This document shows positions 1 through 64,000 of a stretch of DNA of 64,000 nucleotides, one piece after another; positions within the stretch are counted from its first letter, which is position 1; every line of letters begins with the position of its first letter. Origin of the DNA: an uncultured Polyangiales bacterium (GTDB taxonomy: Bacteria; Myxococcota_A; Polyangia; Polyangiales; DASUME01); the NCBI GenBank assembly GCA_964515685.1, contig CAZEWA010000002.1, positions 7,932 through 71,931 on the forward strand, read 5' to 3'. The translations under genes were made by a program, and so were the position numbers. Under the pieces are notes generated by a model. It did no database searches. It saw only the letters and a list, made by a program, of their open reading frames with translations, and was not told the DNA's origin.

Positions 1-689
1 TCGATCTCGGCGTTTGCGATGTAGACCCGAGCTACGTCGATGAACTCCGAGATGACCTCCGTGCCTGCCATGAGGCAGGTGTCGAACGCGAAGACGTCGA
101 GTGGCTCTTTTATGGCCGCCGATGCAAGCCCGTCGCGTATGGCTTGGGCCACGGTCCCCGCTGCCATGGGACTTATCTCGCGGGCAGTACCGTCTTGCGT
201 ATCGCCGCCAAAGCCGCCGTTCCACGCGCCGCCATGATCCCAAAGTACGAGCGCCCGGTGCTTGGAGGGAAAGCGCGTGAACGCTTCTGCCACCGCGGCA
301 CTCAGGACTTTGGGGTCGTCGAAGTTTTGCTCTTCGTCTTCTGAAATCGCAGCGGGCTCTGCTCCTCCGCCTTCAATCTGCAACCAGTGGGCGCCCGTCG
401 GAAAGGCCTCGTTCGTGCCGACGATCGTCTGCGTGGCGTCGAAGTCGGCCAGCACAACGACGTGCACATTGCCGCTAAGTTGGGCTTCGGCCATCTCGGC
501 GATGTCGCGTACCAGGCTGTTCGACAGGTTGTGATCGCCGTGTCCGTAAACGAAGAACGTCCAGTCGCGTACCTCGGCGGGCTCTGGCTCGGCGCTCGTG
601 CCGGCGTCCTTCGGGCCGCCTCCGCCGTCGTCGCAGCCCGCTGCACACAGGAGCCCGGCACCCAGCACCCAAAGACTGATTCGTCCCAT
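1..689 (-). CDS. Clostripain-like (peptidase family C11) cysteine peptidase lipoprotein; N-terminal part only, gene runs off the left edge
   Basis: Absent from the ORF track because there is no stop in the window. Reverse translation from ATG (689-687) gives MGRISLWVLGAGLLCAAGC (signal peptide + lipobox), then ...RALVLWDHGGAWNGGFGGD... and ...DVFAFDTCLMAGTEV..., the His-Gly and Asp-x-Cys catalytic contexts typical of C11 peptidases. Confidence 0.65.
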   Translation of the reverse strand, partial: MGRISLWVLGAGLLCAAGCDDGGGGPKDAGTSAEPEPAEVRDWTFFVYGHGDHNLSNSLVRDIAEMAEAQLSGNVHVVVLADFDATQTIVGTNEAFPTGAHWLQIEGGGAEPAAISEDEEQNFDDPKVLSAAVAEAFTRFPSKHRALVLWDHGGAWNGGFGGDTQDGTAREISPMAAGTVAQAIRDGLASAAIKEPLDVFAFDTCLMAGTEVISEFIDVARVYIANAEI

Positions 690-807
690 GCATCCACCTT
701 TGGCGCAGTGTACGGGCTAACCGCTTCGTACCTACCCGGCGACGGAGCTTATGCGAGGCGCGATTTTCGTGCGAGGCGAGGCGAGAAAAATGCGTCGCGG
801 AAACCGC

Positions 808-1590
808 TCAGGGGAAGCGGAAGCCGAAGCTTGTGTCCCAGGTGCGCCCCGCTCCAAAAGTGAGGGAGGGCGTGGTGCGGAAAGACTGCCCGGTCAGCGG
901 ATCCGTGACGGTGTACGCCTTGCCCGCGTAACCCGTGGCACCTGCGCCGAATGCGAACTCGAAAACGAACGCGAGATTATTTGCCGCGTACCAGGTGGCT
1001 CGAAGTGGAATGCGTCCGTAGAGGTCGGCTCCGTAGTCCCAGGTGTCTGTAATGAGCCACGCGCCCTTGAGACCTAGACCGAATCCTACGTAGAGCGAAT
1101 CGAGTATGTGAATGTCGAACTTGGGGCCGAAGTAGGCGCCGTAGGCCTTGGCGCTGCCTGCGATGGCGAGGTAGGGCTCGATGTCCCAACCAAAACCATC
1201 GCCCCCAAGACTCAGCTGGAGCGCGATCTTCAAGCCGTAGCGGCCATCGGTTTTGCAGCGCTCATGGATGACCGAGCATGAACCCCCGCGGTCGAATCCG
1301 TACTGCGCACGCTGTTCGTCGGGTAGCACCGAAGCCGCCGCCGCAAGCCCCCCGTTGTAGGCAGGGTTGGGCAGGTTGCTGCTGCGGATGCCCGCATATC
1401 CGATCTTGAGCGTGAGGCCGAGCCATCCCATGGGATCTGCGTCGCGCTTTGCCGGCTTATCTTCGTCCGGCGAAGGCGAGGACGGCTCTGCTGCCTGGGT
1501 GGGCTGTGGCGAGGATTCCGTTGCCTGCGCGGACACGAGACTTGTGGGCGCGAGCACGAGGATGGAGTAGAGAAGTGCGCGACAAAACAT
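808..1590 (-). CDS. Secreted beta-barrel outer-membrane protein, hypothetical
   Basis: ORF 808..1662. The internal ATG at 1590 gives signal peptide MFCRALLYSILVLAPTSLVSAQA. Gly/Tyr/Phe-rich alternating segments; aromatic C-terminal strand ...TSFGFRFP. Confidence 0.6.
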   Translation of the reverse strand: MFCRALLYSILVLAPTSLVSAQATESSPQPTQAAEPSSPSPDEDKPAKRDADPMGWLGLTLKIGYAGIRSSNLPNPAYNGGLAAAASVLPDEQRAQYGFDRGGSCSVIHERCKTDGRYGLKIALQLSLGGDGFGWDIEPYLAIAGSAKAYGAYFGPKFDIHILDSLYVGFGLGLKGAWLITDTWDYGADLYGRIPLRATWYAANNLAFVFEFAFGAGATGYAGKAYTVTDPLTGQSFRTTPSLTFGAGRTWDTSFGFRFP

Positions 1591-1721
1591 GGGCCCATTT
1601 GTACCACGATAGGGCGTGCGCATAGCCGTGGTTGCGTGTGCCGTCTCGCACTTCGCTCCCACGCTTCACTACCGGTGGGCCATACTTTTAAAGCGTGGTC
1701 GCGCGCCTGGGTAGTAGAGGT

Positions 1722-1997
1722 TCAGCCCTGCGCGGGCGGCATGGCTTCCGGTTTCGCGCGCCGCCTGCGTACGAACCAGGCCGCCGAGGGAAAGAGCAGT
1801 GCGCCCACGCCTGCGCCCCAGAGCTGGGTGCGGACGAGGAGCGAGGCAGTATTGCTGACGAGTTCGGTGCACTGACACATGGCGTCCTTGGCGCCGGTCG
1901 ATGCGAGCAACGTCTCAAGGACGATTGGGGCTACGAGTGTGGCGACGACCGCGCCGAGAAGAGCGCCCGCAGCGAGCCAGGACAGATACCAACGCAT
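1722..1997 (-). CDS. Small membrane protein, hypothetical
   Basis: ORF 1722..2057. The Met at 1997 gives MRWYLSWLAAGALLGAVVATLVAPIVL. A second hydrophobic stretch LWGAGVGALLFPSAAWF is followed by RRRRAK. Confidence 0.4.
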   Translation of the reverse strand: MRWYLSWLAAGALLGAVVATLVAPIVLETLLASTGAKDAMCQCTELVSNTASLLVRTQLWGAGVGALLFPSAAWFVRRRRAKPEAMPPAQG

Positions 1998-2138
1998 GAA
2001 AATGACCTCGAGGCTTAATTGCGCGCCAAAGATGCCGTCACGCGTCCTGTGAAGCAAATCGGTGGCGTGAAACCCCTATTCCGTGCGGGCGGGGCGCAGA
2101 CAGGGGGTGGCCGTCTGCCGCCGCGCACCAGATCTGAT

Positions 2139-2645
2139 ATGGTCCCGCGCGCCATGCCGCAACGCTCGCTACCACTAGGCTTATCGACGGCTGTCATTCT
2201 GGCCCTGGGCGTGCGCTTTTTGACGGTGTTTGAGCGACTGCCGAATGTGGTGGGCTCGCATTTCAATTTTTCCGGTGAAGCAGACAGCTTTCAAGACAAA
2301 GCGACCTTCGTCAGTGTGAGTCTCGCGCTGCACGTCGCGCTGCTGTTGATGTTCGCGTACATGCCTGCCCTCCTGCGGCGCACGCCAAAGTCTTTCATCA
2401 ACCTTCCGCGCCGTGATTACTGGCTTGCCCCGGAGCGCGCTGAAGAGAGCTTCACGCGAATGACGCCGTTCCTCGATTGGCTTGGTGTCACGACCCTGAC
2501 GTTCACCGCGGCTGTGACCGAGCTTGCGGTACGCGCCAACTTGCGCTCCGAAGGCCTGGAAAATGAGGCCGCGCTCGTTTTGATCGGCGGCTATGTCGTC
2601 GTGGTCGGAATCTGGACTGTGCGCCTGCGGCGGATTTTTCACTAA
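2139..2645 (+). CDS. DUF1648-like (SdpI-type N-terminal domain) membrane protein
   Basis: ORF 2019..2645; start chosen at MVPRAMPQ. Motif LPNVVGSHFNFSGEADSFQDK after the first TM helix, with three further hydrophobic helices. Confidence 0.55.
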   Translation: MVPRAMPQRSLPLGLSTAVILALGVRFLTVFERLPNVVGSHFNFSGEADSFQDKATFVSVSLALHVALLLMFAYMPALLRRTPKSFINLPRRDYWLAPERAEESFTRMTPFLDWLGVTTLTFTAAVTELAVRANLRSEGLENEAALVLIGGYVVVVGIWTVRLRRIFH

Positions 2646-2773
2646 ATTATTCGCAAAAACTCGCTCTTTCGCAACGCTGTGTGATGTGAAACACACATCG
2701 CGGGAAGACCGTGAGACGCAAATGCGTATTCGAGCTGCGGGTTGCTGCAGAGCGCTCAGTGTGGAGGTAAGGC

Positions 2774-5700
2774 GTGCTGAAAATGACATGGGGACGCTCG
2801 GCTTTCTGGCTCTGCTTCTCACTTTGTGTGGCCTGCGGTGGATCTTCCCCTTCGGAGGGGCCGAGGGAGTCGCCTGACGCCTCGGACATCGTCGCAGATG
2901 CGGAGCTGCCCGAAGATGCGGCCGAGCCGCCCGAAGAGGTCGACGCCGAAGTGCTGCGGCCCTTCGATGCCTGGCGGGAAGCGCGCGATGTACTGCGTAA
3001 AAGTCCCGATCATCTGCTCGCGCAAGCAGAACGTGTAGTCGCGCTCAAAGACCCGAAGCGAATCTTTGAGTTCGTGCGTGATTCGATTCTTACGTATCCG
3101 TCGGCGGAAGATGGCTTTGCTTCCGCCGTCGCGGCTCAGCGTTGGGGTGCACAGGGTACCTTGCGAGGCGGAGCCGGAACGCCTCGAGAAAAAGCCGAGC
3201 TTCTGGTCTCGCTCTATGTCCAAGCGGGCTTTCAGGCGGAGGTGGTGCAGGGCAGAGCGGACCCCGCGCGCCTCGATGGCAAGCAAGTTTTGTTGCGCGT
3301 GATCGAGCGCGCATACGAGGTGGAGTTTTCCGAGGAGCAGCTCGCTCGCTTCAGGCAAGCGTTGGGGGAGAAGCCAGCTCGCTCGCTTGCGCCCATCGAT
3401 CCGAACGGAGCTGAGGCAGACGCGCTTGCGGCGTCTCTGCGTGCTCAGCTTTCAGAAACGCTCGAAGCGCCGTTCGACTTTACGCTCGATGCGATACCGC
3501 TCGTGCGGGTCAAAGTGGACAACGCGTGGGTTTTCGCCAATCCGATTGCACCCGATGCCGATTTCGGTGATTCCGTGACGCTCGCCACGCCTACGCCCAC
3601 CTCGGGGGCCTACGCCACGCAGCGCGTGCGTGTGCGTGTTGAGGCTGCGCGCGCGGACAAGCCCTTCGAACGCTTTGCGCTCGTTGAACGCGAGTACACC
3701 GCAGAAGAGGTCGTCGGACGACGCATTCACCTCACGTTTGCTCCGCCGGTACGCACCGAGAAACTTGTGCGTATGCGGGCCGAGGACGTCGAGACCTTTG
3801 CACCTGTGCTGAGCGTGGCGTCTCCGGGCATGAGCCAAGAAGATCGCGACGTACTCGCAAAAGTGGGTGATGTATTCACTTTAGGTGGCGATCGGTTTAG
3901 CGTGGATGGCGCTGGAAACCTGACGATCAACGGGCAGATCGTGCAACCAGGCAGCAGTGACGCGGAGCATGTCGCGCGCGTGCACACACTGGACGCCGGG
4001 GCGCAGCCTGCGGCGTTTCCTCGGGTCAGCTTGCGCGTCAAAGCGCTCGATGCGGACGGAACAGGCGTCGCCGGACTTGGGGCCGACGCATTCAAACTCG
4101 AAGAAGAGGGCCGCGCTCTTTCCTTTACCCTGACGGAAAATAAAGCGCCGCCGCCACGCGTTGTGCTGCTGTTCGATGTGTCGACGAGTGTGCCAACGGA
4201 CTTCCGAGGCGCAGGCGCCGTAAGTGTCGCCGACCAGATCATCGAGCCGCTCTATGCGGCCTATCCCGATGCGCAAGTGCGCGTGGGCGTCGTCACTGTG
4301 GGTATGCCGAGTTTCTTCGGTACAGGTTGGGCCACGAGTGCGGTTTTGGCCAAGGCCCAGGCCGCACAGCTTGCGACAGCCGCGGGAGGGTCGATGCTGT
4401 GGCAGGCCCTGCAAAAAGCCGCCGAGCTGAACCCGACGCTGACCGTGGTTGTCACGGATGCCGATGCCACGGACGAGCCCATTCCCGCCTATCGCAACGC
4501 GATTGTGGCAGGTCCACCTGTGCTCGCGCTCGGAGTCGGGCCTGTGAAAACGGAGACGCTGTCTGCCTTCGCGGCGCTTTCCGCAGGCCAGAGCTTTTCC
4601 GTCGCTCTGCAAAGCGAAGTTGTGGATTCCGTGCGTGCCATGATCGGTGAGCGCGCGACGCAAGATTACGCCTTGCAGTTCACGGCACCGCTCGAAGGTC
4701 CCGCGGTGCGACGCGTGAAGGTCACGCTCAACGGCAAGGAAGCGACCGTCAGCTATCAGGTTCCCACGTATCCCGCGACGCCGCGTGCGCTATCTGGACT
4801 GTACCTGACGCTCTCTGTCGGAGGGCGCCAAAGCACGCGCGCCCTTGCCGGTGTCGCACAAACCTACGCAACCCCCGGGATCGAGGTTACTCAGGCAGAA
4901 CTCGACGACGTGCGCGCGCTCTTGCTAGGACGCGTCTCGATCGCAGTGGAGGCCGCCGCGCCGCCGCCTTCGGTGGTACTCGATGAATGGCTCTCGGAGA
5001 AGCTCGAGTTTGAGCCGCTGTGGAACGCAATCGCCACGGGCGATGAGGCAATCATCCTTGAAGCGCTGAAATTAGGCACCAACCTTACTCCCGCCAAGCT
5101 TCCGCTCGCTCAGCCTCCTTTGCTTGACTCCAACACGGAACAAGCACTCACGTTCGAGACAAGCTTGCGCGTGGCAGCACTGGTACAAAAGGTGCGCGCT
5201 GGTGGGACGTTTTCTCGGCAACTCGACCTCTTTCCACTCACGCGCTTCCGCACCGCAGCCGAAGACCCAAGGCAAGCATGGGAGCGCACGCTGCGCGCTA
5301 CGTCGGCGCTTGCGGTAAGCGAGGCCGGATTGATGACGGGCCCAAGCACTCTCGAGGCACTCGCGTCTGTTGCACTTACATCGTTGCCCGCGGGACAGGC
5401 GCGCGCGCAAGCCGGGCTGAGTGACGGCGAACGTGCAGAGTGGGCTTTGCTCGAGAGCCCGTTCAGCAGCGCCGAATACCAGCTCCTTGTGCCACTCAAG
5501 CCCGGGCCATTCTGGGCTGTGCACAAGCCTTCGGGCTCTCTCATCGGCGTTCTGGCGGACGGTAGCGGCGGCGCTTCCGAGAGCATCTGCGCGAACTACA
5601 ATCTCGCCAATTCGCTGCTGCAGCTTGCGAGCTTGGTGGGCGGCCTATTCGGCGCATCCGTCGGAGGTTGGGTTGCGCTCGCGCAGTGGGAAGTGAAGAT

Positions 5701-5920
5701 GGTAACCATGGCCACGCTGGTCATCGCGGGAGCGGGTGATGCCACTCCTATCTCCAATCCTGCACTCGACATGGGCTGCGGCATTCTCGACGATGCCATC
5801 GGGGATCTGATTCCGGGCTACGGACTCTACGGTTCGATCGTAGACACGCTTGAGACGTCGGGGGCAGACACAGGGCTGCCCACGCTGTGCGGCGGTGGCG
5901 ACGACGACGTCTGTTCCTGA
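2774..5920 (+). CDS. Large secreted lipoprotein with a von Willebrand factor A (vWA) domain and a C-terminal glycine-zipper segment
   Basis: GTG start 6 nt after GGAGG (2763-2767). Signal peptide + lipobox WLCFSLCVACGG. MIDAS-like PRVVLLFDVSTSVP and downstream TLTVVVTDADATDE. N-terminal region GGAGTPREKAELLVSLYVQAGFQAEVVQG resembles a transglutaminase-like core without the Cys. C-terminal LVGGLFGASVGGWVALAQW...TLVIAGAG. Confidence 0.75.
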   Translation: MLKMTWGRSAFWLCFSLCVACGGSSPSEGPRESPDASDIVADAELPEDAAEPPEEVDAEVLRPFDAWREARDVLRKSPDHLLAQAERVVALKDPKRIFEFVRDSILTYPSAEDGFASAVAAQRWGAQGTLRGGAGTPREKAELLVSLYVQAGFQAEVVQGRADPARLDGKQVLLRVIERAYEVEFSEEQLARFRQALGEKPARSLAPIDPNGAEADALAASLRAQLSETLEAPFDFTLDAIPLVRVKVDNAWVFANPIAPDADFGDSVTLATPTPTSGAYATQRVRVRVEAARADKPFERFALVEREYTAEEVVGRRIHLTFAPPVRTEKLVRMRAEDVETFAPVLSVASPGMSQEDRDVLAKVGDVFTLGGDRFSVDGAGNLTINGQIVQPGSSDAEHVARVHTLDAGAQPAAFPRVSLRVKALDADGTGVAGLGADAFKLEEEGRALSFTLTENKAPPPRVVLLFDVSTSVPTDFRGAGAVSVADQIIEPLYAAYPDAQVRVGVVTVGMPSFFGTGWATSAVLAKAQAAQLATAAGGSMLWQALQKAAELNPTLTVVVTDADATDEPIPAYRNAIVAGPPVLALGVGPVKTETLSAFAALSAGQSFSVALQSEVVDSVRAMIGERATQDYALQFTAPLEGPAVRRVKVTLNGKEATVSYQVPTYPATPRALSGLYLTLSVGGRQSTRALAGVAQTYATPGIEVTQAELDDVRALLLGRVSIAVEAAAPPPSVVLDEWLSEKLEFEPLWNAIATGDEAIILEALKLGTNLTPAKLPLAQPPLLDSNTEQALTFETSLRVAALVQKVRAGGTFSRQLDLFPLTRFRTAAEDPRQAWERTLRATSALAVSEAGLMTGPSTLEALASVALTSLPAGQARAQAGLSDGERAEWALLESPFSSAEYQLLVPLKPGPFWAVHKPSGSLIGVLADGSGGASESICANYNLANSLLQLASLVGGLFGASVGGWVALAQWEVKMVTMATLVIAGAGDATPISNPALDMGCGILDDAIGDLIPGYGLYGSIVDTLETSGADTGLPTLCGGGDDDVCS

Positions 5921-5964
5921 GTCTCTTTCCGTGCTGCTTTCTGCCGTCCTAGGCTTGAGAGATC

Positions 5965-5992
5965 GGGCATCCGAATGTTGGTATGGATGCCC
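5965..5992 (+). terminator. GC-rich hairpin downstream of the vWA gene (candidate terminator, no U-tract)
   Basis: Perfect 8-bp stem GGGCATCC (5965-5972) / GGATGCCC (5985-5992) with a 12-nt loop, 45 nt after the stop at 5920. Confidence 0.3.
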
Positions 5993-6087
5993 GCCTGCGC
6001 GCCTACGCACCAGCTGAGCATTCGCGGTATTTGCCTCCGTAGACGTTCGTTCCCCTTGGATGTTATCGATCGCCGCAGGGGGAAGCG

Positions 6088-7506
6088 ATGCGACCAACGG
6101 CCTCGGTGTGTCTTGCACTCGTAGTGGTCGTGGGGGCAGGGTGTCCGAAGCAGGGAGAGGAGCGAGGAGCTCGCGAATCTTCGCTTCTACCCGACGGATC
6201 CGTCGTCGACTCTTCGGTCCCTGGCGACGGCGGTGACGCTGCAACGGGGAGCACGAAGCTTCCCTGTGATGTGCAGGCGGTGGTGCAGGCGCGCTGCGCG
6301 CATTGCCACGGTGCGGAGCCAGAGGCCGGGGCGCCTATGCCGCTCGTGACGCGAGAAGACTTCCTCGCGCGCTCTGCACTGAGTGGCGAGGCGTATTACC
6401 ACGTCGCGCTTTTACGCCTGCAGGATGAGCGGAACCCCATGCCGCCTACGAGCCAGCTCGCGCTCAGCGCCCACGAGCATGAGACGCTTGCGCGCTGGCT
6501 GAGCGCAGGTGTTCCTGCTGAGTCGAGTTTGAACTGTGATGGCAGCGAGCATGGGGCGGATGCTGGCAACACGGATGCAGGCGGCGACGATGCCCACGCT
6601 TTCGTCGAGAAGGTGCAGTTCGACTACGACCCCATTTCCGCCGCAGACTGCGATGCAGATTTCGAGTTGCGTGCCTCAGACCCGACAGACTCACGGCTTG
6701 GATTTCCTGTTGGTGGCGCCCGAAACTCGCTCGACTGCTTTGTTTTCGAAGTGCCCTTCGAAGGCAAGGCTCACGGGCTGAAGTTCACTCCCCTCATCGA
6801 CAACAAGCGCGTGCTGCACCACTGGCTGCTCTACGCTGAGGCGGGGTCGAGCGGTGCGGACGCACACTATCGCTGCACGGGGGCCCATCCCGATGCTGAG
6901 CTTATTGCGGGGTGGGCCCCTGGCATGGAAGGAATGCGTGCGCCGAAGGGGGTGGGGCTGCGACTTCCCGAGAAGTCACAAGCCCATTTCGTGCTCGAGA
7001 TTCACTACAACAATCCAACTGACGATGAGACGTTGCGAGACAAAAGCGGCGTGCGCGTGTGTGCCAGCACGCAGCTGAGGCCGGAAGAAGCTGGCATGCA
7101 CTGGTTGGGAAGCGAAAACATCGTGCTCCCACCAGGAGCCGGACGTGCGTCCGGGACGTGCACGGCGCCGCAAGCCGCGATCGTAATCTCGTCCTTTCCA
7201 CACATGCACAAGCTAGGGACGCGCACGACCTTCGAACTCACGCGTGCTGGTCAGACCGTGACTCTGCTCGATAAGCCGTTTCAATTCGAAGATCAGCGCT
7301 CGTACGACACGCCGTATCGCATCGAGGCGGGTGACAAGCTTCGCGTCTCGTGCCGCTATCACAACGACGCAGGACAGGTCGTGTACCACGGCCCAGCGTC
7401 GGAGGATGAGATGTGCTACAATTTCGTGTTGGCATATCCCATGGGAGCGCTGAGCCATGGCGAGTCGACAGCGCAGGCGCGAAGCGTCTGCATCGACCCT
7501 GAGTGA
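6088..7506 (+). CDS. Copper type II monooxygenase-like (PHM/DBH fold) lipoprotein with an N-terminal CxxCH motif
   Basis: ATG preceded by GGGGGAAG. Lipoprotein signal LALVVVVGAGC. CAHCHG at aa 70-75. HH (aa 244-245, VLHHWLLY), H306 (LEIHYNN), HMH (aa 372-374) and M442 (EDEMCYNF) are spaced like the CuH/CuM ligands of peptidylglycine alpha-hydroxylating monooxygenase. Confidence 0.7.
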   Translation: MRPTASVCLALVVVVGAGCPKQGEERGARESSLLPDGSVVDSSVPGDGGDAATGSTKLPCDVQAVVQARCAHCHGAEPEAGAPMPLVTREDFLARSALSGEAYYHVALLRLQDERNPMPPTSQLALSAHEHETLARWLSAGVPAESSLNCDGSEHGADAGNTDAGGDDAHAFVEKVQFDYDPISAADCDADFELRASDPTDSRLGFPVGGARNSLDCFVFEVPFEGKAHGLKFTPLIDNKRVLHHWLLYAEAGSSGADAHYRCTGAHPDAELIAGWAPGMEGMRAPKGVGLRLPEKSQAHFVLEIHYNNPTDDETLRDKSGVRVCASTQLRPEEAGMHWLGSENIVLPPGAGRASGTCTAPQAAIVISSFPHMHKLGTRTTFELTRAGQTVTLLDKPFQFEDQRSYDTPYRIEAGDKLRVSCRYHNDAGQVVYHGPASEDEMCYNFVLAYPMGALSHGESTAQARSVCIDPE

Positions 7507-7521
7507 GTGAAGCTGAGCTTC

Positions 7522-7686
7522 TCAGCTCGGGCGATGGTCGCTCGCTTTGAGTTCGTCGAGAAGTGCCTCGGTGACCGCTTCCAGATTGCGTGCCTTCGCT
7601 TCCTTTTCGGCACGTCCCCTAATGAAGGGGCGAATGAAAAAGGGGGCCTTTTTGAGACGTGCCTCGGCGGCGGGTTCCCAGCGCAT
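7522..7686 (-). CDS. Small stand-alone PCP-reductase-like (protochlorophyllide reductase B C-terminal type) domain protein, 54 aa
   Basis: Below the ORF-track size cutoff. ATG at 7686-7684, TGA at 7524-7522. Translation MRWEPAAEARLKKAPFFIRPFIRGRAEKEAKARNLEAVTEALLDELKASDHRPS matches the W-x-x-eA-x-x-L-kk-iP-FFVR-...-E-k-A pattern of that domain. Confidence 0.5.
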   Translation of the reverse strand: MRWEPAAEARLKKAPFFIRPFIRGRAEKEAKARNLEAVTEALLDELKASDHRPS

Positions 7687-7778
7687 GAGTGAAGACTCCT
7701 GTACGTAAAGAGAGGTCGTTAGCAGTTGTGCAATCGATACGGACCCGAGCCCGTATCGCCTGGCGCGTCACTGGAGGG

Positions 7779-8444
7779 TCAGTTGACGTTGAGCGGGATG
7801 TTGTGTGTCGCGCCCTCGTTGAGGATGATTTGTGACACCGAAATTTCGGCCCGCTGGGATTTCACATTCGCGTCGTAGCGGCCCGGCGAAATGGAAACGT
7901 ATTCCTCCGCGCCGGAGGTGAGCTTGGCCACGGGCGTTCCGTCTTTGCTGAGCGTCACGACGGCGGTGGGATCGAGCTTGCCTCTGAGGTTGACCGACAC
8001 GCGCACGAGCGAGCGCGCAAAGCTCAAGCGCTCCGTCAGCGTCTGTCCGGGTGTGAGGGTCACGTACTGGCGCAGGGTGGGCTTGTCGATGATCGCTTTG
8101 GAGTCGGTGATCTGGGCTTCGATCAGTAACTCGCCCGACTGTACGCTCAGGAGCGCGTTGCCGCGGCCTTGGGCCAACAGCGTGCCATCCTCGGCGAGTA
8201 CCCGTACGTCGATGGGTGTCTCTTGGTTGCCGACTTTGCCGACGACGATGAGCGTAGCGGGTCCGGCTGCGGGTTCCTCGGCCACCTCTTCCGCTGCCTC
8301 TTCCGCGAGCTCTTCGCCTGCTGTGCCTTGCACCTGGGAAGCGCCGCTCGAAGGTTCAGGCGTGGGCGTGCTCTCTGCGGCCGGTTTGGTTCCGCTGCAC
8401 GCCAATAAGGCAAGGCCTAGACCGATGCACGTGATGTGTCGCAT
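7779..8444 (-). CDS. Lipoprotein, hypothetical (acidic linker + beta-rich domain)
   Basis: ATG preceded by GGGAGGG. Signal + lipobox IGLGLALLACSG; acidic EELAEEAAEEVAEE linker. Confidence 0.65.
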   Translation of the reverse strand: MRHITCIGLGLALLACSGTKPAAESTPTPEPSSGASQVQGTAGEELAEEAAEEVAEEPAAGPATLIVVGKVGNQETPIDVRVLAEDGTLLAQGRGNALLSVQSGELLIEAQITDSKAIIDKPTLRQYVTLTPGQTLTERLSFARSLVRVSVNLRGKLDPTAVVTLSKDGTPVAKLTSGAEEYVSISPGRYDANVKSQRAEISVSQIILNEGATHNIPLNVN

Positions 8445-8537
8445 TTCGTTCCCTCCCGCGCCGAGGATAGCCGCGAATGCCAGCTAAGTCAGCGCCTTGG
8501 AGGGATTCGAGCTGCGCCTCGTCGCTTTAGGCTCTAG

Positions 8538-8696
8538 CTACGTGTCCTTTACAGCGCAGTCGCAGTTGGGAGTGCACACGCAGTTCTCGCCGCAGGGGCA
8601 GGCATCACCGCAGCCGCAGCGTGGGGCGGCCTCGGTGGAGCAGCTGCAGGACTTCGGTACGCAATGGGAGCACAGGCATTTTGGGGATTCAGGCAT
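8538..8696 (-). CDS. Cysteine-rich metallothionein-like small protein (52 aa, 13 Cys)
   Basis: Inner ATG of ORF 8538..8792, preceded by AAGGAGAACACG. Product MPESPKCLCSHCVPKSCSCSTEAAPRCGCGDACPCGENCVCTPNCDCAVKDT, with six CxC pairs and a periodic CxCxxxCxCxxxCxCxxxCxC block. Confidence 0.6.
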   Translation of the reverse strand: MPESPKCLCSHCVPKSCSCSTEAAPRCGCGDACPCGENCVCTPNCDCAVKDT

Positions 8697-8761
8697 CGTG
8701 TTCTCCTTGGCAGTGGCTGTTCGTGCTTCACCTTGGAGACGGCACCTAGGCCTTTTGATTA

Positions 8762-8780
8762 CACCAAAAGCGCAGCGAGC
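8762..8780. promoter_or_regulatory. AT-rich palindrome between the TetR gene and the metallothionein-like gene (candidate operator)
   Basis: CTTTTG-ATTACAC-CAAAAG (8762-8780), a 6-bp inverted repeat that stands out in GC-rich surroundings, about 70 nt upstream of the Cys-rich ORF start. Confidence 0.25.
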
Positions 8781-8799
8781 TGCACGCGGCAAGGAATCG

Positions 8800-9519
8800 T
8801 CACGCTTTAATCATCCAATCCTCCGCATGTTTTGCAGGCTCACTTTCGCTGCGCGTGCCTGCGGAGGGTGGGATGCTCGGGTGCTGCAGATACGACAAGA
8901 GCATGCGGACTACACCGTCGACGAGGCTTGGGTCATCGAGCAAATGGGGACGCTCCAACACAGTTCCGTGTGTGATGGCTTCGACCGTGAGTCCCACCAC
9001 GAGCGCTGCTTGATCCAAGTCTTTCAAACCTATCTCGTCGCGGTGGTGTTCCATGTGGAGACGGATGAGCTTGAGCGCCAAGTGGTCTGTGTTCGTGAGC
9101 CCTGAGTTTCGACCCTCGCTTTCGAGTGCCTTGTGCAGCGCTGGGTCTTGCTTGTGGACCTCGAGCATGCGCTCCACGAAGCGACGGAGGGCCACAGGCA
9201 CGCTTTTGTGCATGAGTTGCGCGATTTCTTGGTAAAGTAGCCCTTCTCCTTCGGCTTGGTGCCGGCGTCGCAGCTCGGTGATCAAGGCGCGTTTGCTCGG
9301 AAAATATTGGTAGAGCGACCCAATACTCACGCCCGCCAGGCGAGCTACGCGATTGGTCGTCAATGCACCAATGCCCTCTTTTGAAACGACGACTTTGGTC
9401 GCCGCAAGGATGGCATCGACGGTGTGCTGGGAGCGCTCCTGCTGCGGCTTTCTGCGGGATTTACGGGGCGAAGGGGTGCCTTTCGCCTTCTTCTTGGCCG
9501 TTGGAGAGGAAAGTGCCAT
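8800..9519 (-). CDS. TetR family transcriptional regulator
   Basis: N-terminal HTH TTNRVARLAGVSIGSLYQYFPSKRAL, typical of TetR_N. A basic Lys/Arg-rich N-terminal tail precedes it. Confidence 0.9.
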   Translation of the reverse strand: MALSSPTAKKKAKGTPSPRKSRRKPQQERSQHTVDAILAATKVVVSKEGIGALTTNRVARLAGVSIGSLYQYFPSKRALITELRRRHQAEGEGLLYQEIAQLMHKSVPVALRRFVERMLEVHKQDPALHKALESEGRNSGLTNTDHLALKLIRLHMEHHRDEIGLKDLDQAALVVGLTVEAITHGTVLERPHLLDDPSLVDGVVRMLLSYLQHPSIPPSAGTRSESEPAKHAEDWMIKA

Positions 9520-9600
9520 GCGCAGAGTGTGCGGTAAGTGTGTGCGCTTGACGACGAACTTTCGTACGCTTTTGGGAGACGATGACGTCAGCGCAATGGC

Positions 9601-10725
9601 CTATGCAGCCTGAGCAAGCTTGTTGCCGTCGAGCAGGAGTTTGCAGACTCCGTCTGTGTCACGCAGCTCGTACAGGACGGGCGGCACAAGATCTCGCGCC
9701 GGTGTGAGCGGCTGCATGGCTCCGCTGTCCGAAAGGGCTCGGGCTTCAGGAGAATCCAAGATCAAATACAGATGGCGACAGCCATCGCTCACGGGGACCA
9801 CTGCGACATCGACGATGTTACGGCGGTCGAGCGAGAGCTCGGTGTAACCGCGCCGAATCAGCATGCGCCGATTGGTCAACACGTACTCAGTCTTGCGACC
9901 CATGGCGCGGGCTCGGATGATGCCATGCCATACGAGCGTGGCCCCCACACCCGCCATGACGCTGAAAGACAGGGTGGTTGCGAGAAACAGGAGCAGCCAG
10001 GGTAGAGACTTCACTTGTAGGCCGAGGCCCTCGAGGTCGACCAGCAGGCCACCGGCTTGTGCGCCGTAACGAATCGCAAGCCACAGCACGAAGACGCCCA
10101 GCGCAGCGGTCAGGACGTCGCGCCAGCCGAGCATAAAGCCCTCGGGACCGCCTCCCCACACAACGTGTTCGTGGGCATCGAGTCGATCCGTAATTGGAAG
10201 ATCCGGATCGCCCAGGTGTTCACCCGCCTCGACCCCACGGATGCAGGCATAGACGCGATCAGGTGCTGCCACATGCAGAAGCTGGAGTCGCTGTCGGCGC
10301 GACAGGGGGCCGAAGGGCGTAGCGCGCACAAGCTCTAAATGCCCCACGCCGGGCGTCGCATGATTCCACACGATGCGGGCGTAGCTTATGGCGTGGCGAT
10401 CCACCCAGCGTGTCATGCGGCCACGACGCCACATGACGCGACGGTCGGTGACCACGTACTCGCAGGGATGGTGAAGAAAGTAAGGTGCGATAAGAACGGC
10501 GGTGGCCCAAAGAGTAAGGTAGACCGCCATTGCACCGATTTGTCGTGCCCCGGGAAGCTCTGCGACGATCAGAAGACCGGCGAACAAGCCTGCGATGACC
10601 GCAAACGAGAAAAGCAGCAGGGTCGCGAGCCACCACACCGGATCGCGCGCGGCCGTTTTTACCGGGCGACCGTGCCACAGGACCTTCTCCGACGGAAGCA
10701 GGCGAAAGGCACGCTCTAGGGTCAT
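9601..10725 (-). CDS. Membrane protein with two bacterial PH (bPH_2/DUF304, YdbT-like) modules
   Basis: ORF 9601..10932; start chosen at MTLERAF (10725). Two repeats of (two TM helices + YVVTDRRVMWRRG / YVLTNRRMLIRRG strand motif). Confidence 0.7.
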   Translation of the reverse strand: MTLERAFRLLPSEKVLWHGRPVKTAARDPVWWLATLLLFSFAVIAGLFAGLLIVAELPGARQIGAMAVYLTLWATAVLIAPYFLHHPCEYVVTDRRVMWRRGRMTRWVDRHAISYARIVWNHATPGVGHLELVRATPFGPLSRRQRLQLLHVAAPDRVYACIRGVEAGEHLGDPDLPITDRLDAHEHVVWGGGPEGFMLGWRDVLTAALGVFVLWLAIRYGAQAGGLLVDLEGLGLQVKSLPWLLLFLATTLSFSVMAGVGATLVWHGIIRARAMGRKTEYVLTNRRMLIRRGYTELSLDRRNIVDVAVVPVSDGCRHLYLILDSPEARALSDSGAMQPLTPARDLVPPVLYELRDTDGVCKLLLDGNKLAQAA

Positions 10726-10896
10726 TGAAATACGACTCCTTTCTCGATTGTACCCAGATGTTTCGCCCAGCGCAGCTGATGATTTGTCGGCTTGGGTTTG
10801 GAGCTGCCTCTGTATGGACGTGAAGCTAAGATTTGGAATGCACTGCCTGCGCAGGAGTTGACAGCGCGACCTGATTTGCATCAGCTCGTAGTTACT

Positions 10897-11724
10897 ATGG
10901 TTATAGAAGCTCTCTCGCGCGCCGAAACTCAACTGAGACCTCTCCTTGAGGCGCCTCCCCAGGTTGCCTTAGTACTGGGGTCTGGACTCTCTTCGTTGGC
11001 GGATGATTTCAGCGCGTCGCAGACTTTGCCGTACGCGGCGATTGCCGGCATGCCAGAGACGACCGTGGCGGGACACAAAGGTCAGCTCGCCTGGGGGCTG
11101 CTCGAAGGCGTTCCCGTGATGGCGATGCAAGGGCGGTTTCATTCCTATGAAGGGTATCCGCTTGAAAGTGTGGTTTTTGGCGTACGGTTGATGCTGCGCT
11201 TAGGGGCGCGCGTGCTCATCGTGAGCAACGCTTCGGGTGGTCTCGACCCAACGATGGCGCCGGGATCGCTGATGGTCATCAAGGACCACCTCAATCTTTC
11301 GGGGCGTAACTGCCTGGTCGGACCCAACGAGAGCGCACTCGGACCGCGTTTTCCAGACATGTCAGAGCCCTACGACCGCGGGCTGATTCGCCTCGCCCAG
11401 GAGGTTGCCGCGCGCCAAGGCGTGCCGCTTGCGCAAGGCGTCTACGCGGGCGTGCTGGGGCCGAGCTACGAGACGCCTGCCGAGGTGCGCATGCTACGTG
11501 TGTTGGGCGCGAGCGCGGTGGGTATGAGTACCGTGCAAGAGGTGATAGCCGCCAATCACATGGGCGCGAAGGTGCTCGGCCTCTCGTGCATCACCAACCT
11601 GGCGTCAGGGCTTTCTGCCGACAAGCTTAGCCACAAGGATGTGGAAAGCACCGCCAGGGCTGCGACCGAGCACCTGACGAACCTTGTGCGCGGGGTGGTG
11701 GCTGCCCTGGCGCCGCAGCTCTAG
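10897..11724 (+). CDS. Purine nucleoside phosphorylase (trimeric PNP/MTAP family)
   Basis: VALVLGSGL, GHKGQLAWG, QGRFHSYEGY, LIVSNASGGL, GPRFPDMSEPY, GPSYETPAE, GMSTVQEV and the CITNLASG motif series. Confidence 0.9.
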   Translation: MVIEALSRAETQLRPLLEAPPQVALVLGSGLSSLADDFSASQTLPYAAIAGMPETTVAGHKGQLAWGLLEGVPVMAMQGRFHSYEGYPLESVVFGVRLMLRLGARVLIVSNASGGLDPTMAPGSLMVIKDHLNLSGRNCLVGPNESALGPRFPDMSEPYDRGLIRLAQEVAARQGVPLAQGVYAGVLGPSYETPAEVRMLRVLGASAVGMSTVQEVIAANHMGAKVLGLSCITNLASGLSADKLSHKDVESTARAATEHLTNLVRGVVAALAPQL

Positions 11725-14700
11725 CGTTCGAGGCTGCGCACAGTTCGCGTGACTTCGTCGCGCGCGGTGTGACTTGCGGGGGCGATTTGTAGAAAGGTTC
11801 GGTAGTGGTCGAGCGCATCCGCAGTGCGCTTGCCGTCGCGCAAAGATTCGGCGTAAGCGTAATGAGCATCCGCGACCCACGTTGGCTTGTCGCTCAACTT
11901 ATCCCCATGGAGAACCGCTTCTGCAAATGCAGCGCGCGCTTCCTCGCGGTGTCCCTTGTCGACGTGCAGGGAGGCCAAGCGGTACCACCAGAAGCCTTCG
12001 GTCGGCACGGCACGCACGGCTTCCTGGTAGGTTTTGATGGCCTTACGCAGCTCGCGCAGCTGGTCGTACGCATCTCCTAGGCCCGCGAGGGCTTCGTAGC
12101 GTCCGGGTTTGAGGCGCAGAGTTTTTTGGAAGCTCTCCAAAGCATCCTTCACGGCGCCCATGCGGAGCTGCACGCGGCCGAGGACCCAATGTGCATCGCC
12201 TGAGGCGGGATCGCGCTCCAAGGCTGCGTTGACTTGCGTGAGCGCTCCACTCAGATTGCCGTGTTCGAGGTGGGTCCAGGCAAAGTGGGTTCGAAACTCG
12301 GCGCGAGTTGGCTCGAGATTTACGGCCTTTTCGAAGTGCTGCAGCGCTTGGGCCATGTCGTGTCGCGCGAACAGGATGCGGCCCAAGAAGTACTCACCTT
12401 CGGCGGAGTTGGGGCGCTCTTTGATAACCTCGCGCAAGAGCCCATCGGCCTCGTCGACGCGGCCAGCAGTCACGAGCGCCGCGCCCAAACGCAGCTTCAG
12501 ATCGAGATCCTGAGGGCGCAACGTCAATGCGTGGCGATATACCTCGGCCGCTCCTGCGTGGTCGCCGCGCATTTCCCGAAGCAGACCATGTTCTGTCGCA
12601 AGTCCCGGAAAAGCGGGGTCCACACTGGCGAGGCGCGCCAGGTTCTTTTCGGCTGCGTCGAGGTCGCCATGCTTTCTTTGAGCGATGCTCAAGCCGAAGA
12701 GCGCCCCGGCATCGTGGTCATCAAAGCGTAGTGCACTCGTAAATTGCGCGATGGCTTCGGGGAGATGGTTGCGAACGAGCTCCGAGTTGCCGAGCAAGCG
12801 TCGCACCTCTGCGCTGTCTTGCACTTTGCCTGTGGCGGCGGCGAGGACGCGCGATGCTTCCTCAGGCCGCTTGCGCTTGAAGAGCAGCTGAGAGAGCGCC
12901 ACGTAGCCACTGAAGTTGTCTGGAACGAGCTCGATGACTTTCTTGAATGAAACCTCAGCTTCATCCCACTGTTCCAACGCTACCTGAGCATGTCCCAACC
13001 ACAGGCGGACATCGAAGTGCTCAGGGTTTTCCGCATCGAGGCGCTGCAAGCGCTCGAGTGCTTCGCGCCCGCGTTCGAGCGCAAGCAAAGCTTGGGCAGC
13101 GCCGACTCCGGCTTCGATGAACAGCGCATTGCTACTTTTTTTGTCCGCGGACTTGAGCGATAGCGCCGAGTCGTAGCGCGTGAGTGCATCGCGCGCGCGG
13201 CCTATGCGCATCAGCATGCGGCCTGAGCCGAGCAGCACGTCGAGCCGGTGTGGATCAGCCTTGAGCGCTTCTTCGTACGCGGCTTGGGCCTCGTTGGGAT
13301 GCTCGCTTCGCTCTTCGACCAAACCTTGCAGGGCAAAGGCGCGTGCGCGATCGGCCTTGGCAGCACGCACGCGCTTGCCGCCGATGTCGACCCAGCCGAG
13401 CGCTTGCTTTGCGGAGGTCATGGCGGCTTTTAGATCCCCGCGAGCGAGAGCACGCTCGCCTGCCCAGATGAGCGCCCCTGCATGCCGCGGGCTCAGCTTG
13501 AGTGTGGCTTGATTGGCAGCGTCGGCGGCGTCGAGATTCTGCTTTGCGATGTGCGCGCGCGTGATGCCCCAGGCAGCGCGGGCACCTGCACCGAGGTCTT
13601 GAGCACGCTGAAACGCCTGAAGTGCCTCGTCGGGCTTCTGCTCGCGTAAGGCAAGCTCCCCTGCGACTAGGCCTGCGTACGGGTCGTTGGGTTTGTCGTT
13701 GGCTGCAAGCAGACTGCGTGCTGCAGTAAGGTCGCCTGTGCGCACTGCATGCGCGGCACGGGCCAACGCAAGGCCTGACACGGAAGTTCCACGCTCCATG
13801 ACGCGAGTAAGAAGCGCGACCGAGCGCTGGGCGCTGTTCATGTCGTCTTCAAAGCGCAGCTGGTACAAAGATTCGTGCAGCAAGCTGCGCGCGAGAAGCT
13901 CCCTGCTCAGACCGGCTTCATTGCGCGCATCGCTCAGGATGAGCAAAGATTTACGCAGATCCGCGTGGGTGTCGCTTTCGGCCTTTTGTTCGGCGGCCGT
14001 GATGGCCTCCGCAATGCGCTTGGGGTCGCCTGCTTCCGGCAGGAATTGCTCCACGAGGTACACACCAAACCAACCATGGTCGGTCGCCAAGCCGAGCGTC
14101 ACGCCTGTGCCGAGCAGAGCCGTTACGATGCCCACAGGCCAGACCCATGCGGGTGCTGCCTTTCTAGGCGTCTTGGCTTTCTTTTGGGCATTGGTTGACG
14201 GGGCTTCATCGGCAGCGTGCTCGAGCTGCGCAAGGTCCGCGTCGGGCTGCGCGCGCGCGTCGGCAGGAGCTGGGATGGGCATCGGCATCGCGGCTGGTAC
14301 GGGCAAGTCGACCGGCAGGGCTTCGTCGTCCGGGAGTCCGAAATCGAGCTCGCCAAAGGCACTGCCACCTGCTGCGCCATGGTGCTTTGCTTGTTTGTGT
14401 GCGCTGGGCTTCGGCGGCGCAAAACGAGCCTCGGGCTCCAGCAGCGAATCGAGCTCCATGGTTTGGGCCGCAAACTTGGGTGCCCCTAGGTCTGCAAACG
14501 GGTCGAGCGAAGGTAAGTCCTCGAGCAAAGGGCCGGGCGCGTTGCTCAGCGAGGGCAAAGACAAGACCTCACCGTCGGGGTCTGCTGCGCTCGCGCCTGG
14601 CAGCTCGAGGTCGTCGATGGAGAGCGCCATGGTGGCGTTCATGGGCTGAGGCGCCGGGAGAGCTTGTGTCCCCCCCTTGCCGGCGAAGGCATCGAACGAG

Positions 14701-15884
14701 GGCTGGCCCTGCAAGCCTGCGCCCTGAGGCGTGCGCGCTGGCGCGGGTAGGTCGAGCTCGAAGTCCGGTGTCAGTGCGGCAGGGGCAGCCGCTGCAGGCA
14801 CGCGCGCTGCCTCGGACTTGGGGGGCGGCAGGTCGAGCGAGTCGCGACTCATCTGGCCTTGTGCCGTGCGCCCCCTTGCTTGAGACGGCGTGTGCTTCGT
14901 GGAAAGTGCGACGTCGGACGTGAACGCGAGCGGTGCCGGAAGATCGATGTCGTCGAACGGAATGGCGAGCGGGTTGCGCGGCTCTTTTGCCGTCGGTGCG
15001 GGTGCAGAGGCCTTGGGGGCCTCGAACGACATGCCTACCAGCTCGACTGCATTGTCGCCCAGGGCGCCGAAGCCCTGCGGCAGATCGAGTGAGTCCCTCG
15101 GCAGGCTACCCCCCGTCCTCGGGCTCGGTGCTGTGAGGATCGCGTGCTGGCTGGGAGCTGGGTGGGCGGGGGACTTTGGCTGCGTGCGGACGTCGTCGAG
15201 ATGGCCCATGGCGCCCGAGGCCAACCCGCGCATGGGCTCTGGATCGATGGCCAAACTGTCTTTGGGGAAGCTGTCCTGGGACAGTGCAGGGGCCGGTCGC
15301 TTTGGCGAGAAAACTGGGGCCGGCAGCGGACGGCTCTCCGGGGTCCCTTTGGGGGCTACATCGAACTCGAACTCCGTGGCGATGGGCGGAGCTTTGGCAA
15401 AGGCCTGGGCCTGGGGAGCGGCCGGGCCCGCTCCTTTCAGGGCCGGCAAATCGAGCTCTGGGCGCGCTGCTGTCCGCTTCGGAGCCGGCAAGTCAAGCTC
15501 GAGCTCGAACTCGGATGGCCCGCTTGCAGGTCCTCGCCTCAGGCCAGGCAGATCGGTGAGGTCGTCCTCAAATGAGGGGGCTAGCGGAACGGCTGCGGTG
15601 CGCCCTGGGCTCCCTTTTGTGGCTGGCAGGTCCGACAGATCTCCAAAAACCTGGCTGTGCGGCTTGGGAGCTGGCTTGGGCGCGGGCAGATCCAGCGAAA
15701 GCGAGAGCGAAATATCGGTTGGGGCAGCCCCTCCCGCGCTGGCCTCCGGATGGACGAACACCGGACCGCCGCAGGATGAGCAGCGCATTTTGAGTCCCGC
15801 TTTGGGGATTCGGCGGGGGTCCACTTCGTACGGCGAGCCGCACGCGTCGCACTTGACCTTGAGCATGCGCCTTGAGGGTATCAT
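11721..15884 (-). CDS. MJ0042-type zinc-ribbon protein with a long disordered repeat region, one TM helix and a large TPR domain
   Basis: Alternative ATG at 15866 (MLKVKCDACGSPYEV...MRCSSCGGPVFV, a CxxC...CxxC ribbon). TM helix WVWPVGIVTALLGTGVTLGLA, then >700 aa of TPR-like repeats. The stop overlaps the convergent PNP stop within CTAG (11721-11724). Confidence 0.8.
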   Translation of the reverse strand: MIPSRRMLKVKCDACGSPYEVDPRRIPKAGLKMRCSSCGGPVFVHPEASAGGAAPTDISLSLSLDLPAPKPAPKPHSQVFGDLSDLPATKGSPGRTAAVPLAPSFEDDLTDLPGLRRGPASGPSEFELELDLPAPKRTAARPELDLPALKGAGPAAPQAQAFAKAPPIATEFEFDVAPKGTPESRPLPAPVFSPKRPAPALSQDSFPKDSLAIDPEPMRGLASGAMGHLDDVRTQPKSPAHPAPSQHAILTAPSPRTGGSLPRDSLDLPQGFGALGDNAVELVGMSFEAPKASAPAPTAKEPRNPLAIPFDDIDLPAPLAFTSDVALSTKHTPSQARGRTAQGQMSRDSLDLPPPKSEAARVPAAAAPAALTPDFELDLPAPARTPQGAGLQGQPSFDAFAGKGGTQALPAPQPMNATMALSIDDLELPGASAADPDGEVLSLPSLSNAPGPLLEDLPSLDPFADLGAPKFAAQTMELDSLLEPEARFAPPKPSAHKQAKHHGAAGGSAFGELDFGLPDDEALPVDLPVPAAMPMPIPAPADARAQPDADLAQLEHAADEAPSTNAQKKAKTPRKAAPAWVWPVGIVTALLGTGVTLGLATDHGWFGVYLVEQFLPEAGDPKRIAEAITAAEQKAESDTHADLRKSLLILSDARNEAGLSRELLARSLLHESLYQLRFEDDMNSAQRSVALLTRVMERGTSVSGLALARAAHAVRTGDLTAARSLLAANDKPNDPYAGLVAGELALREQKPDEALQAFQRAQDLGAGARAAWGITRAHIAKQNLDAADAANQATLKLSPRHAGALIWAGERALARGDLKAAMTSAKQALGWVDIGGKRVRAAKADRARAFALQGLVEERSEHPNEAQAAYEEALKADPHRLDVLLGSGRMLMRIGRARDALTRYDSALSLKSADKKSSNALFIEAGVGAAQALLALERGREALERLQRLDAENPEHFDVRLWLGHAQVALEQWDEAEVSFKKVIELVPDNFSGYVALSQLLFKRKRPEEASRVLAAATGKVQDSAEVRRLLGNSELVRNHLPEAIAQFTSALRFDDHDAGALFGLSIAQRKHGDLDAAEKNLARLASVDPAFPGLATEHGLLREMRGDHAGAAEVYRHALTLRPQDLDLKLRLGAALVTAGRVDEADGLLREVIKERPNSAEGEYFLGRILFARHDMAQALQHFEKAVNLEPTRAEFRTHFAWTHLEHGNLSGALTQVNAALERDPASGDAHWVLGRVQLRMGAVKDALESFQKTLRLKPGRYEALAGLGDAYDQLRELRKAIKTYQEAVRAVPTEGFWWYRLASLHVDKGHREEARAAFAEAVLHGDKLSDKPTWVADAHYAYAESLRDGKRTADALDHYRTFLQIAPASHTARDEVTRTVRSLER
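14147..15737 (-). repeat. Protein-level short-linear-motif repeats ([DE]-L-[DE]-L-P) in the cytoplasmic linker of the zinc-ribbon/TPR protein
   Basis: At least 10 copies visible: LSLDLPAPK, LSDLPATK, LTDLPGLR, ELDLPAPKR, ELDLPALKG, DIDLPAPL, SLDLPQGF, SLDLPPPK, ELDLPAPAR, DLELPGAS, PVDLPVPA. The DNA shows recurring GTCGAGCTCGAA-type strings. Confidence 0.6.
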
Positions 15885-16041
15885 GGCTCACCAAGCGAAC
15901 TGATAGGTCCACGGACGATTACTCAAGCTTTTGGACGCAGGGGTAGGCGAATGGGGGCCTGAAAACTTGACCTGTCCCACTTGAGGAATTTAGGCTCCCC
16001 CCGGTGCACGGTGTACGCAGATCTGGGTTAGGGGGCTCCCT

Positions 16042-16353
16042 GTGAAGAAGACCGTCACGCTGGACATCGCAGGGGCGTCCTATCGCATGCAGGTGGATGC
16101 CGATGAAGAGCACCTGCGCAAGCTGGCCGACATCGTGAACGAACGCGTGCGGGCGCTCGGACCCAAGGCATTGCAGCGCGCCACACCGACGCAGCTGCTC
16201 GTGATGGTAGCGCTCGGCCTCGCCGATGACCTCCAGGCCGCAGAGAGCCGTTCACGTTCCGTTGAAGAAGCGACGCGGCGTGCCCTTACCCATGCCATCG
16301 CCCGCATCGATGCGCGCCTGTCGGAAGACATGCTGCATCCCGCGGATGCGTAG
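16042..16353 (+). CDS. zapA: Cell division protein ZapA
   Basis: GTG start. MKKTVTLDIAGASYRMQVDADEEHLRKLADIVNERV... followed by a coiled-coil tail. Conserved position directly upstream of the 5-formyl-THF cyclo-ligase gene. Confidence 0.8.
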   Translation: MKKTVTLDIAGASYRMQVDADEEHLRKLADIVNERVRALGPKALQRATPTQLLVMVALGLADDLQAAESRSRSVEEATRRALTHAIARIDARLSEDMLHPADA

Positions 16354-16388
16354 CGATTGCTAAAGCGCGAAAGCGCACGAGACAGCCC

Positions 16389-17006
16389 ATGAGTGCACCA
16401 GAAGGATACACGCCTGAGGAGATTGAACTCCTGCGGGCACGTGCGAAGGAAGAGCTGCGTCGTAAAGCTGCGGGGCTGCGACGCGCGGTTTCAGCAGAGA
16501 CCCGCGCCCGCTTTTCGCACGCGATGGCCACGCGACTGATGGAAAGTGAAATTTTTATGCGCGCCAAGGTGGTAGCAGCTTACTCGGCGCTGCGTTTCGA
16601 GATGGACCCTCGTGCGATTGTGGAGCATGCGTGTGCGCTCGGAAAAACCGTTGGACTGCCGCGTTTCGTAGCCGGAACGGGAACATTAAACCTCGCATCT
16701 TACCGTCTTGATGACGAGCTGAACGAATCGCACTTTATGGTCAAAGAGCCGCTTGAAAGTGCGCCTAGCATCGATCTCGAGAGCGTCGATTTGGTGCTTG
16801 TTCCGGGGCTTGCTTTTGATCCACGCGGACACCGTCTTGGTTTTGGGAAGGGGTACTACGACCGCTTTCTGCCGTGTATGCCAAACGCGGTACGTGTCGG
16901 TTTGGGGTTTGAGTTTCAAATGCTCATGGAAGTGCCTGCGGCTACGCACGATGTGCCCGTCGATCACCTGGCGACTGAGCGTCGCATGCTAGTCTGTGAG
17001 CGATAG
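16389..17006 (+). CDS. 5-formyltetrahydrofolate cyclo-ligase
   Basis: LVLVPGLAFDPRGHRLGFGKGYYDRFL signature; about 200 aa; located next to zapA. Confidence 0.9.
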   Translation: MSAPEGYTPEEIELLRARAKEELRRKAAGLRRAVSAETRARFSHAMATRLMESEIFMRAKVVAAYSALRFEMDPRAIVEHACALGKTVGLPRFVAGTGTLNLASYRLDDELNESHFMVKEPLESAPSIDLESVDLVLVPGLAFDPRGHRLGFGKGYYDRFLPCMPNAVRVGLGFEFQMLMEVPAATHDVPVDHLATERRMLVCER

Positions 17007-17063
17007 GCGAGCGCGGTTCCGCACGTTGGGGGATGCGGAAGGTAGTTGTGCTCGAGTGTCTTT

Positions 17064-18506
17064 ATGTCCGCGAGAGTACTCATCATCGACAGTGATGTCG
17101 GGGCTGCCACTATGCTTGCGCATGAAGCAAGCACAGGAGGGCACGAAGTAGTCACGGTGGGCGACGCCGCCCAAGCGCGCACGCGGGTGAGTTCATTCTC
17201 GCCTGATGTTGTCGTGCTCAGCGAGCGTTTGCCTGACGGGACGGGTTTAGCGCTGATGGAGGAGCTTAGACCGCAGTTAAGTCAGAGTGTCTTCGTCATG
17301 ATTTCGGAGCGCTCAGGTGCCCACGAGGAATCTCTCCAACATGGCGCTTTCGACTCGGTAGACAGAGACAGCGAGCCTCGTGCGCTGTTTATGCGCGTCG
17401 AGCGGGCCATAGAGCACGCGCTGTTACGGCGACTCGTCGCCGAGGCCCAAGCAGAGTGGGCGCCGAAGATTGAGTTCGCGCTGCTTGGCGATAGTCCAGA
17501 GATGGAGCGCGTGCGCGGCCGCCTCGAACACTTCGCGTCGGTCGAGGACTCCGCGGTTCTTATCACCGGCGAAAGCGGAGTGGGGAAGGGGCTCATCGCA
17601 CGCGCCGTGCACTTCCGCTCGAAGCGCGTGGGTGAACCGTTCGTTGGCGTGGACTGCGTGAGTATCTCGCCATCGCAACTCGACGTAGAGCTGTTTGGAC
17701 AGGAGCCAAGCGGAGGAACATCGGGCGGCGTCGTGCGGCCGGGTCGCGTGGAAGCAGTGCAGGGGGGCACGCTTTTCCTCGACGAAATCACCGAACTCGA
17801 TGGGTCTCTACAGCAGAAGATTCTGCGTATGCTCGAAGAGGGGGAGTACGTTCGCGTTGGTGGCCACATACCTCGCAAGTTCACGGGTCGCGTGGTGGCA
17901 GCCACTTCACGCGACTTGCGAAAAGCCGTCGAGGACGGTCGTTTTCACGCGGATCTGAAGCAGCGGCTCGAGAACGTGACGCTCGATGTTCCGTCGCTAA
18001 AGGATCGCGGCGAAGACGTGTTCCTGCTCGCCGACCGCTATGCGACGCAGCGCGCGAGAGCTCACGGACGCAATCGTCCTGTGCTTTCGTCGGAAGTTCG
18101 TGAAGGGCTTTTGACCTATCCGTTCCCGGGCAATCTTCGCGAGCTGTGCGCGATGATCGACGAAGCATTGTGGCTGCATCGCGACGACGACATGTTGAAC
18201 CTCGACGACTTCCCTGTGCTCTTGCGCTATCGCATGGAGACGCAGGGCAGCTCGGGCTTCGGCTCGGCGCCGCCGCGCAGCGGCTTCGTTGTCAACGCTC
18301 CGCAGTACGCAACCCAGATGCGCATGACGGCCAACGCGCCGCCGCCTTCGCTCGGGGTCATTCGCGAACGCCACGCAGACCAAGAACGCATCAAGCTGGT
18401 CGAAGCGCTCGAGCAGTCCGGTGGCAACGTATCCCGTGCGGCTCGCACCGTGGGCATGTCGCGCTACCAGATGTTGCGTAGGCTCGCCAAGTACGGCTTG
18501 CGCTGA
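17064..18506 (+). CDS. NtrC-family AAA+ enhancer-binding-protein-like regulator with a degenerate receiver and a non-canonical GAFTGA loop
   Basis: Receiver-like N-terminus; Walker A GESGVGKG; Walker B GGTLFLDEI; C-terminal Fis-type HTH GGNVSRAARTVGMSRYQMLRRLAKYG. Ser53 (17220-17222) sits at the NtrC D54 position. The loop reads EPSGGTSGG (17703-17729) where GAFTGA is expected. Confidence 0.85.
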   Translation: MSARVLIIDSDVGAATMLAHEASTGGHEVVTVGDAAQARTRVSSFSPDVVVLSERLPDGTGLALMEELRPQLSQSVFVMISERSGAHEESLQHGAFDSVDRDSEPRALFMRVERAIEHALLRRLVAEAQAEWAPKIEFALLGDSPEMERVRGRLEHFASVEDSAVLITGESGVGKGLIARAVHFRSKRVGEPFVGVDCVSISPSQLDVELFGQEPSGGTSGGVVRPGRVEAVQGGTLFLDEITELDGSLQQKILRMLEEGEYVRVGGHIPRKFTGRVVAATSRDLRKAVEDGRFHADLKQRLENVTLDVPSLKDRGEDVFLLADRYATQRARAHGRNRPVLSSEVREGLLTYPFPGNLRELCAMIDEALWLHRDDDMLNLDDFPVLLRYRMETQGSSGFGSAPPRSGFVVNAPQYATQMRMTANAPPPSLGVIRERHADQERIKLVEALEQSGGNVSRAARTVGMSRYQMLRRLAKYGLR

Positions 18507-18524
18507 GGGGCCTTGGGGGACTCC

Positions 18525-20429
18525 CTAGCCGCCAGTCGCGCCGCGGCTTGCCGTGATCGGAATCGCGAAAGACACGGACTGCCCTTGGCCAGGGAAGCGC
18601 GTCTGCTTGCCCACGTCTCGCAAGCACTTGCCGAGCGCGGTTTCTGCGAGGGCGGCCGGGCTTGCAGCGACCTTTACGATCTTGCCTGTCGGATCGATGT
18701 CGAATTCCAGCTGGATTTGGGGCGTTCCCTGAATCTGCGAAGTGAACTGTTTGAAACAGGCCTCGATTTTGCCCTGTTGCCTGCGGAACGCCTTGGTGAG
18801 TCCAGCCGGATCCGGCTCTGTCGCCTTTCGGACTTTCGTCTGTCGGGTGGTGGGCTCAGGTGCTTGGTCTACCGGGTCTTCGGGAGCCACCACGACGGGC
18901 TCGGGTGGCGCGGTCTGTTCTGCGACGACGCGAATCGGCGGTACCACGGGGGCGGGTTCGGGCGTACGGCCCTGAAACGACACGATGATGGCTACCGTCG
19001 CCAATGCGCCGACCACGCCAAGCGCCAAGAAGAGCCACTTGTTCTGCGGCGGATGCCCCATTTCCGGCGCCGCATGCATGCCTGTGGTCATCATGCGGCC
19101 GGTCTGGTGGAACGAAGGCGGAGGCGGCGGAAGCGACCCGCGCTGGTACGCTTGGCCGTTAGGAAGGGGCGGAATTGCGTGCGCGCCCGTCATGCGGGCT
19201 CCAGGTGCAATGGCGTGCGCTCCCGTGCGCCGCCGCGCAGTCTCGGTGATGCCGGAGGCCGAGCCCGGCTCCGGCGCGAAAGCAGGCCCCTTGAGCGTAT
19301 AGGAGCGCGGCCGTCCGCCCGGCTGGCTCTGGGGCGCCACGGAGTCCTGACCCAGGGCGTCGTCGAGATCGACAGCTATTGTGCGTTCGACCTGAGGCGG
19401 AGGCACGCTGAGACGGCGCCAGGCTTCATCCCGTGCGGTCAGCGATTCGAGGCCGAGCAGTCGGGCCATGTCCTCGCCGAAGTCCGTTTTGAGCATGATC
19501 GCAAAGCGCGCGCGCAGCTCGCTTTCGTACTCGCGCTGCAGTGAGCGCAACGCCAGCGCGAACTCATGGGCACTCCCGAAGCGTTCTTCGGGATTTTTCG
19601 CCATGGATTTGCGCAGGATGTTGTCGAGGCCGGCCGGAATGTTTGGGCTCAAGCTCTCCACGGGTTCCGGCGTGTGATTGAGAACCAGGTTCAGCGTGGC
19701 TGCCTGGTTCTTGCCGCTGAACACGTTGCGCCCGAGCAGCATCTCGTGAAGCACGACGCCGCAGGAATAGAGATCGCTTTGGGGCGTAGCTTCGACGCCC
19801 GCGAACATCTCGGGCGCGCTGTAGGTAATCTTGCCTACGAAGCTGCGCACTTGGGTTTGGTAGTCCACACCGCCGCCGCGCATGCGCGCGACACCGAAGT
19901 CGAGCAGACGTGCACGGCCATCGTCATCGAGCAGGATGTTCGACGGCGACACGTCGCGGTGCACGATGTGCATCGGCGTTCCGTCCGGATGAACCATGCT
20001 GTGCGCTTTGTGCAGCGCTTCGAGGACGTCGGTCATGAGCAGTAGCAAGATCTCGGTCGGCAGTTCCCGACCCTTCTTGCGCAGGTACTTGCTCCACTGC
20101 CCGAGGTGATACCCACGGACATATTCGAGCACCATCACGTAGGCGCCGGCTTCTTCGCCGAACTCGATTACGTCCACGATGCTCGGGTGTCGCAAGCCCG
20201 ATAGGATCTGCGCTTCGCGCACGAACATGCCGAGGTAACGCTCATCGCTCGCGTGCTCAGGCAACACGAGCTTGACCACCACGGGCTTCACGAAGCCCAC
20301 AGCGCCTTCTGCGCGCGCGAGATATACAACGCCCATGCCGCCCTTGGCGAGCTCGCGGACGATGCGATAACGACCTAGGAGGACACTGCCAACGAGATTG
20401 TCGGACGAGTTCAAGGGCTCACTTTTCAT
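18525..20429 (-). CDS. Membrane Ser/Thr protein kinase with a periplasmic TonB-C-like (AgmX/PglI-type) C-terminal domain
   Basis: Intact kinase motifs (VVVKLV, HIVHRDVSPSNILL, LLDFGVARM, YSAPE). TM helix WLFLALGVVGALATVAIIVSF. C-terminal KIEACF...GKIVKV...LGKCLRDV...RFPG domain. The start overlaps the upstream stop (ATGA, 20426-20429). Confidence 0.9.
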   Translation of the reverse strand: MKSEPLNSSDNLVGSVLLGRYRIVRELAKGGMGVVYLARAEGAVGFVKPVVVKLVLPEHASDERYLGMFVREAQILSGLRHPSIVDVIEFGEEAGAYVMVLEYVRGYHLGQWSKYLRKKGRELPTEILLLLMTDVLEALHKAHSMVHPDGTPMHIVHRDVSPSNILLDDDGRARLLDFGVARMRGGGVDYQTQVRSFVGKITYSAPEMFAGVEATPQSDLYSCGVVLHEMLLGRNVFSGKNQAATLNLVLNHTPEPVESLSPNIPAGLDNILRKSMAKNPEERFGSAHEFALALRSLQREYESELRARFAIMLKTDFGEDMARLLGLESLTARDEAWRRLSVPPPQVERTIAVDLDDALGQDSVAPQSQPGGRPRSYTLKGPAFAPEPGSASGITETARRRTGAHAIAPGARMTGAHAIPPLPNGQAYQRGSLPPPPPSFHQTGRMMTTGMHAAPEMGHPPQNKWLFLALGVVGALATVAIIVSFQGRTPEPAPVVPPIRVVAEQTAPPEPVVVAPEDPVDQAPEPTTRQTKVRKATEPDPAGLTKAFRRQQGKIEACFKQFTSQIQGTPQIQLEFDIDPTGKIVKVAASPAALAETALGKCLRDVGKQTRFPGQGQSVSFAIPITASRGATGG

Positions 20430-22366
20430 GGTGATCCTGCCGCTCGCCGCAGGTAGTAGTGAACGCCGAGTCGCGGGTGCGCGAGGCGCACTGCGATGTC
20501 GGGCCGATCCGCCTTCGTCGAGACCTCGCCCACAAAACGCTCGTCCGCGTTCATGGTCACGCTCCCGCCTTCGACGCTTACCTTCCAGGTCTCTAGTGCC
20601 ACTCCCTCGATTGTAACCGTATCTCCTGGTTTGAATGCGCGATCTATTGGACTAACTAGGCTCGCTTTAGGTGCGGCGTTGTCGAAACGCACTTCTACCA
20701 CCGTGGTGCGAGAACGTCGGTCCTGCGCTTGAAAGCTCAGTTGATGGCTACCATCGCGGAGATTACCCGAACGAAACAAATGTTCTGGTTTGGTGAGCCG
20801 CATGGGTTGTCCGTCTACGAACAGGTCGTACGAGGCGCTTTGGGGCGCATTGGGCCAACCTACACTGATTTCAGGTAGTTGGTTTTGATAGTAAATCGTG
20901 TACGTGCGCCCGTCGGTTTCGACAAACGAAGTCGGGGCCTTAGAAGGCAGGCGGCGCGTGCCGGCATCGAGCATGACTTGCACCGTGCCGCGTGCGGCGA
21001 TCTTCTTGCCCGGCGCGCCTTTGTCATCGACGCAACGAATCACATAGGGCGTCGAGGTGGCCGGAATCACCACGCTGACCTGGTCTTTTCCGCGGACGCG
21101 CTGCTTGATTCCTGTGAGTTCGATTACACCGTCGCCAGGGCAACGCCCTGAAAAGTCGAAGCGCACGGAAGCTGGAACCTCTGGCGTGTGGAGCACGAAG
21201 GACTCGCCCGCTTTGACCGCCACGTTGTAGTAGCCGGCGCTATCTTCGATGGGACGATCGCTTGAGTCGCTGTTGGGGTTCGACCAGGACTTTTGCTGTC
21301 CTGCCTCGAGCTCCGTTACGACGCCGAGGATCTGAAGTGTGCCTGCGCCTTCCTTGATGATGACGTTGCCCGTGTCGTTCGTGACGCGAATCGCGGCGTC
21401 GCTGCCACTCGCCCGAGCATGTACTTGAATGGACCCGCCAGGAACGAGCACCTGAACGTCACTCGTCGTCGCTTGGACCGACAGGTCGCCAGCACGGGCG
21501 TCGATGAACGCGTTGTTCGTGTCGATTGCAAACTCGCCCGCGCCGCGCAGAGCGGCCTGTTGGTCACCGCGGCTGAGGTCGACGGCATCTTTGCGCTGAA
21601 GCCGCAGTTCCGTGCCAGGCGTCAGGTTGTGCTCCCCGGGCGTGAGTTTGGCCCAGTCAGAGCTTCCGGCGGCGCGCGCTCGTACACCCTTACCGCTGAC
21701 CCTGGCGAGGATCACTGCACCACCGATGGTGGCCGTGGTCTTTTCAGGTTCCTTCTCCGTATCGGCGGCGGCAAAGACAGCCATCCCGATGCCCACTTCA
21801 ACATTCTCGCCGGCTTTCAAGACGTGGTATTCGCCCGAGCTCGAACGAAAGTGCGCCTCACCGAGCGCGACGTCGTAGTCGATGTTTTCGCCCGATTTAC
21901 TCAAGGTGAGTTGACTGCCCGCGGTGAGCGTCGCGACGCCGATCTGCGTGCGCAGCAAAAGGTCCTTTTGCCCGACGCGCAGCGACACCTGACCGGCTTC
22001 GATGTTGAGCGTCTGCTCCCCTTCCTCGGCGCCGTCGACCAAGAAACGCAGCGTGGTGTTTTGCGCGAGCTCGAGCTGAGTCTGGTCTATCAAAGTGAGG
22101 CGCGCGGAAGTGTTGGCAAGGGTACGTACGCCGTCGCCGATAACGAAACGCGCGCCGCTCTCAGCGGTCTGCCACGTATAACGCGCCGCGTTGAAATCAC
22201 GCTCGATGCCTGGACCGCGAACCTCGATCAGAGTCGCGATGGCTTGGCCGTCGTCACCGCAGCTTCCGCATCCACTGAGTGCGGCAAGACACCACGCCAG
22301 AATACAAATCAGGGCGGCGTGCGCACGGCGAGGTCTACGATCGGTTTTTACAAGCAAATCGCTCAT
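20426..22366 (-). CDS. FecR-like domain lipoprotein (large beta-rich periplasmic protein)
   Basis: Signal + lipobox LAWCLAALSGCGSC. N-terminal GARFVIGDGVRTLANTSARLTLIDQTQLELAQNTTLRFL fits the FecR-domain pattern (tentative). ATGA overlaps at both ends (22363-22366, 20426-20429). Confidence 0.7.
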   Translation of the reverse strand: MSDLLVKTDRRPRRAHAALICILAWCLAALSGCGSCGDDGQAIATLIEVRGPGIERDFNAARYTWQTAESGARFVIGDGVRTLANTSARLTLIDQTQLELAQNTTLRFLVDGAEEGEQTLNIEAGQVSLRVGQKDLLLRTQIGVATLTAGSQLTLSKSGENIDYDVALGEAHFRSSSGEYHVLKAGENVEVGIGMAVFAAADTEKEPEKTTATIGGAVILARVSGKGVRARAAGSSDWAKLTPGEHNLTPGTELRLQRKDAVDLSRGDQQAALRGAGEFAIDTNNAFIDARAGDLSVQATTSDVQVLVPGGSIQVHARASGSDAAIRVTNDTGNVIIKEGAGTLQILGVVTELEAGQQKSWSNPNSDSSDRPIEDSAGYYNVAVKAGESFVLHTPEVPASVRFDFSGRCPGDGVIELTGIKQRVRGKDQVSVVIPATSTPYVIRCVDDKGAPGKKIAARGTVQVMLDAGTRRLPSKAPTSFVETDGRTYTIYYQNQLPEISVGWPNAPQSASYDLFVDGQPMRLTKPEHLFRSGNLRDGSHQLSFQAQDRRSRTTVVEVRFDNAAPKASLVSPIDRAFKPGDTVTIEGVALETWKVSVEGGSVTMNADERFVGEVSTKADRPDIAVRLAHPRLGVHYYLRRAAGSP

Positions 22367-23898
22367 CGCTTCTCGCGCATATCCACGTTCAAAATGGCCA
22401 CCCCGTTGCTCGATACGTTCACGTTGCGCCGATGTGAGCGATAGCCCGATGCGGTGATGATAACTTGATAAGAGCCTTCGGGGACCTTGATCTCGAAGCG
22501 GCCTTGAGCATCCGATTCACCTTTCACGACTTCTTTACCCTTGGAGTCGCGGACGACGATTTGGGCCTTGAGAGGCTCACTTCCGAAGGTACGAGTTAAG
22601 CAACGCAGCAAGCCCGTAACCTCAGCCGGGCTGAGATTGCGTGCCGAAAGTGCCGGCATATCAGAAACGACCGTGATTTCCCATTCTTGTGAAACGAATC
22701 CGGTAGCGGAGACAGACATCGAGGCAAGACCGAGTGGGACCTCCGTAAACGTGTAGCGACCTTCCGTGTCGGTGAAGGTCTCGCGTTTGGCCTCACCGAC
22801 GCCCAAAATCACGTGGGCTTCCGGCAGCGCGACCCCGCCAGCATCCAGGATGGAGCCGGCCACGTTGGCGATCTGAGGCACGGGAGCTATCTGAATTGGG
22901 GGAGCTTCGACCGGCTCTTCCGTCGGAGTTGGCTCGACCGGTTGTGAGGCGCGGACTCGGGACGGCAGACCAAAACGCAGACCCGTAGTCGCGTAGACCC
23001 GCGGCTCGACAGGGACGAGTACAGCCTGTTCGCTAAGACTTGGCCGCTGGCTCAGGCTTGCGGTGACCGTGACCTCGAGTTGCAGCATCTTCCCGAGAAA
23101 ATACCTGCCGCCCACGCTCGCTCGCAGCGGGGACTTGAGCAGCGAAGGCGCCTTGGCCCCGATCAACACGTCGGCGGATAGCTCAACAAAAACCTCGGCT
23201 CGATCTTCGAAGGTGTAGGCGAGACCGAGTACGCCGAGTACCGCGTGGAACTCGCTCAAGCTGAGCGAGAGGCGGTCACCGGGGCGCAGCCGCCTCAGGT
23301 CGGGCGCCGAATTGTGGCTGTTGTCGAGGCGAAATCCAACGGTGCCTAGCAGCGAGAGCGGGCCCTGATTTGGGCGATAGGCCCCCAGGGCTTTCATGTC
23401 GATGCTCGCGGCCTTGAGGCGCAGCGAAGGCGCATTGGCACCCGGTATCCACAGACCTACACCGCCGCCGACCGAGAAGTCCTTAGCGACTTGTCGACCG
23501 AGCCGAACCGCGAGGCGCGGATCGCCTACCATGGTTCCATCGGGCCCTTCGGGGTCCGGCGGGTGAATGTCGAGGCGGCCGTCGAGTCGCGCCGAGACGG
23601 CGAGCCATTCAAGCGGCACGAAGCCAACGCCGAGCGAGCCGCCCAATCGGACATGGCTGCCTTTAATGGGGCCGACGGATTCCGTGTGCCCGTACCCTGC
23701 GGTGCCGCTCGCGGTGACCAAGTAGGCGGGACACGTTGGGTACTCGGCGAGGTTTAGACCGCAGAGCCCGTTGGCGGCGATGCCCGTCGGTGGCCTGTTG
23801 TGGCTGGGTTCCGCGTGTGCAGGTGACGCAAGCCAGCTTGCTCCTGCAACGCACAACATTGCCATCAAGAACACACTGAATGTGCACCGTGTTACCAT
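22363..23898 (-). CDS. Outer-membrane beta-barrel-like protein with two C-terminal CarboxypepD_reg (Ig-like) domains
   Basis: ORF 22363..24078; start chosen at MVTRCTFSVFLMAMLCVAGASWLASPAHA (23898). About 300 aa of alternating Gly/aromatic barrel-like sequence, a Pro-rich linker, then GSILDAGGVALPEAHVILG...TDTEGRYTFTEVPLG and VVRDSKGKEVV...DAQGRFEIKVPEGSYQVIITASGY. Confidence 0.7.
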   Translation of the reverse strand: MVTRCTFSVFLMAMLCVAGASWLASPAHAEPSHNRPPTGIAANGLCGLNLAEYPTCPAYLVTASGTAGYGHTESVGPIKGSHVRLGGSLGVGFVPLEWLAVSARLDGRLDIHPPDPEGPDGTMVGDPRLAVRLGRQVAKDFSVGGGVGLWIPGANAPSLRLKAASIDMKALGAYRPNQGPLSLLGTVGFRLDNSHNSAPDLRRLRPGDRLSLSLSEFHAVLGVLGLAYTFEDRAEVFVELSADVLIGAKAPSLLKSPLRASVGGRYFLGKMLQLEVTVTASLSQRPSLSEQAVLVPVEPRVYATTGLRFGLPSRVRASQPVEPTPTEEPVEAPPIQIAPVPQIANVAGSILDAGGVALPEAHVILGVGEAKRETFTDTEGRYTFTEVPLGLASMSVSATGFVSQEWEITVVSDMPALSARNLSPAEVTGLLRCLTRTFGSEPLKAQIVVRDSKGKEVVKGESDAQGRFEIKVPEGSYQVIITASGYRSHRRNVNVSSNGVAILNVDMREKR

Positions 23899-24117
23899 TC
23901 TAAGCTGAGGGGCTCCGCACCAGGACCCCGACGCGCCTAGGGCCAGGGTGAATTGACTATAGTTGACGCTGCTTTGGCGTGACCTGTCAATCCCGTCAGG
24001 GTGGCCTCGCTTCCAAAACCGAGACTTGCTGCCGAGGACTGACACTTCGCCAAGAGGTTGGGACATCGCTCCCAACATCGAATATGTTACTCGTGAAATT
24101 TTCCCGGCATGATGAAA

Positions 24118-26088
24118 TTAGTTGGCCGGTTCGTCATCCACGTCGAAAGCGTTTCGTACGGCGCTGTCTTCGGCGCTTTCCGCGTCGCCCTCACCGATCT
24201 CAATCACCCGTTCTGCTTGGGTCACAGCCTCCGGACGCGTCGCCTCGCTCGCAAGCAGTGGCCCACGCAGGGTACGTAGGATGGCTCTGGCTTGAGGAAT
24301 GGTGGCACCCGCAGAGCAGAGGGCGGCTTCGTCGGCTTCTTCGATCGCGCGCACAGACCCAAAGGCCTTGAGCAGACGCGCGCGCGTCTTGGGGCCTATC
24401 CCCTTCACGTCATCTAGGCGACTTCGGAAAGTGCGGCGCTTTCCGAGCTTGGTGCGCAGGGCGTTACTCGCCCGATGCGCTTCGTCGCGGGCCAAGGCGA
24501 GAATCCCAAGGGCAGCGTGGTTCTCGCGCAGCTCGATAGGGTTCTTTTGGCCAGGCAGGTAGATGCGGTCTACGAGCGTCTCGCCGAGTATGTTTGGCTT
24601 CTCCTTCGCGAGGGCTGCGATGGAAAGTCCACTTACACCCAGATCGTGCAGGGCTTGCTGCGCGACATTGAGCTGTCCACGTCCGCCGTCGACCACCAAT
24701 AGATCAGGCAGTTCCCAGCCGGCCTCTTGGGCGCGCCCGCGACGAAAACGTCTCGCCAGTACCTCGTACATGGCGCTGTAGTCGTCCCCGCCGGACACGC
24801 GCTTCACGTGGAAGCTGCGGTAGCGCTTGCGGTCGGGCTGTGCGTTTTCAAGGGCGACAATCGAGGCCACGGTGTCGGTGCCTGCCGTGTGGGAGACGTC
24901 GACGCACTCAATGCGCACGGGTAAGCGCGGTAGGCGGAGTCGGTCCTTGAGGGCTGAAAGCCGCGACTGAACGTCCTCGCGCGCCCGTAGTTTTTCGCGG
25001 AAAGCGTGGCTCGCATTGTCGCGTGCCATTTGGACGAGCTCTGCGCGCGGGCCTTTCTTGGGGGCCAAGAGCTTGACGCTCTTGCCTCGCAGTTCGCCTA
25101 AAACCTCAGCGAGGCCATCCATCGCTTCGACTTCGAGTGGAAGCCAAACCTCGGCGGGTACGAAACTGCCGGGGGCGTAGTACTCGGCGACAAATTGCGC
25201 GCAGACTTCATCGTTTGGGGCACTTACATCTTTGAGTCCAAAAGTGCGCACGGACGTGAGCTTGCCTGCGCGGACTTGAAGCACGGCGACTTCGGCTTGG
25301 TCCGCTTGCCGATAAAGGCCGATGACATCTTCGTCTGTGGACTGCACCAGCGCCACACGGTTTTGTTCTCGCACGCGCTCGATGGCCCGTAGCTGGTCGC
25401 GGAGCTCTGCGGCGCGCTCGTAGTCGAGTGTATTCGAAGCATCGCGCATGCGCTGGGACAAAAGGCTGATGAGCTCGTCGTGGCGACCGTCGAGAAACAT
25501 GGCCACGTCATCGACTTGTTCGCCGTAGCGCGCTCTGTCGACTTCGTACACGCAGGGGCCCGGACAACGCTTGATCTGGTATTGCAGGCACGGGCGAACG
25601 CGCGAGGCGAAGTCGTGGTCCGTACAGGTGCGCAGCTGAAAGTGCCGGTTGACCACGCGCAGCGTTTGACGTGCGGAGGTGGCTGAATGATACGGGCCAA
25701 AGTACAGCGCACCATCGGGCTCCGGACGGCGCACGACCTCGAGTCTGGGCCAGTGTCCCTTAGGGTCGAGGCGCAGCGACAGATACTCTTTATCGTCGCG
25801 GAGCTTGATGTTGTAGCGAGGCTTGTGCTGCTTGATGAGCGTGTTCTCGAGAAGTGCCGCTTCCTTCTCGGTGCCCACCACCACGGTTTCGATATCGAAC
25901 AGCTCGCGACCCAGGCGCGAAATGAAGAAACGCGTGTCGCTTGTGCCAGCCTGAAAGTAGCTGCGAACGCGGCTCTTGAGGCTGCGCGCCTTGCCCACAT
26001 ACAGCACGTCGCCCGTTTTCCCGCGGAATAGGTAAACGCCGGGCAGCGCAGGCAGGTTTTCGAGCTTAGCTTCGAGCTCGGGGGTCAT
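24118..26088 (-). CDS. uvrC: Excinuclease ABC subunit C
   Basis: GIY-YIG N-terminus LPALPGVYLFRGKTGDVLYVGKARSLKSRVRSYF, UVR domain, RNase H-like endonuclease region and C-terminal (HhH)2. Confidence 0.95.
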   Translation of the reverse strand: MTPELEAKLENLPALPGVYLFRGKTGDVLYVGKARSLKSRVRSYFQAGTSDTRFFISRLGRELFDIETVVVGTEKEAALLENTLIKQHKPRYNIKLRDDKEYLSLRLDPKGHWPRLEVVRRPEPDGALYFGPYHSATSARQTLRVVNRHFQLRTCTDHDFASRVRPCLQYQIKRCPGPCVYEVDRARYGEQVDDVAMFLDGRHDELISLLSQRMRDASNTLDYERAAELRDQLRAIERVREQNRVALVQSTDEDVIGLYRQADQAEVAVLQVRAGKLTSVRTFGLKDVSAPNDEVCAQFVAEYYAPGSFVPAEVWLPLEVEAMDGLAEVLGELRGKSVKLLAPKKGPRAELVQMARDNASHAFREKLRAREDVQSRLSALKDRLRLPRLPVRIECVDVSHTAGTDTVASIVALENAQPDRKRYRSFHVKRVSGGDDYSAMYEVLARRFRRGRAQEAGWELPDLLVVDGGRGQLNVAQQALHDLGVSGLSIAALAKEKPNILGETLVDRIYLPGQKNPIELRENHAALGILALARDEAHRASNALRTKLGKRRTFRSRLDDVKGIGPKTRARLLKAFGSVRAIEEADEAALCSAGATIPQARAILRTLRGPLLASEATRPEAVTQAERVIEIGEGDAESAEDSAVRNAFDVDDEPAN

Positions 26089-26112
26089 GAGTCATGGCCA
26101 CTCTAACGTGGA

Positions 26113-27537
26113 TCAGGCGGTGAGGCTTCCGTTTTCAGAGGTGCGCGAGACGCTGAGAAGCCGCACTTCGATTCGGGCACCGCGCGGAGCATCGGCCGCG
26201 CGTATGTTGCCACCCGAGCGGATGGCGATGGCTTGAGACACCGAGAGACCAAGACCCGTGCCTTTGCCGGGCGGCTTGCTGGTCACGAACGGGTCAAACA
26301 TTTTGTCGCGCAGCTCGAGTGGAATGCCTGGCCCTGAATCCGAAACGGAAAGCAGCACCTCACGGGCATTGTGCTCCGCGGTTTCGATCAAAATGTATCC
26401 ATCGCCACCGACCGCGTCTGCGGCGTTCAGCAGGAGGTTCAACACGAGCTGTATGAGCTCGCTTTCGCTGCCACGTACGAGCGCGCTAGGAGCCGCAAAC
26501 CGCCGCTCGATCGTGATGCCGCGTAGATCTTTTTGCGGCGAAATGAGCTTGACCGCTTCCTCTACCACATGGACCAAGTTCGCTTGCTCCTCCGATATTT
26601 TGTCCGTGTCTGCACGGGCGTAGTCTAGGAGGCCGCGGATGATGCGGTGGATGCGCTCGACTTCGTTTTTTACGCGTTGCAGAAACTCGTGTTCTTCGGC
26701 TGGCTCGAGGTCGCCTGACAGGAGCAGCTCCACGAGTCCCAAAATCGCAGCCAGCGGGTTTCCTATCTCGTGGGCAATGCCCGCAGACAGTCGGCCCACG
26801 CTGGCGAGCTTCTCACTTCGGATCAAGTGGTCTTGCGTGGTGTGAAGTTCTCGCGTTGTATGCTCGAGCTCAGCAAGTCGCGCGACGAGAGCGCTTCTCT
26901 CTTCGCGTAGATCGCGCGCCATGCGATTGAAGCTCACCGAGAGCCGTGAGAGCTCAGCGGCTCCGACCACTGGCACGTGCGTGTGAAGTGCGGTGCTGGC
27001 GAGTCGCTCCGATGCGCGCGTAAGATTTTCGACGGGGCGCACGATGAGTCGTGTCAGGGCGACGTAGGTGGTCGCTAGAATCAACGCAAACGTGAGTAGC
27101 AGGTAAAGTCGCAGTAGTTTTTCGAGAGGGCCCGCCTCGTCGGCGAGCGAGGTTGTAGTCCATAGCGAGAGTTCGCTCCCGTCGGCCAGGCGCGTCTGTG
27201 CCGTGGGTTTTCCAGCGGTCCGGCCATGGCGCAACGTGCTGTCCGGCCCACGCTCAAGTGAAACTCCCACGACGTCGCCTCGGCCCAAGAGCCGCGGCAG
27301 GGAGGCTTCCGGTGTCAGGCCGTCGGTCTGTGCCATCAGCGTTGCGGCCATCACGTCGAGGGTTGCGTACGCGCGCCGACTGCGTTCGATGGTCTGAGCT
27401 TTGTGCGAGACCTGCATCACAATCACGCCGAGCGCCGCAAACGAAAGGATGAAAGCGATGCCGAGCGCGAGCAGTATCTGGGCGCGTAAGCCAAGCCCGT
27501 GGGCGTGTTCTGTGGTCTCGATCCGCTCCGTAGGCAT
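26113..27537 (-). CDS. Sensor histidine kinase (two TM helices, HAMP, HisKA, HATPase_c); no adjacent response regulator
   Basis: H-box [16 protein letters not shown]-box [13 protein letters not shown]-boxes SDSGPGI and GTGLGLS. Confidence 0.9.
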
Positions 27538-27543
27538 GTAGCG

Positions 27544-27981
27544 TCACATCTGCGCTGGAACGAATCCTTTGGCAATCGAGAAAACGGTGCGTGCATAGTC
27601 GACGCGTACCGACCTTTTCGGTGGGGGAGGTGGCAGGCCCTGAAGACGCGAGGCCAAGATGGCTCGGTCTACGCGCAGCATGCCGATGAAGTTGAGCCCT
27701 AGGGCGCAAGTCTCGTCGCCGTAGCGTCGACCCCACAATACACGTGTGACTTCGGCCTCCGCGTCGATGTAGAGGCTCGACCCCGGCACACGGAACGAGG
27801 CGAGGACTCGCGTTCCGACGGGAGCAGGAGCCAGGGCCCGCACGCGCATGCCTTGGATGGAGAGATCCAGGCAGGTTTCGGCGAGCAGGGAGAATCCGGC
27901 TTCTTCGACAATCTGGCACGGCATGCGTACCTGCCTGCGCATAGCGGTTCGGTCCCGAGCAAAGAGCAAGATTTCACGCAT
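27544..27981 (-). CDS. PilZ domain protein
   Basis: RTAMRR (RxxxR) near the N-terminus and DLSIQGMRV (DxSxxG). 6-nt gap to the downstream histidine kinase gene. Confidence 0.65.
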   Translation of the reverse strand: MREILLFARDRTAMRRQVRMPCQIVEEAGFSLLAETCLDLSIQGMRVRALAPAPVGTRVLASFRVPGSSLYIDAEAEVTRVLWGRRYGDETCALGLNFIGMLRVDRAILASRLQGLPPPPPKRSVRVDYARTVFSIAKGFVPAQM

Positions 27982-28071
27982 CGACCCACCTCCAGAAGGA
28001 AAAGCCTACCGGGAGCGGCTCACGTCCCCAAAAAAGGCGTCAATCTGGGTGCCTGTGAGAGCTGCGCATGG

Positions 28072-28107
28072 GCCGCGCAACTGCTCCATGGACGCGGGTT
28101 GCGCGGC
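28072..28107. promoter_or_regulatory. Perfect 10-bp inverted repeat in a divergent promoter region
   Basis: GCCGCGCAAC (28072-28081) / GTTGCGCGGC (28098-28107), with a 16-nt spacer centred on CCATGG. It lies between the divergently transcribed PilZ operon and the acetyltransferase cassette. Confidence 0.3.
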
Positions 28108-28291
28108 TCGAGGGTTAACGTGATTCGATGAAAAGCCGCGCGAAACCGCACACTTTCAAACACAAACCAGCGACAGAAAAACGGAGAGTCGTGATTACCG
28201 GAGGCTCGGGGGCGTGTTAGCTTGTGTGAAGCGGAACGACACGGACGCTGACGTGTCTGGCTTACTGTTTCCCATAACGGACAGGGTTCGT

Positions 28292-28930
28292 ATGTTCGAG
28301 AACATCGTCGGGGACTATCGACGGCACGATAGTTCGTTAAGGAACGGCGGCTTCTGGGCGCTCCTCGTATATCGCTTTGGCCGCTGGTCACTGCGTGCGC
28401 GCTCAGAACGGCCATTTGTAGGAAGGATCTGTGGTCTTTCGTACGGTCAAATCAAGCCCTTGGTGACTTGGATTACAGGTGTGGACTTGGAATGTACGAC
28501 ACAAGTGGGCGAGGCATTTCACATCGTCCATTCCACGGGTGTCTCCATTCATCCAAATGCAGTCATCGGTGATCGGGTCGGCGTCATGCACGGCGTGACG
28601 ATCGGCAGCAACATGGGGCAAGACGTTCCGGTGATCGGCAACGACGTCTTCATCGGCTGCAACGCTAGCATTCTCGGTGGTGTCAAGATTGGCGATGGCG
28701 CGCGCGTAGCCGCAAATTCGCTGGTAATTTCTGACGTTCCACCTGGATCGATGGCCATGGGCGTGCCGGCTCGATGCATCCCTGGAGTCAGTCGTTTGCG
28801 CGAGGCGCGCGCGAGCCGCAGCCTGGATTCGGCGCAAAAGAGCCTGGAACGCACCGCAAAGGGCGAAGCGCCAGCTGAGTCGCGCATTTCATCGAGCCTG
28901 ATGCGGGAGGAAAAGGGAGGCGCGTCGTGA
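28292..28930 (+). CDS. Hexapeptide-repeat O-acetyltransferase (serine acetyltransferase/WcaB-like)
   Basis: MFENIVGDYRRH...FWALLVYRFGRW N-terminus, then left-handed beta-helix repeats IHPNAVIGDRVGVMHGVTIGS...IGNDVFIGCNASILGGVKIGDGARVAANSLV. An alternative GTG start exists at 28214. Confidence 0.8.
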   Translation: MFENIVGDYRRHDSSLRNGGFWALLVYRFGRWSLRARSERPFVGRICGLSYGQIKPLVTWITGVDLECTTQVGEAFHIVHSTGVSIHPNAVIGDRVGVMHGVTIGSNMGQDVPVIGNDVFIGCNASILGGVKIGDGARVAANSLVISDVPPGSMAMGVPARCIPGVSRLREARASRSLDSAQKSLERTAKGEAPAESRISSSLMREEKGGAS

Positions 28931-30585
28931 GCTCCTTGCCGACGGATGCGGAGTCGTGGCTTTCCATTCTGGAGGCCCACGCACGTTTACGAGGCGATAA
29001 GACGGCCATCACGTGTCGCTTTGCGGATGGTGGTTATGGCCAGACTTCGTTCGCGCAGCTCGCCGACAAGGTGCAGGCCTTGGCTGTGCACTTCGAACAG
29101 GAGTGCAGCGAAGGGCAAATTATCCCGCTGTGTTTGGCGCGCGGTCCAGATGCCGTGGCGGCGATCATGGCGGCGCTCGTGGCAGGGCGCGTCTTCTGCT
29201 GCGTGAATCCGAAGCTCAGATTGCCGCAGATCGAGCACATCATCTCGTCTACGCGTGCAACTTGCGCACTGGTCGACGAGTCCGGTTTGCTGTCGATGCG
29301 CGGCGATATTGGCGCCGAATCAGCCCTGTTTTCGCCCACGTGGTGGATGCGGGAAGACGTACCCGTAACGCGCCTGGCCATGAAGGCCTATCGACGCTTT
29401 CAAGACCGTGGACGCATTCGTGCTTTAGCCATGCAGCCTGCGTCATGGTATGCGGAGCGTGAGCGCGATCCAGAACGCGTAGGAGCCTGTCTTTTTACGT
29501 CCGGTTCGACAGGAACGCCAAAGGGCGTCCTGGTGAGCGCGGCGGATCTGCTCGCCCGTGCGCGTGCAGAGGCTGCATGGTTCGGTCTCAGCGATGCGGA
29601 CGTCTTGCTCAATATCTTACCGTTCTCATTCGACGTGGGGCTCAACCAAATGTTGTCCGCGCTGCTTGTGGGGGCGGAGTTGATCGTGCTCGATTCGTGG
29701 CTTCCAAAGGACATTCTGTCCGTCACGGAAAGTCGAAAAGCCACGGGAATTTCCGGTGTTCCCTCCATCTGGGCGGACTTCTTTCGAGACGGCGCTCGGT
29801 TCGACTGCAAGGCAGCCCATCGGTCCCTGCGCTATCTTACGGTTTCAGGGGGTGACCTGACGCAGGCGCAGCACGCGCGTCTTCCTGCCCTGGCTGAAGG
29901 CGCAAAAATCTTCAAGACCTACGGTCAGACGGAAGCCTTTCGAGCCACGTCACTACGGCCCGAAGACTACACGCGCAGGCCGCTCAGTGTGGGCAGAGCG
30001 TTCCAGGGCGTCGACCTCTACGTGGTGCGTGAAGATGGAAGCCTTGCCGCGCCGAACGAGCTCGGGGAAGTTGTCCATGGTGGACTCGGTCTGATGCTCG
30101 GCTATCTCGATGGAGACGACCCTCAGAACAAGCTGCGCGACAACCCTTGGCGACGCGCAGAGGGCGGAAGTCGAAGGGTGGTCTTCACGGGGGATATCGG
30201 ATTTCTCGACGATGAGGGCTTTCTCCATCTCTCCGGTCGCCGCGATGATCTGGTGAAAATTCAGGGCAATCGTGTGTATCCGGGTGAAGTGCGAAACCAC
30301 ATCGCGTTGCTACCGGGCGTTGCCAGTGTGGAGGTTATCGTGGTGCGGACCGACAATCGGACAGAACTCGCGGCGTTCGTGGTGCTTGATTCAACGATCG
30401 AATCAGGTTCCTTGGACGCAAAAAACCTGCGTCTCCGGCTGCAGCGAGAGGTGCCATCGTACATGGTGCCCGAGTTGTTTTTCCTGCGTGAGAGCTTGCC
30501 GCGCACGATGACTGGCAAACCCGACCGCGTCACGCTCGCGGCCGAGGCCGTTGAGCATTTGGCTGGAACGCGGTGCGCCCGATGA
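28927..30585 (+). CDS. ANL-superfamily adenylating enzyme (AMP-forming ligase / carrier-protein loading enzyme)
   Basis: The GTG start overlaps the upstream stop (GTGA). Core motifs LFTSGSTGTPKGV, TYGQTEA, GDIGFLDDEGFLHLSGRRDDLVKIQGNRVYPGEV and PRTMTGKPDR. Confidence 0.9.
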   Translation: MSSLPTDAESWLSILEAHARLRGDKTAITCRFADGGYGQTSFAQLADKVQALAVHFEQECSEGQIIPLCLARGPDAVAAIMAALVAGRVFCCVNPKLRLPQIEHIISSTRATCALVDESGLLSMRGDIGAESALFSPTWWMREDVPVTRLAMKAYRRFQDRGRIRALAMQPASWYAERERDPERVGACLFTSGSTGTPKGVLVSAADLLARARAEAAWFGLSDADVLLNILPFSFDVGLNQMLSALLVGAELIVLDSWLPKDILSVTESRKATGISGVPSIWADFFRDGARFDCKAAHRSLRYLTVSGGDLTQAQHARLPALAEGAKIFKTYGQTEAFRATSLRPEDYTRRPLSVGRAFQGVDLYVVREDGSLAAPNELGEVVHGGLGLMLGYLDGDDPQNKLRDNPWRRAEGGSRRVVFTGDIGFLDDEGFLHLSGRRDDLVKIQGNRVYPGEVRNHIALLPGVASVEVIVVRTDNRTELAAFVVLDSTIESGSLDAKNLRLRLQREVPSYMVPELFFLRESLPRTMTGKPDRVTLAAEAVEHLAGTRCAR

Positions 30586-31856
30586 TTACCGAAGCACGCA
30601 AACAGATTCTCGCGAAGGTTGCGGAGCGCAGCGGCACGCCGTCGTTCGTGTACTTCATCGCGGATATGGAGCAGCGAGCCAAGGAACTCAAAGACGCCTT
30701 TGAGGGAGCCTTCAGTCTCAGCTTCGCGATGAAGTGTAACCCGCACCCGGCCATCGTGCGCAAGCTGCAAGGGCTCACCGAAGCGCTCGATGTGTCTTCG
30801 GGAGGGGAGCTGCGCATCGCGCTTGCGTTGGGCTATCGCCCAGACCGTATTAGTTTTACGGGGCCCGCCAAGCAGCGTGCAGACTTGGAGCTGGCCGTGC
30901 ATCACGCGATAGGCGAGGTGGTGGTCGAGTCTGTGCGTGAGGCTCGCGAGCTGAGCCAGCTTGCACAGCGCCAGGGCAAAACTCAGTCCATTCTGATTCG
31001 TATTGCACCTCGGCGGGTACCAAAGGGCTTCGGTGTGAACATGGCGGGTCGTCCATGCCAGTTCGGCATCGACGAAGAGGACCTCGATGCGGCCGTCCAC
31101 AGCATCAAAAACCTGCCCGGGCTCGCGCTCCAAGGCTTTCATATCTACTCCGGCACGCAGTGCCTCAAGCCTGCTGCAATCGCCGAAAATTACGGCATTT
31201 TGATGGATATCTATCGAGGGGTGTGCTCTGCGCACAAGCTTCGTCCAAGAAAGCTCATCTTCGGCTCAGGGTTTGGTATCCCCTATCACGACGAAGACGT
31301 ACCTCTCCGCGCACAGGACGTGGCGGACCGCGTGCTGTCGGAGCTGCAAGCCTTTAAGCGCGAGGGGCCCTTTGCGGAGGTGGAGCTCATCTTGGAGATG
31401 GGCCGTTACCTTGTCGGCGAAGCCGGCATCTACCTAACGCGAGTCGTGAATCGCAAGCACTCGAGGGGCACGGAGATAGCCACCTTTGATGGAGGCATGC
31501 ATCACCACTTGGGCGCTGCGGGCCACTTGGGGATGGTTCTGCATCGCAACTACCGCCTGTTTCAGCTCTCCCCACATCCGGAAGCCACGCGCGTCCAGCA
31601 CGACCTCTACGGCCCGCTTTGCACGACCATCGACGTGCTGGGGCGCGGCGTCGAGATGCCTGAACTCCAGGTTGGCGACGTGATCGGAATCCACTGCAGT
31701 GGCGCCTACGGTGTCACAGCCAGTCCGGCACACTTCATCAGCCATGACTTGCCGGCCGAAGTGATGGTCGAGGGCCCAGAAAGTGCCCCGGTTGTAACCG
31801 AGATTTCAAGCCGTCGTCGGCATGGAGATCCAGACTCTGTAAGTGGGGCGATGTAA
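30582..31856 (+). CDS. PLP-dependent decarboxylase, Orn/DAP/Arg decarboxylase (alanine-racemase fold) family
   Basis: The ATG overlaps the upstream TGA (ATGA, 30582-30585). FAMKCNPHP (PLP Lys context), DVSSGGEL, the HIYSGTQ region and C-terminal CSGAYG. Confidence 0.85.
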   Translation: MITEARKQILAKVAERSGTPSFVYFIADMEQRAKELKDAFEGAFSLSFAMKCNPHPAIVRKLQGLTEALDVSSGGELRIALALGYRPDRISFTGPAKQRADLELAVHHAIGEVVVESVREARELSQLAQRQGKTQSILIRIAPRRVPKGFGVNMAGRPCQFGIDEEDLDAAVHSIKNLPGLALQGFHIYSGTQCLKPAAIAENYGILMDIYRGVCSAHKLRPRKLIFGSGFGIPYHDEDVPLRAQDVADRVLSELQAFKREGPFAEVELILEMGRYLVGEAGIYLTRVVNRKHSRGTEIATFDGGMHHHLGAAGHLGMVLHRNYRLFQLSPHPEATRVQHDLYGPLCTTIDVLGRGVEMPELQVGDVIGIHCSGAYGVTASPAHFISHDLPAEVMVEGPESAPVVTEISSRRRHGDPDSVSGAM

Positions 31857-31871
31857 TCGGGGGGAGCCAAC

Positions 31872-32114
31872 ATGAGTCGTTATGAGCGGATCGTTTTGTA
31901 TATACGGGAGCACATGGAGCCGGAGTTCGACCCGGGTGAGGATGCGCTGAGCCAGGTGCTTGACTCGGTGTCACTGCTCCAGTTGATCACGTTTATCGAC
32001 CACGATCTGGGGATTCCGCTCGACCTCGAGGGGCTCAGCATGGAGAGTTTTGCGTCGGTGGAGAGTGTCGTCCGCCTGTTGGGGGAGTACGGGCGCGAGA
32101 GTCACACGCACTGA
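31872..32114 (+). CDS. Stand-alone acyl/peptidyl carrier protein
   Basis: 80 aa. Phosphopantetheine-attachment context SQVLDSVSLLQLITFIDHDLGI (DSxxxLQL). Confidence 0.8.
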   Translation: MSRYERIVLYIREHMEPEFDPGEDALSQVLDSVSLLQLITFIDHDLGIPLDLEGLSMESFASVESVVRLLGEYGRESHTH

Positions 32115-32382
32115 GAACGGCGATGTAAGCGGGGGGCCGTCCTAGACTGTGGATCCCGGCGGGGGTGACTGTGCATGAGCAAACTGCACTGGAGCCACCG
32201 GGCGGGATCGTTTCTGTCGCAAATCGTGTATCCTGTGCCTTGGAGTGCCAAAATCTTTTGCACTCGCACGGGACGGTTTGGTCATGAGGTGGAATCCCGA
32301 CATCGTGTCTTCGCCATGCCGGCCTGCGAGGAAAGTGGCGCACCGAACCGTGCGCGAACAAGACTTCGCTTTGGTGTAGTGC

Positions 32383-33420
32383 ATGTTCATCTCCATCCTT
32401 ATGGTCCGCGGATTGATAGGCGAGCTGCAGCGTCGAGGCATCGAACCGCATCGCCTGTTGGAAGGCTTTGAGATTGAGCCGGCAACGCTCGCGGATATGC
32501 GGAGCATGATCGAGGTTCCGATCTTCGAGCGCATGGTCTCGCGTGCGATGAAGATCACGGACGACCCCGGCCTAGGGTTGTCCGTAGGATCTCATGCACC
32601 CGACCACATGCTGCAGCTGTTGGGTCACCTACTCATGTCAGCCTCGACACCGCTTGAGGCGTTCGAACTGTTTCAGCGCTTTTCGCCCTTGGTTGTGGAT
32701 GATATGCGCTTGTCTCTCGCGGTGCGCGGTCCCACGGCCAAGGTGACCTTTGGCTACCACGGAGCGGTGGCCGAGGAGACCTTGCGGTTCGGGGCGGATA
32801 TCACAGCCTCCATGATCGTGCGTGTGGTCCGGCAGTTCATTGGCGAGGACGCGTTCGCCAATGAGATTTGGTTTCGCCATGCCGAGCCGAGCTACGCCTT
32901 CCGCTACCAGAAGGTGTTCACATGTCCCGTTCGCTTCTCCCAAGCCGAGAATGCGCTCTGGGGGGACGCCGCGATCTTGCAGCAGCCCCAGCGCTACGGT
33001 GACCTCACCACGAGCCAGTTTTTGCGCGCGGCAGCCGAAAAAATGCTGAGCCAGCTGGGGACTCGGGCCAGTATCGGAGAGCGCTTGAGCGCTCGGTTGC
33101 GCCAGGAAGCGGACCTGTGCAACGTCGATATGTCGGCGATTGCGCGCGAGTTTGGGTTGACCCATCGCGCCATGCGGCGGCGTTTGCAGACCGAGGGCTC
33201 GTCGATGTCGCAGATTCTGGAGCAGGCGCGCGAGCGGATGGCCTGTGAGGAGCTACGGCGTCCCGGAGCCTCGATCCGAGACGCAGCAGAACGCATCGGC
33301 TACTCCGAACCGAGTGCCTTCTTCCGGGCGTTTAAACGCTGGACCGGGCTTACGCCTGCGCAGTACCTGCGAGCGGCACAAGAGGGCTCGTTGCCGGTGT
33401 CGGAGACGACCTCCAACTAG
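32383..33420 (+). CDS. AraC family transcriptional regulator with an N-terminal AraC-type ligand-binding domain
   Basis: C-terminal double HTH ...IAREFGLTHRAMRRRLQTEG... and IRDAAERIGYSEPSAFFRAFKRWTGLTPAQY. Confidence 0.9.
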   Translation: MFISILMVRGLIGELQRRGIEPHRLLEGFEIEPATLADMRSMIEVPIFERMVSRAMKITDDPGLGLSVGSHAPDHMLQLLGHLLMSASTPLEAFELFQRFSPLVVDDMRLSLAVRGPTAKVTFGYHGAVAEETLRFGADITASMIVRVVRQFIGEDAFANEIWFRHAEPSYAFRYQKVFTCPVRFSQAENALWGDAAILQQPQRYGDLTTSQFLRAAAEKMLSQLGTRASIGERLSARLRQEADLCNVDMSAIAREFGLTHRAMRRRLQTEGSSMSQILEQARERMACEELRRPGASIRDAAERIGYSEPSAFFRAFKRWTGLTPAQYLRAAQEGSLPVSETTSN

Positions 33421-33494
33421 CCTGGTGGGCACTCTGGGCCGCGATCAGATCAGACAGCGGACATCAGCAAGCTTGAGCCTCGGGAGCCGCGCCG

Positions 33495-34073
33495 TCAGAG
33501 GCAGATCCAGTGATACCAGTCGCAGATGCAGTTGTAGCCGGAGTAGCCGCAGGTGGCGTAGATCGGCACGCCGATACACGAGCCAATCGGGTTTTCAGGG
33601 GCGTGCTTAGGGCACTCTGGGATGTTGGAGGCATCGGGCTCGCGACCGGGCACGATGGTGTCGTTGGGATCGGACGAGCCGATGTCGCCGCTGCCCGTCG
33701 CGGGAGGGGGCGTACCCGCGTCATCACAACCGAAGAGGCTACACAAAATAGAACCGATGTCGCCGCCCGCCGGGCCGGCCATATCTTCTTCTTCTTCTTC
33801 TTCAGCAGGATACTCGGGCGTCGTAGGATAGTCGTCCGTGGACGGGGGCGGAACATAGCCGTTTCCATCCGAGGGAGGCGGATAGATCGGCTCCTCTTCT
33901 CCCGTCGGCTCGATCCCGGGTGGCGGCGTCCACTTGCCGTCCTCACCGACAGGATTCGCTGCGGGATCCGCGCAAGCAGCGAGGGAAAGCAAGAGCGCTA
34001 CCGCGCTTACTCTTCCGAACAGGGAGCGGATATCAACCACTTGAGAAGCAAAGCTAGGCCGAAGTAAGTTCAT
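33495..34073 (-). CDS. Pro/Glu-rich lipoprotein with a Cys-rich C-terminal module, hypothetical
   Basis: ORF 33495..34094; start chosen at MNLLRPSF. Lipobox LLLSLAAC, an EEEEEE run (GAA x6), and C-terminal ECPKHAPENPIGSCIGVPIYATCGYSGYNCICDWYHWICL. Confidence 0.6.
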   Translation of the reverse strand: MNLLRPSFASQVVDIRSLFGRVSAVALLLSLAACADPAANPVGEDGKWTPPPGIEPTGEEEPIYPPPSDGNGYVPPPSTDDYPTTPEYPAEEEEEEDMAGPAGGDIGSILCSLFGCDDAGTPPPATGSGDIGSSDPNDTIVPGREPDASNIPECPKHAPENPIGSCIGVPIYATCGYSGYNCICDWYHWICL

Positions 34074-34170
34074 GCGTCCATCATGACCTGACACTTCGAT
34101 CCGAATCGCTGACCGCTACGACTAAACGGTTGCTACTTGTGACCGTGGATTGGCCCAAGCGTAGCCGAGT

Positions 34171-34752
34171 TCACTCATCGTCGTGTGGGTCGCTCTTGTT
34201 GAGCCAGTTCCGGATGGCCATGTACGGAATCACGGTGACGAAGAGCATGTCGACCTCGACGCCCCCTGTGTACTCCATGAAATCGTAGCTGCCGTTGAGC
34301 TGCTTTCGTGCGCTGAAGAACACATTGAGACCGTAGCCATACCACCCGTGGTAGTTGTAGCTGCGGTAGCCCAGCGTCGCTGTGCCGATGCCCATCCAGC
34401 CATCGGGAGCTTCGCGGCGATGGGCAAGGCCGATGAGCCCAGTCCCAGTGAAGGACATGCTGAGCGGCAGCGGGACGAGCAGGGTAAAACCGCCTGCGCC
34501 CTCGAGCGTGTAGAGGTCGGTGGTACGGCCTTCCATGGCCGGGCCGAAGCGGAAGGAGCGAGGTTTCGCGGGCCCCCAGAGCATGTCGCCCGTGAGGCTC
34601 AGCGAGGTGATGAACTCGCTCTTATCGTTCCATTTTCGCTGCCCGAATCCGAGCCCTCCTCGCCACGAGAACATTTCGTCGGCGTGCGCCGCGCTCGGCG
34701 CAAAGAGGGGAAGCGAAAAGAGGAGAGCTACGAGGAAGACTAATCGGCGCAC
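34171..34752 (-). CDS. Secreted beta-rich (probably outer-membrane) protein, hypothetical
   Basis: Signal peptide MRRLVFLVALLFSLPLFAPSAAHA; Gly/aromatic-rich alternating segments. Confidence 0.55.
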   Translation of the reverse strand: MRRLVFLVALLFSLPLFAPSAAHADEMFSWRGGLGFGQRKWNDKSEFITSLSLTGDMLWGPAKPRSFRFGPAMEGRTTDLYTLEGAGGFTLLVPLPLSMSFTGTGLIGLAHRREAPDGWMGIGTATLGYRSYNYHGWYGYGLNVFFSARKQLNGSYDFMEYTGGVEVDMLFVTVIPYMAIRNWLNKSDPHDDE

Positions 34753-34765
34753 GGAGGTGCTTGTA

Positions 34766-35533
34766 TCACAAGGTGAGCCAAACGTATCCGTCGTCCAGCT
34801 TGACTTGGCGATACTGGCCGTTGCGTTCTACGGTCAATTCACTGCCGTTCTGTCCAGCCAAGGCCATGGCGCTCTCGGCTTGCCCTTCGTCCAACTCGTC
34901 TACTCTTTTGCCGCCGATCGACGTGATGTGATCGTCGGCTTTGAGTCCGGCGCGTGCGGCGGGCGAGTTGGGGACGACTTTCAGCACCACGAGGGATCGT
35001 CTTCGCACTTCGTACATGGCGATGCCGCTGCCGAAATGGGGCTCGGGCTTTGCGACTTTCACCGTGATGGTTGCCCCACCTTCAAGCTTGATGGTGGTGT
35101 TTGAGCCGATGATGGCGTCGCCTAGCGCGCGCCCCTCGTACATGCCGATAGGATCTGCGCTGACGCCGTCCTTGTCCCAGAGCTCGAGGCGCATGCGTGT
35201 GCTCGCAGGGAAGGCGAAGTTCTTGGGGGGGCTAGCCTCGAACTGCGGGCGAATGTTGTCAGGAACCACTGGACTTTCCCACAACACCTTCCCATCGACG
35301 ATGAGCTTCAGGTAAGCGTCGGGCCCTGAATCATCGTCCCAGTTGAGGCCACTGCGCTTTTGTGGCGGGATATCCGCGCGCACTAAAACGAAGCGCCACA
35401 GGTTGGGTGGCGGTGTGATGCCGCGTGCCTGTTCGGCCGCCACGGGCGTGAGTGGCGTGGTGCGCCGCGGATAGGCGCAGCCGACTGAAAAGCACGTTGC
35501 GAGGAGAAGAACCCACAGTCCTTGCCGAAGCAT
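34766..35533 (-). CDS. Lipoprotein with a C2-like domain followed by a PDZ domain
   Basis: ORF 34766..35626; start chosen at MLRQGLWVLLLATCFSVGC (35533). aa 44-160 ...VLVRADIPP...DSGPDAYLKLIVDGKVLWESPVVPDNIRPQFE...MRLELWDKDGVSADPIGMYE fits the C2 pattern. The PDZ region reads VVLKVVPNSPAARAGLKADDHITSIGGKRV. Confidence 0.7.
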   Translation of the reverse strand: MLRQGLWVLLLATCFSVGCAYPRRTTPLTPVAAEQARGITPPPNLWRFVLVRADIPPQKRSGLNWDDDSGPDAYLKLIVDGKVLWESPVVPDNIRPQFEASPPKNFAFPASTRMRLELWDKDGVSADPIGMYEGRALGDAIIGSNTTIKLEGGATITVKVAKPEPHFGSGIAMYEVRRRSLVVLKVVPNSPAARAGLKADDHITSIGGKRVDELDEGQAESAMALAGQNGSELTVERNGQYRQVKLDDGYVWLTL

Positions 35534-35628
35534 GGGCCCGAGCCTGCCACAGCCGCCTGCGCACCACAAATCCTTGGAAGCGTTGCGCTCTCTCGACGTG
35601 GCCCCGGCGCTGGGTGCACACTGCAAGG

Positions 35629-37032
35629 ATGCGAAGGGTCAAGATCGTATGCACGCTCGGACCAGCCACGAGTTCGAAGGAAATGATTCAAGCGCTGGTT
35701 GCGGCCGGAATGGACTGCGCGCGCCTGAACTTCAGCCATGGCAGTCACGAAGACCACCAGAAGGTCGCTACGCTGCTGCGGGAAGTGGCGGCACGCGCGG
35801 GCAGACCCGTGGCCATTTTAGCGGACCTTTCCGGCCCAAAGATGCGCGTGGGGCGCTTTTTGGGAGGGCCTATCGAGCTCGTGCCAGGTCGCCCTTTCGT
35901 GCTGACTGCGCGGGAAGTGCCCGGAGACGAGAACATCGTTTCAGTGACCTATAAGCCTCTGCCGCGCGATGTGCGCCCAGGTGACGCCATTTTGCTCGAT
36001 GACGGCTTGCTCAAGCTGAGGGTCGAGCGCGTGGACGGCGAGGATGTGCATACCGTGGTGGTGGAGGGGGGCCCGCTTTCCAACAATAAGGGGCTGAACA
36101 TGCCCGGTTCCGCACTGAGTGCCCCGGCGCTCACGGCCAAAGACCGGATCGATGCGGACTTTGCTGTAAACACGCTGCAGGTGGACTACCTGGCGTTGTC
36201 GTTCGTGCGCACTGCAGACGATGTACGTGAGGTCCAGGCCATCGCCAAGGGCACGCCTGTGATTGCGAAGATCGAAAAGCCCGAGGCCATCGATAACCTG
36301 GAAGCCATCTTGGATGCAGCGGATGGAGCGATGGTGGCACGCGGCGATCTCGGCGTAGAGCTCGGCGCCGAGAAGGTGCCTTTGGTGCAAAAGCGCATCA
36401 TTCGTGAGCTCAACTGGCGCGGGAAGATCGTCATCACGGCGACGCAGATGCTGGATTCCATGATACGCAACTCGAGGCCCACGCGTGCGGAAGCAGCCGA
36501 CGTGGCCAACGCGGTACTCGATGGCACCGACGCGGTGATGTTGAGCGGTGAAACGGCATCGGGCGCCTATCCCATCGAATCGGTCAAAATGATGGACGCC
36601 ATCGTCCGTAACGTCGAAGAAGCCCACTTGGGCGATGAGAATCGCAGCATTGCCGTGCCCAAGTTGACCGACCAATGGGACTTCGCGAGCGCGGGGGCAC
36701 GCGCAGCGGCGCTGCTAAGCTTTACACTGCCTCTCAAGGCGATCGTCACGCTCACGCGAGACGGCAGGACGGGTGCGCTGCTCTCCGAGTACCGACCGCG
36801 CGCCCCAATCGTCGCCATCACGCCTCAGGTCGCGGCTGCCAACCGGCTGGCGCTGTGCTGGGGGGTTGTGCCCCGTTTAGGCCTGCCCGCCGAGGATTTG
36901 GAAGAAACCTTGCGAATTGCGACCAGCGTTCTCGTACGGGAGAAGGTATGTGAGAAGGGCGATGCTTTCGCGCTCGTGGTCGGTTGGCCGTCCTCTGCCG
37001 GAACCAATACAGTCAAGCTCCACAGGCTCTAG
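35629..37032 (+). CDS. pyk: Pyruvate kinase
   Basis: MRRVKIVCTLGPATSS...CARLNFSHGSHEDH..., ILADLSGPKMRVG, MVARGDLGVE and VITATQMLDSM motifs. The ORF-track start at 35452 is an upstream extension. Confidence 0.95.
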   Translation: MRRVKIVCTLGPATSSKEMIQALVAAGMDCARLNFSHGSHEDHQKVATLLREVAARAGRPVAILADLSGPKMRVGRFLGGPIELVPGRPFVLTAREVPGDENIVSVTYKPLPRDVRPGDAILLDDGLLKLRVERVDGEDVHTVVVEGGPLSNNKGLNMPGSALSAPALTAKDRIDADFAVNTLQVDYLALSFVRTADDVREVQAIAKGTPVIAKIEKPEAIDNLEAILDAADGAMVARGDLGVELGAEKVPLVQKRIIRELNWRGKIVITATQMLDSMIRNSRPTRAEAADVANAVLDGTDAVMLSGETASGAYPIESVKMMDAIVRNVEEAHLGDENRSIAVPKLTDQWDFASAGARAAALLSFTLPLKAIVTLTRDGRTGALLSEYRPRAPIVAITPQVAAANRLALCWGVVPRLGLPAEDLEETLRIATSVLVREKVCEKGDAFALVVGWPSSAGTNTVKLHRL

Positions 37033-37083
37033 CCCCAGGCTGAATCCAAACGTGTCTCTGCCCTCGCTGTTAGCCAACACTCC

Positions 37084-38481
37084 ATGACCTCATCGTACCC
37101 GCTCCCAGAGAAAATCGGACGCTACCCCGTGGAACGCCTGCTTGGTCGAGGCGCCATGGGGTCCGTGGTCTTGGCGCGAGATACAGAACTCGATCGCGAC
37201 GTAGCCATCAAGGTCGTTCGCAATGCTGGCTCGCCCGAGGAGCAGGCGGCGTTTTTGGTGCGCTTTCGCAACGAAGCCAAGGCGGTCGGCCGACTGCGGC
37301 ATCGGTCCGTGGTTGCGGTCCACGACGTTGGGGTCGATCCAGACGTGGGGCCATTTTTGGTTTTCGAGTACGTCGACGGCGCGAATCTCAAGGATCTGTT
37401 GCGCAGCCGCGGCGCGTTGTCACCCGAGCAGGTGCTCATGCTGGCCGATCAGGTGGGGGCAGCGCTCGAGGTGGCCCATCGCGAGGGCATCATCCACCGC
37501 GACATCAAGCCCGAGAACCTCCTCGTGGGCAGCGACGGCGTGATACGTCTCGCTGACTTCGGTGTGGCGCGTGTGCCGGATGCAGCGCTTACGGGGCAGG
37601 GGCAGTTTCTGGGTACACCTTGTTACGGAGCTCCCGAGACTTTGCGGGGCGGTGAAGCGTCTCCGCTGAGCGATCAGTTTTCCTTCGCGGCGGTGCTCTA
37701 CGAAGCTGCGACAGGTGCGCGCGCGTTTCCAGGCAACGACGCGGTGTCGGTTGCGCACGCTGTGATCCACGACGATCCCGTCCCTCCGAGCCGAGCTGCT
37801 CAGCCGGGGGCGCGTGTTCCCGAGGCGCTCGATGCAGTGCTGCTGCGCGGGCTGCACAAGGCTCCGGCGTCGCGTTACGAGCACCTATCCTCGCTCGTCG
37901 CCGCGTTGCGTGCGGCGTACTTCGACAGCGGACTCGTGTCGCGAACAGGCTTGCTCGATACGCTACCGGCGGTTGCAATTGGAGATACGCCAGCCGGTGT
38001 CAGTCCGCCCCACCAGGCGGAGAAGCGCTCGCTTTCGCTGTGGCCGTTTGCAGCGGCGCTCGGCATAGGACTCTTGGTGGTCTACCAGTTCGCGCCCGAG
38101 GCTTCTCCGGCGGCATCCGATGCAGCGCCGGCCATGGGAGCCCTCGCTGCACGACACGAGCTAGGGGCGAAGCCTCAAGCGGAGGAGCCGCGCGTCGAGC
38201 CGCCCTCTGTGGACCAGGCAGCAGCGACCGCCAATGCGGGAGACGGAAGTGCGGAGGCGGGGCCGGAGCGTGCGGCTGCGCCTGTGGAGGAGGCTGGGGA
38301 AGCGCAGGATTTGCTGGGGCTGAGCGCATTCGAGCGTGAGGAGCGCGCAAAGGACGCACTCGACCGCGCAGAGCGTGCGCTGCTGGCGGGGGAGCGCGAG
38401 CAGGCCAAAATCGCGCTCGACGAAGCCTTCCGTTACGACCCCGAGCATCCTGATATCGCGACGCTGCGCAAGAAGCTCTAA
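37084..38481 (+). CDS. Ser/Thr protein kinase with a TM helix and a C-terminal Ala/Glu-rich extracytoplasmic region
   Basis: GRGAMGSVV, VAIKVV, IIHRDIKPENLL, LADFGVARV and GTPCYGAPE are all intact. TM helix LWPFAAALGIGLLVVYQF. Confidence 0.9.
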   Translation: MTSSYPLPEKIGRYPVERLLGRGAMGSVVLARDTELDRDVAIKVVRNAGSPEEQAAFLVRFRNEAKAVGRLRHRSVVAVHDVGVDPDVGPFLVFEYVDGANLKDLLRSRGALSPEQVLMLADQVGAALEVAHREGIIHRDIKPENLLVGSDGVIRLADFGVARVPDAALTGQGQFLGTPCYGAPETLRGGEASPLSDQFSFAAVLYEAATGARAFPGNDAVSVAHAVIHDDPVPPSRAAQPGARVPEALDAVLLRGLHKAPASRYEHLSSLVAALRAAYFDSGLVSRTGLLDTLPAVAIGDTPAGVSPPHQAEKRSLSLWPFAAALGIGLLVVYQFAPEASPAASDAAPAMGALAARHELGAKPQAEEPRVEPPSVDQAAATANAGDGSAEAGPERAAAPVEEAGEAQDLLGLSAFEREERAKDALDRAERALLAGEREQAKIALDEAFRYDPEHPDIATLRKKL

Positions 38482-38514
38482 GCTGGCGATGCGGGCGGGG
38501 CTTTCTTGGCGTAG

Positions 38515-38534
38515 AGCGCTGTGAGCGCTTTTTT
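38515..38534 (+). terminator. Candidate intrinsic terminator after the kinase gene
   Basis: AGCGCT-GTG-AGCGCT stem-loop (extendable by wobble pairs) followed by T5-6 (38529-38534). It sits between convergent stops at 38481 and 38537. Confidence 0.4.
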
Positions 38535-38536
38535 GG

Positions 38537-39631
38537 TCACGCGAGGTCTTGCGGCAGATAGACGACGAAGAGCGGTGGGCCTTTGTCGCGGAAGAGCAGG
38601 CCGACATGGCCACCCACGTGTGCCACGATATCTTGAGCGCTGGTGAGGCCCAGGCCGGACGCATGCCGGGGAGACGCGCCTGCGTTGGTGAGAAGCTCCA
38701 TGGCGAGCCCAGGTCGGCTGCATTCTGGATGATCGTCCGAGGCCAACGTGAACTCCACGTACGCGCCTGCGGACAGAGTCGGCGGAAGCCCTTCCAGTAG
38801 CTGAACTCGGCGCATGGAAACCAGGATCGGACACTCAGGTGGGAGGGAATCTCGCAAGTGCAGCACGAGCTGCACCAGGATTTGTGCGAGCGGCTCTAGG
38901 TCGAGTCGCAGGTAGCAAGGCTCAGGGGCGAACCACGTGCGAAAGGCAAGCTCCGGAACGAGCTGCCGAATGCACTGCGTGACGGACTGAAGTAGTTTTT
39001 CAGCCGGCAGACGCGAGGGCGTTACTTTGGGCTGGTGCGTAAGGTGCGTGAGCTGAGTCGAGAGACATGCCGCACGCTGCGTCGCCGCGATGAGGGTCTG
39101 CGTACGCTGCACGAGATTTGCGCCAAGCTCGCCGCTCAGCAGCATGAGCTCGCCGACGGACATGATCACAGTCAGCAGGTTGTTGAAGTCGTGGGCGAGT
39201 GTGCCTGCGACCCTCGTCATGAATGCGAGCTCCGAACGCAGTGCCTGCACGTCGTCGGTTTCTGCTCCCGAATTCGGTCGAAGCAACATGCCGTGCAAGC
39301 GCGTGGAATCGGTGGTCCGTTGAGCCCACAAAAGAGCCGTACACCGCTGTGAGGTGTCCGCGCCGCGCAGCTCGATCGTGACTACGGTCGGGCCCTGATT
39401 CGCCGCCTCAAGCAACTGGTGAAACGAAGGGGTCGCGGTGAGCTTGTGCTCTACCACGTGCGCCGCATCCGTAATATCGGGCCGGCACATGCGCGCAAAG
39501 GCAAGGTTGCTTGCCGTCACCACGCTGTTCTCATCGACCGCGAAAAGACCGAGTGAGGCGTCTGCGAGCGCTGTTGCCAGGGAAAGAGTTGGCGAGGAGG
39601 ATTCTGGGGGCACGCGGCACTCCGACATCAA
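38537..39631 (-). CDS. Cytoplasmic PAS-type sensor histidine kinase with a degenerate ATP-binding domain
   Basis: H-box GTLAHDFNNLLTVI. The expected N-box reads QLVLHLRDS (Asn positions are Gln/His). The G1 region reads ASDDHPEC. G2 ASGLGLT is retained. Confidence 0.8.
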   Translation of the reverse strand: MMSECRVPPESSSPTLSLATALADASLGLFAVDENSVVTASNLAFARMCRPDITDAAHVVEHKLTATPSFHQLLEAANQGPTVVTIELRGADTSQRCTALLWAQRTTDSTRLHGMLLRPNSGAETDDVQALRSELAFMTRVAGTLAHDFNNLLTVIMSVGELMLLSGELGANLVQRTQTLIAATQRAACLSTQLTHLTHQPKVTPSRLPAEKLLQSVTQCIRQLVPELAFRTWFAPEPCYLRLDLEPLAQILVQLVLHLRDSLPPECPILVSMRRVQLLEGLPPTLSAGAYVEFTLASDDHPECSRPGLAMELLTNAGASPRHASGLGLTSAQDIVAHVGGHVGLLFRDKGPPLFVVYLPQDLA

Positions 39632-39687
39632 AGCGTCTCCGCGTGCCTCATAGGGCAGACACCGTCATGTTGCGTCATAACGACACA

Positions 39688-39708
39688 GTCAACGTAGACT
39701 GTCAACGT
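39688..39708. promoter_or_regulatory. Tandem GTCAACGT direct repeat upstream of the PAS kinase gene
   Basis: GTCAACGT at 39688-39695 and 39701-39708 (13-nt period). On the minus strand each copy contains TTGAC, a -35-like core, 55-75 nt upstream of the ATG at 39631. Confidence 0.25.
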
Positions 39709-39788
39709 GGACGTGTAGGTTGTTCCCGTTCAGGAACGGCCGGGTTCGCAGATTTTTGCAGCGTAAAAGGCTTTTGTTGAAGGGTCGA

Positions 39789-39821
39789 GCGTCGGGATGG
39801 CGGCACCCGCCGACGCTTTTT
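39789..39821. terminator. GC-rich hairpin with a flanking A5/T5 tract (candidate bidirectional terminator at the end of the Glt-like operon)
   Basis: GCGTCGG (39789-39795) pairs with CCGACGC (39810-39816), followed by TTTTT (39817-21) on the plus strand. It begins 10 nt from the stop at 39831. Confidence 0.45.
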
Positions 39822-39830
39822 CTGCAGACC

Positions 39831-40520
39831 TTAGAACACGTAGCGCAGATAAACCGAACCGTACCCCCCAAGTGTAAACTTGGTTCTGGCAAGGGAAGGG
39901 TAGGATCGTGCACCGCCCAAAACTCCGAGCGAGTGATGCCGTGCACGAAAGTGCCAGTCGAAGCCCAGTTCTCCGCCGTAGTTTATGCCCGCCTTGATCG
40001 AGTCCCGGAAGTCGAGCGCGCGTAAAACGTCTTTGGTGGCCCACTGGACGCCCAGTAGACCGCCTACGAAAATGGAGGCTCGTGGGCCAAAGGGAAGAGC
40101 GAATCGTGGGCCCGAGGCAACACCGAGCAGCTCGTACGCGCTCGGATGGGGCGGCGCTCGGTTGTCCGTTCGATGCAGCGACCCTTCGAGTAGAAGCACG
40201 TAGCTGAACCAGGAAGCTACTTCGTAGCCTACGGCTGCGGCGAATCTCGGACCAGGCGTGCTTACGATGTTCGCGTCGCCCGCGAACGCGAGGGTTCCAA
40301 ATTGGGCCTCTAGAAAAAGGCCCCTTGCATAGAGCTCGCGCGACGCAGTGACGGCTTCGACAGGCAGGCGTGCCACGTCGAGTCGGGTGGAATCGATGGC
40401 TTCTGCGGCCTGCGAGCTCGGGTCTAAGTCCGCGTCTACCGCAGGTTCAGCGCGCGCCGAGCTGCCGTATAGCAGGGCGCACAGCACCAACCGATAGAGC
40501 GAGCCCACGCGCTTGGTCAT
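39831..40520 (-). CDS. Outer-membrane beta-barrel protein, last gene of the Glt/Nfs-like cluster (GltH/NfsH position)
   Basis: Signal peptide LVLCALLYGSSARA; Gly/aromatic alternating strands; C-terminal ...GSVYLRYVF. ATGA overlap with the upstream gene. Confidence 0.65.
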   Translation of the reverse strand: MTKRVGSLYRLVLCALLYGSSARAEPAVDADLDPSSQAAEAIDSTRLDVARLPVEAVTASRELYARGLFLEAQFGTLAFAGDANIVSTPGPRFAAAVGYEVASWFSYVLLLEGSLHRTDNRAPPHPSAYELLGVASGPRFALPFGPRASIFVGGLLGVQWATKDVLRALDFRDSIKAGINYGGELGFDWHFRARHHSLGVLGGARSYPSLARTKFTLGGYGSVYLRYVF

Positions 40521-41308
40521 GGCTCCTCCTCGGGGGTAACGGGTACAAAGTTCTGCGGCGTAGGTAAGTCCCAGCTTGAATCGCCGCGCTCTGCGAGTCG
40601 ATTTCCATGGTCCTGGGCGCGCGCGCTTAGGCGCAGGACGAGCTCGGGCGCGGGGGCCTCGTCTCCGTCCGCTTCGGTTTGAATCCCCATCCGAAATGCG
40701 ATGAGTCCGGGAATCACTTCAGGAATGAATCCTTGGACTCGAGGATCACGTGTGGACTGACTCTCTGAGTGAACGACCAGCGCGGTATTCGGCGCACCGT
40801 TGACGGCTGTCGCAAGGTCGATGGCCACCTCTTCCATTTGCAGCTCACGGATGGTCCCGCTCACGCGCTCACCGGGTTCGACACGGAATCTGCGTTCGTA
40901 TTGATGGAAGTCTGCGGGTCCCGGTGTGTAGGCGTGGAACTCGTTGATGCCGTCCAGAAATACCAACGCGGAAACGGCCTGCTCGCTGCGATTTTCGAGC
41001 ACGTAGTCGACCTTGATTTCGAGGTCTTGATGCCCGATCCAGGGCAAGCGCGGAAAGGGCAACATGCGCCCCTGGGCACCTTCGCGTAGCTGCTGCAGGA
41101 CAAGCTCGGGGGGAGGGCGCAGTGGGAGAGAGAAGCGCCGTGACACGATAAACACGGCGTTGTCGTTCTCATCGACGAAGGCTGCTTCAGCGGTGGCGGG
41201 CATACGCACGCGTTCCCGTTCCACCACATAGCGCTGCTCTTCGATGCAGCCCACAGCGCTGAGCGAGCCGCAGACGATGATGAGAGCTATGGGGAAACCC
41301 GCGCGCAT
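40517..41308 (-). CDS. Lipoprotein, hypothetical (extra member of the Glt/Nfs-like cluster)
   Basis: Signal + lipobox ALIIVCGSLSAVGC. 1-nt gap to the upstream gene and a 4-nt overlap with the downstream gene. Confidence 0.65.
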   Translation of the reverse strand: MRAGFPIALIIVCGSLSAVGCIEEQRYVVERERVRMPATAEAAFVDENDNAVFIVSRRFSLPLRPPPELVLQQLREGAQGRMLPFPRLPWIGHQDLEIKVDYVLENRSEQAVSALVFLDGINEFHAYTPGPADFHQYERRFRVEPGERVSGTIRELQMEEVAIDLATAVNGAPNTALVVHSESQSTRDPRVQGFIPEVIPGLIAFRMGIQTEADGDEAPAPELVLRLSARAQDHGNRLAERGDSSWDLPTPQNFVPVTPEEEP

Positions 41309-41309
41309 T

Positions 41310-42671
41310 TCAGGCCCCTACGCCGAACAGGAAGGGATAGATCACCGTGACCTCGCCTCCGTCGGGCTTCGGAAAGCGCCACTTTCGCACCTGACGCACG
41401 ATGCAGCCTTCGACGCTTGAGTTGTTGAGCGTGCTCGACGTCACGCGCGCGGTGGGTACAGCGCCACCTCGGTCCACGCGCCATTGGATCATGATCTTAC
41501 CCTTGAGGGCGCGTTGGCGCTGGACTTCCGTCTCGTAGCAATAGCGGAGGGCAGCTTGATTCGCGCGCACGACGCGCTCGATTTGCTCAGCCGATAGGTA
41601 GCCACTGACCTGCGGGGTGCCGGGTGTCAGCTGGACCTTTGCTTCGCTGCGTCCGCCGCCGTTTCCGGTGCCGCGCCCGCCTGCACCGGCTGAGCCGCGT
41701 CCGCCGCCTGCTCCCGCTCCTGCGCCGACGCCGGTCCCCAATGCACCGCCGCCAAAGAGCCCGCCTGCACTGTCTCCGCCGCCGCCTGCACCTGCGCCGC
41801 GCAGGCCACGACCGCCTGAGCCGCCTCCGAGGTCTGTGCGCGCCGAGGAAAGTCCGCTCAAAAGGTTGCTGACGCTTCCGACGTTCAGCGCGTCCCGCAG
41901 TGTGTCGCCTCCCGCAAGCGCACCCAAAAGGCCCATGCCACGAACCTTGCTAGCGATGGCTTTGTGGTTGTCGCCCGCGACCTCCGGGGCCGCCACCGGT
42001 GCGTCGGGCTTGCCCGCCTTGCCTTCGTCGCCTTTCGACTTTTTCCCGCCGCCCTCGTCTTTTTGACGTAGCCCGCCCTGATCCAGATTGTCGCTCGAAT
42101 CTGCTTTGTGTGGGCTCACTAGCTCGTCGGGTGGTGGATTGATGAGAAATCGCGCGACGAGATCTGGTGTCAGCTCGAGGCTTTTTTCGATAGGAAACTC
42201 GCGCTGCGCAAGGAGCATGAGCAGCAAGACACAGACGTGCACGAACAGCGAGAGTCCAAGGCTTGCAGCGAACTCGCCATCGAGTGCGAACCAGGGACGT
42301 TTGAACTTGGGCGCAGGGCTTACCTGCTGAAAGAAGTAGCTCGCCGCGCCAAAGCTGATGACCCCGTAGTCGTTGGGTCCGAGGGAAAGCGTTGGGCTTT
42401 TGGCCAAAAGCTCCGTGACCTCGACGCGTGTTCCGGCCAGGAAGACGGCTCCGCGCGCATCCTGAGGTAGACTAAGACTGTAGCCACCGTCGATGGGCGT
42501 AAGCAATGTGATGTCGCCGCGCGCGGCGCTGGCCTCGGGCAGCGGAAAGAGGGCGTCCTCCCCAAAGCCCAGAATGACAGCACGCGGTTCGTACAGCGTT
42601 TCTTCGTGTTGTAAGGTCTGATTCCAGACCATCGCCAGGCGCAGTGGTCTTGCAGACTTGATCTTACTCAT
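41310..42671 (-). CDS. Bitopic inner-membrane protein with a Gly-rich linker and a TonB-C-like (AgmX/PglI-type) C-terminal domain; GltG/GltJ/NfsG-like
   Basis: Cytoplasmic N-domain; TM helix LGLSLFVHVCVLLLMLLA; Gly-rich GGGSGGRGLRGAGAGGGG... linker; C-terminal ALRYCYE...GKIMIQWRVDRGG...VEGCIVRQVRKWRFPKP...IYPFLF. Confidence 0.75.
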   Translation of the reverse strand: MSKIKSARPLRLAMVWNQTLQHEETLYEPRAVILGFGEDALFPLPEASAARGDITLLTPIDGGYSLSLPQDARGAVFLAGTRVEVTELLAKSPTLSLGPNDYGVISFGAASYFFQQVSPAPKFKRPWFALDGEFAASLGLSLFVHVCVLLLMLLAQREFPIEKSLELTPDLVARFLINPPPDELVSPHKADSSDNLDQGGLRQKDEGGGKKSKGDEGKAGKPDAPVAAPEVAGDNHKAIASKVRGMGLLGALAGGDTLRDALNVGSVSNLLSGLSSARTDLGGGSGGRGLRGAGAGGGGDSAGGLFGGGALGTGVGAGAGAGGGRGSAGAGGRGTGNGGGRSEAKVQLTPGTPQVSGYLSAEQIERVVRANQAALRYCYETEVQRQRALKGKIMIQWRVDRGGAVPTARVTSSTLNNSSVEGCIVRQVRKWRFPKPDGGEVTVIYPFLFGVGA

Positions 42672-43147
42672 CTTAGGGGCTCACGCTGCGTGGTGCGGGA
42701 AAGTTCTGGCATGAAGCTGCGATGCGGAAGTCTAGGGCGTTCGAACTCGGCTTGGACGCGATTGACGAAGTAAAGAAGCTGCGGAGACTTGAGCCGTCCC
42801 TCGATGTCGAGTCCGGTGAACGTCATGACTTTCACGTTCGTCTCTCCTTCTTTGACGATGTGCGCGTCGAGTGTGGAGTCTTGCGCCGCTGCGCGTGCAG
42901 CCTCTTGGGCGCGCGTCTTTGTCGCATCGGGCTCCCGCTGTACGGGCACGGGCGGCTGTGCGGCACGCTCGTCACTCTTTTTCTGTGTCGGCTTCTTTGA
43001 CGCAGCTTGTTTGGGGCGCGAGCGCTCAGCACGCTTCTTTGAGCTCTTTTTCCCGGCCTGGGCAGGCGGATCTTCCGCCTGTACTAGGGTACAAGGCAGA
43101 AGACTGAATCCGAGCAGGCTCACGACGAGTAGGGCGCGTAGGTTCAT
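42668..43147 (-). CDS. Small secreted basic protein (GltF/NfsF position), hypothetical
   Basis: Signal peptide LLVVSLLGFSLLPCTLVQA; Lys/Arg-rich linker; conserved-looking C-terminal VMTFTGLDIEGRLKSPQLLYF. 4-nt overlaps on both sides. Confidence 0.6.
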   Translation of the reverse strand: MNLRALLVVSLLGFSLLPCTLVQAEDPPAQAGKKSSKKRAERSRPKQAASKKPTQKKSDERAAQPPVPVQREPDATKTRAQEAARAAAQDSTLDAHIVKEGETNVKVMTFTGLDIEGRLKSPQLLYFVNRVQAEFERPRLPHRSFMPELSRTTQREPLR

Positions 43148-44247
43148 GGGGGGCTCCCACTTGCCATCTTGAGGTCTTCCAGATAGCGCTGGGCGTTGGG
43201 TCTGTAGGCATCGTTGCCCGGAGAGAGGGCGAGATACTTCTCGAACAACGCTGCCGCTTCCTTGTGCTGTTCCAGAAAATCCGCCCGCAGGACGGCCAAG
43301 TTGTAGAGCGCTGGCAAGTGGTTCGGCGAGGCTGAGAGCACTTGCTCGTAGAGCGCTTGAGCCTCTTTGTGTTTGCCCTGCCCGCGCAGGGCGATGGCGA
43401 GGCCTATCTGGGCGTCCTGTGCGTGCGCATCCGAGCTTAGAGCCGCGCGGTAAGCGGTTTCTGCGGCACGGAAATCGCCAGCTTGCAGCAACACCGATGC
43501 GCGGTTCATGTGAGCGGGGGCAAAGCGTGCGTTCTTCTGGCTGGCCTGAGCAAAGTGCGTGAAGGCTAGCTGCGTGTCGCCGCGATCCAAGGCGAGCAGG
43601 CCTAGCTCGTTGTGCACGGAAGGGTTATCGGGGCCGTGCGCCAAGGCCTTTTCGAGCACGAGATGGGCCACGTCGAATTCCTTTTGCGCGCGATAAATCC
43701 GACCAATTTCCAGTAGAGCGCGGGTCTCGGTCGGATACTGAATCAGAACTTCACGCGCTTGCTTGAGGGCTCCTTCGTGATCTTTCCGTTCGCGATACAA
43801 CGCTGCCAGCGCGAGGCGTGCCGCAACATGCGACGGCTCCCGCACAACTAGCCCTTCGAGCAGGCCCGTGGCCACCGCGAGATCCCCGCGAGCTAGTTCG
43901 CACTCCGCCAAAGCCAGCGAAGGTTCGGGGGCATCGGGCGCGAGTGACCTCGCCTCCATCAGGCTTTTGCGGGCGGAATCGAGCTGTCCGAGCTTTCTGA
44001 GCACGAGGCCGAGATCGTAGTGTGCTTCCCAGAGTCTCGGCGCCTTTGCGATAGCTTGCTCAAGCTGCTCGCGTGCGCGCAGCAATGCCTTGGGGGTTCC
44101 GGCCTTGAGTTGTTCGGCGCCTGAGACGAATAGCTTCACGGCTTCTGCGTCGGGAGGTGCGAGTGTGCCCGCATGCTCCGCGCCAGGCTGGGCTTTGTTG
44201 CAAGACGCGAGCAGGAGCAGCGCCAGGAGCGGGACTGTGCGAGTCAT
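43144..44247 (-). CDS. TPR-repeat lipoprotein, GltE/NfsE-like
   Basis: Lipobox LLALLLLASC; about 8 TPR-like repeats; 4-nt overlaps on both sides. Confidence 0.7.
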   Translation of the reverse strand: MTRTVPLLALLLLASCNKAQPGAEHAGTLAPPDAEAVKLFVSGAEQLKAGTPKALLRAREQLEQAIAKAPRLWEAHYDLGLVLRKLGQLDSARKSLMEARSLAPDAPEPSLALAECELARGDLAVATGLLEGLVVREPSHVAARLALAALYRERKDHEGALKQAREVLIQYPTETRALLEIGRIYRAQKEFDVAHLVLEKALAHGPDNPSVHNELGLLALDRGDTQLAFTHFAQASQKNARFAPAHMNRASVLLQAGDFRAAETAYRAALSSDAHAQDAQIGLAIALRGQGKHKEAQALYEQVLSASPNHLPALYNLAVLRADFLEQHKEAAALFEKYLALSPGNDAYRPNAQRYLEDLKMASGSPP

Positions 44248-47200
44248 GAGGAGGCTCCCTTTGCGTTGCTCGGGGTTCGGTTCGTCTTGCCCGGGCTCGA
44301 GGGATGTGGCGATTTGGTGTTTTTCTTGGGCTTAGCCGGGGAGGCTGTCCCCGCTCCCGCATTCGCATTTGCCGGGGCGGATCGGTCTCGCAGACCTTCG
44401 AGGACAGGGCCCTCAGCGAGCAGCGCCTCGCGCACAATCTGCCCTCCCATTTCACGTAGAGGCGGATACTCCACTTCGTTCATGCGGGTTAAACCCGCGC
44501 GCATGTGCACGGTCCACTGGTTGTAGATCCCGAGTTCCCGTGCGCGCTTGTATCCGCCTTCGTACGCCTGAAGCGCACGCTCTTCGATGGGGATGACGAA
44601 CATCGCAAGCTCGTCGCGATAGACCTGCTGCTCGTCTTCGCTCAGACCCGGAGGCAACGGTGCTTCGCCGAGTGCTTTGGCAAACAGCTCGTAGCTGTGG
44701 CCAATCTTGTACAGGGCGGCAGTCACCCACTCGGCCACCTCGAACTCCACGACTTCGCCGTAGATGGTCGCAGCCTTGGCGAGCAGCTTCGCTTTGAGCT
44801 TCAGACGCGTGCTGAGGCCTTTGATGTCGCCTTCGATGCGTACATCGTCGAAATCAGCGAGCGCCTGGTCGCCTTGTAAGAAGCGGGCCTGCGCCGCGTA
44901 GTGGCGCCCTTCTTTGAGCGTCTTACGATGCTTGCGTCCTTCGCTTACCGCTTCGGAATAGGCCGTGTCTGCCGCCTTCTTCTGCCCAGCGGAAGTGAGA
45001 ACTTGCCCAAGTCGCGTGTAGGCCTCAACCCGGCGGTCGACGTTCTTCGTGCGCCGGAGGTACTCGCGGTAGGTCGCTTCGGCTGCGCCGTAGGCGGCTT
45101 CTGCTTCCTGTGCGCGTCCGATCAGAAAGTAGACGTCGTCGACGGCAGCATCCTTGGGAAAGTGCTCGGTGAAGCGCTTTCCGTTGCTCGAGGCGAGCTT
45201 GTAGTCGCGGGCAGATAGGCGGAGCAGCACGGCGTTGTAGGCGGCATCAGCAGCCTTCGGGGCCTTGGGGAAGCGCGAGGCGTAGGCCTCGTAGAATCGA
45301 GCCGCATCGCGAAATTGAGCGATGGACTCGTACATCTGCGCGCCGTTCCATGCACCGAGCGCACCTTCATCGGTGTTGGGATGCTTTTCGATAAGCGTGC
45401 TGTACGTTGTGTCGGCGCGCGAGAGAAGACCTGCGCGCGTGAGCTCTAAGCCCGCATTGTAGTAGGCCTTTGGCGCGCGTGGGTCGGCAGGGAACTCTTG
45501 GGCCGCGCGTATGAAGGCGTCGGCGGCTTGCGTGTGTTCTTTCTGCGCAGCGAGCTGCTCTCCAATCTTGAATACAGCGCCTAAGATGAGGCCATTTAAG
45601 CGCGCTTGGGAGTCAGGACTCTTGAAAGCAGGAGCGCCCTTGAGCTTGCGCGCCCAGAGCTCGATGTTCTGGTAGTCCGCCGCGCGATTGAAGCTGTCGA
45701 GTACGAGTTCGCCTGCATTCCCCGCGTAGGCGCTGTCGGGGAACCTGTCGAGTAGCTGGCCAAACATACGAACCGCCGGATCATAGATGTGGCGTTCGTA
45801 ATAGAACTTGCCTTGCCGAAATAGGATTTCAGGCAGGTCTGGATCGTTAGGAAAGTAGCTTGCGTAGAGCTCGATAGCGGCTGCGAACTTCTGATCGTTT
45901 TCCGTTTCTGGACACGGTGTGTTGGAGGATGCGGGGCAGCGCCCTATCTCCTTTTCGCGAACGCGCTCGAAGGCCCCAATCGCGTTGTAGAGCGCATCTT
46001 TTGTGAACTCCCCTTGAGGCTGCTTGCGGGCGGCCAGCATGTAGGCTTCGCCGGCTTCTGCGTGCCGCTCGAGTCGATGAAAGAGGATTTCTCCGAGGTA
46101 GAACCGCAGTCGGTAGCTCTCCTCCGCATCGTCGAAATGCTGGAGGTAGATCTGGTAGATGGCCACCGCTCGCTCGAAGTCCTCGCGGCGTGTGTCGCGC
46201 TGACCTATCTCGTGCAGGGAGAGCGCTTGTTCGCGCAGGGCGCGCTCTATCAATGCGTGCGCCTCCAGCACGGTGTCTGGGTCAGGCTGCTGGCTCGCCC
46301 AGGTTGAGTTGCGCGCGTAGGTTTCGGCCAGCACCGCGAAGGCGTCCCGCGCTTTGGGGAAGTTGCCCATCGCAAGCTGGCCGCGCGCGATGGCGAGCTG
46401 GTAGGAAGGGGCGTGTTTCCCGGCCGGAGTAATCTGCAAGAGCAGTCCGTAGGACTCGATGCCCTGGTCGAATCGGGCTTGATCGAAGTAGGTCGCGCTC
46501 AGCCGGATAAGCACGCGTTCTACGTGCTTTTCGCCGCCTATTTCTTGCAAGAAGCGCCGAACGTCGGCTGCACGGTTGCGCTCGTCTTCGGTGAAGACTT
46601 GAATCAGGTACTCGAGCGCTTCGCTCTGTAGCTCCTTGATGCGAGTCTTGCGCCGAAGAGCTGAGCGCTCCCCTTCGAGATCGAGCACCTTGCGGAACCG
46701 GACGGCTGCATCCGTGCGGCGGCCGAGCTGCCAAAGACACCACGCGCTCTTGAACAACGCGAGGTCAAAGAGCTCGCTTTCCTCGTACTTTAGGACTTGA
46801 TCGTACTCGGTCAGGGCCGCTTTGTAGTCATAGTCCGTGTTGAACACGTACTCGGCCAGCGCCATGTGAGCATCGGGCCTAAAGCGACTCTCTTTGTACT
46901 CGAGTAGGAGGCGCCGGAAAAGAGGCAGAGAGGCTTCGTAGTCTCCGCGTTCCACGAGCGTGTAGGCCTTCATGTAGAGCACGAGATCGAGCCGCGAGAA
47001 GTTCGGATGTTTCTCGAGTAGGCGGTCGTAGAGCGCAAACGCGCGCTCGAAGTTGGGAAGTGGAGGGCGTGCTGGGCGTCGATTGTCGGGCAAGTTTTGG
47101 TAGCGCTCAAAAGCTTCCAGGTAGTCGATTCGCGCGAGCTCCCAGTGCAGTTCGGAAAGGCGCAGCAAGGCGTCCGCCATCTCGCTCGCGTCTTCCGGTT

Positions 47201-47576
47201 CCTGCGCCACAAAGGCATCGAGCAGGGCGATGGCTTCCGCGCGTCGCGCCTTGACCTTTTGCTCTCTGTCGGCGAGCAATTCTGCGAGTAGCGCTTGTTC
47301 TTTGGCGCGTGCGGTGTGGCCGAGCGTGTCGGGTCGAAAGCGGAAATAGTGGCGCGCTTCGAGCTCGCTGGATGGCTGCGTCGCATGGTTGCGTGCACGC
47401 TCATCTACGCGTCGAAGTTGATTGAGGTCGACGCCGCTGTCGACTCGTCGTTCCTTCGCAGGTGCTCCTAACTTGGACTTGGGAGCACTTGCCGTCGGCG
47501 CCGCGTAGGCCTGCTGTGCGGCGATGGAGCTCCACGCGAGGGTGGCGCACAGAACCCATGGGGTAACGCGCTTCAT
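44244..47576 (-). CDS. Large secreted TPR protein (1110 aa), GltD(AgmU)/NfsD-like
   Basis: Signal peptide WVLCATLAWSSIAAQQAYA. TPR/BamD-like repeats throughout; basic Pro/Lys-rich C-terminal tail. 4-nt overlaps on both sides. Confidence 0.7.
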   Translation of the reverse strand: MKRVTPWVLCATLAWSSIAAQQAYAAPTASAPKSKLGAPAKERRVDSGVDLNQLRRVDERARNHATQPSSELEARHYFRFRPDTLGHTARAKEQALLAELLADREQKVKARRAEAIALLDAFVAQEPEDASEMADALLRLSELHWELARIDYLEAFERYQNLPDNRRPARPPLPNFERAFALYDRLLEKHPNFSRLDLVLYMKAYTLVERGDYEASLPLFRRLLLEYKESRFRPDAHMALAEYVFNTDYDYKAALTEYDQVLKYEESELFDLALFKSAWCLWQLGRRTDAAVRFRKVLDLEGERSALRRKTRIKELQSEALEYLIQVFTEDERNRAADVRRFLQEIGGEKHVERVLIRLSATYFDQARFDQGIESYGLLLQITPAGKHAPSYQLAIARGQLAMGNFPKARDAFAVLAETYARNSTWASQQPDPDTVLEAHALIERALREQALSLHEIGQRDTRREDFERAVAIYQIYLQHFDDAEESYRLRFYLGEILFHRLERHAEAGEAYMLAARKQPQGEFTKDALYNAIGAFERVREKEIGRCPASSNTPCPETENDQKFAAAIELYASYFPNDPDLPEILFRQGKFYYERHIYDPAVRMFGQLLDRFPDSAYAGNAGELVLDSFNRAADYQNIELWARKLKGAPAFKSPDSQARLNGLILGAVFKIGEQLAAQKEHTQAADAFIRAAQEFPADPRAPKAYYNAGLELTRAGLLSRADTTYSTLIEKHPNTDEGALGAWNGAQMYESIAQFRDAARFYEAYASRFPKAPKAADAAYNAVLLRLSARDYKLASSNGKRFTEHFPKDAAVDDVYFLIGRAQEAEAAYGAAEATYREYLRRTKNVDRRVEAYTRLGQVLTSAGQKKAADTAYSEAVSEGRKHRKTLKEGRHYAAQARFLQGDQALADFDDVRIEGDIKGLSTRLKLKAKLLAKAATIYGEVVEFEVAEWVTAALYKIGHSYELFAKALGEAPLPPGLSEDEQQVYRDELAMFVIPIEERALQAYEGGYKRARELGIYNQWTVHMRAGLTRMNEVEYPPLREMGGQIVREALLAEGPVLEGLRDRSAPANANAGAGTASPAKPKKNTKSPHPSSPGKTNRTPSNAKGASS

Positions 47577-49561
47577 CGAGGCTCCTTTGCGTAGCGCTCA
47601 ACGAACTCGTCGGGCCAGTCTTCGCCTTCGAAGGGCCAATACTCTTCGTCGTCACGCAAAAGACTCTGCATGCGAAGCGGATCCACAAGTTCAGGGGGAA
47701 AGCGCCCTGCGGCGAGGCTCTCGACCTGAAGTTCGACCTGACGCTTGCTGCCCATGACCGCATCAATGCGGCCGATGCGCGCTCGACGTAATTCCTTGGC
47801 AAGGCGCTGACGCAACTCCAGCAGCGCGGCTTTTCCTGCTGCGCCGGCTTTCGCTTCGAGCTCGGCGCGGATGCGCTGTGCGGACTGGCGAAGTGCATCT
47901 ACGTAGCGCACGTCTTCTTCGAGGCGCGTGCTCAATTCCTTAGAAATGGGAGGCGCTGCAGCGTCCGAATTTCCGAGGCTTGTGCGAAGTTTTTGCTCGA
48001 CCGTGCTCAAACGGCCCTCGAGCTTTCGACGCACGGCTTGCAGTGCGGCTATCTCTTGCTTGGGAGCCGCGGCGCGTTCGAGGGTGCGCAGGTCGCTGCC
48101 CAAGGTTTCGACGGCCCTGCGCAAATCCTGCACGGACTGCATTTGGCCTGCGACACGGTCACCTGGGTTGCGTTCGTCCAGGCGTGGCGAAGGAGCGTCG
48201 CGGCCTCTGACCCTGGCAGCGAGCGCTCCGAGTGCTTGCGGGACATTGCCGCTGCGTGCGAGCTCCGCATCGAGCACTCGGATCTGCGAATGCAGGCGAT
48301 AGAACGCAGGATCTGCGGAGACGAGCGCCAGCAGAATACCGTCGGGGTCCGGGGCCGTTTCATCTCCGTTCTCACGGCTGCGCGAAAGACTTTCGGCGCG
48401 TGCGACGAGGTCGCGATACAGCGTTGCCTGTTTCGCTTCGCTTTGAAGCGTCTGGTCGATCTCGAGCAACACAGCGCCGAACGTGTTTTCGAATGCCACA
48501 AGCTCGGCCTCGGCGGCTCCAAAAGCGCAGCGGGCGAGATTCACATAGCCTCGGAGCACGGAGGCCTCAGCGGAGTATGCGGAGCGAGGAAAGCGAGCCT
48601 TCAGTTGGTCGAGTCCGTCCAGAGCCGCATCGTGATCGCCGCCCTCGTAGCTGGCCCAGGAGGCTTCGAATAAAGCCTCGGCGATGCGCTCGGAGTCGTT
48701 TGGAACCTGGAAGTAATAGTAGAAGGCATCGCGCGAGCGCGCTGTCTCGTGTGCCACTCGGCCCAAGGCCAGGTGGGCCATATCGCGGACTTGATAGAAG
48801 CGGCCGTCCGCGTAGAACGAAAGGGCGTCCTTCTTGCCCAACGTTGCGACGCGACAAAAGCGCGATTCGGCTTCCTTGAAGTTCTTGGTTTGAGCCGCCA
48901 GGGCGCCGAGCATGTACTGTGCGCTGGGGTAGAAGCGACTCTTGATACTAAGCTGCGTGAACTGGCGCGTGGCTGCCGCCACATCGCTTGCGTCGTAAGC
49001 CGCAAGGCCGCGCAGATAGTGCAGCTCGTTGGCGGCGTCCTCGGGGAGCGCGTCTTTTACGCTAGCGCTCAGACGCGCAGCCGAAGCAGCGAGGTCGCCT
49101 CGCAGCAGTGCGGCGTCCACGGCGCGACGGTAGGCCGGAGCAAAGGTGGCCGCGTCTGGACCGCGTGCGAGCATGCGATCGAGGATGCGCTGCGCGCTCG
49201 TGAGCGCATGCTGTTCGAGCAATGAAGACACCAGCAAGAGTTCGGCTGTGTGATATTCGTCGAGGGACTCGAATGCCTTGAAGCGCGGACCTTCCACCGC
49301 TTCCAGCAGGAGGGACGTGGCTTCGTCGCGTTGGCCGAGAAGCAGCGCCTGCTGCGCTTGCTGAACGAGGAGGGACAGCTCCTCCGCACTGTCCGCGCCC
49401 ACACCCGCCAAATGCTGCGCGTCGAGCAACTCCATGTACGCATCGAGGATGCTGCGCGTAGGCTCGCGCGAGGCCGCTCGCTCCGGCTGCGCGTCGGCAT
49501 GCGCGAGCGCGGGCAGCAGCGCGCACGTCATCCAGGCCAGAGCGTTTGCCCGTCGTGCCAT
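47573..49561 (-). CDS. Secreted TPR + coiled-coil protein (662 aa), GltC/NfsC-like
   Basis: Signal peptide WMTCALLPALAHA. TPR-like N-terminal two-thirds and a coiled-coil C-terminal third. Confidence 0.6.
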   Translation of the reverse strand: MARRANALAWMTCALLPALAHADAQPERAASREPTRSILDAYMELLDAQHLAGVGADSAEELSLLVQQAQQALLLGQRDEATSLLLEAVEGPRFKAFESLDEYHTAELLLVSSLLEQHALTSAQRILDRMLARGPDAATFAPAYRRAVDAALLRGDLAASAARLSASVKDALPEDAANELHYLRGLAAYDASDVAAATRQFTQLSIKSRFYPSAQYMLGALAAQTKNFKEAESRFCRVATLGKKDALSFYADGRFYQVRDMAHLALGRVAHETARSRDAFYYYFQVPNDSERIAEALFEASWASYEGGDHDAALDGLDQLKARFPRSAYSAEASVLRGYVNLARCAFGAAEAELVAFENTFGAVLLEIDQTLQSEAKQATLYRDLVARAESLSRSRENGDETAPDPDGILLALVSADPAFYRLHSQIRVLDAELARSGNVPQALGALAARVRGRDAPSPRLDERNPGDRVAGQMQSVQDLRRAVETLGSDLRTLERAAAPKQEIAALQAVRRKLEGRLSTVEQKLRTSLGNSDAAAPPISKELSTRLEEDVRYVDALRQSAQRIRAELEAKAGAAGKAALLELRQRLAKELRRARIGRIDAVMGSKRQVELQVESLAAGRFPPELVDPLRMQSLLRDDEEYWPFEGEDWPDEFVERYAKEPR

Positions 49562-50265
49562 CAGTCCTGGTCCACCTTTTCTGCGCGGACGCGAAGCACG
49601 GTGCGCACGTCGTATACGCCCTTGTTCTTGCGTGGAAGCTTCTCGGCCATGTTCGACGCGTCTTTCAAGGTGAGCTCGACCTGCGTCTTCGTGTCCTTCT
49701 TGACCTCGAGGCGGAAGCGCTCGCTTCGAACATACCGATAGGCGGTGTTCTCGCTGGATTCCTCGGTTACCTCCAGCGAGAGTTCGTGCAGTCCCGGCGC
49801 TGCGAAGCCTTCGAACAGCACGGCATCTCCCGCAGCCGTGAGCGTTGCGCCGTCTGAGTCGTGCACGGGCACGCCATCGAGGCGCAACGTGATGTGGCTC
49901 AGGCGTTGTGCGTCCGCGCGGCGAATCACCCGCACCTCGAGCGGCGTTCGAAACAGGGTTTTGGTGAGCACGGCGGCCCGTGTGCGCGCCTGAATCAGCT
50001 CGTCGAGAATGCTCGATAGCTCGCCTTCGACTTGTGCAAAGGCAGCGTCGTCGCCCGCGGTATGTCGGTTGGCCTCGCCATCGGCACGGCTCGTCGCCTG
50101 GAGAATCGCGGCGCTTGGCTCTGTGGACGCTTGTGGGCTCTCCGCAGCTTTAGCTGGCTCTGTGCCGTCCGTTGCTACCTCCGACGCTTGGGCGAAGCCT
50201 ACAGACGCGTGAAGCGTCAGCAGGCCGAGACCAAGAAGCCATGGGGCGTGAGTGAGGGTACGCAT
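49561..50265 (-). CDS. Secreted periplasmic protein (234 aa), hypothetical member of the Glt/Nfs-like cluster
   Basis: Signal peptide WLLGLGLLTLHASVGFAQA; disordered Ala/Glu/Thr region; beta-rich C-terminal domain. 1-nt overlap (TGATG) with the next gene. Confidence 0.6.
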   Translation of the reverse strand: MRTLTHAPWLLGLGLLTLHASVGFAQASEVATDGTEPAKAAESPQASTEPSAAILQATSRADGEANRHTAGDDAAFAQVEGELSSILDELIQARTRAAVLTKTLFRTPLEVRVIRRADAQRLSHITLRLDGVPVHDSDGATLTAAGDAVLFEGFAAPGLHELSLEVTEESSENTAYRYVRSERFRLEVKKDTKTQVELTLKDASNMAEKLPRKNKGVYDVRTVLRVRAEKVDQD

Positions 50266-50280
50266 GGGCGTCTTCGCCTT

Positions 50281-50979
50281 TCAGAAACCGAACGGGAGGA
50301 ACACAGAGAGTCCCAGCGTGGCGATGAGGTTGTTCACGATGCGCGCATCGCCGAGTAGCTCCTGGGTGAGCACCTGGTCGCGTAGATCCACACGCACCGC
50401 AAGCCACGGCGCGGGATAGAACTTCAAGCCCAGGCCGCCGCTGAAAGTGAGGCTGCGCGCGGATTGGTTGTCGGTGATGCCGCCGCCTAGGGCGAGCCCA
50501 AAATCAAAGCGACTGATGCGACTGCCAAACCAGCGCATTTTGCCGTAGGCCAAGGTCCAGATCAGGTGGCCTTGATACAACCAGACCGGTACGCGGTCCC
50601 GCACCAGGTCCGTGCCTAGCTCGTCTTCGAGGATAGCGATGACCTCGGAGCGTGACTCCGTGCGCGCCACCATGGCCTCAAGTCCCAGGTCTTCGCTGAA
50701 ATGATAGGTGTACGTGCCACCGACCAGCCAGGAGGAGGACATGAGATCGGCCGCGTAGGCGCCGCCGAGTACGCTGACTTCGTGGCGCCGCGCTTTTTGA
50801 AACAGACGCTCTTGCACGCCGCGGTATTGGCGCCGGGCATTGAGCTCGTCGCGGATGGCCTCGTCGATGCACTGCGCCTGCGCGCGACCCCAGGGAGCCA
50901 CAGCGAGTAGCATGAGGACCGCGCACAGCGCGTGTCCGAAGGTCGCTCGCCCCCGGGCGAATCGCCCCAAATCGTCCAT
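50281..50979 (-). CDS. Outer-membrane beta-barrel protein, first gene of the Glt/Nfs-like cluster (GltA/GltB/NfsA-like position)
   Basis: Signal peptide LCAVLMLLAVAPWGRAQA. Barrel-like alternating segments; C-terminal ...LGLSVFLPFGF. Confidence 0.65.
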   Translation of the reverse strand: MDDLGRFARGRATFGHALCAVLMLLAVAPWGRAQAQCIDEAIRDELNARRQYRGVQERLFQKARRHEVSVLGGAYAADLMSSSWLVGGTYTYHFSEDLGLEAMVARTESRSEVIAILEDELGTDLVRDRVPVWLYQGHLIWTLAYGKMRWFGSRISRFDFGLALGGGITDNQSARSLTFSGGLGLKFYPAPWLAVRVDLRDQVLTQELLGDARIVNNLIATLGLSVFLPFGF

Positions 50980-51038
50980 GGCAGTACGATACCGATAGGG
51001 TTTACTGAATTGCTAGCTCGGCGCGGTGGGACAGCTCG

Positions 51039-51941
51039 CTAACAGAGGTAGCGCTCTCCGGTGTCGCACAACACCGTCACCACACGCTGATCCGCACGCA
51101 TGGTCTTCGCTACCTCGATGGCCGCCCACACATTCGCACCTGCGGAGGTGCCTACGAGTAAACCTTCTTCTTGGGCCAGGCGGCGTGCGGTGCGGTCGGC
51201 AGCCACATCCGTGACCGCCAGGACGTGGTCGAGGAGGCTGCGATCGAGGACCTTTGGGATGAAGCCTGCTCCGAGACCTTGAATGCCGTGTAGGCCGGGC
51301 TGACCGCCACTGAGTACCGCACTGCCTCGCGGTTCCACGGCGATGACGCGCAGGCCGCGAATCTGGGCTTTCAACACCCGGGCTACGCCGGTGAGGGTCC
51401 CTCCCGTGCCGACGCCTGCCACGAAGGCATCGACCTGGCCCCCGGTGTCTTCGAGGATCTCGCGGGCTGTGGTGTCGGCGTGGGCGTTTGGGTTTTCCGG
51501 GTTTTCGAATTGCCTGGGCATGAATGCGCCGGGTGTGGCGCGCACGATGGCCTCGGCGCGGGCGACGGCGCCCGCCATGCCGGTGACGGCGTCGGTGAGG
51601 ATGAGCTCCGCGCCGTACGCCTGCAGCAAGAGCCGCCGGGCCACGCTCGCATCTTCCGGCATGACCAACACACAGCGGTAACCACGGGCCGCGGCCAGCA
51701 TGGCGAGACTGATGCCGGTGTTGCCGCTGGTGGCCTCCACCAACGTCGCGCCTGGCTTCAGGACCGCGCTTTTCTCGGCGGCCAACAGCATGGCCAGCGC
51801 CGGTCTATCTTTGACACTGCCACCTGGGTTTTTGCTCTCGAGCTTGGCGCAGATCTCTGCACAGCCCTTCGGCGAGAGCTTCTTGAGGCGCACGAGTGGA
51901 GTTTTGCCAACGAGCTCGAAAACTCCGTCGTAGATGGGCAA
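51039..51941 (-). CDS. cysK: Cysteine synthase (O-acetylserine sulfhydrylase)
   Basis: GKTPLVRL, PGGSVKDR (PLP Lys), TSGNTGISLA, GVGTGGTLTG and the GTSAGAN series. Confidence 0.88.
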   Translation of the reverse strand: MPIYDGVFELVGKTPLVRLKKLSPKGCAEICAKLESKNPGGSVKDRPALAMLLAAEKSAVLKPGATLVEATSGNTGISLAMLAAARGYRCVLVMPEDASVARRLLLQAYGAELILTDAVTGMAGAVARAEAIVRATPGAFMPRQFENPENPNAHADTTAREILEDTGGQVDAFVAGVGTGGTLTGVARVLKAQIRGLRVIAVEPRGSAVLSGGQPGLHGIQGLGAGFIPKVLDRSLLDHVLAVTDVAADRTARRLAQEEGLLVGTSAGANVWAAIEVAKTMRADQRVVTVLCDTGERYLC

Positions 51942-51944
51942 AGT

Positions 51945-53036
51945 TCAATCCTCTCTGGGGTCACGCGGCTCTTGGTCATTGAAGCCGCGGCTCTGTTCGC
52001 GGTCGAACGAGGGGTGATCGCGGTTGACACGCGTCTCGCTTTTTCGCCGTTCCGCGCGGGCGTCATAGGCGCGAATGATGCGCTGGACCAGCGGGTGGCG
52101 CACCACGTCTACGTCGCTGAAGCGATTGATGGCGATACCCTCGACATCGCTGAGTAGGCGAATGGCGTCGGACAGACCGCTCTTGCGTCCGTCAGGGAGA
52201 TCGACCTGGGTGACGTCGCCCGTAATTACGGCCTTGGAGTCGTAGCCGAGGCGGGTTAAGAACATCTTCATCTGGTCGACGGTGGTGTTCTGGGCTTCGT
52301 CGAGAATGACGAAGCTCGAGTTCAGGGTACGGCCGCGCATGAAGGCAAGCGGTGCGACTTCGATGGTCCCGCGCGAGAGCAAGTCTTGGGCGCGCTCCAT
52401 GTCCATCATGTCGTGCAGCGCATCGTAGAGTGGGCGCAGGTAGGGGTTCACCTTCTCCGCGAGATCGCCGGGCAGAAATCCGAGCTTTTCGCCCGCTTCC
52501 ACCGCAGGACGCGTGAGGATGATGCGCTTGTACTTGCGGCTGAGCAGGGCGGAGACCGCGGCTGCCATGGCCAAGTAGGTCTTGCCCGTGCCGGCGGGGC
52601 CCACTCCGAACACCACGTCGTGCGTGCGCATCGCGCGGATGTACTCCTGCTGCGCGACGCCTTTCGGCGAGACTCCGCGCTTGCCGGTGCCGACGCTGAT
52701 GACGTCGTCGAGCATTTCGCTCAACCGCACGTCGGGATGGCGCTTGAGGGTTTCGATACTGCGCTCGATCTCGCGCTCGCCTAGATGGCCCCCGCGGCGC
52801 ACGAGTTCCAGCAACTCGGCAAGCGCACGCTCAGCAAGCGCCACCGCAGGGGCCGCGCCGACGAGTCGGATCGTGTTTCCTCGCAGGCCGATACCGATGC
52901 CGAAGGCACGTTCGAGAGGTTTCAAGTTGGCGCCCGATGGGCCTGTGAGTGCAAGCAGAAGGCCGCTATCGAGGACCTCCACTTCGGTGGAGACACGTAC
53001 AGGTTGACTCGGGATTTCCGACTCGATTTCTGGCAT
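51945..53036 (-). CDS. phoH: PhoH-like ATPase (PhoH/YbeZ family)
   Basis: VFGVGPAGTGKTYLAMA (Walker A), RIILTRPAVEAGEKLGFLPGDL, FVILDEAQNTT and VITGDVTQVDLP. Confidence 0.9.
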   Translation of the reverse strand: MPEIESEIPSQPVRVSTEVEVLDSGLLLALTGPSGANLKPLERAFGIGIGLRGNTIRLVGAAPAVALAERALAELLELVRRGGHLGEREIERSIETLKRHPDVRLSEMLDDVISVGTGKRGVSPKGVAQQEYIRAMRTHDVVFGVGPAGTGKTYLAMAAAVSALLSRKYKRIILTRPAVEAGEKLGFLPGDLAEKVNPYLRPLYDALHDMMDMERAQDLLSRGTIEVAPLAFMRGRTLNSSFVILDEAQNTTVDQMKMFLTRLGYDSKAVITGDVTQVDLPDGRKSGLSDAIRLLSDVEGIAINRFSDVDVVRHPLVQRIIRAYDARAERRKSETRVNRDHPSFDREQSRGFNDQEPRDPRED

Positions 53037-53274
53037 GCAGCTCCTGGGTCGTAGGCGGCGTGGGTTTTCTACACGCTACCACGCAGGCACAAAGCTCGCG
53101 GTAGTGAAGCGGAAAGAAAGGTGCGCCAGCCTGCGTAGGCGCCCCTCCCACATAGAGTACGAGGGGAGAGGCCAGCGTGGGGTGGCGACGCTTCTCGCGG
53201 CTCAGGAACGCCTTGATTCGCGTGCGGCAAACGCACGGATGAGGACGGGGGGGTAGGGGTCGAGCCCGTAAGAA

Positions 53275-53304
53275 AGCCCTCCGACCCGATCGGGAAGGAG
53301 GGCT
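53275..53304 (-). terminator. Hairpin downstream of the giant pseudokinase gene (candidate terminator)
   Basis: AGCCCTCC (53275-82) / GGAGGGCT (53297-304), with a loop containing the CCCGATCGGG palindrome. On the minus strand it is followed by TTCTTAC. A second palindrome ATCGCGTACGCGAT lies at about 53314-53329. Confidence 0.35.
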
Positions 53305-53354
53305 CACTTTGCGAATCGCGTACGCGATCGTCTCTGATCACGTCCGAGCTGCTC

Positions 53355-56300
53355 TCAGGTGATGGTGACCCCGATGGCGTGGCGCAGGGCGAGGTAGCGC
53401 GGCGAGACGGCGTACAAGTACAGCTCCTTGAGACGATCGCGCTCGCTGGCGTAGCTGCTGTCGGGCGGGCTTGCTCTGATCACCGCCACGGCGGCGTCCA
53501 AGCTATTGGCGAGGATGAAGCCCACGCGATCGGCCGCAATATCGATGGCCATGCCCCAGCGCTTCATGTCGAGCTCGGGTTGCTCGCGCAGGAGCTGCTC
53601 TACCAGGCTGCGCAGGGACTGCTGGGCCGGTGAGTGCAACGTGCTTACGAGTGCTTGATGGTTGCGCTCGACCTGGGCGCGCATCGCGTCGGGTACAGGG
53701 AAGCGCGGATTGGCGAGGCGGATCGCAGCCAGCAGCCAGCTGCGTAGGCCGCTGCCGCTGGGTACGAGCTGACGCATGTAGTGGCCCGGCCGCATGTACG
53801 AGAGCTGACGTCCCGCGATGAAAGCCACGGCCTGGTCGGGCGCGCCCTGGAATGCAGCTTGCCCGAGGCCCAGAGAGGGCGGATTCGTAAACAGGAAGGA
53901 GACGCCGCCTGCTGCGCCGGGTTGGTAGAAGGTGGGCGGCAGTGGAACAAGCGTGACGCCGGATGCGTAGAACAGCATCTGCGCGGTCACGGAGCCATCG
54001 TTCTGACAGTCGACCGGCGCGTGGCGATCGATACCGAAAACTTCCGGCTCTTGCGCGAGCTCATGGATGGCGGCTGGCTGCAGCATGGCAAAGATGCTGG
54101 TCAGAAGCGGATCCTGATCCGTCGAGAGGATGTACTCGTCCCAGATTTGCTCGGTGATGCACTCCCTGGCGGTCGCCGGAGCCTGCACACGGTAGCGCTT
54201 GAAGAAGGCTTCTTCGTCCGGCTCCGCCATGTTGAGACTGCGCAAGGCTTGGCACACGGCCCACGCCTCGTCAGGACGTGAGAGCTGCGTGTAGAGCTTG
54301 CGCAGGCCCCGGTAGGACTCGATGCGGTAGGGCTGCTGTTCGAGCAAAGCCGCGTGCGCAGAGACGGCTTGTTCCGCGTAGCGGTTGGGGTGCTTGCCGT
54401 AGATTTCGACCAAGCGCTCCATGCGCGGGCGGTTGTCGGGGTCGAGCTCTTGTGCAGCTTCGTAGGCCGCGACGGCCTCGTCGATGCGGTTGAGCCGTGC
54501 GTGGTAGAGCTCAGCCAGGTTGTGCCAAAGCGCGGCAAGTTGCTCTGCTGGCAGCTGGCCTTGGATGCGCTCGATGTGCGTGCGATAGGCTCGCGCGAGG
54601 CGCTCCCAGTTGTTGCTGCGCTGCAGGCAATCGGTGAGGCCTCGGAAAGCGTTCTCAAGGCTTGGGACGCTCGCCAGCGCCTTCTCGTAGAACTCGATGG
54701 CCTGATCGTATGCGCCGAGTTCCTGATGCGCGACGGCTGCCGCGGTGTGGAAGTATTTGCCGCGCAAGGTCGGGTCTTCGACGACGCCAGCCATGCGCAC
54801 CAGAACCTCGAGCAGCCTCGTCCAGTCCTTGGCCTCGGAGTAGAGCGCCATGAGCTTGCTGAGCAGGTTGCGGTCTGCCGCGTTTAGCTCGAGCGCTGTG
54901 AGGTAGGCCTTGGCAGCCTTGTCGCGGTCGCGCATGTGCGTCGCGTAGAGATCACCAGCACGTACCCACAGGTCGAAAAGTTGGTCGTCATCCTCCGCCA
55001 GGTCGATGCGCCGCCTCAGGGTGCGGGCTGCGGCATCCCAGCCGCGCTTGTGGATTTGGACGTCGTAAAGCTCGTCGAGCGGCTCGGGGGCTTCCAGCAA
55101 AAGTTCGCTGGACTGGCTGAAGCTCAACGCGGCTGCGGTCAGGTCGCCAAGGTGCTTCTTGGCGCGTCCGAGCTTGAGTAGGATTTCGCCGCGCTCCGTG
55201 GGGGAGAGCGAGGAGGCGAAGCGGTCCAAAATCTTGCCGAGAAGCTGTGCTGCTTCATGGTGGTTGTCGGTGGCGATGCTGTGCGCTGCGAGGCGTTCCA
55301 ACACGCGCTTGTCGTCTGGAGCGACCGCCTTGGCCTGTAGATAGGCGCGCTCTGCCTGAGGTAGCTGCTCGGTCGCGCGATATGCGTCGCCCGCAGCCAG
55401 GCAAGCTTGCAGCGAGATCTCACGCGGCAGCTCCGTGGTGCGGTCGAGGACGGGCTCGAGAAGCTCGGCGGCTTCTTGGAAGCTCTCGCGCTCCAGGGCC
55501 AGGTGACCCAGGCCGAGCAGAGCTTCGAGGTTGTCTGGATTGAGCTCCCGTGCGCGCTCGAAGGCATCTGCTGCGAGTGCCTTGTCGCTGAGCACGTCGA
55601 GGCGGAACTTGCCGAGCGTGACGAGTGCTGCTGCCCGCGCTTCGGGTCCTTCTGCGAACTCGACCTTGCGCAACAGCAAGTCTGCCTGGCCGCGCGTGTC
55701 GCCGCGGCGTTCGCACAGACGTCCCAGGGCTTCGAGAGCCAGTGCATGGCGAGGGTCTGCTTCGAGCGCAAGTGTGTAGCGATCGACCGCGTCGTCGAAG
55801 TTGTCGAGTTGCTCGAGCAATTCACCGGCTCGTACCCAAAGCTCGGCTCGCTTGAGCGCATCTTGCTCGGTGTCGGCGAGGACCTCCAGGGCATCGAGTG
55901 CTGCCACCGAGTCCCCTGCCAAGGCGCGAATGCGCGCGGTGAGCGCGAGGGCTTCGGAATGACCCGGCACCGTCGTAAGCACGCGCTCGCACACGAATGC
56001 AGCGCGCTCGGGCGAACCGAGGTCGGCCATCAAAACGCGTGCGGCCTGCATCAACAGCTCGGCCTTGCGTGTGGTGTCTTCCACGCCCTTGGCATGGCGG
56101 TCGAAGGTCTGTGCCAGCGCATCGAACCGATGAAGCTCTCGGTACAAGCGCGCAAGAGCCGTGTTGGCTCCTTCATGACTTGGCGCAAGCTCGATGATCT
56201 TCTCGTAGGTTTCGGCAGCGAGCGCGGGATTGCTCAGACGCTCTTCGTGCAAGGGCGCGATGCGCTCGAGGAGCTCGATGCGTTGGGCGGGCGTGGCCAC

Positions 56301-58676
56301 CAGCGCAAGTTGCTTCTCCAGCACAGTGAGCAGCGGTTCCCAGGACTCCTGCTGCAGGTGCGCTCGCTCGAGCCCCTTGAGCGCGATGAGGTTCTTGTCG
56401 TCCACCGAGAGCGCCGAGTTGTAGTGAGCGATGGCTCCATCGAGGTCTTCGAGTCCCTCTTCGTGCAGCAACGCAAGCTCACACAGGGTGTGCGCGCGCT
56501 CTGCTCCGCGCTGCTCTTGCGCCTTCTTGGTGAGGAGCTCGCCCAGTTTGTCGAGGGCACCCTCGTCGAGATAGATATCTTCGAGCGCTTCGAGTGCACC
56601 CGGATGCGAAGGATCGTCGGCGAGTACACCTTCGAAGAGCTGCGCCGCCGAATGCGTATCGCCCACATGCCGATGCAGCACAGAGGCCGCTTCGGCTTGC
56701 AGGTCGCGTGCGCGTGCGGGGCTCGCACTCTCGGAGCGATGCACGAGCAGCTGAACGAGCTCTGTCCAAGATTGCGCCTCACGGTACAGGTTGGTGAGCG
56801 CCGTGAGCGCACCCTCGTGGGCAGGGTCTATCTGGAGTGCGCGCGTCAGGTACGGGAGCGCGAGATCGGGACGCGATAGGCGCCTTTCGTACCAGCGCGT
56901 GACTACGAGGCAGAGGGCCAAGGCGTCTTCGGGGCGCTCTGGGTTCTCGATCGTGTCTTGCACCGATTCGATGGCTTCGAGCCATTGTTCAGCCGTCTTG
57001 GCGAGTCGCTCCACCGCGCGTACTGCGCGATCGTCTTCTGGTTCTTCGGACAGGGCCTGACACCACGCGACGAACGCGTTTTCTTCGGCGTCCAGTTCTT
57101 CTTCGTAGAGACCTGCGACCTCGCGCAAAATCGCAGCGCGCGTGCCTCTGTCGGTTTCGCTCTCGAGACGATCGAGCAAAAGCCCGACCAGTCCTTCGTG
57201 ATCGTTCGAGTGGCGCCGCAGCTCCTCGATGGCGTTGTGCGCTTGAGCGTTCTCTGGATCGTACTCCAGCACGACCCGATACACGCGTTCGGCGGCTTCG
57301 ACGTCTTTCTGTTCGTCCGATAGCACACGCGCTGTGCGGAAAAGCAGCTGCTCTTTGGTCGGTCCGTGATCGACAGCGTCGGCTGCTTCGAGGAACACGT
57401 CGACCACGTGGTGCCAGCTGTTCGTGGGCGCCACCAGGGCTTCGAGCTGTGCCGCCAGCGCCTCGTCGCTGGGGTTGGCTTGGAAGGCCGCGATGGAGTT
57501 CAAAAGCCCTTGCATGTCGAGCTGCGGAACCTCTGCTGGCGGCAGCAGACTGCGCCCGATTTCCGCTTCGAGCGCGTCCGCAAAATCACGTGCCGTTTCG
57601 TAGCGCTCACTGGGTTCCTTGCTCAGGGCGCGCTCGATTACCCGCTCGAGTTCGGTGCTGACCCAACCGCGTGGCGCACGCTCGGACAGCGGCGCGGGCT
57701 CCTCGTAGAGGTGCGCCGTGATGAGGTCGATAGGCGTTTTTGCCTCATAGAGCGGCTGCCCAGATAGCGCGTGATAGAGCATGGTTCCGACGGCGTAGAT
57801 CTCGCTGCGAACGTCGGGTTCTGCGCCGCGTGCGACTTCCGGGGCCATGCAGGCAGGATCGCCCGCCAGCCTGAGCACGAAGGGAGGCAGCGCCTCGCCC
57901 CCGCAAAGCAGACGGCCTGTTCCGAGGTCGGTCAAGACACCGAAGGGCTCGCTGCGCCCGGATTCGCCGCCGGACTGCCGCACCACGAAGACGTTTTCGA
58001 GCTTGAGATGCCCGTGCAAAAAGCCGCGCTTGTGCAGCGCATACAGGCCCTTCAAGAGGGTGCGAGCTATTGCGCGGACTTCCGTGATGTGCACGGCGCC
58101 CGAGCGCGAAAGGCGGTTGGCCAAGGACTGGCCCGGGATGTATTCACTGGCGACGAAGACGCGACCGTCGTCCAACGTGCCGGCTTCGTAAATGCCTGCG
58201 ATGCCGATGTCCTGCACTTGCTTCAGTGCGCGTGCTGCGGTCAGGAGCCGCAGGGTCGCGGCGCGGTCGCGGGTGGCGGCACGGGCGAAGACCTTCAGCG
58301 CGGCACGTTCGGTGTGGCCATTACTCGGGGCTGGGCGCTCCGCCAAGTAGACGACTCCAAGGGGGCCCGAGGCGATGCGCTTGAGGACCTTGAAGCCTCC
58401 CACCAGGGCTCCCGGCACGAGATCTGCGTCCTCGGGGGCTTTGGGGGCCGCAGGCAGCGTGCCGTTTTTAGCCGAAAATCGGATGGCGTCTTCGAGCGCA
58501 GCCAGGCCCTCGTGCGCCTCACAGTGGCGGGCCAAGGCGCGGGCGAAGGTGCCTTTGGCTGCAGTTCCACCGATTTCTTTCGGATCGAACCCGAGCAGCT
58601 CCGCGCTCAGCGTCATCATCTTGTCGAGTTCGAACAAACGTTCGAGCTCACCTTGCAGGAACTCCACAGTGCTCAT
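53355..58676 (-). CDS. Giant Ser/Thr-kinase-like (predicted pseudokinase) protein with very long TPR arrays and a conserved-looking C-terminal domain
   Basis: ORF 53355..58949; start chosen at MSTVEFLQGELERLF (58676; an upstream alternative is possible). The kinase-like domain has AALKV, TDLGTG and CMAPEV, but its catalytic loop reads FLHGHLKLENVFV (57993-58016) instead of HRDLKPEN. More than 1000 aa of TPR follow. Confidence 0.85.
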   Translation of the reverse strand: MSTVEFLQGELERLFELDKMMTLSAELLGFDPKEIGGTAAKGTFARALARHCEAHEGLAALEDAIRFSAKNGTLPAAPKAPEDADLVPGALVGGFKVLKRIASGPLGVVYLAERPAPSNGHTERAALKVFARAATRDRAATLRLLTAARALKQVQDIGIAGIYEAGTLDDGRVFVASEYIPGQSLANRLSRSGAVHITEVRAIARTLLKGLYALHKRGFLHGHLKLENVFVVRQSGGESGRSEPFGVLTDLGTGRLLCGGEALPPFVLRLAGDPACMAPEVARGAEPDVRSEIYAVGTMLYHALSGQPLYEAKTPIDLITAHLYEEPAPLSERAPRGWVSTELERVIERALSKEPSERYETARDFADALEAEIGRSLLPPAEVPQLDMQGLLNSIAAFQANPSDEALAAQLEALVAPTNSWHHVVDVFLEAADAVDHGPTKEQLLFRTARVLSDEQKDVEAAERVYRVVLEYDPENAQAHNAIEELRRHSNDHEGLVGLLLDRLESETDRGTRAAILREVAGLYEEELDAEENAFVAWCQALSEEPEDDRAVRAVERLAKTAEQWLEAIESVQDTIENPERPEDALALCLVVTRWYERRLSRPDLALPYLTRALQIDPAHEGALTALTNLYREAQSWTELVQLLVHRSESASPARARDLQAEAASVLHRHVGDTHSAAQLFEGVLADDPSHPGALEALEDIYLDEGALDKLGELLTKKAQEQRGAERAHTLCELALLHEEGLEDLDGAIAHYNSALSVDDKNLIALKGLERAHLQQESWEPLLTVLEKQLALVATPAQRIELLERIAPLHEERLSNPALAAETYEKIIELAPSHEGANTALARLYRELHRFDALAQTFDRHAKGVEDTTRKAELLMQAARVLMADLGSPERAAFVCERVLTTVPGHSEALALTARIRALAGDSVAALDALEVLADTEQDALKRAELWVRAGELLEQLDNFDDAVDRYTLALEADPRHALALEALGRLCERRGDTRGQADLLLRKVEFAEGPEARAAALVTLGKFRLDVLSDKALAADAFERARELNPDNLEALLGLGHLALERESFQEAAELLEPVLDRTTELPREISLQACLAAGDAYRATEQLPQAERAYLQAKAVAPDDKRVLERLAAHSIATDNHHEAAQLLGKILDRFASSLSPTERGEILLKLGRAKKHLGDLTAAALSFSQSSELLLEAPEPLDELYDVQIHKRGWDAAARTLRRRIDLAEDDDQLFDLWVRAGDLYATHMRDRDKAAKAYLTALELNAADRNLLSKLMALYSEAKDWTRLLEVLVRMAGVVEDPTLRGKYFHTAAAVAHQELGAYDQAIEFYEKALASVPSLENAFRGLTDCLQRSNNWERLARAYRTHIERIQGQLPAEQLAALWHNLAELYHARLNRIDEAVAAYEAAQELDPDNRPRMERLVEIYGKHPNRYAEQAVSAHAALLEQQPYRIESYRGLRKLYTQLSRPDEAWAVCQALRSLNMAEPDEEAFFKRYRVQAPATARECITEQIWDEYILSTDQDPLLTSIFAMLQPAAIHELAQEPEVFGIDRHAPVDCQNDGSVTAQMLFYASGVTLVPLPPTFYQPGAAGGVSFLFTNPPSLGLGQAAFQGAPDQAVAFIAGRQLSYMRPGHYMRQLVPSGSGLRSWLLAAIRLANPRFPVPDAMRAQVERNHQALVSTLHSPAQQSLRSLVEQLLREQPELDMKRWGMAIDIAADRVGFILANSLDAAVAVIRASPPDSSYASERDRLKELYLYAVSPRYLALRHAIGVTIT

Positions 58677-58964
58677 GGTTACCCTTCGGTCACGTCGCGC
58701 TTCGGCCGCACCTCCCCGCTCGGTCCGACTTAGGGGCGGCGCCGGGATGGGGGGTGTATCCATTCGGAAACCGCCGCATCTTACACAGGCGCCATGGTCA
58801 CCGAAATAGCGCTGACCGGTCTCTCGGGACCAGCGACTTACCAGTTTCCGCACCACTGTGATGGCTTTGATGACAGCGGAAAATAGTTGGCCGGTTGCGT
58901 CAAGATTGTATCCCGAGAGACAGTTCTGCCTGGGTCGTCCAGCAAACAAATCTCTGGAGGCGGA

Positions 58965-59693
58965 TCAAACCTTGGTGGGTGGCACCGATTGGGGCGGATT
59001 CTGCACCATGCGTAGGTACATGTGCGCCGCGCGGTTCTGGGGATCGAGCTCGAGCACGCGCTGCCAACAGCGGGTAGCGGCCGGGATGTCCCCGAGCGAA
59101 AATCGCACGACGCCGAGGGCGATTTGGGCGGGGGCGTACAGAGGCTTTACCTTCAGCGCCTCTTCGAGCTCGTAGGCAGAAGCTTCGAGGTCGCCGGCCT
59201 CTCGATAGAGGTTGGCGAGCCTGAGCCGGAGGTCTGCAAAGGAAGGACACAGCAGTACGGCTTTGCGCAGCTCGTGCATCGCCTCGCTGATCATGCCCGC
59301 ATCCGCGTACGCCACGGCCACGTCGGCATGCATATTGGCGATTTTTCCCCGCACAAAGGGCGTTACACCTCCGGCAGCCTTCGTGCCTTGAGTTAGCGCG
59401 CCCCGGTAGACACGCTTGGCTTCCTCGTATCGACCCAGGTCGTTGTAGGCCACGGCTAGGTTCAACGCGGCCTCGGTATAGGCGGGATTGATGGCTAGGG
59501 ATTCTTCGAAGGCGGCCTGCGCCTCTTCGAACTGGCCTCGGTCGTGAAAAATCACGCCGAGCATGTTGTACACATCCGCGGCGGACACGTGTCGCTCGAG
59601 CACTTGTTGGAAGTAGTGCTCTGCCTTGTCGAACTCCCCCCGCGAGTAGTGCTCTCGGCCAAGGGTCAAGAGCTGCTTGGTGCGGTCATCCAT
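58965..59693 (-). CDS. TPR repeat protein (242 aa)
   Basis: Consecutive 34-aa TPR units (GEFDKAEHYFQQVLE..., GQFEEAQAAFEESLAINP..., GRYEEAKRVYRGAL...). Confidence 0.8.
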   Translation of the reverse strand: MDDRTKQLLTLGREHYSRGEFDKAEHYFQQVLERHVSAADVYNMLGVIFHDRGQFEEAQAAFEESLAINPAYTEAALNLAVAYNDLGRYEEAKRVYRGALTQGTKAAGGVTPFVRGKIANMHADVAVAYADAGMISEAMHELRKAVLLCPSFADLRLRLANLYREAGDLEASAYELEEALKVKPLYAPAQIALGVVRFSLGDIPAATRCWQRVLELDPQNRAAHMYLRMVQNPPQSVPPTKV

Positions 59694-59711
59694 AGCCGAT
59701 AGATTAACCCG

Positions 59712-60485
59712 TCACCCGCCGGTCTCGGCCAAAAAGCGCTCAGCTTGTACCGCGCTCCCGGACTCTGGGTAGCGTGCGATAAGCTCACGAAAGGTGGCAT
59801 GGGCGCTCGGTCGGTCCTTCAGCATGAGCTGGGTCCGGCCCACCAAAAGCATGGCTTCAGCCTCCAAACCGCTGCCTTCGTAGGAGCGCAGGAGGCCGTA
59901 AAGTCGATTGATTGCGGCCTTCGGATGCTCCCGCTTCAGGTAGAATTCCGCCGCGTAGAGCTCATGGCGGGCCAGGAGCCCGAGCGTCCGCTTCTCCATC
60001 TTGACGGCTTTGTCCGTGTTCTCGTCGTACGAGAAGTCGAGCAGGTAGCGGCGCAGATCGCGCAGGGCGTCTCGGGCGGCCCGCATGTCGCGTTCGTAAG
60101 TGGGCGGCGACAAAAACCACTCGCTCGGGATCTGTTCGTACTGGGACTCGGCTGCCTTGAACCGGGCGTAAGGGACACTTTCGTGGGAGGCGCGCACGCG
60201 GGCAAAGCGCTGGTAAATCTCTATCGCCTCTACGTGTTTGCCCTGAATCGACAAACAATCCGCCTCGCGCAGCTCTGAGAGCGCGGCAAAGCGGGTGTAG
60301 GGGTAATTGGCCCGAATCTCGCGAAATAGCGGCTCGGCTGCGATGCAGTCGTCGTTGTCGAAGGCCATCATCGCTTTTTCGTAAGCGATTCTGGCATCTT
60401 CGCTGTAGGAGCCGGTCTTTTGGGAGGTCGCACAGGCGGCCATGAGGAGACCGAAAACGGACAGCAGCAGCGGGGCTAGGCGCAC
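59712..60485 (-). CDS. bamD: Outer membrane protein assembly factor BamD-like lipoprotein
   Basis: Lipobox FGLLMAAC. YfiO/BamD-type pattern: CIAAEPLFREIRANYPYTRFAALSELREADC..., ...RHELYAAEFYLKREHPKAAINR... Confidence 0.75.
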   Translation of the reverse strand: MRLAPLLLSVFGLLMAACATSQKTGSYSEDARIAYEKAMMAFDNDDCIAAEPLFREIRANYPYTRFAALSELREADCLSIQGKHVEAIEIYQRFARVRASHESVPYARFKAAESQYEQIPSEWFLSPPTYERDMRAARDALRDLRRYLLDFSYDENTDKAVKMEKRTLGLLARHELYAAEFYLKREHPKAAINRLYGLLRSYEGSGLEAEAMLLVGRTQLMLKDRPSAHATFRELIARYPESGSAVQAERFLAETGG

Positions 60486-60616
60486 ACGCGCACGCTAGCA
60501 CAGGCGTCCGATGTGGGCCCGACCACGCTCCTTGCAGTGAAGGTTTCCGCTACCTGTGCGGTCCGTGCAGAATACAGCCCACACGCGGCCACCTCAGGCT
60601 TCCTCGGAGTCTCTCG

Positions 60617-61912
60617 ATGCAAAGTCGTTCAGCGCGTAAGTTCAGGCAACACGGGATCAGATGTGCCGCGGCGGGGGCGCTGACCTGGTTTTTCGCTTCC
60701 CTGCCGGTGGGAGCTGAGGCCCAGACCAACCTGCTTCCGCAGCGTGAGGCAGCGGCCAAGGCGTCGCCACGCGATGCTGAGGTGCAGGCAGCGCTCGGCA
60801 CCGCGTACCTGAGGGCAGGCCGTTTCTCGGATGCTGCTAAACAATTGGAGCGCGCGGAGGCCCTGAAGCCGCTCGACCCCGTGGCCGTGACCCAGCGCGC
60901 GGAGGTGGCCATTGCGCAGGGCGACCTGAAGCGCGCGCGCAGCCAGTGTCAGCGCTTGTTCAAGGAGCAAAAGGGACCGCCGCTCGCCCATGTGTGTATG
61001 GCGCGAGCTTTTTTGGCCTGGAATCGCAGTGAGCGAGCCTTCGAGTCCCTGCAGCTAGCGCTCGACGAGGCGCCGCAGCTCACGGAAGCGCAGCTCGTAC
61101 TCGGTCATGCGTACAGGATTCGCAGTCAGGTGAGCGAGGCGGAGGCGGCCTACAAGTTGGCGCTCGAAAATCGAGGGCAGGCGGCTGAGGCCAACCTGGG
61201 ACTGGGTAAGCTTTACGCGGCGGCAGGGCGCAAGTCAGAAGCGCTCGCAGCGCTGCGCGCGGGCCTCGAACTCGCGGGCGACTGGCCGGAGCTTCAGTTC
61301 GAGCTCGGCGCTCTCTTGGCGGAGGGCGATGAAGCCCGCGCGCTACTCGAGCGAGCGACTGCCGGGCGTCCGGGGTGGGCTGATGCGGAGCGCGCACTCG
61401 GCGATTTGCTGAAGAACGTGGGTGAGCTCGAAGCTGCCAATGCCGCGTACCGCAGGGCCATCAAGGCAGACCGCAATCACACGGCGGCGCAGCTCGGGCT
61501 GGCCGAGGTTTTATTGAGGCAAAACAAAGCCGACGAAGCAGAACAACCCGTGCAGGCGGTTCTCGCACTCGTCGCCAATGACCCACGTGCCACGCTGATT
61601 TTGGGCGAGGTGCAGCTCAAGAAGGGCGCGGTGGACGACGCTATCGCAAGCTTTCGGCGGGCTTCGGATCTCGACACCAAGAATCCACTCGGGCTTGTGC
61701 GCGCGGCAGAGGCTTCGTTGACTCACGGCCGACCGACGTTGGCGGCGGCTTTCCTGGATCGCTTGCTGGTGGGGCACCCGAAGCACGCGGCGGCGCTGAT
61801 CCTTTACGGAGATGTGATGCGCTCGCGGGGCGATAGGGCGCAAGCCAAGCAGTATTACGAGCGCGCGGTGAGCGCTGGCGGCAGCCTCGACGCCTCGCGC
61901 GCAGACCTGTAA
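60617..61912 (+). CDS. Secreted TPR repeat protein (431 aa)
   Basis: Signal-like N-terminus AGALTWFFASLPVGAEA, then about 10 TPR units. Confidence 0.8.
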   Translation: MQSRSARKFRQHGIRCAAAGALTWFFASLPVGAEAQTNLLPQREAAAKASPRDAEVQAALGTAYLRAGRFSDAAKQLERAEALKPLDPVAVTQRAEVAIAQGDLKRARSQCQRLFKEQKGPPLAHVCMARAFLAWNRSERAFESLQLALDEAPQLTEAQLVLGHAYRIRSQVSEAEAAYKLALENRGQAAEANLGLGKLYAAAGRKSEALAALRAGLELAGDWPELQFELGALLAEGDEARALLERATAGRPGWADAERALGDLLKNVGELEAANAAYRRAIKADRNHTAAQLGLAEVLLRQNKADEAEQPVQAVLALVANDPRATLILGEVQLKKGAVDDAIASFRRASDLDTKNPLGLVRAAEASLTHGRPTLAAAFLDRLLVGHPKHAAALILYGDVMRSRGDRAQAKQYYERAVSAGGSLDASRADL

Positions 61913-61951
61913 GGCGGCGTTCTCGAGGCGTGCTGTCCGAGAGAGCGCGAC

Positions 61952-62551
61952 TCAGGAGCCCGAGATGAGCTTCTTGATGGCGGCTTCGTCGCTCTCTCGC
62001 ACTGCACCCGTACGCGCGCAGCGCACTTTGCCCTGCGGATCGACGAACAGGTGCACAGGCAGCGTGGCGCCCGCGTCGAGGCCGAGGCCGACCAGCCATG
62101 TTGCAAGCGAGCTCGGCTCAAGCACCCGCAAGCTGTCCTTGGCGTCTGGGTGCGTTTCGCCGAATTTTTCGACCACCTCGCGGCTCACGTCGACCGAGAG
62201 CAGCTCGAGGGAGAGGGCGCCTTTTTGAGTCGACAGGTTGCGCTGCAGGCGCTTGATGAGCGGGAGCTCTTCGATGCAGGGGGGACACCAGGTGGCCCAG
62301 AGGTTTATCCAGCGCCAGCCCTTGGCCTCGGCGTCGGGGGTGCCTTCGATGGCGGGGAACTCAAATTTGGCCGCGTTTTCGGGCGTTTTCAGGATGTCGC
62401 ACAGCTCATGCTCGGCGCTCGTATTCCGCGCTGCAGACACGGCCACGACGCGCGAAGGGCTTGCGACCGTGCCTGAAGTGTCCTCGCTGCAAGCTGTGAG
62501 CAGGAGCTGGGCTAGGAGGAGAGAACGCACAGCAATGGACGCGTGTGTCAT
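61952..62551 (-). CDS. TlpA-like thiol:disulfide oxidoreductase lipoprotein (thioredoxin fold)
   Basis: WATWCPPCIEELP active site; lipobox LLLTAC. The ATG at 62551 forms an ATGA overlap with the upstream stop (the ORF-track start at 62560 is a TTG). Confidence 0.85.
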   Translation of the reverse strand: MTHASIAVRSLLLAQLLLTACSEDTSGTVASPSRVVAVSAARNTSAEHELCDILKTPENAAKFEFPAIEGTPDAEAKGWRWINLWATWCPPCIEELPLIKRLQRNLSTQKGALSLELLSVDVSREVVEKFGETHPDAKDSLRVLEPSSLATWLVGLGLDAGATLPVHLFVDPQGKVRCARTGAVRESDEAAIKKLISGS

Positions 62552-63252
62552 AGGCGACAATCAATCCAGGCGAGGAAGGCGCTGCGGTTGAGGTCTTCGG
62601 GTTTACACTGGTCGATGCCGCCGCTGCGCTGCCACTGGCAGAAGCTCGGGTCGAGCTGGGCGTACTCCTCACCGAGCCAGAGTAGACCCACCTGCTTGTT
62701 GAGGTCGGGGTCATCGAAGGTCTGTGCCAGGCGGTTCATGACCGCATTGGCGCGGTCTTTGGAGAGCTCGCGGTTTTTCTCGGTGGCGCCATCTTGCGAG
62801 GCGCGCGACACCACGAAGAAGTAGCTGGCGCCTGCGCGGTCTGCGAAGACCTTGTCGACCAGCGCCGTGTCTGGTTCATCCAGGGTGCTCGAGCTGAGAT
62901 CGAACTGCACGATGCCGCCGCGATTTTGCATCGGTAAAAACAGCGCGTTGAAGTCGTTACCGCTCATGGTCGCAACATTTTTGGCCTCGAGCGGCTGACA
63001 ACCGCGTCCACCATTGGCGCCGATGAGGCCGCAGCTCGTGAGTACACGCCGCAAAATCTGCTTGAGCTCGGGCGTGCAGTAGGATGCGTTGGCTTCAGCG
63101 GCCACGGCCACGGCCTGTGCGTCGGGATCGGCTTTGGCTAACGCTTCGCTCTGTTCGAGGCGCGCTTCGGCACGGTGAATCCAGCTCGAGACCAGGGCGG
63201 CCGGCAGGATCAAAAGCAGAAAGCCTAAAGTGATGGCACTCGTGCGTCCCAT
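62548..63252 (-). CDS. Membrane-anchored protein with an OmpA/MotB-like C-terminal domain (tentative)
   Basis: N-terminal TM helix ITLGFLLLILPAALV. C-terminal FDLSSSTLDEP...YFFVVSRASQDGATEKNRELSKDRANAVMNRL fits the OmpA_C pattern loosely. Confidence 0.5.
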   Translation of the reverse strand: MGRTSAITLGFLLLILPAALVSSWIHRAEARLEQSEALAKADPDAQAVAVAAEANASYCTPELKQILRRVLTSCGLIGANGGRGCQPLEAKNVATMSGNDFNALFLPMQNRGGIVQFDLSSSTLDEPDTALVDKVFADRAGASYFFVVSRASQDGATEKNRELSKDRANAVMNRLAQTFDDPDLNKQVGLLWLGEEYAQLDPSFCQWQRSGGIDQCKPEDLNRSAFLAWIDCRL

Positions 63253-63263
63253 GGCGAGCCTCC

Positions 63264-64000
63264 TCAGCGAGCCTCACCGCGGGTCGTGTCGACCAGGCGG
63301 GAGAGCATGTAGTCGAGCCCAAGATCCGTATCGGCGTCACACAAGCGCGTGCCGTTGACATAGAGCTGTGGCGTGAGAACCGGCAGGCGATTGTCCACGG
63401 CCCAGCGCAGAGCTTTGTTCAAGCGCGCCTTGGTCTTGGTGGTGCCGATACAGCCTGCCACGGCGGGGAAGCGCTCGATAGCGAGCTTTTGTGCGCTGCC
63501 CTTGTTGGTGCGCTCGGCGGCGAGGATTTCGTCTTGTTCATCGAATGCCCAGGTGAGCACTTCGTGAGCCTGGTCGCCTGCACACAGCATGGCTTCGCTG
63601 ATAGCGCAGGCGCCCGGATGCACCGCACTCTCGACCATCCAGTTGCACTGGTTATCGAGGGGAAAGAGCATGGCCATGCGCCGGGTTTTCTCGCTTGCGG
63701 AGAGTGCCGAAAAGCGGTGTTCGAAGGCGCGGCAGGCCGAGCACAGAGGGTCGAGCACTTCGATGACCTGCGGGCCATCTTGGGGGCCGCCGAGCGGGAT
63801 CAGGACATTGCCTGCGTCGCTCGGCTTCTCGAGCTTTCCGCATGCGCCGACATAGCTATCGAAATCGGGAGCAGTCGCGGCATAGGCGCCGACCGATACG
63901 AAGACAAAGGCGCAGCCGAGTAGAAACGAGAGGCCCAGTGCTTGATTCGACAGCGTAGAGGAGGGTGGGGCCGCTTCGTTTTGTGCGCGCCGCCAGGTGA
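63264..64000 (-). CDS. DsbA/thioredoxin-fold thiol-disulfide oxidoreductase, 5' end beyond the right edge (possibly the C-terminal domain of a VKOR fusion)
   Basis: The reading frame stays open to position 64000: ...LGLSFLLGCAFVFVSVGAYAA (TM helix)...VIEVLDPLCSACRAFEHRF (CxxC). The ORF-track start at 63758 is an internal GTG. Confidence 0.7.
   Translation of the reverse strand, partial: TWRRAQNEAAPPSSTLSNQALGLSFLLGCAFVFVSVGAYAATAPDFDSYVGACGKLEKPSDAGNVLIPLGGPQDGPQVIEVLDPLCSACRAFEHRFSALSASEKTRRMAMLFPLDNQCNWMVESAVHPGACAISEAMLCAGDQAHEVLTWAFDEQDEILAAERTNKGSAQKLAIERFPAVAGCIGTTKTKARLNKALRWAVDNRLPVLTPQLYVNGTRLCDADTDLGLDYMLSRLVDTTRGEAR

Follow-up and report, generated by a model that had tools for sequence, protein, structure and literature searches.

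Organisation of the locus

The stretch of DNA analysed here, referred to as the window, is 64 kb long and carries the five genes and the conserved non-coding block listed in Table 1. The transferase and ligase genes overlap in a GTGA junction (28927-28930), and the ligase and decarboxylase genes in an ATGA junction (30582-30585). The carrier gene follows the decarboxylase gene after a gap of 15 nt, with a Shine-Dalgarno-like GGGGGAG located 5 nt upstream of it, and is separated from the AraC gene by 268 nt. All five plus-strand genes, both overlaps and the 15-nt gap were thus found as reported in an earlier, preliminary description of the locus. The gene identities are far above chance level; the HMM E-values are 7e-57 for AMP-binding, 1e-33 for Orn_Arg_deC_N, 6e-15 for Hexapep and 3e-37 for the AraC N-domain.

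Table 1. Genes and conserved non-coding block of the locus, in window coordinates.
Feature	Position	Strand	Remarks
Hexapeptide (left-handed beta-helix, LbH) protein gene, putative acyltransferase	28292-28930	+	212 aa; Pfam Hexapep
ANL adenylating enzyme gene	28927-30585	+	552 aa; GTG start
PLP decarboxylase gene	30582-31856	+	424 aa
Carrier protein gene	31872-32114	+	80 aa; motif LDSVSLLQL with Ser32
AraC regulator gene	32383-33420	+	345 aa; neighbour outside the conserved cassette
Conserved non-coding block 5' to the cassette, GATTACC...GCGTGTTAGCTTGTGTGAAGC	28193..28232	+	alignment with L003 and L009

In an alignment with two Myxococcales relatives, the ATG at 28292 coincides with their start codon position. 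An alternative, longer start of the hexapeptide gene, the GTG at 28214, sits within the conserved non-coding block. This block can be aligned between the window and two Myxococcales relatives, L003 and L009, and is conserved among them; it may represent a promoter or an operator, and a search of it returned neither a sigma-70 consensus match nor an Rfam family.

The AraC protein matches Pfam Arabinose_bd (3e-37) and HTH_18 (7e-18), and its top NCBIfam match is QhpR, with 186 bits against a cut-off of 250. The preliminary description had grouped this regulator with the cassette, an assignment that the comparison of loci does not uphold: an AraC gene occurs near the cassette in 2 of the 56 loci with sufficient flanking sequence, limited to the window's own lineage and L009. 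The AraC gene is therefore a neighbour that lies outside the conserved unit.

Properties of the encoded proteins

Adenylating enzyme: Judged by its sequence, this protein is a stand-alone, NRPS-type, amino-acid-activating enzyme. Its top PDB matches are NRPS A domains, followed by stand-alone beta-aminoacyl-ACP synthetases; it scores 185-219 bits against A-domain structures versus approximately 90 bits against FadD-type structures, and its motifs are of the NRPS type (A4 FD, A9 LPSYMVP and A10 GKPDR). An identity as fatty acyl-CoA ligase was rejected on the basis of these motifs and of a score of 219.9 against a cut-off of 476 for the long-chain family NF004837. The DltA family TIGR01734 yields 131 (cut-off 560) and TIGR03098 yields 349.6 bits (cut-off 592.35). 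The majority ligase subtype among the relatives reaches 534-557 against TIGR03098, and the subtype found in the window approximately 350.

A substrate prediction for this enzyme had been proposed as a check in the preliminary description, and it led to VinN. When the pocket region was used as the sole query, VinN ranked first in an alignment that is gap-free from YGQTE to SVG, although the match is modest (38 bits, E 1e-8). In this alignment, D236, S307 and R339 of the ligase correspond to D230, S299 and R331 of VinN, residues with described roles in substrate recognition (PMC11253843, PMC7756342). These Asp/Ser/Arg recognition residues are conserved at 97% or more over 79 family ligases, with R339 kept in 77 of them and Ser or Thr at position 307 likewise in 77. 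F231 of VinN is replaced by Val in the window ligase and by Tyr in most relatives. The VinN-like pocket points to aspartate as a substrate that would be activated at its side-chain carboxyl. Because the pocket keeps the residues that bind a free alpha-carboxylate, the substrate would still possess this carboxyl when it is loaded, and loading would therefore come first, with decarboxylation afterwards.

Decarboxylase: The second enzyme is, from its sequence relationships, a BtrK-like PLP enzyme of the alanine-racemase fold. BtrK is its closest solved relative (225 bits, E 1e-65), with the best diaminopimelate decarboxylase at 135 bits, and Lys51, which would bind PLP, is present together with His187, Glu272, Cys347 and Tyr376. 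Both this protein and BtrK contain DGGMHHH (at residue 303, in the context DGGMHHHLG), for which the LysA equivalent is DAGMNDLIRP; the Arg of the latter motif binds the distal carboxylate of DAP in LysA structures. A LysA identity was rejected, given this replacement of the substrate motif and a score of 236.9 against the cut-off of 297.9 for lysA (TIGR01048). Against TIGR03099 the protein scores 371.3 (cut-off 478.45), and in other types of locus five relatives reach 354-399.

Carrier protein: The window carrier sequence by itself gave no Pfam match. The family profile, A2, matches solved carrier proteins with E-values from 2.5e-14 to 1e-5, including 6cxt (2.5e-14), PltL and PigG (approximately 1e-7), 4h2s (5e-7) and DltC (6e-6). 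At the level of sequence, the profile resembles type II aminoacyl/peptidyl carriers and DltC, not FAS ACPs. D31-S32 is invariant in the family, and Ser32 in LDSVS is presumably the site of phosphopantetheine attachment.

Hexapeptide protein: The top NCBIfam matches are EpsC (108.1 bits, cut-off 150) and CysE (95.7 bits, cut-off 210.65), and the sequence resembles that of a truncated CysE/WcaB-type enzyme. Compared with E. coli CysE, the catalytic Asp-His pair is retained as Asp65 and His80, D157 is replaced by Val, and GDRHP is replaced by GQDVP with a 3-residue deletion. The residues that bind serine in the E. coli enzyme are D157, R192 and H193. An assignment as serine O-acetyltransferase (CysE/EpsC) was rejected, both cut-offs being missed and the serine-binding residues being replaced. 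Of the label "hexapeptide O-acetyltransferase" given in the preliminary description, the hexapeptide fold stands (Pfam 6e-15), but the O-acetyltransferase activity is unproven because the serine-binding residues are absent. Relatives at approximately 50% identity were also found outside the cassette.

Related loci in other bacteria

To place the cassette in a wider context, we compiled 84 non-redundant related loci from at least eight phyla by means of ad hoc HMMs applied with six-frame ORFs. A ligase gene was found within 6 kb of the decarboxylase gene in 80 of the 84 loci, a carrier ORF likewise in 80 and an LbH gene in 48. The four genes are co-conserved across phyla. Apart from the trio of ligase, decarboxylase and carrier, the LbH gene, translationally coupled to the ligase gene, is the only other conserved gene; it is absent from approximately 40% of the related loci. 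It lies immediately 5' of the ligase gene in 46 of the 84. The order HEX-ANL-ACP-DC occurs in 36 loci, and HEX-ANL-DC-ACP, the order of the window, in 8.

The LbH-bearing relatives usually reside within polysaccharide loci, where the cassette is flanked by glycosyltransferases, Wza, a priming transferase and a flippase. In Paracoccus ferrooxidans, it is preceded by gmd, fcl and a gene for a DegT aminotransferase, the last of these being found within 10 kb in just 3 related loci. In sister loci, the LbH gene gives way to an MBOAT gene, present within 6 kb of the decarboxylase gene in 13 of the 84 loci, and to a DltX-like microprotein, which in nine cases has FxYxxF, the acyl-shuttle motif of DltX, at its end; the homologous trio would thus feed a Dlt-type polymer-acylation route there. 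As a rule, the LbH gene and the MBOAT/DltX-like set replace each other (34 loci versus 7, with 2 overlaps). The "DltD-like" partner of about 390 aa gave no Pfam match.

The window itself differs in its surroundings. Over its 64 kb, we found no glycosyltransferase, MBOAT, DltX, DltD, phosphopantetheinyl transferase or other acceptor gene, and none of its large ORFs has a PKS, NRPS, acyltransferase or condensation domain. Exosortase, PEP-CTERM protein and N-acyl synthase genes were likewise not found in it, and the earlier remark on the absence of exosortase, glycosyltransferase and NRPS/PKS genes holds for the entire window.

Proposed pathway and its alternatives

Our best reading is that the cassette is a variant of a known carrier-tethered decarboxylation device, in which aspartate would be converted to a beta-alanyl-S-carrier and off-loaded by the LbH protein, probably onto a glycan. 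On balance, we lean towards viewing the four genes as one operon-like module that makes and passes on a carrier-bound omega-aminoacyl group. The ligase would activate the side-chain carboxyl of a dicarboxylic alpha-amino acid, most likely L-aspartate handled as a "beta-amino acid" as it is by VinN and FlvN, and would attach this substrate as a thioester to the carrier's phosphopantetheine arm. The BtrK-like decarboxylase would then strip the still-free alpha-carboxylate from the tethered substrate, leaving a beta-alanyl-S-carrier, and the LbH acyltransferase would pass the aminoacyl group to an acceptor. The related loci suggest, by analogy, that this acceptor may be a surface-polysaccharide sugar, none being encoded in the window.

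Individual parts of this pathway differ in strength. Decarboxylation on the carrier is likely on sequence grounds: the BtrK-like decarboxylase, the alpha-carboxylate-binding pocket of the NRPS-type ligase and the co-conservation of the genes favour an amino acid that is loaded and then decarboxylated while tethered, in agreement with the logic of the preliminary description. The findings that would speak against that logic, namely a plain fatty acyl-CoA ligase, a bona fide LysA or a lack of co-conservation, did not emerge from any of the sequence tests. The conversion of aspartate to beta-alanine has about an even chance of being the actual chemistry, and a glycan acceptor in the source organism, suggested by analogy, could go either way. 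For the LbH protein, we propose that it either off-loads or N-caps the aminoacyl group on the carrier, and hold the transferase role only tentatively.

The closest parallels are VinN/VinL/VinO (vicenistatin), FlvN and its partners (fluvirucin) and BolO/BolC/BolN (bolagladin), which supply beta-aminoacyl-carrier starter units. Like the cassette, they pair a stand-alone NRPS-type enzyme for the beta-carboxyl of (methyl)aspartate with a free carrier and a BtrK-like decarboxylase that acts on the tethered substrate, and the VinN triad Asp/Ser/Arg is conserved in the window ligase. By sequence, the cassette appears to combine the same elements: a ligase with the VinN residues, an adjoining decarboxylase of the BtrK/VinO type and a free-standing carrier with a predicted attachment serine. 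Delivery to a PKS or NRPS by VinK-type or VinM-type enzymes, on the other hand, was not found in the 64-kb window. In contrast to these systems, the window has no PKS/NRPS, second aminoacylating enzyme (VinM), VinK-type acyltransferase or glutamate mutase; the fourth gene of the cassette encodes an LbH acyltransferase, its relatives lie in polysaccharide rather than natural-product clusters, and the host is Myxococcota-like, not an actinomycete or Burkholderia.

The trio could work as described while the LbH protein is an acetyl-CoA-dependent N-capping enzyme or a co-travelling polysaccharide O-acetyltransferase, an unlinked enzyme releasing the cargo. The nearest relatives of the LbH protein (serine acetyltransferases, WcaB and Vat) depend on acetyl-CoA, and CysE/WcaB-type LbH enzymes normally take this donor and not acyl carriers, which counts against off-loading; moreover, LbH relatives exist without the trio, and many trio loci without LbH. 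We nevertheless consider this alternative unlikely, since the LbH gene is translationally coupled to the ligase gene, lies directly upstream of it in those 46 loci across phyla, keeps this position even in Myxococcales, with no polysaccharide gene nearby, and seldom occurs together with the MBOAT/DltX-like set for off-loading, and since the cassette in the window has no other cargo-releasing enzyme.

Two further comparable systems acylate surface polymers. In the Dlt system (DltA/DltC/DltB/DltX/DltD), an ANL enzyme loads a small amino acid onto a carrier of about 80 aa to acylate a surface polymer; the likeness extends to the MBOAT and FxYxxF microprotein of the sister loci and to the match between the carrier profile and DltC. 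Unlike Dlt, the window lacks MBOAT, DltX and DltD genes, possesses an additional PLP decarboxylase and a ligase that is VinN-like rather than DltA-like, and has an LbH transferase in place of the membrane shuttle. The second is the WbeK/L/M/N/O tetronate pathway of Vibrio cholerae O1, reportedly described by Morona and colleagues in 1995, which employs an ACP, an ANL ligase and an acyltransferase of the hexapeptide family to make an unusual acyl group and attach it to an O-antigen sugar. The likeness to the cassette is one of pathway logic, drawn from the description of the pathway alone, and the Wbe pathway differs in having no decarboxylase and another acyl group. WbeL and the link between tetronate and perosamine are documented (PMC3441752). 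The gmd, fcl and DegT neighbours of the cassette in Paracoccus ferrooxidans are a further point of likeness to this pathway.

The precedent named in the preliminary description was BtrI/BtrJ/BtrK, which builds the butirosin side chain. It holds for the decarboxylase, with BtrK as the nearest relative, DGGMHHH, a small carrier and decarboxylation on that carrier in common; for the ligase, VinN/VinL/VinO, FlvN or BolO/BolC/BolN are the better precedent because BtrJ is an ATP-grasp ligase and not an ANL enzyme. The cassette also differs from the butirosin system in having no aminoglycoside genes and no equivalents of BtrH, BtrG and BtrO, and the substrate of BtrK is gamma-glutamyl. The same architecture might therefore act on glutamate, with loading of L-Glu at the gamma-carboxyl and subsequent decarboxylation giving a gamma-aminobutyryl-S-carrier as with BtrK, and with the LbH protein either N-acetylating it against lactam formation or transferring GABA. 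The substrate of BtrK, gamma-L-Glu-S-BtrI (PMC7857480), argues in this direction, as does N-capping after decarboxylation, which is the rule for butirosin, vicenistatin and bolagladin. Still, BtrK-like enzymes such as BolN have also been proposed for isoaspartyl carriers, and a BtrK-like sequence is therefore compatible with either aspartate or glutamate. The gap-free pocket match to VinN, including an equally long loop and the triad that serves an amino group in beta position to the activated carboxyl, and the many related loci that have no LbH gene despite the same lactamisation problem make glutamate improbable.

A more distant option, also raised in the preliminary description, is membership in the ligase and decarboxylase families associated with exosortase A/PEP-CTERM loci. 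In that case, the ligase could be loading a fatty acid that goes into N-acyl amino acids or lipids, and a free amino acid could be the substrate of the decarboxylase. TIGR03098 and TIGR03099 are indeed the top curated matches of both enzymes, and these families share with the cassette the adjacent ligase and decarboxylase genes and the association with polysaccharide loci. However, both scores are well under the cut-offs (349.6 versus 592 and 371.3 versus 478), the cassette includes an LbH gene, the window has no exosortase/PEP-CTERM context or N-acyl synthase, and the ligase carries the motifs of an NRPS A domain as well as the Asp that binds the amino group, with a carrier that resembles aminoacyl carriers, making this option very improbable. 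That the genes are chance neighbours with housekeeping roles (CysE, fatty acyl-CoA ligase, LysA and ACP), as the public names of homologues would have it ("serine O-acetyltransferase", "AMP-dependent synthetase", "diaminopimelate decarboxylase"), is scarcely credible given the missed equivalog cut-offs (lysA 237/298, cysE 96/211, long-chain ligase 220/476), the replaced LysA and CysE substrate-binding motifs, and start-stop overlaps and a gene order conserved across phyla, which would be unexpected for unrelated genes.

Returning to the cassette as a probable carrier-tethered decarboxylation device, what stands alone in this genome region, with no visible acceptor, is in other bacteria an uncharacterised module that forms part of surface-polysaccharide loci.

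Gene layout and surroundings of the cassette

Both the ORF table and direct reading recovered the five plus-strand genes of the preliminary description, which encode a hexapeptide transferase (LbH), an adenylating enzyme of the ANL type (the ligase), a PLP decarboxylase, a small carrier protein and an AraC regulator. The start/stop overlaps between cassette genes are likewise present, with GTGA and ATGA as the junctions, as is the 15-nt gap ahead of the carrier gene, whose ATG is preceded by a Shine-Dalgarno-like GGGGGAG. A further 268 nt separate the carrier gene from the AraC gene. Pfam E-values for the cassette enzymes and the regulator range from 6e-15 to 7e-57, and a single-sequence Pfam search with the window carrier returned no match.

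Features of the cassette and other features of the window (window positions)
Feature	Position	Strand	Basis
Non-coding block 5' of the cassette, ~40 nt (GATTACC...GCGTGTTAGCTTGTGTGAAGC)	28193-28232		Conserved in three Myxococcales genomes, window included
Hexapeptide transferase	28292-28930	+	ORF table and direct reading; Pfam Hexapep
Adenylating (ANL) enzyme	28927-30585	+	ORF table and direct reading; Pfam AMP-binding and AMP-binding_C
PLP decarboxylase	30582-31856	+	ORF table and direct reading; Pfam Orn_Arg_deC_N and Orn_DAP_Arg_deC
Carrier, 80 aa	31872-32114	+	ORF table and direct reading
AraC regulator	32383-33420	+	ORF table and direct reading; Pfam Arabinose_bd and HTH_18
472-aa copper monooxygenase-like protein	6088-7506	+	Both domains of copper type II ascorbate-dependent monooxygenases (PHM/DBH-like)
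Very large TPR protein	11721-15884	-
Very large TPR protein	44244-49561	-
Very large TPR protein	53355-58949	-
Several ORFs	38537-43147		No Pfam match

The first cassette gene likely begins at ATG 28292, because this codon aligns with start codons in two Myxococcales relatives and GTG 28214 falls within the conserved non-coding block. That block matched neither the sigma-70 consensus nor an Rfam family. A scan of 27500-33700 against Rfam gave one sub-threshold match only, and thus no riboswitch pointing to a ligand, while matches in promoter and terminator scans were no more numerous than in shuffled sequence.

Upstream, the minus-strand neighbours encode a PilZ protein, a histidine kinase, UvrC, a CarboxypepD_reg protein, a FecR protein and a Ser/Thr kinase; hypothetical proteins, pyruvate kinase, a second Ser/Thr kinase and TPR proteins follow downstream. 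Elsewhere, the window encodes TPR and kinase proteins, PhoH, a PALP enzyme, ZapA, a TetR regulator and the copper monooxygenase-like protein, whose PHM/DBH-like class is uncommon among bacteria. One of the very large TPR proteins (1864 aa) is fused to a Ser/Thr kinase and another (1387 aa) to a zinc ribbon; together with the Pfam-less ORFs they present a picture typical of Myxococcota. The GC content is 0.60-0.66, and the closest relatives are Myxococcales MAGs, with decarboxylase identity of 68-69% and syntenic PilZ and UvrC; along with the gene content, these features point to a Myxococcota-like genome. The reported absence of exosortase, glycosyltransferase and PKS/NRPS genes holds across the 64-kb window, where no MBOAT or phosphopantetheinyl transferase was found either.

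Proposed loading and decarboxylation of the substrate

Among solved structures, the decarboxylase is closest to BtrK, the L-glutamyl-[BtrI carrier] decarboxylase of the butirosin route (225 bits, E 1e-65, versus 135 bits for the best DAP decarboxylases). The PLP lysine K51, H187, E272, C347 and Y376 are present in the alignment. The window enzyme and BtrK have DGGMHHH in common where a LysA structure has DAGMNDLIRP, the Arg of which grips the distal carboxylate of DAP. A bona fide LysA is ruled out by this replacement, by the wide lead of BtrK and by a lysA model score of 237 bits against a cut-off of 298. Because BtrK scores nearest and DGGMHHH stands in place of the LysA motif, the decarboxylase falls among enzymes whose substrates are tethered, which favours the carrier-bound role first suggested for it. 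Such enzymes form one clade with DAP decarboxylases (PMC7857480).

Comparison of the ligase with solved structures placed NRPS A domains on top (185-219 bits), followed by the stand-alone beta-aminoacyl-ACP synthetases HitB, VinN, CmiS6 and IdnL1 and then by DltA. A fatty-acyl ligase is ruled out, as the corresponding models scored far under their cut-offs and FadD-type ligases reached ~90 bits. NRPS core motifs A3 to A10 are visible in the alignment. When 79 family ligases were aligned to GrsA-PheA, using a reference whose numbering was checked by the canonical code DAWTIAAICK, the equivalents of Asp235 and Lys517 proved invariant, and the pocket code D-[V/Y/A]-N-[A/G]-T-[S/T]-[T/M] was conserved throughout all locus types. 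An apparently shorter beta13-beta14 loop than in GrsA was dropped from consideration, since MAFFT and HMMER differ on the gap position, and for the pocket loop we relied only on the gap-free VinN alignment.

With the region between motifs A4 and A5 alone as query, the best solved match was VinN (3wv4/3wvn), from the vicenistatin route, and the alignment is gap-free from YGQTE to SVG. Window segments SFDVGL, LTVSGG and YGQTEAFRAT correspond to SWDFGL (D230, F231), FTNSAA (S299) and YGQTECKRIS (K330, R331) in VinN. This enzyme activates 3-methylaspartate at the beta-carboxyl; Asp230 binds the amino group, and Ser299 and Arg331 bind the alpha-carboxylate (PMC11253843, PMC7756342). The equivalents of D230, S299 and R331 in the window ligase are D236, S307 and R339, with R339 retained in 77 of the 79 family ligases and Ser/Thr307 also in 77/79. 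As the pocket fits a free alpha-carboxylate, the loaded species would remain an alpha-amino acid, and decarboxylation would follow loading. Since no glutamate mutase lies near the cassette, the simplest assumption is plain L-aspartate as substrate and beta-alanyl-S-carrier as product.

Carriers of the family share an invariant Asp-Ser, ahead of which two residues are missing in the window's subtype. A profile built from twelve members matched the Bmp1 carrier domain (6cxt) at 2.5e-14, the prolyl carriers PltL and PigG at about 1e-7, aminoacyl carrier proteins (4h2s) at 5e-7 and DltC at 6e-6 to 1e-4; most fatty-acid ACPs were weaker (about 1e-5 to 0.2). To judge by these matches, an amino acid fits as the cargo.

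Loading of an amino acid and its decarboxylation on the carrier, as originally proposed, is therefore the best-supported mechanism at the sequence level, with a VinN-like pocket and a BtrK-like decarboxylase. The carrier-loading logic of the BtrI/BtrJ/BtrK precedent stands, but the precedent itself is refined: the ligase reads as VinN-like, and the chemistry is likely Asp to beta-alanyl-S-carrier, with Glu as the alternative substrate.

The LbH protein best matches serine acetyltransferases of the short and long forms (EpsC, 108 against a cut-off of 150; CysE, 96 against 211), along with WcaB. Aligned to E. coli CysE, it keeps the catalytic Asp-His pair (D65, H80), has Val at CysE D157, the residue ahead of the His, and carries GQDVP for GDRHP with a three-residue deletion. 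We take D157 and GDRHP to be serine-binding positions in the SAT structure; since they are replaced, the name "serine O-acetyltransferase" that public records give to LbH homologues is unlikely to fit. The protein is plausibly a cytoplasmic-side transferase of the aminoacyl group, or alternatively an enzyme that acetylates this group, and its gene is the only one in the window that could release the carrier's cargo. Restriction of this gene to the cassette is ruled out, as relatives at ~50% identity are also encoded elsewhere (L091, 7001-14178; L090, 7001-7564). FAD halogenase-like genes and a second Hexapep gene accompany one of them, near ANL, carrier and acyl-CoA dehydrogenase genes; another has asparagine synthase, NAD synthase and a GDSL protein as neighbours.

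Conservation and context of related loci

A protein search yielded 3076 decarboxylase homologues at E <= 1e-20, the best 120 of which are 50-72% identical, and, with each species represented by one genome, relatives turned up in at least 273 species-representative genomes. These lineages include Myxococcota, Planctomycetota, Binatia, Alpha-, Beta- and Gammaproteobacteria, Verrucomicrobiota, Acidobacteriota, Gemmatimonadota and others. The best 80 of the 273 relatives and loci from contig look-ups gave 84 non-redundant loci, on whose six-frame ORFs we ran HMMs built from clustered ORFs. The four cassette genes are co-conserved, contrary to what would have refuted the preliminary description: within 6 kb of the decarboxylase, the ligase and the carrier were each found in 80/84 loci and the LbH gene in 48/84. 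GT61-like genes (33/84), sulfotransferases (19/84) and MBOAT genes (13/84) occur within the same distance. The same-strand order hexapeptide-ligase-carrier-decarboxylase was seen in 36 loci, the window's order, with the decarboxylase before the carrier, in 8, and ligase-carrier-decarboxylase in 15. The AraC regulator does lie downstream of the cassette but is not co-conserved (2 of 56 loci with enough flank); found only in the closest relatives, it is ruled out as a system component.

Some loci vary this layout. On a TARA scaffold (L006, 9687-11236), a carrier-like ORF immediately precedes the gene of a decarboxylase homologue of 53% identity, with no ANL ligase within 10 kb; an enzyme encoded elsewhere, or one of another kind, may load this carrier. 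A conserved protein of ~257 aa with no Pfam match lies between the hexapeptide and ligase genes in L036, L040 and L089 and occurs also in L018 and L055; it is absent from the window. In deltaproteobacterial MAGs (L004, L005 and L012; e.g. L004 11611-21236), an acyl-CoA dehydrogenase and a >2200-aa Pfam-less protein lie downstream of the cassette, with divergent MBOAT and GDSL proteins upstream.

In Alphaproteobacteria, the cassette sits amid a Wza-like exporter, GT1, GT2, GT61-like and WecG glycosyltransferases, a priming sugar transferase, a GMC oxidoreductase and an Sfp-type phosphopantetheinyl transferase. In L037, L054 (e.g. 16913-21157) and about 15 other Neorhizobium/Rhizobium loci, the cassette lies next to a 1200-1450 aa protein with Formyl_trans_C, AMP-binding, luciferase-like monooxygenase and PP-binding domains, which an Sfp-type phosphopantetheinyl transferase and a GMC oxidoreductase adjoin; this set is a second carrier-dependent pathway within the same polysaccharide locus. 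In other loci, the ligase-carrier-decarboxylase trio is paired with sulfotransferases and a flippase.

Paracoccus ferrooxidans pFER4 (L092, 958-10206) carries, on one strand, gmd, fcl (GDP-fucose synthase), a DegT aminotransferase, a lipase, GT61 and then the cassette, annotated as "serine acetyltransferase", AMP-dependent synthetase, ACP and type III PLP enzyme. This run suggests N-acylation of a 4-amino-6-deoxy sugar. The adjoining gmd, fcl and DegT genes would also suggest amino-sugar N-acylation as a general acceptor route, but only 3 related loci have a DegT gene at a distance of up to 10 kb.

A third class of loci, sister to the window's, lacks LbH and has, immediately ahead of the trio, a ~390-aa protein with no Pfam match ("DltD-like" is our own label), a 40-56 aa ORF and an MBOAT gene. 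The small ORF, placed between the other two (L008 6654-6785 and L014, with equivalents in L021, L025, L027, L035, L084, L087 and L088), encodes one hydrophobic helix and a C-terminal F-x-Y-x-x-F, for instance VFQYEGF, IFRYQGF or PFKYQGF. DltX carries the same motif, termed the "acyl shuttle", and its tyrosine takes D-alanine from DltC via DltB (PMC12148441); a 2025 paper reported no such microprotein in other MBOAT pathways. The sister loci look like a Dlt-type machine with an added decarboxylase in Planctomycetota, Verrucomicrobiota, Thioploca and Gammaproteobacteria. LbH and the MBOAT set mostly replace one another (34 versus 7 loci, both in 2, among the 56 loci with >=4 kb on each side). 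An MBOAT and a DltX-motif ORF beside a homologous trio imply that the trio would feed polymer-acylation machinery, and surface-polysaccharide decoration is the family context that these neighbourhoods best support.

Relation to the exosortase-A pair and biological meaning

The curated exosortase-A-associated families TIGR03098 (ligase) and TIGR03099 (decarboxylase), to which the preliminary description had pointed, are indeed the top curated matches of the two enzymes, but both scores fall under the cut-offs (349.6 bits against 592 and 371 against 478). Decarboxylases of all locus types score 354-399 bits with TIGR03099. The ligases form two subtypes against TIGR03098: the majority (code DYNATSM) reach 534-557 bits and the window's (DVNGTST) only about 350-360. 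Because both enzymes stay below the cut-offs, the cassette family would be a sister of the exosortase-A pair and not a member, with no curated model of its own, and by these comparisons the window ligase and carrier appear as a divergent branch of it. Our literature search found no paper naming TIGR03098 or TIGR03099, none on exosortase or EPS loci with a set of ligase, ACP and decarboxylase, and none for 8XJZ.

We tentatively read the cassette, as a possibility rather than a probability, as the cytoplasmic branch of a widespread pathway that decorates surface glycans with cationic omega-aminoacyl, probably beta-alanyl, groups. The donor would arise by VinN/BtrK-type on-carrier decarboxylation and pass either to a CysE-like beta-helix transferase using aminoacyl-carrier instead of acetyl-CoA (the window and about 57% of loci) or, in the sister loci of Gram-negative phyla, to a DltB/DltX-like transmembrane acyl shuttle.

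To our knowledge, on-carrier decarboxylation of Asp or Glu has so far been described only as a supply route for antibiotic assembly lines (butirosin, macrolactams, bolagladins). The cassette pairs this device with a beta-helix acyltransferase, and its relatives occupy polysaccharide loci across many phyla. Should the product be a beta-alanyl or similar EPS/LPS substituent, it would be a new charge-modifying decoration comparable to teichoic-acid D-alanylation. The reading, if true, would also explain what the exosortase-A-type ligase/decarboxylase pair, long a puzzle, does and correct the public annotations LysA, CysE and acyl-CoA ligase for cassette genes. This large and misannotated family is amenable to experiment, and cultured carriers such as Neorhizobium, Paracoccus, Ruegeria and Sphingobium make direct testing feasible.
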